64,000 bases of DNA from Octopus vulgaris (Eukaryota), in contig OX597823.1 in assembly GCA_951406725.2 (NCBI GenBank), positions 68,448,001-68,512,000 of the forward strand, read 5' to 3'. A model generated the notes under the pieces. It had not been told where the DNA came from. It was given only the letters and a program-made list of their open reading frames with translations, and made no database searches. The position numbers and the translations under genes were made by a program. Below, one piece after another: positions 1-64,000 of the stretch. Positions within the stretch are counted from its first letter, which is position 1, and every line of letters begins with the position of its first letter.

Positions 1-254
1 GCATTGCAATTTCCTCTGCATACACCAGCAGTGATAATACCACTGAGTATATGAAGCAGTATTTACTTAGTACACATATTGTTCAACAGGTATTTAAGGA
101 CTTCACCATCAAAAATAAACAGATTTCTCCAGTGAAGGATCTAACACAACTTGCGATGATTAGATTTAATCTACTAAGAATCAAAAGCAAGAACATAGTT
201 TAACTGCATGCCTCAATCTACCCTTTCTATTCTATTTATCTAATCCAATACTCA

Positions 255-445
255 TAAGCTGGTGAGGAAGCTTGTACATGGTCATTTGACTTACAAGAAA
301 TATTCCTTTCAAATCACACCCCACTATATTTTTTTTTAAAAAGAACACATTACATATTGTGGTCTGAGATAAACAACATCTGAAATGTTGTGACAGTCAT
401 AGCTTGAATGATGTTATCAGAGGTATGTTTGATCAGAACTGAAAA
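255..445 (+). repeat. Old unclassified interspersed repeat (family C; motif gctagaaatagcagccaaatctccctcaaatcacacc)
   Basis: Degenerate similarity by eye to copies at 2668-2870 (-), 27015-27245 (+), 33660-33845 (+) and 58065-58635 (-). Confidence 0.45.
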
Positions 446-534
446 TAATGGCAAATACAAAGCTCACATAAACTTCCTTTTAAAGAAATCTCATATGACT
501 CGTAATTTTATAGAACACAGCTTTCCTTCCTTTT

Positions 535-930
535 ATCTTTTATTTTTTACTTGTTTCAGTCACTAGACCGTGGCCATACTGGGGTACTACCTTGAAGGAT
601 TTTTAGTTGAATGAATTAACCCCAGTATTTACTTTTTTAAAGCCTGGTATTTATGCTATTGGTTTCTTGCCTAACTGCTAAGTTACAGGGACATGAACAC
701 ACCAAAACCAATTGTCCAAATACAGACACTAAGACACACACACACAGATAGATATATGTATGTATGGTAGGCTTCTTTCAGTTTCCGTCTACCAAATCTA
801 CTCGCACTCACAAGACTTTTCTTAGCCTGAGGCTATAGAAGACATGTACCCAAGGTGTCACACAGTATAACTGAACCCAATCTCATGTGGTTGGGAAGAA
901 AACTCCTTACCACACAGCCACACCTGTGCC
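535..930 (-). mobile_element. tRNA-derived SINE, family A (octopus OR-type-like)
   Basis: Reverse complement starts ggcacaggtgtggctgtgtggtaag..ttcccaaccacatg..gggttcag (A/B-box-like). It has a central (CA)/(TA) microsatellite and ends tgactgaaacaagtaaaa, as in several other copies in the window. Confidence 0.85.
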
Positions 931-1319
931 TTTCAGTAACTTCACTTTTAATCACACGAATAAAATCCAGCCCCTTGAAAATGTTAAATTTCTGACAATC
1001 TAAGCCTACAAACTGCTTGATTTTTAATTAGAAGCCATTTCACTTATTCTGGAAGTTCTCATATAAAAGTATGCTACAAGTTTCATTTCACACCTCTGAA
1101 ACCAATAGGGCTAATTACTTGTTGATAGATAGCTCTGATCAGAAGAGATCAAGTGATTGATTCTATTCATTATACAAGTTTTTGAAGGATAATGAGTCAT
1201 AGGCAATCACATCTAGTTAAAAGTGAAGATCAATCAGTAAATATATTATAATAATGAACCATCAGAATTTCAATATCGTGTCTTCACTGAATTATTCCCT
1301 AGTATCATTTATCTTGTAA

Positions 1320-2460
1320 CTACTGATATTGGTGGATAGTAGTAAAAATCAACATGACAACTGATGGAGTGATCTCTATGCTCAAGTTCATTTTATTTTT
1401 GGTTTGTTTCCAGTGTTATATGTTCTCACTTGGTACTTATTTTCTTCCACTCTGATCTGTAATCAAGCACATTTTGAAACAAATTAGCTCTACTTGCAAT
1501 ACAGTTTATCTTTCTGTCTATTCCCTTTCTCTCTGATTCTCTACTTTGTCTCAACCCTTCTCAGGATGCAATACTGATCCACTTCCTCTCACGTTTATCT
1601 TCATTCCCTTTTAATCTGTCTCTACAGCAAGTTTTATTACTCTCCTTCTCTTTCCATTGTTTTTACATTCAGGGACTATTCCTTTTTTTCTCCCAGAGCA
1701 AGTTCTATAAACAATTGTCCCTTATTTCATTTCATTCCAACGACTTCAATGATATCCTGTTTATGCAGTGCTCACAAAATTTCCTGTGTTTTGTTTGCCT
1801 CAGTTGAAACACCTAGTAATACTTTTTATATCCATTTTTGTTGTCCCAAATTTGCTGAATAATTTCCCAGTAGTATATCCTATAGTTACTGGAACAACTG
1901 GATAGTAATAATGCTGTCTTTAGGTGCTAAAATTCTCATTACCTACAAGTGATAGATGATGAAGGGAATTCTATGTTGGCACTCATTTTATTTTTGTTTA
2001 TTTCCTGTGCTTCATATGTTCTCATTGTATGTGGTACCCATTGATCTTATGTGTAATATGTGTATTATATCACAGAAATATTGCATAAATCATATGATAG
2101 GCTACACTTCTAGGGTACTAAGGGCTTTGTTGTCTGTTTTGTTTAATAAGGTATTTTGTATTGTCTCTTAGCAACAACGAATTCAAATGAAACTTTTCTG
2201 AAGTTTATATGAAACATAACCATACAAAACAGTTTTGGTTTTATGCAGTGTGTCCTTTTCCTCCAGCCTTTTGTAGAGATATATTTGTCCAGCATTTGTG
2301 GGATCACAGGGAATATGTGTACACCTTCAAAACTTCTCTCCTGACCCATAAGATGTTCTTTTCACTTTTGAACACTAGGGAAGATGCTGTTTGACTGATA
2401 TTATGTTAAACTGAAAGGCTGTCTAGACTGATCTGAAGTATCTTCTACTGCATTTTCTTC
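1320..2460 (-). mobile_element. Highly decayed APE-type LINE remnant
   Basis: Minus strand gives ILLGNYSANLG (cf. APE motif IILGDFNAKIG) near 1850-1885 and MKINV (cf. GLKIN) near 1590-1610; no open ORF. Confidence 0.35.
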
Positions 2461-2667
2461 TCAAATAGTGAGTGCCTTATCATGCTTTCACTTTATCATT
2501 GTAGTAAACATTAAAAATGTATAAAAAGTGTAATATCAATAGCTACCTTACACAAACATAATTCTATAAATTTAAATCATAACTTTTATTATCAGTATCA
2601 CCTCCTCTCCCCAAACAGTATTTTAAAGTTACTCTTTCCATTTATGTACATTAATATATAACTGTAT

Positions 2668-2870
2668 GTTGTTGTTTAGCAGCAGATCAACCTTGATCAA
2701 GCAAGCAGATCTGTAATGAATGGCATTTCAGTTTTGATCCCTAAGCCTTATTAGAAATATGTTGGACTACATTATTTGATGCATCCTCTCCTTATTTAAG
2801 ACCATTGTAGGTGATTTGAGGAAGATTTAGTTATTTTTAGCTGGTCAAAAATTATGAAGAGACATCTTCA
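2668..2870 (-). repeat. Family C interspersed repeat
   Basis: Reverse complement resembles the 33660-33845 and 27015-27245 copies (ggtgatttgaggaagatttagttatttttagc). Confidence 0.5.
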
Positions 2871-3003
2871 TACTTCATAAGTAACATGAACAGAACATTT
2901 GTGCTATGATTTTGTATGCTCCTGCAGAAAAAAGCCTTTCAACTATTTACCCTGAGGCCATACATGTATGCATCAACAAGGATAACTGAGAATTCATTTG
3001 CTG

Positions 3004-3245
3004 CAGTAGTTCACAAATGGGGTCCATATGAGAATTTTTGTTATGAAAATTTATCTACAATAAATTTGTTATACATCTACAATACAAGAAATATTCTAAC
3101 AATTTTTTGCACACAGTTACTAATATTTAATCCTAAAAATAAATATAAATATGATTTTTTTAAAACATCAAATGGCTAGAGGGGTCCATCTGAGTAAAGT
3201 AGGAGTCAAAGGGGTCCATAGGTACAGAATGGTTGAGAAACATTG
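3004..3245. mobile_element. hAT-type MITE
   Basis: Degenerate TIRs cagtagttcacaaa...gttgagaaacattg (CAGTGGTTCTCAAC-type). 8-bp TSD atttgctg (2996-3003) / atttactg (3246-3253). Subterminal ggggtccat repeats. Confidence 0.75.
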
Positions 3246-3899
3246 ATTTACTGGGTCAATTCAGAAATCCACAATGATCTATTCAAGTTTAGGCCATCTT
3301 AGTATGCAACATCTCTTCAGAAATGAACAGACCACAACGTAAATAAGAAAGAACATTGAACCCACTTCTATTTCATTAGTCTACAGCTTATGAAAACTGA
3401 AATTGATAAAGAGCTAACTAAAATAAGACACAAAAGTTTTTATGCTTTTCCATATATCCAAAAGTTTTATATGTTTAAAAATGTATTACAGATATGTAAA
3501 AGAGTATTGAAATATTTCAACAATTTCAAATAAAAAAAAGACATCATTTCATGCAAGTGAATTCGGTTAAAGATAAATAACGATGTGAAATCACAAAAAC
3601 AATAGAACATTTAAGAAAATTGTTATATCAGATATAAGAAGTATTGTTGTATGAGATATTTAAAATACAAGGTTAGTTCTTAATTTGTGTAATATAAGAA
3701 CATGACATTTCTAAGATTTTAGTAGAGCCATTCACAAGAGAATGAATTATTCTAATATATTTCCTTTTTGCTTGCATTCCAGTGACTCTTGTTGATGCAG
3801 ATTATATTTAGTCTGTTTCAATTTTAGTGATTACATTTATATTATATTTGTTAGAGTAGCATTGAGTAATAGTTGTATCATAAAGTCAACCAAGAATGT

Positions 3900-5857
3900 A
3901 TTGTTCAAAATAAGTTTTAAGAGAGTTGGGAAGCTTAATGATGCTTCTTCAAGGATGAAGTAGATTCTATTTAGCATTAGCAAAACCATTAGCACATAGG
4001 AATACGATAAAAGAAAGTAGAAACTTAGTAATGAGTCTGACTGTTATAAACGATCACCAACTACAAGCAAGTTACCAGCAGCAAGAGCCAAAGTTGAGCA
4101 GTAGTAAAATATAAGATTATAAGGAATAAGCAATAGGCCTGTAAAAACTTGAAGAAGAGTTTCAAGACAGAAATGTGTATTTAACCAGGAAAGAAATAGA
4201 CAGTTGTAGTATTGGTAGTGTTCTAGGCAGCACAGAATAAAGAAACCTTAAGTCAGCATGACAGTGATACAGGTGTACATTATTTTATACTGACAATACA
4301 AATATGTATCACTTTGACAGGCAGCTGAAGATTGAGAACTGGAGATGAATTGAAGACAAGAATAAACTACAAAGTATTTATTGTCTATGGATGGTCTATA
4401 ATTTTTGCATGACACGTGTGCAATAACAAGGGAGCTCTTCTAAATTTTTTCTTCCATTCTCCAAATATATAACTGTGCTATTTGGTATAAATATGTGCAG
4501 AGCATTAGTGATAAAAAATAAACATAATTGAGGAACAAGGAAATGGTCTTTTGTGGGAAAATCAATACAAATACCTTGGGATACTTGGAAATTAATACAT
4601 TGATGAAGGAAAAGGCAAAAGCTGAGGTTGTAAATAAATATTTCAGACGACCTAGATTGGCTTCAAGGAAAAGAAAGTCATAGCAAGCAACATATTAGCT
4701 GTTGCATCACTGGGGCATAGAGAAGAAATACTAAGTAGTGTAGAGAGAGAGAGAGAGAAAAGAAGAGATGTCAGTTGAGTTAAGATAGCAGCCAGTAGCT
4801 AGATATGATTAGATAAGAAATGGACTTAAAGCTGAAAAAGAGAATTTGGGGTTAATATTGAAACATTTCAGAATATCCGAATATTAAAACAAGTTACAAA
4901 TTATTAGTGTGTTACCTCTCCTAAAACATATTGAAGAGGTAACATATTAAAAGAAATTGAAAGAATGAATAGAGAATCATTACATGGAGATGAAAATTAA
5001 TGGTTAATAGCAAAACTCATGGCAGAAGAAGCATTCAAGAAATAATCATGGAAACAACCTTCAACCCAAGACTGAAACTATGAATAATCATCACAGGAGC
5101 AAACGCAAACTATGTTAAATTCCACAAATAACTGTCCTATAGATATATGTTATATAGTGGTAAATATCAGTGTAATGAAGTGGCCATTAAGAAGTGTTAG
5201 AATTAATAATTAGGACACTAATAGAGATTAAGAACACCTGAAAAACAAGTTAGAACTGATGTGATTTTATACTGTAATCTGGAATTGACAAAATATCCAG
5301 AAAAAAGACAAAACAATACCTTTGTTTTTTGGGGGAGGGGGCAGGAATATTTTGTTAATTCCAGATGATGTTATAAAATAAGCTAATGATGGATACTATC
5401 CATCATGAACAATGAAGCAGGGAGACAACAAGCTGTGAAAATAAATAAATGATGATTACTGGATTTTTGTGAGATTTCTCCATAGAGATTGATAATTCTA
5501 CTGAAGGAATATCAAATATGAATGTGGAGGACAGAAAAAAAGAAATAATGTAAGATAACAGATTTCAAAATACCATATGATTGTGGGGTGGATGTGAAGG
5601 AAATGGAGAAACAACTGGATCTAACTTAGCCAAAGAACTGAAGAGATTCCAGAACACAACTGTGTAAATTGTTCCTGTGATAAATGGTGCTCTTGGAACA
5701 ACACCCAAACTGCTACCTGTAGGAAGCTGAAGGATATTGGAATAGAGACACATACAGTTGACCTGCAAAACTGGACTAGCCTTACTCTGCAAGTATTGTA
5801 ACAAAGATTCTTGAGATTTGAAGTGGCTTGTAACTAAATCAGAAGATGACATCTCTA
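3900..5857 (+). mobile_element. R4/Dong-like RLE non-LTR retrotransposon, copy 1 (very decayed, internally deleted)
   Basis: Remnants of LxMDxL (RT, ~4380), KYLGIL (~4570) and C-terminal IVPVINGALGTTP...LQK...KIL (~5670-5815), followed by a TAA/TGA tail. Start is uncertain. Confidence 0.65.
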
Positions 5858-5932
5858 ATAATAATTATGATGATAATGATGAGGATGATGAAGATGAGGA
5901 CAATGACGACAACAATAATAATGATAACAATG
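5856..5932 (+). repeat. (TAA)/(TGA)/(CAA) microsatellite tail
   Basis: taataataattatgatgataatgatgaggatgatg...aacaataataatgataac. Confidence 0.9.
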
Positions 5933-6145
5933 ATTTCAGATTGTGACACAAGGCCAGCAAGTTCAGAGGAGGGGATGAGTTAATTACATCGACCCCAGTA
6001 CTCAACTGGTACTTATTTTATCGACCCTGAAAGGATGAAAGGCAAAGTCAACCTCAGCAACATTTGAACTCATAATGTAAAGACGGACAAAATGCTGCAA
6101 AGCATTTTGCCCAGCATGCTAATGATTCAGCCAGTTCACTGCCTA
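5931..6145 (-). mobile_element. tRNA-derived SINE, family B (central domain Nin/Deu-like)
   Basis: Reverse complement: ggcagtgaactggctgaatcattag..gagttcaaat..gactttgcctttcatcctttcagggtcgataaaataagtaccag. Homologous to 24100-24312 and inserted in a TAA tract. Confidence 0.85.
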
Positions 6146-6419
6146 AATAATAATAATGATAATAAGAATGATGGTGATGATGATGATGATGGTGGTGAAG
6201 ACAGTGACGTTGCTGGCTATCTCTGTCTCACTTCAGAATAGTACTAGGTATTTGAACATTCATATATCATTTTCATCTTTTTTGGCCCTTACATGCTGTA
6301 ACCTTGATTTATTCCATCCCGAGCCTTTTTAAATGAAGAAAATTTACTTTAGTATTAAAAAACTTTTCTTGAGATACATGTGTCCCATTAGGAGCGAAGG
6401 GGTTAATGAAACCAGAACT

Positions 6420-8663
6420 GTTAATAGGGAAGGTATTGTACACAACAGGCAAGGAGCATCTGATCAAGCTCTGGTGCTTATAATCAAGCCACTGATCAGA
6501 ACTAGAATTGAAGTCAAAAGAGCAGAGAAAAGAAAATGAAATAAGAAAAAGATGTAAACAAGATTGTGATGGAATGTTTGCTGAGAAGTGAGCCAAATAA
6601 AGGAGGTTTCGTGAAATGAATGAAGAGAATATTGGATGAAAAGATAGTTTTTCTAGCTTCCACCCAATGATTGAGAGATCAGGTAAAGGGAATTTGCGTA
6701 AATGATTGGATTACAGGATTAGAGGTTGAAGAAATTCAAAGAAGAATAAAAAATGAACACAAAGGGTGTGAAACAGTGGCAGAAAGTGGCAATGAAGGGG
6801 TAAGAGATGAAGAAAAGGAAAAAGAAGGAAATAACTATATTGCTGAGAATGCTGATGAAGTAAATAGTGAAGATGATTTAGCTGGGCAAGTTGCACAAGA
6901 CTTGAATGTTGCATAAGACTTGAACGAAGAAGAGAAGGAGATTCTAAAAATGCTGTAAGACAAAATGTGTGGCGTAAACAATGAAGTGCCACAAAATGTA
7001 TGGACAGAGGAAAAGTAAGGAAAGCTACAGGCAAAGTAAATGGTGTTTTGAACTTGATTAAAACAAATAACATTGGTGAAACAAAGCAGTTAATAATAGC
7101 TACTGGTAATGTTATAGCTGACATGATAAGATATAAGTCAAAGACTGTTGAAGAAAACAAAGGGAAGGAAAAGAAAGAACTAAACTGGAGGAAGAGAATA
7201 CGAATGAAGCTGGAAAAGACATGGAAAGAACTGGGGAAACTGAATTGGATAATGAAAGAACTCAAGGATGAGATAGAACATTGAATGGACTGTACAGGTT
7301 ACAAGAAAGGGGAAAACAAACTGTACATGAAGGTCACAAAGAGTGACAATGTTAAAGACCAAATCGAAGTGGTATGATGTTACATGCGAAAGTTTTGAGC
7401 AAAATAGATTGTTTCAATTAAATAGTAGGTATCTTTTTTGAGGAAATAGAAGAGGAACAATATCAGGAACTGATTTCTGATGTGGAAAAAGCAATGCATT
7501 CCGGGGAGAACTTTGGAACAGGCCAGAAATACAAAAAGAAATTTCAGAGTGGCTGACAGAAGTGGAGAGGCATCTTGCAACTGTACCAAGACAAAAAGAT
7601 ATCAGAATTGAACCGTATTCAGTGAGACTGAAGTTAAAAAATAAATTGGAAGGGTCCAGGCTCAGATGGAGCACAACATTATTGGCTGAAGAATTTTACA
7701 TAGTTGTACACCTGGATGAATGCTTGCAGTAGGGTCTTGACTCTACCTGGATGACAAGAGGATGAACGTTGGTTATGTCTCAAGAAGTACTTGAAAGGTA
7801 AATTGGTATCAAATATTCAACCTATAACCTGTTTACCATTTATATAGAAGCTTATGACTGGTATCTTGGTGGAAAAGTTATATAATCATGTAGAAAATAA
7901 CAATCTACATCAAGCAGAACAGAAAGGATGCAGGAAGCAAAGCAGGGCAATAAAAGACTATTTTTAGTTGATAAAATGATAATTAGAAATTGTAGATGCA
8001 GAATGATGGGATTGAATGTAGCATAGTTGGATTATTAAAAAGTGCATGACATGGTACCACACAGTCAGATACATAAAACAATGAGCATGTTTGGAGTGAC
8101 AGAAAATATGGAGAAAAGGATTAATGAACGTATGAAACATTGGAATACTGAATTGGTTGGAGGAAAATAAAGACTTGGGAAAGTGAACATCACAATTGGT
8201 ACATTTCAAGGTGACAGCTTATCTCCATTACTATCTTTGTTTGCATGATACCACTTAGTTTGATATTATGAAAAGTTAAAATACCTTACAGTTTGGGAAA
8301 AGGATATGATCAGATAAATCACCTTTTTATGGTTGATATAAAGCTTTATGTGAAAAATGAGAAGCAGCTTGAAAGTCTTGTACATATTGTTTGCATTTTC
8401 TTAAATGATGTAGGTATGGAATATGGGACCAAAAAGTGTGCTATATCGATAATGAAATGAGGAAGATTTGAAGGAAGCCAGGAAATTGAAATGCCAACTG
8501 GGCAAACAGTGAAAGCTGTTGAGAAAGGATGGTGGAATATGTATTTGGGTATAGTGGAGGCAGATGAAATAAAACATGAAGAGATGAAGCAACTTACCAG
8601 TAGAGAGCACACAAGGAGAGTGATAAAAATATTACAATCAAAGCTGAATTCAAAAAATGTTAT
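6420..8663 (+). mobile_element. R4/Dong-like retrotransposon copy 2, 5' part (N-terminal domain plus RT), near full-length pseudogene
   Basis: KIVMEC..RSEP, QxLRDQ...WITGLEVEEIQR, TNNIGETKQLI, WRKRI, PITCLPFI*KLMTGI, EQKGCRK, QGDSLSPLL (~8207), INHL-FMVDIKLY (~8315), YLGIVEAD and KILQSKLNSKN; many stops and frameshifts. Confidence 0.9.
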
Positions 8664-11165
8664 TGTTGTAATCCTCTATTGTACTGATATAATGCCCACT
8701 TCGGTATAGCAGTTAGTTAGACAAGTCAGAACATGACTATCTATCGACCAACTACTTGACTGACATCCTTGACTTCCTACATCACAGTATTTATAATGAC
8801 TATCACATACCACTCGTCACATGTGAGGGATGTCCCATTATTACTATTATCCCCATAACCTCTCCACTTTTAAGTTTTTCTTTTTTCTTACAGAGTGTAA
8901 TTTTATTTCTTTTAGTAGCAATAATCTTTACTCCACTCCACCTTCATTTGTTGAGTTTTTTTTTTCCGTACAGTTACACATTTAATATTCTTTTTGTTTG
9001 GCATCTGCTTATGCATTTGCTTATGCATCTGGGTTGAATTATTTGTAATGGTATCGATACTTGAAAAGTATCATATAACCGTTCCATTGGTTCTTCCATT
9101 CTCTTGGTTTTGCTCTCAACGAATCTTCTTTTTAGCTGATTCACATGTCTCTTGTATACCCCTTTTCTTCCTTTTATGAAATATTTTCCCTATACATTTG
9201 GTAATCAGGTAATCATGCCATCTTCCCAACTTTGTTTTCCATTCTTATATGCCTTAACAGTGGAGGCGCAATGGCCCAGTGGTTAGGGCAGCAGACTCGC
9301 GGTCGTAGGATCGCGGTTTCGATTCCCAGACCGGGCGTTGTGAGTGTTTATTGAGCGAAAACACCTAAAGCTCCACGAGGCTCCGGCAGGGATGGTGGTG
9401 ATCCCTGCTGTACTCTTTCACCACAACTTTCTCTCACTCTTACTTCCTGTTTCTGTTGTACCTGTATTTCAAAGGGCCGGCCTTGTCACTCTCTGTGTCA
9501 CGCTGAATATCCCTGAGAACTACGTTAAGGGTACACATGTCTGTGGAGTGCTCAGCCACTTACACGTTAATTTCACGAGCAGGCTGTTCCGTTGATCGGA
9601 TCAACCGGAACCCTCATCGTCGTAACCAACGGAGTGCTTCTTCCAAAAATCCCAAATGCCTTAACAAATATGTTTACAGCAATTTTGTAAAATTTTGCCC
9701 TATTATCCATTGCAAATTTTCTTTCCTTACCAGGTAGTAATTCGTCGAAGACTGATTTTATTTTCCTCACAGACATTAGCTCTACTGGTGACATACTTAT
9801 TGGTGTATTTGGATTTGGAGTCACACACTATACTCTTAAGAATTATTCTAGAGCTACCTCATCCATGACTTCCTTATTCGACTTTCTTAGGGCTCTCTTA
9901 AACGTATCGACAAAGCATTCTGCTTGTCTGTTAGATCTGGGATGGTATGATGCCATAGTTACATGTTCTGCAGTGAACATCTTATGAAACTTTTTAAACT
10001 TGAAAGACACAAATTGCATTCCATTGTCAGACACTATCACGCCTGGGATGTCAAATCTCACAAACAGCTCATGTAGAAAATTTGTTGCAGTTGAGGAGGT
10101 CGGTTTTTTAGACTAGCAAATTTCTGGCTAATTAAAGAACCTATCAGCTACCACTAAGTAGTATGAACTATTTAAGTGACCAGTAGAATTGATGTGTAAT
10201 CTCAACCATGGCACATCTACTTTGTATAATCAGTAATTTTGCCACTAGTGTACATCTCCTGCAGCCTTTCACTAAATTTTTGATTTTGCTATCCATTTTT
10301 GGCCAGTACATGTAGCTATGCATTAAAACTTTCATCCTCGAAATACCAGGATGTCCAACATGAAGTTCCCTCAACATTTTCTTTTGCAATGTTTCAGGTA
10401 CTACTACATTTTGTGTATACATCAGTATACCATCACAAATTGAGTATAGGTTCATATCTTGGTTTTGTTTCACACAAATCCTATTCCTATTTACTTCTCC
10501 TGTCCATAGTATTCTTTTCATTTTTGCTATGAATTTGTCCTTTTCCACATTTCGTTTTATGTTTTCAAGGATCAGTGATAATTCATGTACCACATTCCAC
10601 ATTACATTTTTTATTTCTTCTTCTGATCTTAAAGCTGTGCTTATTATATCATCAAATGGCTTTCAGAGTTTCGGTATCAGTTTGGACAACCCATCCGCAT
10701 GGCCTAGTTTTTTTTTATGGTAAATATTCCATTTTGTAATCATAATTCAACAATGTAATGCCCCATCACTGTAATGTATTCACTGTGTGTGTTGATATTC
10801 CTTTTTTAAAGCTGTAACTGAGTTTGCAACATAATCTGGTGAGAACATCCTTTCAGCATTTTTTGACAAATTATTATTCTTTAATTGCAGCATTTGTTGC
10901 TGTAATAGTAGTAGTAGTTGTTGTTTTTTCAGCTGTTGTTGTTGCTGTTTTTGCAACTTAAGCAAACTGGCCAATAATTCTTCCATGGTTTTACGATTTT
11001 GTATACTATAAAATTCGCACAAAAAACTTTGTGAGTTTTGTAACTCCTTGTGAATTTGTTTAATCCTTGTGAGTTTGTTAATTCCTTATTGCCACAGTTG
11101 TAATCCTCTGTCAGACTGTTATAGCACCCACAACCAACTACCAACCACAACCAATTAGTAAGTTG
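8664..11165 (-). mobile_element. Ty3/Gypsy LTR retrotransposon, internally deleted, nested in R4 copy 2
   Basis: Integrase core VSDNG..YHPRSN.QAE.FV.TFKRAL (9843-10061); HHCC finger LH.GHPGI.RMK...YWP...C..C (10168-10602); RNase H end WG..LLNYDY.MEY....GHADGLS (~10680-10775); Gln-rich gag start (10820-10990). 3' LTR ~8664-8858 ends ...gaggattacaaca and is preceded by PPT aaaagtggagagg. 5' LTR remnant from ~11097 is followed by PBS-like tggcaataagg. Confidence 0.9.
9260..9655 (+). mobile_element. Young CpG-rich tRNA-derived SINE (family D) inside the Gypsy element
   Basis: A box tggcccagtgg and B box ggtttcgattccc; perfect 11-bp TSD atgccttaaca at 9249-9259 and 9656-9666. Confidence 0.9.
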
Positions 11166-11169
11166 CTTA

Positions 11170-11958
11170 CTAATAGGTGATCAAGAGTGGAAAGGGCAAA
11201 AAAGAAACGCAATGAGAACATGTCAAACATATTGAAGAGAAACATTTGCACAGTCAGTTTTGAAAAGCCACTAAGGATAAGCTAGCTTGAAAAAGAGATA
11301 GTTAAAAAGGAAGCAGAGCTCTATTATGGTATGTCAAGATCAAACACTGCAAACAAGCAGTTTGGTAAAATATGTGTATGGGAAAAGGTATTGGCAAAAG
11401 TAGAACTTGTAGAATTTGGGATGAAACAGTGGCACGCAAGTTGGTCCAGGGAGAATATACAAAATGGAAATATGTTCAAGATTTTGTGGGATTTTCTCAT
11501 TGAAATAGATAAGAGGAGGAAACATAACAAGCCTGCACATGGATTGGTCTATTATGTCCCTTTGTTACTAAGAATGTAAAGAAAGCAGATGAAAAGTTGA
11601 AAATCTACAATCCCTTAAAATTTGAAATTGTGAGGATTTAGAACATGAAAGTGTAAAGATTGTACCAGTGATAATTTTTTGCATTAGAGACTGTAAGTAA
11701 TAAAATAGAAAAATGGATAAAGCAGGGTGGAATGGAATGTCTTGCAGAGCTTCTACAGAAAGTTTGACCCTTAGGAACAGGGAATATTATCAGAAGGGTT
11801 TTGAGTGCTTGCTGTCTAATTGAAATTATGTGGATGCCTAAGGTTACAGATAGTAACCTGCTACTCACATAAATTCTACAAGGAATACGAACAGTCCTGA
11901 GTCAAGAAGAAGAACATGATTAAAATATTAATAATATTATTAATAATAATAATAATAT
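11170..11958 (+). mobile_element. R4/Dong-like 3' part (RLE domain, 3' UTR, TAA tail); probable continuation of copy 2
   Basis: EKHLHSQF, CQDQTLQT, FKILWDFLIEIDKRRKHNKP, YNPLKFEI and IIRRVL, then taataataataataat at ~11930-11956. Confidence 0.85.
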
Positions 11959-12650
11959 AAAATGTGCTACGAGGGTGATGAGATGAGGAAAGCTTGTCAG
12001 AAGGACAGTATGTCGAGTGGTGAAATGATGAAGGCTATTGAAACTCAGTCCAGTTACAAAATATCTGGGAATACTTGAGGTAAATGGAATTGCATACAAT
12101 AATATGAAATAAAAGACAAAGAAAGAGTACCTGTGGTGAGTGAGAAAAATATTGACTTCAAAGTTGAATGCCAGAAACAATTTTGGCAATAAACTTATGC
12201 ACAGTTGCAGTAGTTTGGTATGGTGCTGGAATCCTGAAACGGACAAAGGAAGAGCTAAAGAAGTTGGACAGGAAACAAGAAAGCTCCTAATGATGCATGG
12301 AGTTCAACATCCACATGTAGACACTGACCAGCTATACCTGAAGAGAACAAATGGAGGAAGAGGACTGATAAGTGTGGAAAATTGTGTATGTATCGAACTT
12401 GAGAGCTTAATGAGATATCTAGCCCAAAGTAAGAAAACCTTGCTAGTGTCATTTAGGAATGAGGGAGTATTGAAAGCAGAGGAAAAAAAAGGAAAAACAA
12501 AGGAAGTACAAAAAGGACATGCAGAAACATTATGTAACAAGGGACTACACCATCAATTTCATGTGGCTATAACAGAAATTGCTGGAAAACTTAGGTAGGA
12601 TTGGCTGAAAGCAGTAAAACAAAAATTGAAAGAATTTGACAATTTTATCA
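11959..12650 (+). mobile_element. R4/Dong-like copy 3 (post-RT fragment)
   Basis: KCAT, KYLGILE and ORF 12140 RKILTSKLNARN...TRKLLMMHG.QHP..DTD.LYLKR..GGRGLISVE...LHHQF. Confidence 0.85.
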
Positions 12651-12739
12651 TGTATGTGCCACTGTAGTTGTAGCAGAAGTAGTAATCTAAGAGGTTAGTC
12701 ACATCAGGTCAACCCAGAACAGACAAATACAATAAAGTT

Positions 12740-14297
12740 AAAGATGAATAGAAGATCACATCAAGAGATTGAGACAGGAAGCTAGTCAACAACAATTTCT
12801 CAAAGAAAGTTACACTAATTAAAACACTAAAAAAGAAAGACAATGTGTAAAGGGAAAAGAGGGAATGAATGTTGTAATTGAAGAACTGCAGTAAAGCATT
12901 GCTGTAATGTAACTAAAATAAAATGACACGAGAGTGAAGGACATAAGTTCCAGCAGAACTTCAAAATATAAAAAAAAAAAGTTTGAGAAGCTGAAGGAAG
13001 TAGAAAGATAGAATGATAAAGTGTCAGATGTATAGAGAAGTGAAAATGTTTAGAGTGATATATGAAATAAGAAAGGTGTCCATAATACAGAGGTTTAGGT
13101 GATTCGAAAAGCAGAAAATGAATTACGATTAGAACAACAGGTCAAACTGAAAACCACTCTTGTCAAAACTGAAAAAGAATTATATACCTTTGTTAAATCA
13201 GTGAGAGTCTTTAATAACAGCATCAGAATAAAGTCTGATATTTGTAAGTGTGGGTATAAGAAGAAGGCATGAGAACTGGATGGTATAAGGAATGGAATGA
13301 TGAAAAGCAAAGATTAAGGAGAACTATTTCTAAAGGATAAGGAGGTTATTAAAATTCAAAAGCTAATTATATAAATAACATCAAACTCATAAACCTAAGA
13401 GTAGTATTCATTATCAGATGTTATAAAGGAATAATAATCAAATGGGGAACGGAAGCTCTTCAAAATATAATAAAGTAAAAAAAAAAAGGGAGTTGACAAC
13501 AATCTATAGAGCCTTATACTCACATGCAGAGGTCAATAGCCTATTGTTACAACAGAAAAGTGGTTAGATACCTAACGCTATTTATGTAGCTTGATCTCAA
13601 GTAATTAAACTCCTGCAGAATGACAATTTAATACTGAATGGAAAAAAATATAATAATAATGCAAATTATGCTCTGAGAGGATGAGGGAAAGCATAACAAT
13701 GTCACTAGATGGTACACTAGGTATTATTTAAAAGTTTTGATTGGAAAAGGTGAGAAACAGTATGAACATGATCCAGAAAGTGTGGTGGAAAATAATAGCA
13801 AGTCAAAAATATTTTGGGACTTCATGATCCAATGTGGTCATGGAATTGAACATTGGAAACCCAATACTGTACTTGTAAACAAGGGAGAAAAATTGTACCT
13901 GATCATAGACATTGAGAGACCTGGTGATAGTGGGAATTGTCAAACAAAGAAAAATGACAAGATATGTATCTCTTGAGTGAAATCAAAATCTGTAGTCAAT
14001 ATAAAAAGTAAAAGGTATATATTGCACCAATAATTGCTGGTACCTTAAGTACAGTGAGCAAAGAAACTGAAAAGTGGTTGGAAAAGATAGGAATAAAAAT
14101 TAAAATAGAGCACATCCAGAAAACAGCATTACTTGACAGTGCAAAGAGTCTCTGCACAGTTCTTGAGAATTGTAGAAAGCATTCCAACATAGTTTATGGG
14201 AAGAAAATGAGTGGTCCATTAATGACGCCTCCAGCAACAAACTTAGTATATCAGATACAATACGACTAATAATGATGCTTTCTGATTTAGTTACAAG
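12740..14297 (+). mobile_element. R4/Dong-like copy 4 (heavily deleted: N-terminal piece plus RLE)
   Basis: RIEDHIKRLRQE and VVIEELQ, then ORF 13737 YEHDPESVVEN..KIFWDF.IQC.H.IEH.KP...IIDI..PGD and ORF 14054 IEHIQKTALLDSA; short aataatgatg tail. Confidence 0.8.
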
Positions 14298-14480
14298 GTC
14301 AGTCATATTGTGAGGCAGAGTGTAGTTTTTATCATCAACTCTAGTACTTGACAGGTACTTTATTTTATTGACCCTGGAAGAATGATGAAAATTTGCCTTG
14401 ACAGGATTTGAACACAGAAAGTAAAGAGCCAGAAGAAATACCGTAAAGCATTATGTTCAATGTTTCAACAAGACTACTCT
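14298..14480 (-). mobile_element. Family B SINE, degenerate
   Basis: acaaggtcag...ggtactttattttattgaccctggaagaatga...ggatttgaacacagaa matches 5931-6145. Confidence 0.7.
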
Positions 14481-14575
14481 AATACTGATGATTATGATGA
14501 GATGATGAAATTACTACTACAACATGTAACAACAACAACAATGGTAGTAGTAATAATAATAATAATAATAATAAT
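14480..14575 (+). repeat. Compound (TGA)/(CAA)/(TAA) microsatellite
   Basis: Ends in about eight taa units directly before R4 copy 5. Confidence 0.9.
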
Positions 14576-15899
14576 GTTTAGGGATTTGGAGCTGGTTTAC
14601 ATTCTACACTGAGAAATGAAAGTCAAGGTCAGCAAAGCATATAAAAAAAGGGCGAAGCTGGTGATGAAATCCAACCTGAATGCCAAAAATTTGATTACCG
14701 CAATGAATATCTGGGCAGTTGTGGTGGTCAGATGTAGTATGTCCATCCTCAAATGGACTAAGGAGGAAATATCAACACTGAATAGAAGGATGAGAGAGTT
14801 GATGACACGGCATGGGGCACTACACCCTAAAGCAAATGTAAATAGACTATATGAAAAGAAAGAATAGTGGCAGAGATCTAATTGTATAAGGAGAGAAAGA
14901 ACACTTGGCGAGTATTTGATAAATGGTGATGAAGACCTGCTGCAATATGCCACGAAAGATATGGGTGTAAATGCTTATGAAATGATGGGTAAGGAAGAGT
15001 TTAACCAAAGAACTGAGAAGAGAAAAGAAGACCTTCTTGAAATGAGAATGCATGGACAGTTTGAACGGAACACACAGAACATGGAGGAAAATAGAGCATC
15101 ATGGACATGGCTTGAGTGAGGTGATTTGAAGCATACTGCTGAAAGCCTGATCATTGCTGCACAAGACATGGCTCTCGCTACCAAGTCAATGAAGTATAAC
15201 ATCTATAACACTTCTGACACCCAGAAATGCAGACCTTGTGGAAAGAGTGTGGAAAATATGTGACCCACTTGGTAAATGGATGTAAGAGCCATGCACAAAA
15301 GGAATACAAGTACCACCACGATAAAATGTGTGTGTGTATCTTCATTGGCTCTTTTGCCGTAAATACCAATATGATGTATCAGAGAACTGGTATGAGCATG
15401 TACCAAGTAAAGTTATGCAGGAGGATGGAAAAGTAATGATGCTCTGGGACTATTATTTCCAGACAGATCATGTAATCGAACACCGTCGGCTGGGTATTAT
15501 GTTGAATAAGAGAGACAAATACTGTCATAGATCATTGATGTAGCCATACCAAATTACATGAATGTTGTAAGTAAAGAAGTTGAAAATATCACCAAGTACT
15601 CCGAATTGGAAGTGGAAATGGCAAGACTGTATGCAATGTGAGAGGGTAATGTGAAAGTGATACCAGTGGTGATTGGAGCATTGGGCTCAATCCCATTGAA
15701 ATTTCAAGACATCTTAAGGCAACTGGAAATCCCATGCAACATTGATATCTTGCAAAAAGAAAGCCTTACTGGGCATAGCGCACATCTTAAGCAAAGTATT
15801 ATCTGTCTGAGGTCCTTGTTGTGACTTGACAGATGACTAAAGACTCCAGTGCATTTTTACCTATACTGTATTACGAAGGAATAATCATAATAATAATAA
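14576..15899 (+). mobile_element. R4/Dong-like copy 5 (5'-truncated; CCHC knuckle plus RLE)
   Basis: KSNLNAKNLITAMNIWAV..W...E...HGALHPKANVNRLY; MHGQF; ESLIIAAQD.AL.T; CRPCGK..E...H...GC; LWDY.FQTDHVIEHRR; IIDVAIP; VIPVVIGALG; stop ~15810; tail ataatcataataataataa. Confidence 0.92.
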
Positions 15900-16372
15900 A
15901 GCTCAGAAAATATAAAGATCTACAAATCGAAATCAAAAAGATGTGGCATCTCAAAATGGTTACAATACCAGTGATTGTAGGAGTACTTGGAATGATCAAT
16001 AAAGGAACTGAAAATTATTTAAGAATGATCTCTGGCTTACTATCCATGCAGGAAGTGCAGAAGATTGTCTTAACTGGTACATCACACATATTGAAAAGTG
16101 CATTGTTGCTGTGAATTTTCTTTCCTTTTGTCCACATTTATTTGTTTAGTTTTCCATTTTTTATTTTTTCGTTTTCCTCTCTGTCTTCCCCTTTTTCTCT
16201 ATCACATGACTTTGTAAATGAACAATCTGATGTGTTTATTTTGATGACTACCAATGTATACAGTACATTTCTCTAGGTGTCAGGAAGACACTTGGCAAGA
16301 AATGGAAACTGAATTGAAACAAGATGCTAATGATGATGATGATGATAATAATAATGATTATGATGATGATGA
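15900..16372 (+). mobile_element. R4/Dong-like copy 6 (short 3' end with long 3' UTR)
   Basis: KLRKYKDLQIEIKKMW...TIPVIVGVLG...VQKIVLTGTSHIL begins directly after the copy-5 TAA tail; TGA/TAA tail at 16325-16372. Confidence 0.88.
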
Positions 16373-16374
16373 CT

Positions 16375-18028
16375 ATATCACCAGTGAAAAAAAGGTATAT
16401 TTTAAGGTGACTGCCTGCCTGCACTGACTTTTGTACTATGCATGGTACCTCTAACAATGATTCTAAGGTTGAGTATGAGTTCAAGGGTTACCCACAAAAG
16501 GTTAACTACTTCTTATTCATGGACGACCTCAAGCTTTGTATTAAGGAGGATTCTCAGATAAGTTCCTTCATTGGTTCAGTGTTTATGTTCAGTGCTGACA
16601 TCAGATTGCTGGTCAGATTGAAAAAGTGCAGTGTGTTAGTCTTGAACAGCAGCAAAATTAAATGCACTGTTGAATTGGTGATGCCATTAGGGAAGGTTAT
16701 GAAGCATATAGAAGTGGCATACAGAAGTACTTGAGGATGTTGGAAATAGATGAAGTAATAGAGGAAATGATGGAATACTAGTGCAGACTGAGGCTTTTCC
16801 TCAAGTCAAAATAGAATGGATGGAATAATACTGAAGCTAACAACACATGGGCTGTTTTGCTCCTTAGATATGGGGCAGGGGTAATTGCATGGATAGTAGA
16901 AGAACAAAACAGCTTAGACTGAAGGACAAGAAAGCAATTGACAAGATATGGGGTATTTCATCCAAAGAATAAGTGACAGATAGACTGTATGTACCAAGAA
17001 TAAGAGAAGAGGACCAACTAGGTGCAAGCACCACATTAGAGCAGAAGAAAACAGCATGGTATGGTACAAAAATGCTATGGAACTACTATTGTTGAAAGTA
17101 AGAATGTTAGGCCTGTGCTACTTTGAAGATTGCGAAGATAAAACACAGTACAAGCATTTATTTGAGGATGGATGAAATTGAAAATAGATGGATAGAGAAA
17201 AGAATGTATGAAAAATTCCAGAGATGTTGAAGATAGAACAGGCAAAGAAAAATGTGGTTATGGTTTAAAGTGATTAAAAACTGGAAATTTTTAAAGTCAC
17301 TTTTACAGGTTAATGCTTGCTCTAGAGAAAGTATTAAGAACCAATTACATCAAACACAGAAAATAACACAGAGCAGGAAGCAACAAGTATAGAATTTGTG
17401 GAAAATTATCAGTCAATATACATAGCTAGTTCATAAAGAAGATAATATGTGACAAGACAATATAGCAAGGATAGTCCATTGGACACTTTGCAACAAGTAT
17501 GGACTTGACAGAACAGAAAATTGGTATGAACATAAACCTGAAGACATTAGAGAAAGTGATAATACAAAGATCCTGTGGGAATTTATGATTCGGTGTGACC
17601 ATGAGAGAGAGTAAAGGAAACTGGATATAGTGATAACTAAGAAAGAAAGCAAACAGTGATGGATAATAGATGTAGCATACCCAGCTGACAACAATGTATG
17701 TAATAAAAAAGAAAAAATTTAATAGATAATGACAGGTTAGCTTGGGAGGTTAAGCAATGTGGTTGTTGAAAACTGTGATAAAAATACCAATAACTGTCAG
17801 AGCCTAACAAGCAATAAATAAAGATCTTGAGAAGTATATTGAACAAATATGGGTTGCAATAAGGGTGGAGTATTTGCAGAAAATAACATTGTTTGGAACA
17901 GCTTTAATACTTCAGAGAATGCTTGAAAAATAAAGGGTACTGTCTCATTTCACTGGTAGTAAATGGCTGATACTCTAATACACCTCCAGAGTTAGAAAGC
18001 GTGCAAAAAATAATGATAATAAATGATA
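16375..18028 (+). mobile_element. R4/Dong-like copy 7 (RT to 3' end)
   Basis: GIF.GD.L; LFMDDLKL (RT catalytic motif ~16516); NTWAV..LRYGAG; WYEHKPE; KILWEFMI.CDH; ends ~17932 with 3' UTR and an aataatgataat tail. Confidence 0.9.
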
Positions 18029-18029
18029 T

Positions 18030-18420
18030 GAACATGAAAGATAGGGCATCAATGAGAACAATAAATATAAGCTCCTGTGGGATTTTACAAATTAATGTGA
18101 CTCCCTAATCGATGTTCAGAGAACAGACATTGTTGTGGTAGATAAAGAAAAATCAAACCAAGATCACAGATATTGCCATATCAGGGGTTGTATGCATAGA
18201 TGGCAAAGGGCTGGAAAATAAATGCAGAATACTAAAAGATGAAATTTCAAGAATGTGAGGATTTTGAGATAGGTACTTGGACATTAAATAACTTAATATC
18301 CAGTGATACTTAACATCTAGGTACCATGTCTTAAAGACCTTTGGCAACAGATTTCTGTCTGCTCTCACAGAATTAACCAGTGCAAGGAAGATTGAGAGCT
18401 CTGAGAAGTGAAATATAATA
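18030..18420 (+). mobile_element. R4/Dong-like copy 8 (RLE fragment)
   Basis: NENNKYKLLWDF...RTDIVVVDKE...TDIAISG...LKDEISR. Confidence 0.8.
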
Positions 18421-20298
18421 ACAAGACCTGGATATACAGGAGGACATTGTCATCCCATTGGAAGATATTCAAGCCAGAGTTGGTAAGATGAAAAGTTGGA
18501 AGGCAGACAGAATGGAACTAGTTCAGGGTTTCTGGCTCAAAGGTTTGATGAATTTACATCTTAAACTACAAAACCTCCTGAAAAGCTGTATACACCAAGG
18601 AATTGTACCAGAATGAATTGTTGATTCAGAAGGACCCACTCAATGGTGCTCTGACCAGTAACTATTGTCCAATTGCTTGTTTACCTATGATGTGGAAGCT
18701 TCTAACTTGGATAATAGAAAAGAAACTGTATGGTCATCTTGAAAGAAATGAACAGCTAGCAGATGAACAGAAAGGGATTACAAGGAATAAAGGATCAGTT
18801 GCTGGTTGATAAGGCAATTCTTAGGAACCATCAAAGAAGGTTGACAAGCATATCAATGGCGAGGACTGACTATAAGAATGCATATGATATGGTTCCTTGT
18901 GGATTCTGAAATTCCCAGAGATGATCAGGGCAGTGAAAAATTTGATTTATTTGCTTAAAATTAGTATGAGAAACTAGAAGACAGTTTTTAATGCTTGTGG
19001 AAGAAGAATTGGAGAAGTTGACACCATGAGGGGAATCTTTCAAGGTGACTCAGTATCACCTGAGATGTTTGTTGTTTCTATATTATTGCACTCCATGGTT
19101 TTGAGAAATATGGGTGCTGGTCACAAACTGCAGAAAAACATGAAACTAATTAGTCACCTGATATTCAGGAATGATCTTAAACTTTATGGAGCTAGCAGAG
19201 GTCAATTAGGTTCCCTTATTCAATCTGTACGAATTTTCTCACAAGACATCCAGTTGGCATTTGGTATAGAGAAATGCACTATTATTGAACTGAGGAGAGG
19301 GCAAAAGTAGAGATCAAAATGATGAGTGGATAAGAGAAGTGAACAGAGAGGGTTACATCTTGGTGTTTTACAACTAGGCCAAATGTTGAACACCAAGATA
19401 AAGGAGGTAATTTCTGAATATATCAGCAGATTTAAAAAGCTATGCCAGTCTTAATGGAGGGAGCCTGATTAAAGGCATCAGCGTATGATTTATAGGTATG
19501 ATATGTTACTACACAGGAGTTGTGAAATGGACAAAGGAGGAACTTGTCAACATGGATAGTAAGAGTAGGAACGTAATGGCTATGCATGGATGTCTTTATA
19601 CAAGAAGTAATATAGCAAGGCTTTACTTACTTAGGAAGGAAGGTGGAACAGGACTTGTTGGAATAGAGGTAAATGGTGAGAAGGAGGTAAGCCCTTGCAT
19701 GACTATCTGAGGAATATTGATGAAAGAATGTTGCAGGCTGTACTGAGTGAGAAGGTGATCAGTGACAATGGTGAGACCCTCCAGAATTACAATATGAGAA
19801 CTAATAGAGAAAAGACCATCAACTGGAAAGAGAAAGTCATTCACCATGAATTTTTCCAACAAACATCAGAGGAAGTTGTTAAAGAATCCTGGAGATGGTT
19901 AAGACATGTTTTTTTAAAAAGGAGACTGGACTGACTTTTCTGCCAAGTATGGATTGGCAAAGTAAAGATAATGTAGAATGTAATGATACAACGAGATCAT
20001 GAAATTGAACATTGAAAGCTGGATATAGAAATGAATAAAGAGAAAAAATACTTGCTTAACCATAGATATTGCATATCCAGTTGACGAGAATGTATTGGAA
20101 AGAGAAGAGAAGTAGGCTAGATATGATGATTTGAAGTGGGTCATAAGTGTTGTCAATGATGAAGGTGAGTATTGACACTGGAGGGATTTGAACTTAGAAA
20201 GAAGTGAATTGGAAGAAATAGCACAAAACAGTTTTTCCACTGTTCTAGCTATTCTACCAATCTAAACAATAATAATAAATATTACTACTAATAATAAA
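18421..20298 (+). mobile_element. R4/Dong-like copy 9 (RT-containing)
   Basis: MKSWKA....VQGFWLK; SNYCPIACLPMMWKLLT; EQKG; GIFQGDSVSP; ISHLIF.NDLKLYG; FGIEKC; W.KEEL...D...ARLYL.RKEGG.GL; IDIAYP; tail aataataataaat at ~20268. Confidence 0.9.
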
Positions 20299-20319
20299 CA
20301 TGTTTTCATTTATTTGGCT

Positions 20320-20490
20320 CCATGGCTGATTTATAACACTAGCACAAAGACATATATTTCATGTGAATGTACACAACTGACTGCAGTATTTGATTATTAT
20401 TTTATGAATCTCAGAAGGATGACTATGGAACAATTTGAAATAAGAACATAATGACATGTAACTAAATACAAAACATTTTGTCTGTTTGCC
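20320..20490 (-). mobile_element. Very degenerate family B SINE
   Basis: Weak match (gcacaaag...cagtatttg..tattttatgaatctcagaaggatga...atttgaa...acattttgtc), flanked by TAA tracts. Confidence 0.4.
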
Positions 20491-20559
20491 ATCATCTTAA
20501 TAATAATGCTGATGTTGATAATAACAGTGTTATTATTAACTTTAAGGATTTCAAATATC

Positions 20560-21735
20560 ACGAAAAGCTAAAAAAATAATGCAATGCATGAATACACTTG
20601 ATGTTCCAAATATAAGATACAGTTCTAATATTACTAACTAGAAATTAAGTAGATTAATAAAACTTGCTAGAAAAGATAGCATTCAATTTATACCACCTCA
20701 AAAAGACATGAAAATATTTTATTTAATGTGATCAGTGGTGGGTGTGTTCTGAAATCATAAAGCTATTCTAAAATATTTATCATAAGATTACAAATATAAC
20801 TAATAAAGAAAGAAGGAAAACTAAATTTGAAAAATATAAACTTGAACAAAACAAAGAACTCTCTTCTATCATTAGATAAACCAAAAGGTGCACGATAGAT
20901 GATGAAGCAACAGATGAGGGTGAGAAGAATAGGGAATGAGGACAAAACATTTGAAAAGTGCAGATTACAAAATACCATACTCTAACATTGTTAGAAAAGC
21001 TTTTATATGAACAGAGAAATCCAGAACTCAAAACTCATCTCAGCACAAAATCAAAACTGGCCCATTAGAAAATGCTAAAAATCTACAAGGAAGCATACTA
21101 TGGAATGTAACTGCATGTCATATGACAGCTGTAAAATATAGGCTTTCATGCAGTCTAGTTTTATATAAAACTAAAAGTTGATAGAGGTTGAGATTAAATG
21201 TACTAGAAACTATGCCACAATTTTAGAATTACGACATGTAAATTCTAAAACATTCATATCTCACAAGATCTACAAAAATAAAACAGTTACCATATCCTGA
21301 AACATTCTAGTTAATAGACAGTGAGGTAAGAAAAATTATTGCGAAAGAAAATAGGAGCAAAACTGTCATTCACTGGCTAACAAATATATTTGTGATAAAA
21401 AGGCAAAAACTATTCAAATATAAAACATGGAGAAATAGCACTATTCAAAATATATCGGAAAACAAGTTACAACCCCACATAATGATAAATGCTTTGGGGA
21501 TGATAAAAAGAAAAGGCAGATAAATATTTGTCCCAAATCCCCATAACCAATACACATATACAACACAGAAAATTGTATTCTTAGGCACTGCTCCTATATT
21601 ATGAAGAGTTGTCTCAATGTATTATATATGACAAAAAGTACTCAACAAGAACCAAAGATGACATGTATTGAAGATTTGTACAGTTATGCTGTGATTGTTT
21701 GCAATGACAAGATTATTTGAATGAAATAATAAATA
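20560..21735 (+). mobile_element. R4/Dong-like copy 10 (very decayed 3' half)
   Basis: MNTLDVP.IRYS.NI.N*KL (cf. INTLAVPVxRYSF.IINW), INALGMIK and QKIVFLGTAPIL*RV (~21567-21615); short aataataaata tail. Confidence 0.65.
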
Positions 21736-22639
21736 CACTGTAGGAACCTGAGAAATTTGTTACTCTAAAACATAAGTTAACCAGTATATAGTAGCAAAAG
21801 CTAAAGGTTTCTAATAATGAGATAGCCCATTTGTTAATGATAGTAATTTTTTCAATGGCAATAATTATATTAATTATTCATAAACAGTATTTTGTATAAA
21901 ATGATCACTTTATGCATATCCATTCTTAAAACTTAAAAGAAGTAATGAGCACCACACTAAAACAAATTTATTTCATTTCAAGAATTGATAACAGTTTTAA
22001 TGATTTCTTCTTTAAAATCATAACTGTTATTATAATTGATTAGAAACCACAGATATAATATTGTCCATATGATAAGATTATTAAACAGGAAAAAAACTCC
22101 ATCTAACTAAAGAAAACATTATGATGAGTTGTCAAAAGAAATTGATGTTTTAATGTCATTGATACACCCTTGCAGAAATATTGAACTTACATTTTATATG
22201 GAAGTATGCACTAAATTTTACGTTTGATAAGCTGTCTAAATGATGAACTTCCTGTCATGCTCTCAAACTTAATAGAGCTTCCTGATTAAGTCTCCATATG
22301 CCATCAAATGCAATCTTACAAATCTTACGAAAGAGTAAAGCAATACGACAAAGGCAATAAATGTTAACCAAAAATTTACATAGTGCATAACTTTTGAGGA
22401 TTCATTTGATGAAGCAATATTTAAATGCCGTGACAAAGAGGCTCTCAAATTATTGACACAACAAGTGCAGTACTAATATGGTTAAGAGGAGAAATATCAC
22501 AAAAAGTAATTGAGATTTTTATTTTTTGAAAAACAGTGATATTGGTTGGTTGGTTGGTTGGCAATAAGAGCAATATTAATTTGATTTCAAACTGAAATGA
22601 AGAAACGATTGATGCTAAAGTACAGCAATATTAAAATGG

Positions 22640-22706
22640 TGTATATATATATATACACACACACATATATATTATATATACATACATTTATATATATACA
22701 TATATG

Positions 22707-22745
<39 letters not shown>

Positions 22746-22764
22746 TTATATATATACATATATG

Positions 22765-22800
<36 letters not shown>

Positions 22801-22875
22801 CATACATATATCTATATACATATATGTATATATGTATGAATATATATATATATGTATGAATGTATATATATATAA
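22640..22875. repeat. (AT)n-rich compound microsatellite
   Basis: Long TA/CA/TG dinucleotide run; source of the YIYI-type spurious ORFs. Confidence 0.95.
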
Positions 22876-23699
22876 TTCAGAATAAATGGATGATGCAGAG
22901 TAAATATTAAGAAATATGAGGTGAAATTTACAAAGAAGTCCAACTTGATATGTGTGCACATATTTTCATGCTTCTTTGCATGCTTGATTTTGATTGCATA
23001 TAGATGTGATTTTATGGATGTATATAACAGCACAAAACACTTTTTTCACAGAAATCATGATCATGATGATAAAAATGAGATTAAATTTTATATATATTTT
23101 ATGATAGATAAAATTATATTTTGTTGTATGTATTTTGTGATAAGTAAAAAGAATTAGTGAATGATAAGGTATTTTGTTAAACACTTGTATTAAAAATCAC
23201 ATTCACTATTTTGGAATACAGAATAATTTACAAAAATCAAATTCATAAAAAGTTCAAATGATAATTTCATCATTCTTAAATCTCATAAATATTCTAAGAA
23301 TTCTAGAGATGTATCAAGAAAATGACCATGCAAAATCACCTATTTTATTTGTTACATAACACAGTTTTGATATTTCATACGTTACTTTATTGTTGAAACC
23401 TTCGATAGCTCTTTTTATCATTTGAAGATGCTCATAACAATACTTGATTTATATACATAGAATTTTATAGAGAATATACATATATTTATTTATTTCATAT
23501 ACACTATTTACATACTATATATTCAAAATATATATACCATGCATTCTGCTATATTATATTTGCTTACACATACACAATTGCTAACTAAACTAATACCCAT
23601 AATTTGTATGCTGCAAATGATTATGAGGATACAATAAAATATGCTTAAATTCATCATTTCAATGTTAATCAATTACCTAAAGAACAAAATGAACAGCAG

Positions 23700-24900
23700 T
23701 ATATACATGTGTGTGTGTGTGTGTTTGTGTGCGTAGGTAAGTATACATATGTATGTATGCATATATATATATATGTTTTGAACATATACATATGTAAGTA
23801 AATATTAAAATAATATTGCATTGATACACAAATCTAAAATTGATTCTAAACCTAGTAAAAGATGCCTTAATATTATTTAAACTTAAAAAAACATATTTAC
23901 AACCTAATTATAGATAAATAAATGAATTTGTTAAAAGCTATTATCCCATGATTAGCAAATAAAGTAGAACTGGTACTAAAAACCCAGCACATTTAAAGCA
24001 ATAGAAATACTAATGAAGAATCATAAGAATTTATTAATGCTATTTTGTGTTTATATTTCATTAAAGTAATAAAAAAAGTTACATATATATAACAATATTC
24101 TTTTCTATTCTAGGCACAAGACCAAAATTTTGGGGGAGGGGGCCAGTCAATTAGATCGACCCCAGTATGCAACTGGTACTTAATTTATCAACCCCGAAAG
24201 GATGAAAGGCAAAGTCGACCTTGGCGGAATTTGAGCTCAGAACACAAAGACAGGAGAAATACCGATAAGTATTTCGCCTAGTGTGCTTACGTTCCTGCCA
24301 GCTTGCCGTCTTCATATATATAACAATATTGATAAAACTGAGTGTGAGCAACTATACCCATATGTTACTGGATGCAAGCACATTAACTTAAAAGCAAGAG
24401 AAAAAAAATTCTTATGTTGGCTTGTGCATATTCAAATACATATTTATTATATTAGTATTGTTCCTGCTGATTTTACATATATATATTTGTGTGTGTGTGT
24501 GTGTGTGTGAATGTTTATAAATACATATGTAAGAAAATATTGAAATATATTCCAATGATACACAAATCTAAAATTAATTCTAAAGCTAGTTACAAATGTT
24601 TTCAAAATTATTTAAGTTTTAAAAATATATTTACTGTCTAAATATAGATAAATAAATGAATTTATTAAAGATTGTTATCTTTGCTTACAAGAAAAATAGT
24701 GAGACTGGTGATAAAAGTCTGCACATTTAGGGCAAATGAAAGAATGAAGAAAAATCAGAATAATTTATTAGTACTGTTTTTTTTTTATATATTAAAGTGA
24801 TTAAAAAATCATATATATAACAATATTGATAAAATGGAGTGTTGGCAACTCAACGAAAATGTTACTGGATGCAAGCACATTAAACTGACTCAAAAGCAAA
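23700..24900 (+). repeat. Local tandem duplication of a ~0.45-kb unit (23700-24400 incl. SINE; 24480-24900)
   Basis: Shared blocks in the same order: tacatatgtaag, tgatacacaaatctaaaatt, tatagataaataaatgaattt, catatatataacaatattgataaaa and atgttactggatgcaagcacattaa. Confidence 0.85.
24100..24312 (-). mobile_element. Family B SINE, well preserved, 18-bp TSD
   Basis: TSD catatatataacaatatt at 24082-24099 and 24313-24330. Reverse complement: ..ggcaagctggcaggaacgtaagc...gagctcaaattccgcc..gactttgcctttcatcctttcgggg. Confidence 0.92.
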
Positions 24901-25644
24901 ATAATAAGAAATCAAAATATATACTGAGATAAAAAGGGGTTTGATAACAAAAATATGGAAAAGCAAAATCACACACAATTACTTTCTAAGCATGATGTAT
25001 GAACAATATCTTTTTCTCTACACTATTTCTTTTATAATCCCTTTAGTCCTACACCTATCCTTATCTTTCCCTTATCTCTATTTAAACTTTTTTCTCTTTC
25101 TTGTTTATATTTTTTTTTATTACTAGTCAATTGTTATCTCTGTCAATCTTTCTGTTTCTATTTTTTTAACCATATTTTCTTCATATTATTAGATTTAAAA
25201 CACGAATTTGCCAAAGTTTTCCTATAGGGTGATCACAATTTAGCTGAATGCTGAAACAATAAAATACAACACAGAACAGAACAAAATGGACAAATTTTGA
25301 AATAAATACCAAAACTAATAAATAAAATGAATTTGTAGCTCAAATTTCGAGGATGATTAGCTTTCCAACCAGTTTAATTTAAACCTCTAATTTTAAAGTT
25401 TTAAGCAATTAGAGCTGGTAGAAAATTATTTTCCACCTATTTTTCCCTTGATGTTTTTAAAGAAGCACTAATTTTCCTGTGTCATTTACTCTTCTTTTTA
25501 AATAAACAATGTGATGTAGATTTATCTTAAAATTCCAGGATTTAGCCGAGTTGTGACCACCTTAGGTTAGGTCAGATTCTTTTAAAGGCAACAAGAAAAC
25601 TAAGAGAATAAATGCTACTTGTGTGGTTGAAAATAAATACAAAC

Positions 25645-25763
25645 CCTTAATAAAAGCTGGATATCCTTAGAACGAAGAAAATGTCTCAGAAAGAAAACAT
25701 CCTCTTCATTTGCAGATAGTCTGTGCTGGAGCTCAGCAAGGGAAGCCACAAGATTCTGTATAT
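25645..25763 (-). CDS. MPP7: Internal coding exon: first L27 domain of a p55-subfamily MAGUK (MPP7/metro-like)
   Basis: Acceptor ttttgccttcttcttttaaacag|AT and donor AGG|gtttgt; 119 bp, phase 1 to phase 0, open frame (x)IQNLVASLAELQHRLSANEEDVFFLRHFLRSKDIQLLLR. It aligns ungapped with the L27N of MPP7 as I recall it ([39 protein letters not shown]). Paralog assignment (MPP7/3 vs MPP5/2/6) is tentative. Confidence 0.78.
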
Positions 25764-27014
25764 CTGTTTAAAAGAAGAAGGCAAAATTCAGTATGTAACA
25801 TTCTTTGTTCTTGATAGCATTCTTATAATTAGCCTAGAGTTAACAAGTTCAGATCCCTTTATGTATTCTGGAAATAACAGAAAAATCTTAGCAAATTTTT
25901 CAGACTGAATATTGAAATTTAATAGAAAGCAAATTTACTTTCCTTTGAATATGTAACGTGAAAATTTGCTCAATTCATAATTTATAACTACTCTTATCAT
26001 TATTCATATTATAATGCTTTATTAAGTTTTGTAAAAAGAAAATTGTATAGGCAGTTATATTTTCATATGTATTATATAAATATAGGAAAGATATCATAGA
26101 TATAACTTAGGTATATGCATATATATTTTTCATTATATTGGTGCACATAGCTGCACATATCTATGTATATATACACACAATATTTGACTATTAATTCAAG
26201 TGAAACTAGTGATATTTAATTCTTTCAAGATAAGTAATGTAATTAGAATTTATCTTTCGATTATTAAAGATTAATTCTAGCTTATATAAGATCCATAGTT
26301 AGTATTGTAACATATAATATTATGATGTATGAGATTGTGAAGACATGAAAAAAGAAAAATATCCATGAAAACTCAATGTAATTCAAATGCCAGTTGGGCT
26401 ATGTATTAAATTCAACACAATAAATGGAGGAATTTTTAAAAAATAATTGAGAGGGAAAGGGAAAACAGATAGTTGACACTATTTGCTATTTGAGATATTA
26501 AAGACTTACAAGAGAAATAAACTTGTATTTATATCATCATATCAGAGACATTTGTTATGTAAATTCTTTTAAGAAGTATAAATTTTGATAGAAATTGTAT
26601 TTTTAATAAAAATGTATGAGCAAATATACATTTGCTCTCATAATTTAATGGTTACATTGTTGCAGCTGGAAGATGTAATTATTTCTGTATAAAGTATGAT
26701 GAGAAATCAAAACCTATTTTTCAACAAGGTTATATATATATATTCTCATACAGCCTCAAGTGTGCATTGTGCGTGAGTGTGCGTGTGTGTGTGTTACTGA
26801 GTGAACATATTACTTGAAAACTGTTATATGCTAACTCAATAACAAAGAAAAACTAAGAATAATGCAAGATTACAAAACTGTATAAACAACATTTATATAC
26901 TTAGGGTAGAGCATACACTTACATACTGCTTTGTATATAAATGCAAGCTACAGATTAGCCTTCAGATGTACAATGAAATAAGCCCACTGAAAATAGATTC
27001 TAATGAAAGCACAA

Positions 27015-27245
27015 TGACGGAATCTCTATATAGCCACTAAACTTGGTAGAAATACCATCTTAAAAGAAGGCAGACATTTCGAAAATAGCAGCCAAATCTC
27101 TCTCAAATTATATCCTATCAGCTGTAAGAAAAAGACATATTGTCTGAAGAAAAAGACAAACTGTCTGAAGAACTGGAAATGTCATGGCTAGAATAAGTTT
27201 TTGATCTTATGTCTATTCAATGTTGATCTGGGCCTAAAGAATGAC
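27015..27245 (+). repeat. Family C interspersed repeat
   Basis: gaaaatagcagccaaatctctctcaaatt...gtcatggctagaat..tttgatc..tgatctgggcctaaa. Confidence 0.55.
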
Positions 27246-27464
27246 AAAAAAGTAATTAAAATCTGAATGTAGATTAAACAGAAATCAATAACATTATTAA
27301 ATTCAACATTACTTAATTGTTATTGTGTTAAAAAATATTAGTAACTGATAATTGGTTCTGGATATTCCAAAGTTGTTGTCATGCTTGCTTTCTATGAATT
27401 GTAAGATGAGAAAAGGTATTTTTATTGTTAAAAGAAGCTTATAGAACTATATCAGGTCACCTCT

Positions 27465-28400
27465 ATTAGCCATAAACGGCTTATATTCTTCATCATCTTC
27501 ATTAACTCCTGACACCCTACATTACAATACATATCCATCATGTCTACCATCAGTATTAACTTGTTGGACATCTTAATTTTTCATTGACTACCATCAACTC
27601 TTTCGACCTCAGTTTCACTTACTCCATCAGTTCTTATACCTCTGTAATCTTTGTAATTGAGATTCCAACTTCAAGGCTCAATCACATCACATAGTCTTCT
27701 ACTTTCTATAACTGTTGAGGCTGCATGTCATTGTTATTGACAATACCACTGTCTTTACTATTAACCATACATTCATCTTTACCATTGACTACATCCTGCA
27801 TGTACCCCATTACCAACCACCTTCACTTCCTTCTGATTCTCTGTCTTGCAACCTTATTTCTTCAGCACACCATCCCTTCTGTCCCCTTTCTAGCTTCTCT
27901 TTATATCTTTCCTAAATACACTCTCTTTTCCTTCAGGTGTGATCATAATCTGCATAACTTTCTGATTCACAACTCCTGCATTTCTCACACTATCTAACAG
28001 ATTCTTTGCCTGATCCTGATGTAATCCAAATCTCATTATATAGAACATCGCCACCCAATAAAGACCTAGTTCATTTTCCATGCCATGAACTACTTCACCT
28101 ATACCTCAAACATCATGATAAATATATAAAATGCCAATACTGCGGCTTATTGTGTGTTGGAGAAACTATCTGATGGCTGACTGATGATTTTACAGAATAC
28201 TTAATGTAGCAACACTGGATCATTCAAATCTGTAGTTTTTCACTCCAATTTTCTAGACCGCAACCACCTTTATCTTATCATTTGAAGCATTTTAAACATT
28301 GCCATCTCCCACTTGGACCATAATTGATTTTCTGATAATAAGGCAGCTGTCCCATTTAGGATTAATAATTAAGGTGTTTTCCACTAAAATTCTACCTTTT
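27465..28400 (+). mobile_element. Penelope-like element remnant (RT C-terminus plus GIY-YIG endonuclease)
   Basis: S*HPTLQYISIMSTISINLLDI (cf. HPTIKFT...SINFLDV, ~27505-27572); FTYTSN...KCQYCGLLCVGETI*WLTDDFTEYL (cf. C..C...YVGET.R.L..RF.EHL, ~28090-28205); C-terminal L..LG.N-like motif ~28340-28370. Confidence 0.75.
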
Positions 28401-29867
28401 CATATAAAGTACACTCTACACAATTTGATATATGCCATTGCATGCACTTCACCTTTCCCCTTTTCTTCACTTACACATTCATATATAAACCATTCTACTA
28501 AACTACCACAAATGAATACACACTACTTACACTGTTAGAACCACTGACATAGCTGCAGATCAAATCTATATCTATTCTTTAGCACATGTGCATATACACA
28601 CACAACCTATGATACACTTCATTTCTCACTTTTTATGCTCTTTTTATCTCAACCATACAACACTACACCATGTTCACATCTTTCATATACACACATAATG
28701 TACACAAAACTAACTTACCTCTCATTCACCCACACAATACAAACAATCTAGCCACACACTGGACTATTTATTGCTCACATAACTTAATATGTTAATATAT
28801 ACTTCATAACATCTTACCACACTTATATTGCTATATCCCCTTCCTCCATTTAATGCAAACTTCCATTCTATCCACTTCCACTAAACTATTTATCATGCTG
28901 TTCTCTTTCCTTGACAAAAGATCACCATCAACAACATTGAATTTATCTGCTCCTTTCCTCACAGCATAACTTTGTTCTCTTGTTCATGTTGTCTTTAACA
29001 TTCTTTTGCTTTGCATTGTGACTCTATTTGGATATTCCATAACCGCACTGATGCTAACTAGCCATGTTACCACTGGATTTATATATAAATCAATTTTAAC
29101 TTTTAGTATTTTCCTTTCTTCCTCAAGTAATTACAAATGTTTCATAATGATACATTTGTCCATTTGATTTCATTAAGATATACATGTGTGTATGTGTGTG
29201 TGTGTGTGTTTGTACATATATTTTCTTCCAAAACATTCAATTAATTACATGTAGTGAAAAATCAAATTAAATATCACATGGAAATTTTTGATTACATCAA
29301 AACAGAAAATTATATTTTCAATGTTCACGTAATTAACTGGAATATAAATTCAAATAAAAAATGAAATGTGATCAAAGAATGACTTATTTTGCTTAAACAA
29401 ATACCACACATCTAACAATATTTCCCCACCTAAGAAATGATAACTTCACATGTTTTAATAACATAATTATCAAGATTTGATATACACAGCATAGCAATGT
29501 TGAACCCCGAGGTTAAAATTCTAAATATATTTGCTTTTGCAGGGAGGAAGATAGAAATAACAAAAGTTCTAAATCAAATACTATTAAATGACAAAATGAG
29601 ATGATGGAAGAATATCATCAAAAATTATGAACTTTACAGTCTATAAAATGAATGTTGTAACTTTTACCATGTGAAACTAAGCTAATTTCTTTATTATTGT
29701 ACTAAAAGTTCATTACTCATCTCTGAATAACTAAAAACAAAATATATAAAACATTCTGAGTGAACTAAAACAAAATTTATGAATAGTGATTGTTGTTGCA
29801 GGCTTTGATTTTTGATTTGGCATAAGTACACATACTAATAACATATGAAAAGAATAAGTAAAATCAC

Positions 29868-29892
29868 CAGATTTCCAAATTAAAGCATTCAT
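29868..29892 (-). CDS. Candidate start-codon exon portion for the MPP7-like gene (MNALIWKS + G|AT)
   Basis: gccATGa context; 8 codons plus 1 nt, then donor TG|gtgatt. Phase 1 is compatible with the L27 exon. Short and could be chance. Confidence 0.25.
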
Positions 29893-30119
29893 GGCCCTAG
29901 CATCATCACAGTTTACATATGGGAACAGGCAAAAAAAGTAAGCATAAGGAGAAATCATATGACATTTACCCTACAAAATTATATGTGATGTGAAACACAA
30001 CCTAATATGTCTAACAGAAAGTGTCAAATAATGATTTTTATGCATGATAAAAACTTCAAAAGTCTAACAAAAACAATTAAGCAAAAGCAGAAATTAATAT
30101 TCCTTCCACAGTGTACAGG

Positions 30120-31155
30120 ATAACAGCAAGATCCTCCTACAAAATGTTCTGCATCTTCTTGAGAGATCACTGCGGTAATGATTTTACACTGCTATCGTGG
30201 GCAAGTGCTAAATTTTGCTGCACAGCTGAAAGTCCTCTGTGCAGTAATATATTGTGTGCATAGTGCTTTACAACCAATAGTCACTGAGCTTCAGCATCAT
30301 TTTCATCAAATCAGTCTCTGTGTCTGGCAGTAGCTTATCCCAGCGTTTCAGCAGTACATTGAAGAACCTGGTCTCAAAAACCTTCCCATACTGTAGTATT
30401 TTCAATGCTAGACAAGCGAGTCTGAAGTGCTTTCCTCAACACAGCATCATATATCTTGTGGACATTCAGATGCCGAGGAATGCCAACAGGCCCTCTTCTC
30501 TCTTTCACTCTAATCCTCATTGCAACTTTGCTCGCACCAGACTGTAGTCTGTCCAACATTCCAATCCATGGAAGGACTTAACATTGCAAATGTCATAGAT
30601 GTCACACTTGCAGATGAAGACATAATCCAGCAAGAGCCAAACTTTAGATCTTGGATGCATCCACATTGTTGTGCAATCACCTTTGTGCATAAAATGAGTG
30701 CTTGCGATGTAAAGTTGACGTTCATTGCAAAGCTCCAGGAGCATGAGACCATTGCTATTCATTTTCCCTACACCAAAATGTCCTAGAGACTTCCATGTTT
30801 ACCAGTCTGTTCCAACCCTGGCATTGAAATCCCCCAGTAGAATGACTATATCAGAATTGGGGATTTTCCTAAGTATGGCTCTCAGATGCATATAAAAAAT
30901 AGTTTTATCTTCATCAGAATTAGTCAAAGAAGGTGCATAGACACTTATTAGAGCTGCAAACCACCCACCTTTCAGGTGCAATCGTAAAGTCGTTAGACAT
31001 TTATTTATAAGAACAGGAAGCTCCTCCAATTTCTTAAGGATATCTGATTGAACTGCAAAGCCAACAGCAGACAGTCTGCACTCCTTCAGCCTCCCCTTCC
31101 AAAAAAGGTGTATCCACCTCCTACTTCCTCAAGCTGACCATCACCTTCTATACAA
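30120..31155 (-). mobile_element. RTE-clade (BovB-like) LINE fragment, APE endonuclease
   Basis: LISVYAPSL...K..FY..L...ILLGDFNARVG; NSNGL.LLELC...TxMHPRSK.W.LLDY...CWTD..LVR. Confidence 0.92.
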
Positions 31156-31171
31156 GTCTATATATAGACTT

Positions 31172-31318
31172 GTATATGCAAGAGTGGTTGCATCATAAGC
31201 AGCTTGCTTTCCAACCACATGGTCCCAGGTTCAGTCACACTGCATGGCAACTTGGGCAAGTATCTACTGCTATAGACTTGGGCTGACCAAAGCCATGTGA
31301 GTGGATTTGGTAGACGGA

Positions 31319-31376
<58 letters not shown>

Positions 31377-31585
31377 ATTTGTGTTTGACCCCCACCATCA
31401 CTTGACAACTGATGTTGATGTGTTTACATCATTGTCACATAGCAGTTCAGCAAAAAGAGACTGAGAGAATAAGCATTAGGCTTACAAAGAATAAGTCCTG
31501 GGATTGATTTGTTCGACGAAAGGTGGTGCTCCAGTGTAGTCACAGTCAAATGACTGAAACAAATAAAAGAATAAAAGCAAAGAAT
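31172..31585 (+). mobile_element. Family A SINE with internal (AT)n
   Basis: cttgctttccaaccacatggtcccaggttcag...gtgagtggatttggtagacggaaa-(TA)n-...tgactgaaacaaataaaagaataaaa. Confidence 0.88.
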
Positions 31586-31882
31586 GTGTGTGTTGTGTGT
31601 GTTAATGTTTGCTTTTATGTTCAGTTATAGTAAAAAGCAACAATTTTATATTAATCTGATGTGTCATTCTATACTTTCATAGAGTGAAAATTTATTATTT
31701 TTAAACAAAAATGCTGTTGATAGTGACTTCGAAATTTCAGCCAGTTAAGTCATCTGATGATGCAAATATTAATGGTCTTTGATATTTTGAATATACTTTC
31801 TAAGAAATAGAAACCAGGAAAACTTCAATTACAGGAACATGAACACTTTTGTGGAAGCCAAGGAAACGTGTGGATGTGTGTG

Positions 31883-31986
<104 letters not shown>

Positions 31987-32264
31987 GATCACCATTTTAC
32001 AGCTTGCTCTTGTAAGTTAATATGAACTAGAAAGCTTTCAAAGAATCTCTCCACTCATTGTCAGCTGGCAGAGAAACAGATACTTTTGCTATTGTCTGTG
32101 CATTTATTTCATTTTATTGTGCTACTATCAACAGAGATGTTATCATCAGAGAGATAACAAAAAAAAAAAAAAAATGAGTCCTCTTTAACCTATCTTTAAA
32201 ATATGTATACAAATACACATTCGTTCTCTTATACATGGTTACATACACCTGTAAAAAGTGCAGA

Positions 32265-32688
32265 GAGTCTAATGCTTGTGTACAAAGTGCAATATTGTAC
32301 AGTAGCAATATATGGGCATAAACTGAAGAGGAATGCAAAAGCTGAAAAGAAAAAGCATGCATGCACTGCTGAATGTGTAATGTTAGTAGATATGAACAGC
32401 AAAGCACAAATAAACAGAGAGCACAAGAGATATAGCTGCACTGGTACAGATGTGCAATGTATACAGAGAATAACAGAAGGGGAAAAAGGTTTCTAGGAAT
32501 CCAAGAGGAAGGAAGCTGCTGATGAGGAGAACTTGAGAAGACATGGGAAGAGGTGGTGAAAGCCAATCTCAGGAGGTTGAACTTCATCAAAGAGTTAACA
32601 AGGAATTGCAACAAGTGGTGTGATGCTGTGGTGGAGGAAACCCAGCCAACCCAAGCAAAAATGGGGAAAAGGATGTAGAATGATTATA
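32265..32688 (+). mobile_element. RTE LINE 3' fragment
   Basis: NACVQSAILYSS..W (cf. YDACV..AMLHGSETW) and KTWEEVV..; 3' end ccaacccaagcaaaaatgg...gatgtagaatga resembles the tail of the 39301 and 62067 copies. Confidence 0.75.
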
Positions 32689-33659
32689 TACATCGATACA
32701 ATATGCTATGTTACTAGTTGTGTATAACATTTTGCTTTCTTTTTGAAACATTCTTTTATAAAATCACAGAAAAATTTGCATTTTCTAAATTTTGTATTGA
32801 AACAAATAAGCCTTGTGAAAATTACAGCTCCAGCAATCAAGCAAATGCCTTTTAGAGTTAATATATTTTCATGAAAAATCATTGCTACAACTTCAGAAAT
32901 ATTAGAAACTAAGGCATCGAATAGAAATCATAAATTTGTTTGGAATTACAAATTTCAATCTAATTATGAACTTTATCATTTTAGAGTAAAGCAGCTATAA
33001 ATGAAATAAAGATATATAGTTACAAGGTTGCTTATATATTCTTAAATACTTCAAAGATTAGCTTTTATTTTCGTTTGCTGATAACATAGATGTTGCATAA
33101 AAGCTAAGATACATTAAGGATCTCAACAAAATTTTCTTAAACTTCAACTACACACACATGCTTATATACACTTACGTGTACACAGAAAAGCTAAACTTAT
33201 TTACATAATATATATATTTTGCTTACATTACTTTTTGAATTTCTAAACATTACTTTAGAGTTAGCTATTTGCAGTACTGAAACCTGAAGGCAACATCATT
33301 TGAACACTACTCGCATGTTCCTGTTTTGTTACTTTGTATCCTTATTATTTATCAGTCTCAAACTATTAAATAACTGTAAAAGGTAAACCTGTTTTATATT
33401 GTTTTTATATTGGTTACCAGAAATTATGAAAGTATGATATAATACATTCTAAAATTCTGTTTCATTTCATTGATTAAATAACTGAAAGCAATATTATCAA
33501 ATATACTATTAATTTTCTTGTGTATTTAGTTGCACTTCCTTTTCTTCTACCTTTGAGTTTATCTGCAAGAACAGAATATACTCTATTGAGTTTACATCTT
33601 GGAAAGCATATTCTCTTTCATGTAAATATATATGGCAGTTAATTAGCACCAGATCAACT

Positions 33660-33845
33660 CTCTAAATGATTACATGCTAGAAATAGCACCAAATTCCCTC
33701 AAATCAAACACTACCATCTCACAAAAAATGAAGAATTCATTAGAGAGCAGAATCCTAGACTTACAAAATACTGAGTTATTACATTTGGAATGCCTTTGAT
33801 CTTAGGATTGCTCAATCAGGGCTGATCTAGGATTAAATAACAGTC
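33660..33845 (+). repeat. Family C interspersed repeat
   Basis: gctagaaatagcaccaaattccctcaaatcaaacac...ggaatgcctttgatc...atcagggctgatctagg. Confidence 0.55.
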
Positions 33846-34357
33846 TAGCAAAGCACTACTCCTAGTGACATCGACAGTATATTTTGCATTAAGTGCAAAA
33901 ACATATATATATTTTCCAAACTAAATCAGCTATATTAATTATAATTTTTAGTCTTCCCAGCTTTTATCACCTGATCTTATTTCATTTTCTTTACTGTAAT
34001 TGTATTCCCATCCTAATATATGTACAAGGTAATCCATGACAAGTCAAATATTTTTATTTAATCAACTTGCTTCTTTATGCGACAATGTATTCTTCTCTTC
34101 TAAAAGTTTCAGCGTATACATTTTTCTAAAAGTTACATTGTTAAAATTCCTTACTGACCAATATTATATATATAATTCCTTACTAACCAATGTTATATAT
34201 TTTATCACTTTAATTCCAAAGTATTTTAAGTAACATGTATTGGTGAAGTTCATTCAAACTGCTGACTCTTTGCTTGCTTACGATGAAACAAACATCTATT
34301 CTGCAGTAAAATTATTTTACCACATAGTTAGGTTTGAACTGTAACCTAACAGCCTTC

Positions 34358-34720
34358 CTCATCATCATCACCATTTTATATCTGTTTTTCTTTGCATACA
34401 TAGGATGGATGAGTCTTCTCAAGTACAGCGACTTACTGCTTGTTGCAGTTCTTCGTCTTGTTCATGTAGTTCAGCTTCCTGAAATGTTTCTGGCAACTCC
34501 TTCCCATTTTTCCTTAGTCTTCTGCTCACACTACTACCTTTTACTTGGATCATGTGTGGTATTCTTTTACTCAACTATCAACTTGCTGAGAGCATTTCTT
34601 TACATGCTTCCATGATACTCACAAACCATTCATCTACATCTAGTTTTCTTAGTGCCTATCAGACTACAAAGCATGATACAATGAACTTTTCCAGATCAGT
34701 GAATGCTAGTTGGACAATCC
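34358..34720 (-). mobile_element. RTE LINE 3' fragment
   Basis: (ATC)n tail at the left end; minus strand carries a GR..K.WE.V-like C-terminal motif; homologous to 32265-32688. Confidence 0.65.
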
Positions 34721-34879
34721 TGGGGTCATTTCCCTGAAGTGAGCTCACTGAATAAGACTTGGTGTGGGAACTTTGATTCTTCCAGTCTTGCTACATGCCC
34801 TAGCCATCAAAGATGGTGTTCCATTATCAGTGATTTGATACATTGGCTGTTGGCTCTTTCCAGGATTTTCTAGTTGGTC

Positions 34880-35205
34880 ACATATCATGACCAACTCAAA
34901 GCAACACTGAAAGCCACTGAACCTAAATCGTTTCAAACTCATGCCCAACACCGTACCAAGAGGCAGTGTTCCATCACCATTGGAACCAAAAACTTCAAAG
35001 CCACCAGAAGAGAAAAGGAAGAGATCAAACAACAGAAGAGAAAGGCTCGACAAAATCAACCTCATCCTCCACTAACATTACCATGCAGTCAATGCCATCA
35101 ACTCTTCTATGCAAGAACTGATCTATAGAGTCATCAATGATCTCACCATAAAGGAAGCGTTAAGCAAAGAAGAAACTAAATTCTCAGATACAAGATAAAG
35201 CTGCC
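34880..35205 (+). mobile_element. RTE/BovB-like LINE 3' end with C2H2 finger
   Basis: YHDQLKATLK...AQHR...G...F...R...K...RK...PCSQCHQLFYARTDL*SHQ*SH. Confidence 0.8.
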
Positions 35206-36574
35206 ACCCCCACTGCTGATTGCTTGTAATGTTTGTTCTTTGCTGAGAACATTTTCTGTAACTGTCTCACTTATAAAAAGACATCAGTGATGCCATGTCT
35301 GAACTTCATTAAATCTAAGCTAATTTTTTTCTTAATGACTTATGCAATAACTCCTTTTTCTGTCTTCTATAATTTGATCCATTAGTTTGATGCTTCTGTA
35401 GTTGTTTGTTTCTAGAGTATTCTCTCTCCATTTTTAGCTGTTAATTGTGATACTACTACACCAGTCATTAGAATATTTATAGTGACAAATAGTGATGAAC
35501 AACATGGTACTTCAAATTATTGATTTAAAGAGAAGTTGTGACTTTTCTTATCATTAAAAATTTATTTATTGTAGTATCTACCTCTCCTATCATTTTCTTT
35601 TTTCTCTTTCAACTACGAGAATAGTTCACTTATTTTCTCTCTATTTGAATTGGGAAGGAGTACAAGGTATTGTTTCTTGCTTAATGTAAAGCATAGGGTG
35701 AAAGTTTAAATCCAGTTAAAGTTTAGTATTCTCTACTGTATTTATGAACAAAATTTTTTCTTTCTCCCATCATTGTTATAAATCTCCAATATAAAGCATA
35801 GGGTGAAGGTTGTTTTAGTAGCTAGAATTTGGAAAACCATCCAAACATTAAATCAAAATAGTGAATGTGGAATGCATAACTGATATAAGTTATGGAGAAA
35901 AGCAACATTTCGTTATTATGTAAGCAACTGGATTTATAAGTGCATTTCATGCATACTACATATACTTCGGTTAGATGGTTCCAAACAGAAACTGAAATGA
36001 AAGTGTTAATCATAAAATATTTTAGTAGGTAAAGCTGAACGAGACAAAATCGAACTGATTTACCAGATGGCTAAGTTTAGATGAAGTGGAACCAACCATA
36101 AATACATTCTATATCATATGCTCAGCTGCTAGTATTTATTACTATATTTCTGCATCTGAAATGCATAAACTCTGTTCACAGCGTATAGGTCAAAAAGGTT
36201 TCCAATTATTTGTTTAAGTCTTTATTATAAATTCATCAACATCATTTGCTTTTGACATTAAAAATAAAATGGGAACATACAAATGGTGTTAGAATTGGGA
36301 ATATATATATATATATAAAATGTTGCTATATTCAAAGTTTTCTAGGTTGAAAAATGGTTCTGAGCAGAAAAGTCTAACCTAAATTAGCACAAACTGATAA
36401 GCTTTAAATGAAATTATCAAAGCATGAAAATAAATCTAGAACTTATAAGAAAAAATATGATGAAATAATTGGTTCTCAGAATAAAGTTAAAAGTAAATAA
36501 CAATACCCATATGAAAGTTTAAATTTTTATTTATACATTATATTATTTTTTAAATGGTTTCTGTTGGGAAAGAA

Positions 36575-36900
36575 TTGTCCATAGCCCTTGAATATTGTCC
36601 AAGGCAAGTAAAATCAATACAGTTGATATTTCTGAATGATAGTAAGTTGATGACTAGGAAAAAATATGAGCAGAGGAGAAATTCAAGAGGGATGATGTTC
36701 TGGGGAAAGCAAAAATTGGAGATGTTTTCAGAGTAGGTTGAAGAATAGTGGGTAGTGGAGTGGGCTTGGGTGGAGATGATATGACACCAGGTAGCCTAGG
36801 GAGCAAAGACCATTGTAAAAGTGGTAGAAATAGCACATCTGTGGTCCAGAGTTTAGGTTGGATATTTTGGTGGCTGACTCTATTTCAATTAGTCAATTAG
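36575..36900 (-). mobile_element. Possible Penelope-like RT remnant
   Basis: Minus-strand YSENISNF (cf. TENIS.F.D) and DFT.L..NI-like words; heavily decayed. Confidence 0.3.
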
Positions 36901-37609
36901 CCCATTTTAGAGCACAGTATAATGCTTTAAATATGCCAATCTTTCTAACTAAAAAAAATATTACGATCCCACTTTGTGATTGTATTGTTGATACCAAGAA
37001 CAAAATCTTTCTATAAAATATGTTTCCAAGAAGACATTCAAAAGTCAAAATTGCCAGAAGAAAACAGAACAAAAATGCATTAAAAAAATCAGAAAGAAAC
37101 TACCTAACAATTATATTCATCTAGATAAGAAAATGTCAGAGTATGTGATATTAGTAAAGACTGATGAAAAAAAAAATGTTTGTTGATGTTAAGAAAAAGT
37201 GAAAATAAAACAACTATCATGATAACGACGTGTATTTGGTATTTATGATAAGTAACTCAAGCGATAAAGTGTACGTAGAATATTTTAAAGCTCTCACATA
37301 AATGTCAATCATAAGTAAAAGTCATATGGATACATTAGCTGCACATGTTTGAATGTTAGGGAGAAAGAGAGAAGAAAGAGAATGAGAAAAGAAGGTGAGC
37401 ACAATTGAATATAAGAAAGGTCTGAGCTATACTTATATACGTTTTATGCTACATTTTGTGAACAATTGCATCACGGGTTATAGGTTTCCAATGGGCAAAT
37501 CACTGGTTTACTGCATTTCCAATAATGTGAGTGACAAGAGAGTATCTGTGTAACTTGGCTGAAATAAATACCACAAGATGGTTTTATATGCCAATAAATT
37601 TTTCTCTGA

Positions 37610-37810
37610 CACACAAGCACACAAATATGACAGGTTTATACAGTTTGTGTGTACTAAATTTCAGTAACAAATCATTGTTCAAGACAAGGATATGATAGCA
37701 GACACTTTTGCAAGGTACTGTGTAGCAAAATTGAATCTGAAATCAGCGGGTTCCAAAGCTGTGAAGTGGAATTGAATCTAAAACCACATGGGTACAAGAT
37801 AATTTCCCTA
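37610..37810 (-). mobile_element. Degenerate family A SINE head
   Basis: cagtttgtgtgtactaaatttc..acaa...atagcagacacttttgcaaggtactgtgtagc..attgaatc. Confidence 0.5.
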
Positions 37811-39300
37811 ACCCATCCATGTATCCTGTACCCATGTTTTTGTTTTGTATTATATATATTTTTTGCTAATACATGAGTGAATTCCATTTTCACATCCAAT
37901 GCAGGGAATAAGAAATCTAAAATACTCTAGGGAATATATATGTTGTGTTTAAAATAGAATGTTAGTCTCCAACCAAAATTTTGTAGAAAAAAATAATTTA
38001 GCTTCCTTTGATACAATAGAACAAAAAGGAATTTTATCAGAATACTTGCAGTGGAAAAAAAAGAGAATTATAAATATACTCTAAATAAGAAACTTATTTA
38101 GGTGATTTTGCTATAATATATCAAAGATGCATTTTTCTGATCAGTTGTGATGTTTTAGCCTTTCGTTTTACTACCATATAAAAACAACGTTTTTCTTTAT
38201 AATCAACAGAGGGTGAGAATGTCAGATGAAAGGATATAAGCAATTAGGATTTTGAAATTAAATGCAAGAATAGATGGAAATATATAGAGGCGGTGTATTT
38301 TCAGAAAAAAATTGTTAGGAGAAGCGAATGAATATCCTTTGGGGTAGACTTTAATAATAAGAAACAGTATATCAATACAAAAGCTATTTGCAACAAGTTT
38401 GGATAAAAAAATTTATTATAGACAATTTGGCATATCAAGCAAAATATAGTTCTTTTGAATGAATTGAGTATATTTGTTTACTTTCATAATACTCATAGTT
38501 TTATGCTTGTAGTCTTAAACCAAAGTAGAATACACAGTAGAGAATTGCCTCAAGTTCAAAATATTTCCATAGATGTATTTACCTCCATAAATATTTATAT
38601 AGTTATCACTTAACTAATCAACACTCTACCTCCAAAAGCAGTTTAAAAATGAAAAATCCCTACCCTTCACTGCTTGTGGTTACCATAGGAAAGATATAAA
38701 GCTGAAAGATTTTAATCCAAAGCACATAGAAGATTATTATAAGCAAATCCTTAATTTCATTAGTTTCTGAAATATTTTACAGAGGAAATCAATAAATATC
38801 TAAACCAAATTCCTTTTCAGGAATTAAAATTGTAGTCATATTTTTAACTGTGGATATTTTGCATGTCTTTGAATATGCATCTGAAGTTCACTGTAAATAT
38901 AATTTTTTAAAATAGATATATGTGTATCAGTCACTCTACTGGCATGTGTGTCTTCCTGAAGATGAAAAGATAGATATAAGGAGATAAGAAAGCACTCATG
39001 AGGAAAGATAGATAAATTGTGTTATACTTCACATTTTAGAAAGTTTGTTAAATGTGATTTGAATGTTAATGAAAAATGTTATTTAATTATGATAATAATT
39101 TTTATTAGTTTATGAAGACTGCTGCTTAAATTGATAGCATGTTGAACTGCTGATTGAAATGCCAGCAATTTGTGCTCTTGCACAGTTGTAAAACCTATCA
39201 CCCTGAAACACAATTATACAGTTATGGAACTGATAAGGGCTTACTTAGTTTAATTGCTCAAGATCTACTATTTGAAATCTTCAAGGAGTGATTTTTCTTT

Positions 39301-39603
39301 GGCCGATGCCAGCGCCGCCTTGACTGGCTTCCGTGCCGGTGGCACGTAAAATGCACCAATCCAACCGTGGCTGTTGCCAGCCTCGCCTGGCACCTGTGCA
39401 GGTGGCATGTAAAAAGCACCCCACTACACTCACGGAGTGGTTGGCATTAGGAAGGGCATCCAGCTGTAGAAACATTGCCAGATAAGACTGGATGGAGCCT
39501 GGGGCAGCCTTCTGGCTTCCCAGATCCCTGGTCGAACCGTCCAACCCATGCTAGCATGGAGAACGGACGTTAAACGATGATGATGATGATGATGATGATG
39601 ATG
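39301..39603 (+). mobile_element. RTE-associated 3'-end element (2 tandem units plus (GAT)n tail)
   Basis: ggtggcacgtaaaatgcacc units; gagtggttggcattaggaagggcatccagc; ccgtccaacccatgctagcatggagaacggacgttaaacgatgatg. Near-identical to 62067-62548. Confidence 0.88.
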
Positions 39604-41271
39604 ATATAATAGTCTATAAAAGTCTGACACATTAATTTAGCCTGTTAAACAATAGTGGGTGTAAAAATATTTAGTTGGTCAGTTATTGTGTCAGCAAGTG
39701 TTGTCAAAAGTAAATTTATCTGCTTATCTGTTTGTTTTTTTTTACATTAACTACTACTTTAACCAAATATAAATGAATAAAATCCATACAAATTGCAAAA
39801 AATCCAATATAAAATATGTAGTCAATAAAATAAAAGAAGCTGATTTAGAAAATAGTTTGATATGAAATCAAATCACTGTGATATGAAGTGAATGGAACCT
39901 GTGACACAGATTGATTTAGCTTATACTATTGGAACAAAATAACTATACTATAGTAAAATGATGATGTTTAGAGGTGATTTTGTTTATTTTTTTATATGCA
40001 TACGCAATGTAGGATATTTCAAAATTCCATGTAATTAAATGATGGTGAATATAGCAAAAATAATTTGGATAATATCTAAGATATTTGATTTTGAAGGCCA
40101 AATAATAATGGTATGTAGTTTATAATAGATATTCATTCCTGTATTTAAGTTATTGAAGAGTACAGTTGATAATATTAGTAAGATAGAAGAGTTCAGAATA
40201 ATAATTATTCTAAAGGCTAAACATGCAATATTCTATCTTGTCTGAAATTAACATCCTTTATACTCAGTACAAAAAAAAACAAAACAAAAAAAAACCCCAC
40301 CAGTTTTCCTCAAATTCATATTGAAATGATCTTCATAGTGCTTTATATTTTACAAGTTTGCATTAAACTAGCTCTCAGTTAGTTTAATAATATGTTATCA
40401 ACTTTACAAAATCATACACTATCATATCAAGAATCTATTTATCTAGCATTATGATTAGATAAGTGGTTACAGAACTTCACTTATGGTATATGTTCAAATT
40501 TGGCATATAATTATATCTTTGTGCCAGATAAATTAATCTGCTTTACCTATCTGAAAATGTACATCAGTCTTTGTTTCTGTTAAAATTTATATTATAACTT
40601 GCTTAAAGAAGACAAATATTGAAAGTTTCTGATATACTGAAAATATAGAAAGAACTTAAAATAAAGTATTTTATGTGAACATGTCAGATAAGCCATCTGC
40701 ATCAAAAACAACAAGTTAGTGTTAGCATATTTAATACAGGGAATATTAAAATCTAACAAGAATTTATTATGTTGTAAGGAAAAACAATATTAGTCACTGG
40801 CTTTTATACTGGTTGTTATAGAAAATTAGAATCGGTTGATATTCATTAGAAATAATTGATGGGTTTTAATGCTTAATGTTTAAAAGAATACTAGTCAGTA
40901 AAAATATAATCATAGTTTTGTAAGACTCACTAACAATATTGTGGGGAAATATTTAAGATCTTTAGATACTATTTTAAAGATAAGTAAAAGAGTTTCATAT
41001 AGGAGAATGACTCAAATTTAGGGTATATCTGATATTTTTTTAGATTTATCTGTTCAATCAAATATGTATGACATGAAATCAACTACTTATCTATATATAC
41101 ATGCATTATTAAAGAAATTTAGGATATCGATTAAAATGTTATGGCATTTTATTATGTTAAAGACAGATTAAATTTCTAGAATATTTTGTTTATGATACTT
41201 GTTAGATGCTTCCATCTTATGATCAGTAGTGTTAAACAATCCATGGCTTTTAACAACACATAATCCTTTGG

Positions 41272-41432
41272 GTACAAACATAGCTATGTGGCTTAGAAGT
41301 TTGTTTTACAACTAAATGGTCTGAGGTTTGATCATAGTATAGCACCTAGAGAATGTGTTTCTATCATAGCATCAGGTTGATCAAAGCCTTGTTAGTGAAA
41401 TTTGGTAAATTGAAATTGTGCAGAAGCCTGTG
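41272..41432 (+). mobile_element. Family A SINE 5' half, degenerate
   Basis: tagctatgtggcttagaagtttg...aaagccttgttagtgaaatttggta..gaaattgtgcagaagcctg. Confidence 0.6.
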
Positions 41433-42365
41433 AAAGGGCTATTCTTGTTCTTCAGTTGCAGACCTGATGCATCGACTAATTTAACACCCACCTGACCCTT
41501 GGGAGTACTTAGCAGAGTTCATTTTCTTGCAAACATTTGGACCAAAACTCTGATCTGTGTGTAATTTTCTCTCTTCTCCCCATCAGTTTCTGATGCCCTT
41601 TAAAAAATGGGTCATGAATGCAGTCTTTCTTTATCTGATTAACTCATTATGAAAATAAGCATTTCAATGCAAAAAAAAAATACTTGGTCATCATAAGTGT
41701 CACTAAACCCTTTGATTCAAAAACCAGATAACACATATATGCATATGCCTTTCAGTAAACAATGCTGACTAGTTAAGCATGTCAAATAGAATGAAATATT
41801 CATGAATGATTGAAAGAAATAAAATATTCTAATTGATGAATTATATAACAGTCATCAATGCAATCTACTATTAACTTATTTAAACACAAATATAATAAAT
41901 ATAATTGATACTTTTGCATACATATTGTTTAAATATAAAATATTCATATCTGTAACATCATTTTTGCCTGTAAAATGTTTATTAATAACTGGAATCAATC
42001 CCCAATTGTTTAACAATGAAAGAGCTTTCACTAATCACTAAGAATATTGTAGTGTGCCAGAGACTGCACCTTCATTAGTTTGTTCCAATGTTTAATTGAT
42101 CTAACTCAAAAATGCATAAAGATTTATGTTAATTGATACATGATGATAGATTTGGCATACTTATTTCAGTATTGAAAATATTTATAAAACAGATATTCTC
42201 TTCTATTCTGTGTCTCTTTGAGAGCTTTGAGTTTTTAAATCTAATACTGATTAGATTTTTTTTTATATAAAGAAATCCACCTCAATGTTTCTACTTGGCA
42301 CAGTTTGAAACAAAGTGTTATGTTACATAGGGAGTCAGTGATAAAATATTAGGTTTAATTAATAG

Positions 42366-42900
42366 ATGCAGGCATGACTGTGTGGTAAGAAACTTGCTTC
42401 CCAATGACATGGTTCTGGGTTCAGTCCTACTGCATGGCATGTAGGGCAAGTGTCTTCTACTTTAGCCTCAGGCCAACCGAAGCACTGTGAGTGGATTTGG
42501 TAGATGGAAACTGAAAGAAGCCCATTGTATTTATATCATCATCATCATCATCATTTAATGTCCATTGCCAAAGGTCTCCTCACCAGTCATAGCCTCTGTG
42601 AGGCCCAAAGTTTGGAGATCATGCTTCACCACCTCGTCCCATGTCTTCCTGGGTCTACACACACACATATGTGTGTGTGTGTTTGTGTGTATCTTTTTGT
42701 CTGTGTTTGATCCCCACTACTGCTTGTCAACTGGTGTTGGTGCATTTACGTCCCTGTAACTTAGTGGCTTGGCAAAAGAGACCGACAGAATAAATACTAC
42801 ACCTAAAAAAAAAAAAAGAAGGCCAAGGTCAATTTGTTTGACTAAAACCTCAGCATAACCACAGTCAAATGACTGAAACAAGTAAAAGATAAAAGTAAAG
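42366..42900 (+). mobile_element. Family A SINE containing an antisense RTE 3' fragment
   Basis: gatgcaggcatgactgtgtggtaag...tgactgaaacaagtaaaagataaaag; insert at ~42535-42660. Confidence 0.88.
42535..42660 (-). mobile_element. Short RTE 3' fragment
   Basis: Minus strand RPRKTWDEVVKHDLQTLGLTEAMT, then ggacattaaa(tga)n tail. Confidence 0.8.
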
Positions 42901-43619
42901 GAGATAATTTAACTAAGAATTTCCAATTGAATGAGAAATAATTGTGTATTTGAATCTCGTATCAACAGTATTTTAACATTTAAGAATAAAAGGTCAGTTT
43001 GTCTGCGTAAAAAATACAAAGTATCTCATGCTGAGGATAATCAGTAATAACTGCTTCCAAAAATCTCCACATGTTACTTTGAAGTTTCAATACATTAAAA
43101 AATCTTTAATCTGAGAATTTACACATTTATACATTTTAAGTTTTCATCTTAAAACATATCTTGTTTAAGGTTATAACCAATTTTGCTGATATCTTTCCTT
43201 AGTTTAAATGTAAAATTTTCCTCTAGATTACAATAACAAACTTTGTTTTTCCCAAAATGCTCTTTGTTTGTGTTATGTTGTGCATTTCCCACTTTAATAA
43301 CATTAAAACACACACACACACATACAAAAAAAGTAAATAAAATAAAGCTACAGTTGCAACCTCAAAAAGTGTACTTCTGGATGATTTGAAAATCATGTGA
43401 AAAATTTCAAAAGTTAACCTCTGTTATTCCAAACAACAAGAGTATATTAGGCAAAAATTATACCAAGAAGTTTGAGGCAATGAGTAAATTATTCAAGGAC
43501 ATCAAATACTATACCTGAATTTTGATATATTTTGAAAGGTTTTCAGAATTTCTGCCCCATCAATGAAAATAAAATTTTACAATCAGTATCACCTAATAGA
43601 TAATTGCTCCTGTATCAAA

Positions 43620-44520
43620 AGAGCCTCCAATACTTTTGATTTTCAATAGCCTTTCTAGATCATAGTAAATGCAACAATATTATTGAAAAACTTTAAAAAC
43701 CACCTATTTCAGGTAACGAGTACAATATGTATTTTTTCGCATGTATTCTTTTTGTTATTATAAACTACATCACCAATACCATATTGCTGCTTCACTGTTT
43801 TTGATTCTGATCCACATCTGATCACATCTGTTCCATATTTTCAAAATCTGAGTTCATATAATTTTCTCATCTATCAAGTCAGAAGAGCATTTTTGTTTCC
43901 TTGATTACTGACAAACCAACAAATCTTCAAACATGCCCCAGAATTAACTTCAGTTGTAACAAAATTAGGACTGAATTTATCTTTTAGTATCTGGATGAAT
44001 GGAATTAACTGCATGCTACATATCCTATGACAGAGACATTCAGACGCACCTTATATCTCTCACTTCAAAACATTTGTAATGAGACAATCAGTGATAATTA
44101 TCTCTCACAACACCCTAAACTTCTCAAATGATCTCTTAAATTTAGTCAATTTCTCTTTCTTCCTATCCCCCTTTCTTCTTTGTAAACTTCAATGTAACTC
44201 ATTAAAAGCAAGATTTACTTGCAATCTCATTTTGTAATATGAAGCTGATAAAACTATGGTGAAATCAAGACTTGATATTGGTAGTCTTTAGCAAAGTATC
44301 AGCGACAAACATCCTGGATAAACTTCAATTAAACTACATTAGATACTAGTAACTTAAGTCTGAGTATTTCTCACTTGCAGGACCATATAATCTCCTATCA
44401 GTGTCATTATCTCAATCTGCCATGAATTCTGATGTTATCTACACTTTCTCAGGTTTATTTTCTCTTCCTCATCAATTATTTTCAGTAAATTGCCATTAAT
44501 CCTATTGACTACTTGGTTGA
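43620..44520 (-). mobile_element. Probable very decayed R4/Dong-like fragments, minus strand
   Basis: Weak words on the minus strand: NGNLLKIIDEEE, KKGG, LIPFIQILK and LQLKL; no ORF. Confidence 0.35.
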
Positions 44521-45781
44521 TAACATAATTCTATATTTCTCAACATCTTCTCAATGGAATGACAATAAATATTACACTGTGTTGACTATATTATAGATAA
44601 TTAGTCTATCAACTCAGCAAAAAAGAAAAGTAAAATTGCTTCAAGCAATACTTAAACCATGTAGCAAGGGCAAAAATTTAAATACAGTAAGGCATTTAGT
44701 TCTTGTTCTATTAGTTTATTTATTTCTATCATTACAATTTTTCAAAGATTTGAAGAAAATATTCTTTGAGTGAAAATTTTAAACAGAACATCATGTTTCT
44801 AAAAGCATTAGGACATTTATATAAGGTAATAGAGAGTATTGGTATTTGAAGTTAATTATTTGTTTTCATGTGCATCATATGCTTAATCTTGTTTCCATGA
44901 ACAAAGAAAATAATGAATCAATAAATATAATGAAAATTGCTAATGAACTTACAAATTTGAAGAGCTTTGAAAATGAAAACACTTCAAATGTAATTATATT
45001 TATTGACGGGTAATACACAATTGGACACCAATTGTATGTTTACATTTTAAACAAAGTGACACATGAACAAGAAAGAAATTTGAGCTACATTTATATTGAT
45101 ATTTTGGTTCAATGACCACTGTGCTAAGTGTCCATAACAAAATTCACTTTTCCCATTAGAATCTTTACATAAGTTAATATTTACTTTTGAGAGTTTTTAA
45201 AATTTAAGTATATGTCTACTTTGTATCCTACCTTTGCATTTTGGGTGAACTTTGATTTGACTGTAAAAATCTCTTCTAAAATATTTAACATAGAGAAGTA
45301 GTGAAGCCTGTTCTGATTTCTTCAGATTCTTTTACATGTGTCTGTTTACATATAATTTATAGAGATCAGTATATTGAGATCATTTATTCTCTTTCATATA
45401 TATATACTATGTCTATATATTCCATTGTTTTTCAAAGTGTCAGCTTGAAATTTGGTTTACACCAAACAGATTTTGGATATATCTAAAACCAAAACATTAA
45501 AAAATCATAATACAAGTTTCTTAAGAAATATAGAGAACAAAATATAGTAAAATATATAAAAATGGCTTCTATTCCTAAAGAGAAGGAATAAATCTTATCA
45601 TTCTTCTAAACTGTATCATAAGATAAATTCTAAATGGCTTTAAATTTGTTAAGCTTCAAAATCATGTGGTATAGAAAAATGTATTTTTACAACACTTAGA
45701 CAAGCATTGAAAGAAAATGATACTGATTTCCACCTTAAACATGGCTAGTTACAGATATGGATAGGTGCAGCTATGGACTCA

Positions 45782-45935
45782 GGAAGGTATAGCTGTATCG
45801 TTGAGAAGTTTGCATTGTATCCATGCAGTAGCAGTTTCAATGCAATTGCAGGGAATCTTGGCTAAGTGTCTTCTACTACAACTCCAGGCAGACCAATGCC
45901 TTGCAATAAATTTGTCAGATGGAAACCATAGGATG
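45782..45935 (+). mobile_element. Degenerate family A SINE head
   Basis: cttggctaagtgtcttctactaca..caggcagaccaatgccttg..aatttg.cagatggaaac. Confidence 0.6.
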
Positions 45936-46032
45936 TGCATTGAATGAACATATGTATGTGTGCATGCATGCATGTGTGAGTATATATGTAAAAATGTGTG
46001 TGTATATAGTACCAGTAAGTAATGATACTAAT

Positions 46033-46458
46033 CATTACTGTTTAGTATTGCTACTACTGGTATCCCTTTTAGAGATTTTAGAACTTGCTATTTTAGCTTG
46101 TTGCAAGATCAGCAACTGATTGTCACTTGTTTGGTTATATATTTTAAGTTAGGATGAATGACTGCCATCTCTAGCAGGCAAGCATCCAGTACTGTGGACA
46201 GGAAGGAACCCAGAAACCAGATTGGTCTACTGGTCTTCTCATGTTGGAGGGGACTGGTTCACTCCTTTACTGGCAATATATCAGACACAGGTTGCATGTC
46301 ATTAACTAGCAGGAAAAGATGTTTTCCTGAGGTTAAAACATAGTAATATAATTCTGAATGGAACAACCACGTCAAAGTGGCTACAAACATTACTGTTTAG
46401 TATCGTTACTACTGGTATCTCTTTTAGAGATTTCAGAACTGGTTACTTTAGCTTGTTG
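46033..46458. repeat. 71-bp direct repeats flanking a 284-bp insert
   Basis: 46033-46103 vs 46388-46458: 64/71 identical, ungapped. Confidence 0.9.
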
Positions 46459-46597
46459 TGTATATATAAATATGCATTTGAGTGCCTCTGTATGTGTGTA
46501 GAAATTTGCATGATTAATGATATTCTACATTGTCCCCACTTGAGTTGAAACAATGTCCTTTGGTACAAAAAAGATCCTTTGACTTTATTGAAAAACA

Positions 46598-46705
46598 GAT
46601 GAGTGTTGACAACAGAAAGAGCATCCAACCATAAAATCCAGTTTTAAGGAATTCTTCCATTTAAGCCATTCTAGCATGAAAAACTAGATGTTAAACAAAT
46701 GACTA
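46598..46705 (+). mobile_element. Old degenerate RTE-associated 3'-end copy
   Basis: gagtgttgacaacagaaagagcatccaaccataaaa...ccattctagcatgaaaaactagatgttaaa. Confidence 0.6.
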
Positions 46706-47299
46706 TTAACATAAGGTCACAAGTTTGTAGGGGACATGTACAATCACCTGAATGAGCTACAGTTTAAAACTAATAGCTCCAGTAAGATAAAAGTTAGCAT
46801 TAACTTTAACAGGATTTTTACCTCAGAATGCAAATGACAAAATTAAATATTAAGAAGGACTTAGTTCTGAACTGTATCATACTTATCCATACCATATCTA
46901 TCCATTTGTCATTCTTTGCAGAAATATTCAGATCATGAATGTAAAACTAAAACATTTACATTAAAACAAAAACAGTGTTATATACACAAAGTTTTTGCTG
47001 TTAATTTATTCCAAATTATTATATTTTAATCTATGCCTTCGAGAAATTTAAAAGTAAATAATATAAGATATTTTGCTTTGGAAAAAGCATAAAAAATCAA
47101 GAGAGATTTTTTTCCTTCAAACATATCAAGAGATCACTGATATAGTAGCTTACTCTTAAATCCTGTGTATATTACCTAACAACAACAACAACAACAATAC
47201 TAATAATAAGCTTAAGGAGAGGAAGTGCCTAAGCTTTCAGTCTCTTATCCTTCACTAGCCCTAGGATGCTTGGCAAGTGATTGTAACAAACATGCAGAT

Positions 47300-48531
47300 T
47301 AAAAGTAAACTATAGAAATATAATTTTAGCAATAAACCTGACTGCATTTGCAGCAGTCTGGCATGGAGATGGAATTTTGAAGTAGACAGAGGATGAGCTA
47401 AAGGAATTGGACAGGAACACAAGAAAGCTCGTAACAATGCAAAGAGCCCATCATCCATGTGCAGACACTGATTGCCTATACGTGAAAATAGCTAATGTAG
47501 GAAAGGGACTGATAAGTGTGGAAGACTGTGTGCATATCAAACTCAGGAGCTTGCAGAGATACTTAGCCCAAACTAAGGAACCTTGCTAGTGTTAGTTAGG
47601 GATGAGGGCATATGGAAAGTGGAGAAAAAGGGGGGAAAATGTAACAAGAAGTACAAAAACGATATGAAGAAGCACTACATGATAAAAGACTTCACAGTCA
47701 GATTCATGTAGTAACAACTGAAGTTGCTGGGAAACATAGGTGGGATTGGATGAAGAAAAGAGCACTGAAAAGAGAGTTAAGAGCACAATACTGACAATTT
47801 TTGGCCACAGATTGGAGGGTCAACCTTGGGAATGAGCAAGTGTCTCCACCATGATACATCTGTAATAGAGTGGACCAGACTGATTGTCACTTGTTTGGTT
47901 ATATTTTGCCCATATCACGAACAAATGCCCTAGAGTCACTCAAAAACAACTATAAGCTGTGATAATATGATGAGGTAGTGAAAGTGCTACATTGGAAACT
48001 ATATAAAAGTGGGGTTTAGAGAGAGGCAAGACATGGTATGAACACAAACTGAAGAGAGTAGTGGTGTTGAAGATCTGCACTATCCTGTGGGATTTCCTAA
48101 TCCAAACAGATCAAGTGCTAGAACGCAATGAGCCAAACCTAGTAGTGGTGGACAATGTTAACATGTGCTATACAATTGATGAGGTGTGCTCCTTTGACCC
48201 ACAAATAGTCAAGAAGGAAGGCACAAAAGTAGATATATACAATCCTCTTAAGTACGAAACAGCCTGGCTATGGAAAATGAAGATGGTGAAGATAGTGTCA
48301 GTTAGATGCTTGGGGATAGTAGCAGAATGCATCAAGAGGAATATAAAGGAAATCAGAATAGAGTGCCCAGTAGAGCTGTTACAAAAGGTTTGCCTCTTTA
48401 GCACAGCAAGAATAATTAGGAAAGTATTAGATAACCGAGAACAAATTACATGGTACTGTACACTGCAGGTAGCAAGCCTGTTACACTTGCCAGACTTCTA
48501 GGAGTTCCAACAAAACCTGCATTAAAAGGAA
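47300..48531 (+). mobile_element. R4/Dong-like 5'-truncated copy downstream of a (CAA)/(TAA) tract
   Basis: LDRNTRKLVTM..AHHP.ADTD.LY....GKGLISVEDC; WYEHK; ILWDFLIQTDQVLE.NEP.LVVVD; YNPLKYE...CPVELLQKVCL..TARIIRKVL. Most similar to copies 2 (3' part) and 3. Confidence 0.9.
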
Positions 48532-48893
48532 TCATCATCATCATTGTTTAACATCCGCTTTCCATGCAGGCACTGGTTGGATGGTTTGACTGAGGACTGG
48601 GGAGCTAGAAGGTTGCACCAGTCTCCAATCTGATCTGACAAAACTTCTAGAGCTGGATGCCCTTCCTAACACCAACCACTCCAAAAGTGTAGTGGGTGTT
48701 TTTATGTGCCACCAGCATGAAGGCCAGTCAGGTGGTACTGGCATCAGCCATGCTCAAATGGTGCTTTTTACATGCCACCTGCACAGGAGCCAGTCCAGTG
48801 GCACTGGCAATGACCATGCTCGAATGATCCTTTTCTTACGTGCTACTGGCACAGGAGCCAGTCAGTGGCCCTGGCAATGATCACGCTCGAATA
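48532..48893 (-). mobile_element. RTE-associated 3'-end element (3 tandem units), inserted at the R4 tail
   Basis: (ATC)n tail, gctggatgcccttcctaac, and three gccagt..ctggc / tgccacc units. Confidence 0.85.
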
Positions 48894-48939
48894 TTAACAA
48901 TAATGATACTGATGATGATGGCGATGATGATGATGGTTC

Positions 48940-49491
48940 AGTACTAGGCAGTGGTTCTCATTGTTTCTAAACTTAACTGAGTGGAAGTGTTAACATGTAA
49001 ATGTTTTTGACTTGGAGTAAAAATGGGCTACAGTAAATATTCTGCTCAAAACCACAGATCTGCTTATCAGTTGCTTGGCCATAACCAGTTGAGCATGTCC
49101 CTTAGTGGCTGACAATATGTGCATCTCTGATCACGAGCAGAAGTAGTGGGGGGGGGGGGCAACATAACCATGTATTGTGAGGAATTCTCTGGTGTTTGAA
49201 TAATTCACCTCTGGAAACATGGGTGTTTCATTCATCATCCTTAGACAACTCTTATTCAGGTACCTTATTCAGGATGGGCTGCTCAATCTGAAGAAAAGTC
49301 TAACTGAGCCCCACCTGCAAGGTCATGTGCTGTTTATCTTGATATGAGATCCCTATATTGTGCCCATATGGCTGTAATGTATGTTCCTGGTGTCCCCTTA
49401 TCAGCTGGCTAGTCTCGTTGGGTATATTGGGTGTCATATGTTTGTACCCAGCATCACTTTGATGGTGTGGACTGCTCTCTCACTCAATAAT

Positions 49492-49497
<6 letters not shown>
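48940..49497 (+). mobile_element. Unclassified octopus-type interspersed repeat, probably the 3' UTR of a non-LTR element
   Basis: GC-richer non-coding block starting after a TGA tract and ending ctctctcactc-aataattataa. Recognised from memory as a common octopus repeat; single copy here. Confidence 0.5.
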
Positions 49498-49535
<38 letters not shown>

Positions 49536-50949
49536 TATGATATTTAGTAGAAGCAGAAAACTTAATAAAACATTACTCTGAATAATTTCTTATTTCTGAT
49601 TCTCTGATAATATTGATAAACAGAACAAGAAAAAAAAAAAAGAAACAAATATTTGCAGAAATATACAAAATTTATGTGGTGTTGGAAAATGCCCATTAGA
49701 CCTCATTCCTCAAATCCGAAATATAGCAAAAAGGAAAAAAAAGAAATGCATCCTTAAAAGGTAAGAGTGATACAGGGTAGGGATGATAAGGTGTGACGAC
49801 AGTAAATAGAGGAAAAAATATTATATTGAAATATTGCACTTGCATGGGAGGAAAAGCCATTTGTTATTAAAATTATCAGATTAAGTATGCATGCAATTAA
49901 ACTGTAAAGAAAATATATTAAAAATATATATTCCTATAAGATCAATAATTAAAAAAATACATATAAATTCATACTAAGGAATTTTCCTGTGAAAATGTGT
50001 ATGTAGAAAATTGTGTCAGAATGGGGAGTGAGGGAAGAGGAGTGGGAAAACGTATTTATTAAAATTATTGAATTAAAAATATTGAATTAAAATATGTGTG
50101 CTGGTAAATTACAATGAAAATGTATTAAAAATGTGTTTGTGTAAGAATGATAAGTATACACAAACATACACATGTATGTGTGTGTATGTGTGTGTATATA
50201 TATATATATATCTTCATACAAGAGAGTTTTCCAGTAGAAGAGACATAAAAGAAATAAAGTGAATGTGAAGCTGAACAACAAGACAACAAAAGCCAAATTG
50301 ATTTTAGCAATATTGATTAAGAAGGCCTATAATGAACCAAATGTAATAAGAACTTGTAGCTAAGAAAATAAAGTTCATATTTCCATATTTTCCATTCAAA
50401 CCTAGAGAATCCAGGGACAAAATAAGCAGCCTTTTGGATTGACACATCTTTGGCTAAAAACCTTCATGGTGATACGAAAGTGCTAGTTTCAAGGTTTAGT
50501 AAGGAATATTTAAAGTAAGGCTAAGTATATTTCAATAAGTGCACCGTGGAATACTTTGACATCAACCATTTACATGCTAATTCAACGATCAGGTAACTCA
50601 ATTGATCAAACAACTGAATCTGCATAGTCAAAACCAATAGAATAATCACACACACACACACACACAATTATAGTAGTATTTATTTTGATGCTGATGGGAT
50701 AGCCAGCAATTCTCAATTAGAAATGCAAAATTTCACACTCCACTATTATGCTTGACAAGAATATTGTCAACCATTATGACAGTTTTATGATGGAAGTCAA
50801 TCAGTAATTATCTTGTTGATAAATTTGGTTTAAATTTGTTGGCATGAAACCGATGGTACTAGATTTTTAACATAAATTCCCCCAAAAAGTGAATACACAC
50901 ACACTTACATTTATGTATGTATGTATGTATGTATGTATGTATGTGCGTG

Positions 50950-51910
50950 TGGAGTGGGGGCTGTCTAGTAAGAAGCTTGCTTTCCAACCATATGGTTTTT
51001 GGGTGCAGTCCCGCTGTGTAGCACCATCGGCAAGTACCTTCTACTATAGCCTCAAACCAACCAAAGCTTTGTGAGTGGATTTCATCATCATCATCATCAT
51101 CATCATCATCGTTTAACGTCTGCTTTCCATGCTAGCATGGGTTGGACGATTTTGACTGAGGGCTGGCAAACCAGATGGTTGCACCAGTCTCCAATCTTGA
51201 TTTGGCAGAGTTTCTACAGCTGGATGCCCTTCCTAACGCCAATCACTCCGAGAGTGTAGTGGGTGCTTTTTACGTGCCACCAGCACGGGGGCCAGTCAGG
51301 CAGTACTGGCAACGACCTCGTTTGAATCCTTTTACACATGCCACCAGCACAGGTGCCAGTAAGGCAACGTTGGTAACGATCACGCTCGATACTGGCTTCA
51401 TTCCTTGCGAGCTTATGCATGTCCTTAGCAGTCAGAGCCCATGTTTCACTGCCGTGTAGCATGGCTGTTCATACACAAGCATCATACAGTCTACCTTTTA
51501 CTCTGAGCGAGAGGCCCTTTGTCGCCAGCAGAGGTAAGAGCTCTCTGAACTTTGCCCAAGCTATTCTCATTCTAGCAGCTACACTTTCAGCGCACCCACC
51601 TCCGCTACTGACTTGGTCCCCTAGGTAACGGAAGCTATCGACTTGGAAAGAAGCCCATCGTTTATGTGTGTTTATATATGTATGATTTTGTGTATGATTG
51701 TGTCTGTGTTTATCCCCCACCACTGCTTGACAACTAGTGTTTGCGTGTTTCCATCACCATAATTTAGTGATTCAGTAAAAGACAACAATAAAGTAAGTAC
51801 AAAGCTTAAAAGGAAGGCAAGTATTGGGGTCAATTCTTTCAATTAAAAATTCTTCAAAGTGGTGTCCCAGCATGGCCACAGTCTAATGACTGAAACAAGT
51901 AAAAGATGCA
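50950..51910 (+). mobile_element. Family A SINE split by an antisense RTE insertion
   Basis: Head ends ...gtgagtggattt (~51082) and resumes gaaagaagcccatcg (~51646); tail tgactgaaacaagtaaaaga. Confidence 0.85.
51083..51643 (-). mobile_element. RTE LINE piece: RT C-terminal fragment fused to the tandem-unit 3' end
   Basis: VDSFRYLGD...GG...V.AR...AW.KFRELLPLL.......KGRLYDACV*TAMLHGSETW...L.RNE (51390-51643) is joined directly to two tandem units and a (GAT)n tail. Confidence 0.9.
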
Positions 51911-51919
51911 AATAAAGTT

Positions 51920-52965
51920 TATATGTATAGTGATACAGAAATGGCTCACTTCCCGAAAGTTGTCTGATCCTTCATTGTCAAAATCTGAAAGGAACTGGAA
52001 GCTGCTGATAGGGATCAGCACCAGCAGCTTAATGCAAATCACATACACAAAATCCTAATGCCATCAGAACACATAAATGTGCACAAAAAGTCCTAGAAAT
52101 AATCGATAAAAATGCTGGTAAGTCAATCAAAACCATAACAGAGGACCTTGAGTTTTCAGAGTGACAGCATCAGAAGAGTTGTGTATGAGGACACCTGGTA
52201 CAAGTTGTATGTGATGCAGAGGTATACATTTATGTCAGATGTGACAAGAGAGAAGCATTCAAATAGTGCAAAGTGCTAGTTAAACAGCTAAACATTAAAA
52301 AGCTAGAATGCTTTGATTTTTCTCCAATAACAAAAACTTAGACTAGGACCAAAATGTAAGCCAAATAAAAGACAGATATGCAAACCTGAATGATGTTCCA
52401 ATGGTCACACATACTAAGTTCCCAATAATCGTGATGGATTTGGGAATCATTGACAATGAGTGAGATGTCATACTCTCTCACTTTCTTTCACAAGGTTTAA
52501 GACTCAATGACTCATTCTACACAGAGGTGGTGGAGATAATTGTGAGGCCCTAGGTAGACAGAGTATGAAATGAAGACTCTAAGGCTAGGACAATCCAAGC
52601 ATAGATGTGTACCAATCACCATGATCATGTTCTTCCAGACACATGGTTTCCTAGCTCATCAGGCCTCAATGCACATATGGAGCATAGTCAAGAGAGAGGT
52701 CAATCAACAACCCCATAACCCCATACAATCCTACAATCTGCCATAACCAGCAATATGTCCAAAATTAAAAAAGATTATCTGATTCCGGTATGTCAATGCT
52801 TCCAACCTTGTAATAAAGTAGCCATTGATGCTAACAGTGGCTTCATGGAATAGGTGTGATAAAAAGATTCTCAAGATTATTTGTACCAATTTGATTTTAA
52901 ATACAGTTTCTCTTTGATGAGCTATGCATCTTTTTCTAAATTCATACAAATGACCTCAATCTATA
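51920..52965 (+). mobile_element. Tc1/mariner (maT/DD37D-like) transposase pseudogene
   Basis: FS..KN.D*DQ.V, DVPMVTHTKFP..VM.LG...NE*DV...HFF..GLR.N, Y.EV.E..V.P, W.P.S..LN and W..V.RE.N..PHN; many stops; ends in a TA-rich flank. Confidence 0.8.
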
Positions 52966-53191
52966 TATATATTTATTTTATATATAATCTAGTACCAATT
53001 GATTTCATGCTAACAAGTAAATCAGAAATTATCAATAAGATAGTTGCTGATTAACCTGCCAGCATAAAGCCCTCCTTATGGTTGACAGCATTCTTGTCAA
53101 GCATAATGATGGAATGTCAACTTTTGAGTTTCTAACTGACATCCATCCTTCCATCTAGCCATCCATCCACACACACACATACATACATACA

Positions 53192-53223
<32 letters not shown>

Positions 53224-53749
53224 CATACATAGCTGCTACAGTGTAAATAACCTACTACGTATTTTCTAGTTTATTAACTGAATATTGCCACCATGATTTA
53301 TTAAGCAATTAATTTATTTCATATTCACCTTGACTGAAAATTCACATGCAAAAAGTAAAAATTTTACAACAATGTCACAGAAGATTTTTTTTTCCAAGTC
53401 ATATTTTGTGTAAATATAAAAAAAAAATCAGAAGTGTTCTTTTTTTCTCATGCAAAACAATATCTTAAAATTCAAGTAAGAAATAAAATGAGAGAATAAT
53501 TTCCCATTACCAATTCTTTCCTGGTGGTCTTTCTTTTCATCTGAAAAAAAAAAAGAAGTTATAATAGAAAAAGTGTTTAAAATTTTTTAATGAATTTGTG
53601 GTTTTAATTTTAAAATACATAGTTTGTTTCATAGTTTTCTGTGACTCAAATTTCTTATTCTATCTCAAAATGATAACACACTTTTCTAAATAAACCTTAA
53701 ATGAAATAAATTTAAGATTCATAGTCCATTATGCTGTGAAAGCTTATAG

Positions 53750-54126
53750 ATGCAGGTGTAGCTGTTTGGTAAGTTGTGCTTCCAAGCTATGTGGTTTTGG
53801 GTTTAGTCCCACTGTGTGATACCGTGGGTATGTATTTACTATTGTGGTGGATTTGGTAGAAAAAATTGAAAGAAGTCTATCAAGTGTATGTGAGTGCATG
53901 TGTGTGCACATGTGTGTATATATATGTTCACATTTATATCTTTGTGTTTGTCTTTGAGTTTGTTTACATCTCTATAACTGTGGTTTGGCAAAAAGAAACC
54001 AATAGAATAAGTATAAAGCTTTAAGGAAAAATTAGCATTGGGGCAATTCATTTGACTAAAACCCTACAAGGCGGTGCCTCAGTAAGGTCATATTCCAGTG
54101 ACTGAAATAAGTAAAAGATAAAAGAA
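53750..54126 (+). mobile_element. Family A SINE
   Basis: gatgcaggtgtagctgtttggtaag...gggtttagtcccactg...tgactgaaataagtaaaagataaaagaa. Confidence 0.85.
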
Positions 54127-54608
54127 TGTTACAGTAGATAGTAAATAATGCAGATTAAACCTATCAAAGTCAAATATTTGATAACTTTCACACGGAAAGG
54201 AACTGCAAGTAAATGTAATTTAATGTGTTAATGTCAGAATTACATGGGACAAGCTGTTGGGACTTTGTTAGAAATAAAGAAGTTATGAAATCGATTGCTG
54301 ATCGCTTTTTAACTGATATAAATTCATTTTCTTAAGATCATATTCAAAGAGAACAATTTATGATGTAGATCATAGATCAGTCATGTATCATCTCCATTTG
54401 AAAATGGCCAGGTCTTGAAAGTCATTTTAAAATTACAGTACTATAAAAGAGTTTATCAATTTATAATTCACTAAGAATGCAGCTTTGTTGAGTAGAAAAC
54501 TGATAGATGAGAGAGAGAGATAACAATAAATACTGAGGTACTCAGAATAGTAATTGATGTGTAAGTATCGGTCTGAAGTATAAATTGACAAAGAAGACAG
54601 AGGAAGTA

Positions 54609-54640
<32 letters not shown>

Positions 54641-55079
54641 GTTTGTATGTATGTTTACATGTATATATATTATTCAGAAAGCTAATGTACATAGACATTA
54701 AGTATTTGTGTAGAATGGTGAGCAAGATAAATTCTAGAGCATTTCAAAGCAACAGCAATGAGAAAGTGAAGAAGATGAGGGAAAAGTGAAATATTTTTAT
54801 CAATAAAAGCAATTTTATTTCGTTTAATACAGTCAACTAGGATAATGTTTGAACAGAGTCTAGGGTTACAAAAAGTTTGTAAATTGCAGTGGGCTTTAGA
54901 CAGCATGTAAGTAATTTCTAAATGAAATTAATTTAAGCTCCTTCTTCTTTTCAACTTGTGGAAAAGTGTCCAAGAATCTCAAATGCATATGCTCTCATAC
55001 CACCCACTAACTTGCATTCAATTTGTTTGGAACATTACCCTGATGCTACAACCCAATACTGACTGGTGGTGAATGCTCT

Positions 55080-55800
55080 TCAATTGAAAATAGTGACCAA
55101 ATCAGGAGAAGTTGCCATTAAAGGAATACCAAGTAATGTTTAATCCAGTGTGCCATTTAACCATTTAATCAATGAGTGCAGAGAATCAAGATAAATATCA
55201 GCAGAGATATGGGTGTTAGCAATAGACATAGTTTCTTATTATTTCTTGCTATAACAGTGCTGTGGGAATCTACAAAATTGGTTGACCTGCTACACATAGC
55301 AGGTAAATCATATTTACATCATTGTACTCTGCTGTTTTGAACAATGGATAATATACCCCAGATATATGAAAGGATGAGATGGTCAAGGTTGGAATACCTT
55401 TGGAACTAATCAATAAGAAGCAACCGTCTGATGCAACTGTCATCATCACCATTATCATCCTCAAACTCACCCAACTTTAACTTTCCACACGTTGACATTT
55501 CCACCTCAACAGATATCAATACCTCCATAAACAACATGCACTGGTACTACATGGTTCTGCAAGGAATAGCTACCAAATCTTTTATCAATTACACCCTACT
55601 ATCTCAAATACAGGACACATGAGATAGTGTAGATTTAGAGACTGCTGAAAAGATGAATTGGATATGGCTGGAAAGCATTTGAATGCTATTGTGAGAAGTA
55701 AATATAAGAATTGATAAAGCCTAGGCACATAGGGAAATGTAGGTGGATTTATGTATGATGATGTTGAAAGTAAGGTTGCATTCCAGAATATTATCATTTA
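55080..55800 (-). mobile_element. Possible decayed Penelope-like element
   Basis: Minus-strand ILECNLTFN, HIQFIFS, NMIYLLC and GLN-like words; a segment near 55430-55560 may be inverted. Confidence 0.35.
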
Positions 55801-56094
55801 GTGTTTAGTTACTATTTTGTTTTACTAGCTATGACAACTTGGTGCATGACATCATGTGATACAAAACTGCTCTGCATAGATAAAAGAGAGGAAAGCCTTC
55901 TTGAAAGCTTTTCATTTTATTAGGTCAGATATTGGAATAAAGCATTTTAAACAGCAAAAATCAGTGCTGCCCTTTCAGAATCAAAATATTTGAAGTTAAT
56001 GTTACAGTTAAGGCAATATTGAGGAGTAGGAGCTCAGTTTGGTTGTCATGGTTCCTGTAATGAATTCTACTTATAGAGCTGCTGATTATATATT

Positions 56095-56310
56095 ATTTCT
56101 GGATTGGCAGGATTGTTAGAGCATTGGACAAAATGCCTTGCAGTATTTCTTCAGGTTCTTAACATTCTGGCTTCAAACCTTGTTGAGGTCAGCTTATTCT
56201 TTCATCCCTTCAGGATTAATAAAATAAAGTTTGAGTCAAGGACTGGGTTCAAAGTAATTGACTAACCTGCTCCCCTCCCAAATGCTTCCCTCCAATTTAA
56301 ATAAGAAACA
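56095..56310 (+). mobile_element. Family B SINE
   Basis: ttggcaggattgttagagcattggacaaaatgcc...ttcaaac..gaggtca..ctttcatcccttcagg..aataaaataaag. Confidence 0.75.
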
Positions 56311-56401
56311 ATAAGTCGTTAAGCAATATTAATTCATGTCCTTAAATAAATTTATGCCTTTGCACAAAATATAAAATACTCATGCAATATTATAATGTAA
56401 T

Positions 56402-56798
56402 TCTTTTTTTTCTTTTACTTGTTTCAGTCATTTGACAGCAACCATGTTGGAGTACTACCTTTAGTTGAACACATTGACGCCAGGACTTGTTCATTGTAAG
56501 CCTGGTACTTATTCTATCAACAAAAGATTGCTGAACTGCTAAGTTATGGGGACGTAAACACGCCAGCATTGGTTGTCAAGCAATGGTGGGGAGACAAAAA
56601 TGCACACACACACACAAATATATATACATATATATATGATGAGCTTCTATGAGTTTCCACCAACCAAATCTATACACACAACTTTGGTCTGCCCAAGGCT
56701 ATAATAGAAGACATTCACCCAAGATGTCAAGCAGTGGGACTGAACCTGGAACCATGTGGTAGTGAAACAAGCTTATTACCACACAGCCATGCCTGCGC
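56402..56798 (-). mobile_element. Family A SINE
   Basis: ttttacttgtttcagtcatttgac...gcagtgggactgaacctggaaccatgtggtt...accacacagccatgcctgcgc. Confidence 0.88.
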
Positions 56799-56991
56799 TT
56801 ATATAATGTAAATGCTTGGTTAGCAATCTTTGAATATATTTAATTATTTACATTTAATTTTTTCAAATGTTTTATGTTGTATAAGTACATTCCATAAGGA
56901 TATACTTTCTGATTTTTGTGGACAGTTTTGTAGTCTGCAAGATGAGAAGTGGTCATTACCTCCCTGTTCAACACTCCTCTATCTTTTTGAT

Positions 56992-57274
56992 CAGTATTTC
57001 CCAAACTTTTTCAGGCTGCCACCCTGTTGATTCTAAGGTCACATTCCTAGTACCCCCCTCCCACGCACCATCACAGACACAGACCATTTTCTGCAGCAAA
57101 TACAAGACAACAATATTTCACAAATAAAACTCTTTACTTTGCTTGTTATTTTTTACATTTATTACCCTGTTTTGGTCACCCTATTATCACCCCATCTTTC
57201 TTCAACAAACCCCTGGATCTTTCCACCACCCCAGTGGTGGTGGGGGACAGTACCACTCACTTTGGGAACGACTG
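56992..57274. mobile_element. hAT-type MITE
   Basis: TIRs cagtatttcccaaa...tttgggaacgactg; 8-bp TSD tttttgat (56984-56991) / ttttggat (57275-57282). Confidence 0.8.
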
Positions 57275-57354
57275 TTTTGGATAAATGATTCACAGTGAGT
57301 GATCCCCTATGACACTTACATTGCATAGAAGCATAGCTAATAAAAGAAAAGATA

Positions 57355-57492
57355 ATACTTGTACTTGGCTAGTATTTCATCAGAAGGATGAAAAGCAAAG
57401 TTGACCTTGGCAGAATCTGAACTCAAAATACAGAGTTAGAAAAATCACAAACAATTTGCTCAGTGTTCTAATGATTTTACCAATCCACTACA
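57355..57492 (-). mobile_element. Family B SINE, partial
   Basis: gaaggatgaaaagcaaagttgaccttggcagaatctgaactcaaaa. Confidence 0.65.
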
Positions 57493-58064
57493 TTTCTTCT
57501 ATTAGATTATAAACTTGATCATTATTTTAGAAAAATGGCTTGTCAAGCAAAGTTTCCCCATTTCTATTCTGTGATAATATTGAAGTATTTTGTTTGAAAA
57601 GTTTACATGCACAAAAATAAATGGAGAATATTAGCAATACAAATTGGTCCAACCTGGACTTGCATGTTAAAGAAGATTAACATAACGTTTTCTTACATAA
57701 TGTTTTCTTGAACTATATAAATATCAAATGAGTTGAATTATGAAATCATTAATGTGTGTTGTAGTATTGAAAAGAGGAACTGGAGTAAATTAGATTTCAG
57801 TAGAGTTAAATACCACTGCTTAATTTTAATAGCAAACCAGTGTACATTATTTCACAAATTGCTTGAATATCAAAAATACTATTTCAGACTGTAGCAATCA
57901 GTAATAGTGTTCTAAATTAGATTTTCAGATGTTTTACACTTATGATTGATTGCTTGTTATCTGCCTGTTTGTCTGTCATCCTATCTTATCTGGACATGTG
58001 CATGTGAATGTGTGTGTGTATGTGTGTGTGTGTGTGTATGTGTGTGTGTATGTATGTATATTTT

Positions 58065-58635
58065 CAGGAACTATATTGTCCAGTGTATCCTTCCTCTTTA
58101 GACTAGTTGATGTGTAATTTGAAGGCTATTTGGCTAGTATTTCTAGCATTCAAACCCAGATTAGATTGGATCATGCAGACCTAACCTGAGAGCATGATTA
58201 AAAAAAAAATTCCAGCCTTAATTGTCACATTTTTCATATATACCCAATGTATCCTTCCTTTATAATTAGTGGTATGCATTCTTATATCCTAGGGACTACA
58301 TCCTCAAATGTACTCCTCATCATTCAAGACAGCAGTTGTGGAATTTGAGGGAAATTTGGCTGCTCTGTCTTGTAGTAGTTTTAAGATGGGTGGTGTATGA
58401 TTTGTGAAAGTTTTGGGTGCTATACCTAGCAGCTCAGATAATCCCTGAAATGTTCTATTGTTATTTCACCTCATTAGGCCTCACATAGGCTTATAATAAA
58501 AAGGCATTCAAACCATCACTATCCTGTCTTTTTGTATAACAGGACAATGTTATCCAATGTATTCTTGTTTTTGATAGGCTGTAGAATTTATTTGAGTGAT
58601 ATTTAGTTTCTATTTCAAGCAGTTTGAGCAACCAC
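58065..58635 (-). repeat. Cluster of 3-4 partial family C repeats
   Basis: Recurring atttga(a/g)gg..atttggct..tatttctagc-like motif at ~58115, ~58343, ~58400 and ~58590. Confidence 0.5.
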
Positions 58636-59564
58636 TCAGTCGGCACACACTAGACCAAGCATGAGCAACCTTTACTGAGAAGGAATCTATATGGAATAAG
58701 GCTCATCATCAAGTAGACTGCATTACTAAACAAATATTTTGTAATTTTTTGTCCCATGAGCTGCAGTTTCCCCAATTGCAACAGACATTCATTTATAGAG
58801 AGAGAGAAAGAGAGAGAAGGGAGTGGTGGTGGCAGAGAGAAGATAAATACTTCATATAGAGGGAGAGAGACTGAGATGTTCAAGTTATCCTAAATTTTCA
58901 GTTCATAGTGAAACATGGTTACACATTGCATGAAAACTAGTCACCTGTTGCTACAGTGGCAGTATGTGTGTGTGGATATGCACACACAAAATTATTTAGT
59001 ATGGGAACTAAACAATATTTGAAATGTTAATGTTTGATATAGGCTTGTGCTAATAAATTATTTTATTAACCTTTAGATGGATAAAAATCAACCATAGTAT
59101 GATTTTAATTTTAAATTTAAAGAGAAAAATCTCAATAATATAATACACTTAGCCTCACTCTAAACTGTTTCAAGTCTACTTTTCAGGATTATTTCTTATG
59201 TACATCATCAAAAACATTCTCAAAGTGAATAATTTAATAAACAGGTTTTTTTAATTCTATAACAGACTTATTTACCAATGTCTGTAAGTGGTGTGATAAA
59301 ATAAATTGTCCTCAGTATACTTTATACATTTTATCTAAGGCTTTCATTGGTCAGTATTGACCATGTATCTGTACCCATAGCAAAGGTTTTGTGGATGACT
59401 AGTAGTTAGTTTTCCATGCAAATTCTTTTTCTCCATGCCACCATTTTCCAAGGGAAAGGCAATATCAATAAAGCTTGGCACCAGTGTTGTTGCAAGCATT
59501 AGCATTAGAAGGCAGAGCTGTATTGCAAAGCCTTTTGTTTGAGACTCTAGTGTTTCTTCTCTGA

Positions 59565-59712
59565 AATGGTACTATTGTTTTTTTAATTTACTCTGAAAGT
59601 ATGAAAGGCAAAGCTGACCCCAGCAAGATTTGAACTCACAAAACAGAGAATCAGAAAAAATATCACCAAGCATTCTACATGATACTCTGATAACAGTAAT
59701 TTCACTACCTTA
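59565..59712 (-). mobile_element. Family B SINE, partial
   Basis: tggtact...tgaaagtatgaaaggcaaagctgaccccagcaagatttgaactca. Confidence 0.7.
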
Positions 59713-62066
59713 TGTTCTTGGTTACTTCTTGCATATCTAACAATCAAGTTTAAAAAGGTCTATCACTTTTTTGTAGAGTTCTCTAAATTAAAAGTTTTGA
59801 ACAGCAAAATAAACTATCAAAAGCAATCTTGGATTTTTTTCTCTTTGATAAGATTATTTCATAACTGTTATGTAAAGATAAGCAAATTGTGTTGTATTTC
59901 TTGTCTAACAACACAAAATATTGCTTCAGAAAATTGATAAGCTAGTATGAGACAAATTTTAAGCAAGTTAATTCTTAAGCTACAAGGCTTTTGGTTTCTA
60001 AAAATATTTGAATAATATAAAAGTTAGTACTTCACAGCTTCACATACTGTGGTTGTGTTAGAGAAATATATGTTTACTATCAAAACTGTGTATTAACTGC
60101 CTGCTCTTTCATGCTCAAAGTGTCATCACATACATATATGTAGTTGGATATTGTAAGAAATGGATCATTCTCAAAAGAATATGGTATTAGGATTTAAAAA
60201 AAAAACAAACAAACTTTAAGCTCTTATGAAAGCAATGAAACACATGTACATACAGCCAATATTAAACCAGGTTTAAGAAATATATATCTTCCTCAATCTT
60301 GCAAATAGCTCTTAAATTTCTTTCACTTTTTACCCTTTCAAGTCATTGAGACGTATTTGAGATGAATCTTTTGAAACTCTTAGATTTCTGATAAGTATCC
60401 TATTTTGCTTCAACTTAAAATGGTGGTTTATTTGAAAGCATTCTGTTTAGTAGGTTACAGAAGAATTAAATTGGAAAAGCATAAGGAAAAAAACATCCAA
60501 AATTCAGCAGATCAGAGGAAGAAATATAAAAAAAAAAATTATTGCAGGAAGGAACAGATGTATGGTGATGTTGTTAAGGACTGTATATGAGTAAATGACA
60601 AAAAATATATACATAAAAAAAAACTAGAAATATTATAAGCTTCAAAACCACAATACAACAGAGAGAATGAGTGAATGAAAATATACTGTAATGAAAGGAG
60701 AGGAAATGAATGAGGAAGACATGGAAAAACAGTGTAACAACATGAAAAAGTAGAAATATGAATAATACCAGAACAGAAAGAAATCCTTTTATATGGAGGG
60801 AGAAGCAGACAAAAAAAAAAAGAAACAAAAGAAACACACACACACAAATGTATGTGTATGAAAAGCAGAAAGAGAGAGAAAAGGTTGAAATAATGTGTTC
60901 AAAAGAAAGAGGGACAGTTAGATGAGGACATAGAGATGAATCTGTACAGAAAAAACGAAAACAAATACAAATTGTCTGAGAGAAATGCAAAAAGTCACAC
61001 AAAGAAAATTCCTTTTCCTAAAACAGTTGTTAAGGAGCCAGAATAGATGAGCAACAAAATATGCATAACTGTTAATGTAGCGCATGGGGAAAAACAATCA
61101 ATACTAAATGTTTTCTGCTATTGAAAGCATCATTTTATGGCATGCCTAAAACACAGTATTTTAAACACTATAAAATTTCTTTACAAACGATTGCTCAGCA
61201 GCAAAATATAGAAAATCAAATATAAACTTTGTATAGTTTGTATTTGCTGCTTGAGCTATGAAAATTGCCACATCACAATATATATCATAATGAATAAGGA
61301 TAAAAATTAAGAAGGACATCCAACAGTTTTCATATACCATTTCCAAATATTAAAACTAAAATATCCACAGATACTTAGTAAAGGACAGCTACAGAATAAA
61401 AAGAAAAAGAAGTAAAAAGGAAGACAAGAAAAAAATGTAGCTGTATTTTGTTACTATTATAACGTTGCAAAATAACTGGTTCATGTATATTCTGATAATG
61501 ATAAGAAACTGAATAAAAAGACATTTAGAGCTATCCTAAGTTATAAGATGATTCTGGAAAAAATGTTAGCAGCTATCATATTGTAGAAGAAAATAAAAAC
61601 TCTTTATTCACTCCTTTTATACTCCAAATATTCATTATGATAGATATGTTATTATGAACAAAAACCCTTTGAAAGAAAACTTAATACAATAACACCAAAA
61701 TATGAAATCACTTAACATAGATTGAAACATTTGGCTGGAACAGTTCATGAAAAGTTAATTGAATCTTGCTAAAATAACAATTTATTTTGATATTTACATA
61801 CTGGCATTGGTGAGCTAGAAAATTTTAAAATGGAAATTTCTGTATTCATTCTTGAAGAAATCTGATAAACTAACTCATTTTATTTAGCAAAATTTTTGTG
61901 CTTGATATCTCCCATCTGAAGCAACCACCAGTTCCTTCATATTTCATTGTAACACTTTAAAAACTACAGTTTTTCAGCAAATAATTAGTAAGAATCAGTA
62001 CATAAGTTTAAAAGTAATTTGTAAACTGCCTGGAATAGAATTCTGTACCACAGTTCCTTTATTAAA

Positions 62067-62548
62067 CAGGCTTGCGAAGACCTGTTGGGGCAAGTGAAAT
62101 CGGAAACGAAATTGAACCAATCCTATGACTGGCACCCGGCAGATGCCAGGACCCCTGGACTGGAGATACGTAAAAAGCACTATTCGAATCATGGCCGATG
62201 CCAGCGCCGCCTCGACTGGCTTCCGTGTCGGTGGCACGTAAAAAGCACCATCCGAATCGTGGCCGAAGCCAGTGCCGCCTCGACTGGCTTCCGTGCAGGT
62301 GGCACGTAAAATGCACCAATCCGACCGTGGCCGATGCCAGCCTCGCCTGGCACCAGTGCAGGTGGCACGTAAAAAGCACCCACTACACTCACGGAGTGGT
62401 TGGCGTTAGGAAGGGCATCCAACTGTAGAAACATTGCCAGATAAGACCGGAGCCTGGTGCAGCCTTCTGGCTTCCCAGATCCCCGGTTGAACCGTCCAAC
62501 CCATGCTAGCATGGAGAACGGACGTTAAACGATGATGATGATGATGAT
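62067..62548 (+). mobile_element. Young RTE-associated 3'-end element with a 68-bp tandem unit array
   Basis: CpG-rich; units start at 62191, 62259 and 62327 (plus a degenerate one upstream); ends ggacgttaaac(gat)n. Confidence 0.9.
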
Positions 62549-64000
62549 ATCTGAAGTAATCAAGAAAATATATGCAGAATAAAGAAGCCAGATAATTTCT
62601 TTTAGTGAATCTTACAGAAATTCTAAATTCTAAAACTAATTTATGTGTATGATTTTATAGTTTCATATTAATACATTGATTTAAGAATAATATATAAACG
62701 AAGGCTAACAAATATAATTTACACTTTTTTATATTTTTTTCTTGAATATGAACAAAGATGATACTCACAAAATATACTATAATTTTTTCTAAAGACTTTA
62801 TTCAATATTTAAATAGATCACATTTACAATATTTTGCTGAGGTCAACAAAAGTGTCATCTAACCAACTATTTATTTGAAAATTTCTTAAAAAATTTTTCT
62901 TATATATTTTAAAATGGCAATCATCTTAAGTGTAGATGAAAATGACTAATTCGATGAGATATTAAACTCGTAGTTTGCAGTTATGTATCTAAATCTGCTT
63001 TTTCTTTGTGCATCCACTTTTCAGCTAAGTTTTATTAAGTCAAGGCAGAACTTATTTCCTTGCACTTGACTTTAAACAGGAACTTCATATTGAACTGATT
63101 CACTTCTGTACATAATGGCTGCTAAAAAAGGTGATGTGTGATTTGTTAGCTGACCTCAATTAATTCTGTGTTCAATATTTTTCTTTGGTTAAATTTATCT
63201 TACTGTTAAGTGAACAAACATAAACACCAATTTAAAGAGATGCATTGATCAGCTGTGATTACTCAAAATGAAGTATGCTTCTGGTTGAATTATTAGAGAT
63301 TTGTTTTCAAAGCATTAATCAGTACAGCTCTTCATATAAAACTTAACATAGATATTTTGAAACAATATGTACCAGAAATAAATACTAGAAGTAAAAATTA
63401 TTTATGAAAACTAAGTATTTATATTACCAGAGTTATGTCAAATACTTTATGCTTTGTAAAACTAACTTCTACTGCACTAAATTTAGTTACTTTGAACTGT
63501 GTATTTGAACTATTCTATGTTGTCTTTCAGGAAAATGAACTATACTTCAACATACAGAGCTGTAGTAAAATGATATGGTTAATGTATAGTAGCTAAGAAT
63601 AGGAAAAAAAAGAAGACATGAATATAAGAGGATTATTTTGAACAAAGTTTGCATTTATTTAGACACTAAGAGTCTAAAACTAAAGAAAGGAAGCAAAATG
63701 AAATATGAATATTTCATCTATCCATAACTCAAGCAAAGTTATGCTGAGGCCAAAATACCTCCCTAAAAGCCAAAGAAGACTTGTCTGTAGATATCACAGC
63801 TGTGTTCTTTAAAGTCAGTATTACAGTTTTCCTACATACATATAGGAATAATGAAAGACAGGGCTGAGTAAATACTAGCAAAATAAGAAATAGCAACAGT
63901 ATTGTGTGGCATGCATGCAGCAATAAAATAGATAGGTATGTCAACTAAAGAATTTGTATGGAATAACAATGGAGATCAGGAAATAGGAAATAAAAGATGA

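Follow-up and report, generated by a model that had tools for sequence, protein, structure and literature searches.

Results

The 64-kb window of the Octopus vulgaris genome analysed here (OX597823.1:68,448,001–68,512,000; all coordinates are positions in this window unless stated otherwise) contains ten decayed RLE-type LINE copies, D1 to D10, within 4457–21720, all on the plus strand; tblastn, profile searches, and frameshift alignment found no Dong-like fragment on the minus strand within 4457–21619, and profile and frameshift alignment found no Dong signal from 3900 to about 4450. The original prediction of about ten retrotransposon fragments, all on the plus strand, was thus borne out; the density of 34 copies per Mb in our background set (1 Mb, comprising 25 arbitrarily placed 40-kb stretches) gives an expectation of approximately 0.6 copies in 18 kb. 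A protein search with an RT fragment from the window as query returned 196 relatives, at least 15 of them, among the 120 listed, being 1000 aa or longer, and tblastn over the window used 15 full-length relatives as queries. A strict pipeline (at least 18 bits, competition against other LINE proteins, merging of collinear pieces) counted eight copies within 6425–19943; the reversed-sequence control gave 0 false Dong matches at ≥18 bits in 1 Mb. Frameshift-tolerant profile alignment, with shuffled sequences as controls, raised this count to ten by adding the two most decayed copies, D1 (profile 677–784 at 4457–4736, 43 bits, and profile 1018–1134 at 5473–5818, 61 bits; shuffles ≤23) and D10 (38 bits; shuffles ≤17). 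A further candidate at 20567–20725 was not counted, as it reached 30 bits and shuffles reached up to 28.

The order of elements, all on the plus strand unless noted, is as follows. The most decayed copy, D1 (4457–5855), comprises late RT, the C-terminal endonuclease, and a 3′ UTR, and its 3′ 400 bp have matches at 39 other genomic places (67–78%). It is followed by a degenerate TAA/TGA tract (5856–5934), a minus-strand SINE (SINE-A; 5945–6142) antiparallel to the Dong copies, and a second TAA/TGA tract (6146–6198). SINE-A is very abundant (about 160 copies per Mb); its direction is probably minus, judging from minus-strand motifs that resemble A and B boxes. D2, a near-full-length copy, is represented by a 5′ part (6200–8673; N-terminus through RT, profile 9–768) and a 3′ part with its 3′ UTR (11180–11918; to profile 1133, 77 bits), which are both collinear with one other locus (L016) and enclose a decayed Gypsy-like LTR element on the minus strand (8668–11180, right boundary approximate), beside which about 300 bp were lost. 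This Gypsy-like element (Pfam rve, E = 8e-6; Integrase_H2C2, E = 8e-15) shows an LTR-like start common to both ends in an end alignment, has the same left start point in the majority of its 39 matches elsewhere in the genome, and carries an inserted tRNA-like SINE (9262–9640, plus strand) with very high paralogue depth. A TAA tract (11919–11957) leads from D2 to D3 (11958–12650; profile 689–922), which lacks its 3′ end, has no tract at its right junction, and is 75% identical in DNA to a copy at 47287–48432. D4 (12651–14266; 128 bits) is internally deleted (profile 219–406, 662–823, and 990–1133); its 3′ UTR is followed by a short tract (TAATAATGATG), a second antiparallel SINE-A copy (14333–14455, minus strand), and a mixed TGA/CAA/(TAA)8 tract (14486–14575), whose (TAA)8 is the longest pure TAA run of the chain. 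The 5′-truncated D5 (14576–15879; profile 731–1129 plus 3′ UTR) is joined by a TAA tract (15880–15899) to D6 (15899–16325), a short 3′ copy that is apparently the least decayed, with 81–86% DNA identity to the nearest fetched relatives. After a TAA/TGA tract (16328–16372), the 5′-truncated D7 (16373–18007; profile 606–1133) contains an FMDD motif and a 3′ UTR and matches RVT_1 at E = 4e-4, weaker than the curated cut-off. A short TAA tract (18008–18025) precedes D8 (18027–18255; profile 1000–1078, 50 bits; shuffles ≤23), which lacks its 3′ end, as does D9 (18422–20148; profile 395–922 plus a collinear piece, 1012–1076). Two weak TAA tracts (20268 and 20497) then surround a possible decayed SINE-A (20268–20535, no strand assigned), which was seen by eye only and gave no blastn match. 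The last copy, D10 (21383–21720), is a very decayed 3′ copy (profile 1056–1134 plus 3′ UTR); the approximately 850 bp before it (20540–21380) were unexplained by any element found.

The description of the locus as a unidirectional chain holds for the Dong copies and fails for the minus-strand Gypsy-like element and the antiparallel SINEs within it; these, and the tRNA-like SINE, had been overlooked. The chain is real DNA and no assembly artefact, since contigs from four public runs (three studies) cross several junctions at approximately 98–100% identity (e.g., 11966–14372, 17486–20483, and 17497–18706), the whole chain being spanned by no single contig among these runs. Among the holders of this sequence that were listed, none was recorded as RNA; one public run, which may be DNA, covers the chain evenly. 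In the listed pieces and joints of three runs, no copy was credibly missing as a whole; these runs, at approximately 98–100% identity here, are too close for a test of stepwise growth.

An intact relative (L120, 1076-aa frame) has a single ORF that matches RVT_1 (E = 9e-30), has PDB matches to R2 proteins only (E = 4e-28), and contains the motifs C-x2-C, H, C, RHD, WDF, and KPD-D-K, i.e., a CCHC motif and then a PD-(D/E)xK endonuclease. The copies in the window align to the same profile columns as these motifs, and Pfam scans of four long relatives showed no AP endonuclease family at E ≤ 1. With RT, CCHC plus PD-D-K, and no APE, the predicted proteins have the features of RLE-type non-LTR retrotransposons (R2 group). 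The clade is likely Dong/R4, because these RLE features are combined with TAA targeting and because Dong-R4 dominates among octopus RLE elements; no named Dong/R4 protein came up in the homologue searches, and ESM Atlas matches were to cnidarian and mollusc clusters only. R2 elements carry N-terminal C2H2 zinc fingers, which R4/Dong elements are not known to have; Pfam scans showed no N-terminal zinc-finger family, the L120 frame starting at about profile position 112 and divergent fingers being able to escape such scans. An Rfam scan of 3000–23000, which covers decayed copies, gave only TA-repeat miRNA look-alikes and no HDV-like ribozyme of the kind shown at the 5′ end of Bombyx mori Dong (PMC3774820). 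A fixed 5′ end was not seen in the young family described below, the longest copies of which carry variable upstream sequence.

A clear TAA-type tract marks six of the nine junctions and a weak one marks another (D9/D10), while tract scoring found none at about 12650 (D3/D4) and about 18300 (D8/D9). Most junctions thus coincide with TAA tracts, as had been expected; among eight positions proposed for them, those at 5856, 11930, 14550, 15880, 16325, and 18010 were recovered, 20268 is weak, and 21722 scored 0. The tractless and weak junctions and the missing 3′ ends of D3, D8, and D9 speak against serial insertion into TAA; we tentatively attribute them to later deletion. The pad looks fossil, because even D6 shows only 84% amino acid identity to the young family and no pure tract exceeds (TAA)8. 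A polarised pad used by many lineages, as originally proposed, is supported; that it is still renewing itself seems unlikely in view of the lack of a young copy and the short tracts.

Amino acid identity between the copies in the C-terminal/endonuclease region is 11–42%, and no blastn match between two copies of the chain at E ≤ 0.01 is longer than 82 bp (72%). A tree of 84 of 185 C-terminal fragments (at least 55 aligned residues; about 90 columns; young family thinned to five), which separates lineages and gives no dates, placed the nearest relative of each of six chain C-termini outside the chain. Close-paralogue depth differed more than 100-fold between chain members, from the single-copy level in D1, D4, D9, and D10 to tens of thousands in D5, D6, and the 3′ end of D7. 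The identities and separate branches uphold the claim of different subfamilies rather than a segmental duplication, and near-identical units were not found. R2-type RTs are capable of template jumping, and same-family doublets do occur (among the 44 same-strand copies found close to young ones, two were at least 90% identical to the young family); however, origin of the chain by template jumping in a single reverse-transcription event, or by tandem duplication, has next to no probability given the low identity, separate branches, and spread in paralogue depth of its members, and tandem duplication at the chain locus is refuted by their divergence.

For a test across the genome (2.8 Gb, 227 contigs), we used 60 anchors from one young family, to which the results of this test refer. 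The D6 C-terminus had 48,207 first-look candidates; of its 149 best-ranked non-self matches, rank 22 and alternate ranks between 31 and 147 were taken, each with 10 kb of surrounding sequence. A TAA-type tract was present at the 3′ end of 58/60 young copies and at the 5′ end of at least 49/60, as compared to 0.76% of random windows; several of the 5′ misses are boundary errors, with longer copies beginning at TAA further upstream. Pure (TAA)≥4 flanked 47/60 copies on both sides. TAA at both junctions, as expected of Dong, is found in this related family as well as at the six clear junctions in the window. The median flanking tract was 18.5 units (5′) and 10.5 units (3′), as compared to 13 units in background tracts, and in nearly all copies the 3′ UTR passes straight into TAA at one and the same point. 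The location of young copies in long tracts (5′ and 3′ medians together about 29 units) would fit a preference for long tracts too and, along with the short and degenerate tracts of the chain, is compatible with one long pre-existing TAA/TGA microsatellite having been subdivided by Dong insertions, with the same targeting and polarity and no net renewal. We regard such subdivision as unlikely, since the constant point at which the 3′ UTR meets TAA is what a tail synthesised during insertion would give, and since 12 of 13 upstream neighbours stop just before the shared tract. These 12 neighbours reach profile position ≥1100 (C-terminus kept), and the young copy is therefore located after a 3′ end that is intact.

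The anchor flanks contained further Dong copies, 58 on the same strand and 11 on the opposite strand, and the nearest other copy was on the same strand at 34 of the 38 loci (of 60) that have one (p = 6e-7), in agreement with the suggestion that same-strand R4 neighbours would be found genome-wide. Within 500 bp of anchors, 28 copies were on the same strand and two on the opposite strand. Same-strand density per 100 kb was 46.7 at <500 bp (approximately 27-fold above the background of 1.7 per strand), 13.5 at 0.5–1.5 kb, and 4.2 beyond, while opposite-strand density was 1.2–3.3 at all distances; a same-strand Dong copy was present within about 5 kb of 34/60 young copies, as compared to about 14% expected. 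Neighbours within 600 bp were more frequent downstream (20/60) than upstream (11/60). The 44 same-strand neighbours within 1.5 kb included, besides the two mentioned above, five at 75–90% identity and 37 of other families, a label that need not mean older and so limits what can be inferred on insertion order.

A second chain, with approximately seven copies, all on the plus strand, and TAA at its junctions, is situated 122 kb downstream (window-relative 143844–150912), and across 264 kb surrounding the window, Dong matches outside the two chains are on both strands. Other LINE/Penelope-like pieces near anchors, used as a control, numbered seven on the same and 16 on the opposite strand. A general strand bias therefore cannot explain the chain, as neither these other LINEs nor the outside Dong matches show a same-strand bias. 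Both observations also speak against selection acting on one orientation in a host-gene intron, coupled with low purifying selection in the region, as does the drop in enrichment within 1.5 kb; the window ORF lists and a repeat-masked ORF scan of the 264 kb gave no convincing host exon among 315 candidates, of which those of at least 60 aa were inspected, by eye, a procedure that short exons would escape. Such selection is very improbable as the explanation, although it may make a weak long-range addition, consistent with a same-strand density that remains raised about 2-fold at more than 1.5 kb from anchors and with a shared strand in 4/6 background pairs whose members are separated by more than 3 kb.

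In the background, 29/98 (TAA)≥5 tracts had a Dong copy within 450 bp, co-polar in 28 cases and opposite in one; on the negative side, 57/98 adjoined neither a co-polar Dong copy nor SINE-A, and background copies kept a tract in 13/34 cases at the 5′ end and 13/21 at the 3′ end. SINE-A copies less than 300 bp from anchors were oriented as in the window in 20/22 cases, as compared to 23/53 beyond 1.5 kb, indicating that the tracts are common to Dong and the oppositely polarised SINE-A. The longest tight chain in the 1 Mb of background contained three copies and 25/29 chains were singletons, which places the chain of ten in the far tail in size. Shorter chains are common in the genome, and the locus is a big instance of this widespread pattern rather than a special case.

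Discussion

On the junction sequences, polarity, enrichment, and mixture of families observed, we are fairly confident that the chain formed by successive target-primed insertions of different Dong/R4 lineages into (TAA)n, in one direction and with TAA left on both sides. The endonuclease and RT would recognise the asymmetric TAA/TTA target in a single orientation, which would impose the same polarity on all inserting lineages; each insertion would convert one tract into two, and the doubled tracts would make sites already used likelier targets again. Later deletions, the Gypsy insertion, and the antiparallel SINEs would have fragmented the chain, and degeneration of the tracts would likely have stopped the site from taking copies. 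In this scheme, we infer the nicking chemistry and the net creation of targets; a net gain per insertion is suggested by tract lengths, and long tracts on both sides could also mean a preference for tracts that were already long, or later slippage.

In a wider reading, for and against which we see about equal grounds, TAA tracts would be self-multiplying one-way pads, shared with an antiparallel SINE, on which a large share of Dong insertions of all lineages pile up into chains. If this is true, the layers of a chain would be a fossil record from which LINE families could be put in order with no need of a clock, and chains would act as self-made sinks shaping genome growth. The results turn a known target preference into a testable rule of genome architecture, by which a major LINE class clusters with fixed polarity in a rich-get-richer manner, and which predicts where new insertions land. 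Chains may also contribute to the octopus TE hotspots that are reported without explanation in the main text of PMC13282606. Annotation tools that merge nearby same-strand matches would fuse separate insertions, which calls for caution, and a chain implies no host function for the locus.

That Dong/R4 elements target TAA, as assumed in the original prediction, is published: a TAA-microsatellite target is listed for Dong, DongAg, and DongBg (PMC3812793), a B. mori Dong 5′ junction has been built with seven TAA repeats (PMC3774820), and R4 is described as a mostly target-specific RLE clade (PMC4640811). The octopus elements resemble B. mori Dong, DongAg, and DongBg in having TAA on both sides and, in the intact relative, one ORF with RT, CCHC, and C-terminal PD-D motifs; unlike them, they have targets common to many lineages and build one-way chains in which several families are mixed, with as many as ten copies. 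Dong-R4 elements have been reported as abundant and recently active in octopus, with five families and 1129 recent insertions, as compared to 13 for Hero and one for R2 (PMC13282606, PMC8967140, PMC9115989); the 48,207 first-look candidates obtained here for one C-terminus match that abundance. The main texts of the two octopus repeat-annotation papers do not mention nesting, and that of PMC13282606 mentions neither orientation nor targets; the supplements of these papers could bear on the point. TAA targeting is thus known, and multi-family polarised chains are a genome-wide consequence of it; a literature search, largely of papers outside subscription, found no account of polarised multi-family Dong chains, cephalopods included.

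Comparable arrangements exist at other targets. SART and TRAS insert in telomeric repeats, and Alu inserts in A-tails. Different families of Dada, Dada-U1A and Dada-U1B, are inserted in tandem and in the same direction at one target in U1 genes (PMC3706591). The octopus chains share with Dada, SART/TRAS, and Alu the tandem insertion of different families in the same direction with target sequence in between; they differ from Dada and SART/TRAS in that the octopus target is a dispersed microsatellite, and in that the octopus has long and old chains at sites throughout its genome.

Dong copies and other sequences within and outside the window

A second chain of approximately seven Dong copies (RLE-type LINEs, likely of the Dong/R4 clade), all on the + strand, was observed at a distance of 122 kb, downstream of the studied chain; it contains several families, with TAA-type tracts between copies, and extends from L198:9750 to L199:7030, two loci downstream of the window (contig G000:C10, approximately 68,591,750–68,599,030). 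Another Dong chain, with five members, is adjoined by a 514-aa open frame (L096:1–1542), which by eye looks like a candidate tyrosinase/hemocyanin-type host exon. Within the window, a lone Dong copy is located at 47287–48432 (+) and presents 75% identity across 436 bp to D3, the chain copy at 11958–12650.

The chain itself includes an old, unexplained sequence (window 20540–21380), a 110-bp portion of which has weak genomic matches elsewhere; frameshift-tolerant profile alignment with shuffled controls identified no significant Dong signal in this interval. Decayed RTE-like LINE fragments are found outside the chain, on both strands (window 30500–31130, 32200–32650, 34750–35130, and 51380–51650), and, upstream of the window at a distance of approximately 32 kb, L187 has Mariner-like transposase fragments, noted by eye.

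5′ ends of the young Dong family and short elements in TAA tracts

Among the young copies of the D6-related family, the longest (L120, L064, L076, L098, and L101) have a shared upstream stretch of up to ~1.3 kb, in which a degenerate TGA/TAA region and ~400-bp tandem units occur; the copies differ in where they begin. This stretch resembles the product of 5′ transduction, or else an extended 5′ UTR.

The TAA tracts also contain short elements. One, SINE-like (window 48939–49191; L074, L117, and other loci), presented a single orientation relative to Dong (6/6 within 300 bp of the young copies used as anchors); one of its copies comes after the lone Dong copy described above. Another short repeated element, frequent in TAA tracts in both orientations (6 versus 3 within 300 bp), lies directly past the 3′ TAA tract in L063, L087, L097, L100, and L120 and carries CTGATGA...GAAAC, which we take to be a hammerhead-ribozyme-like core.
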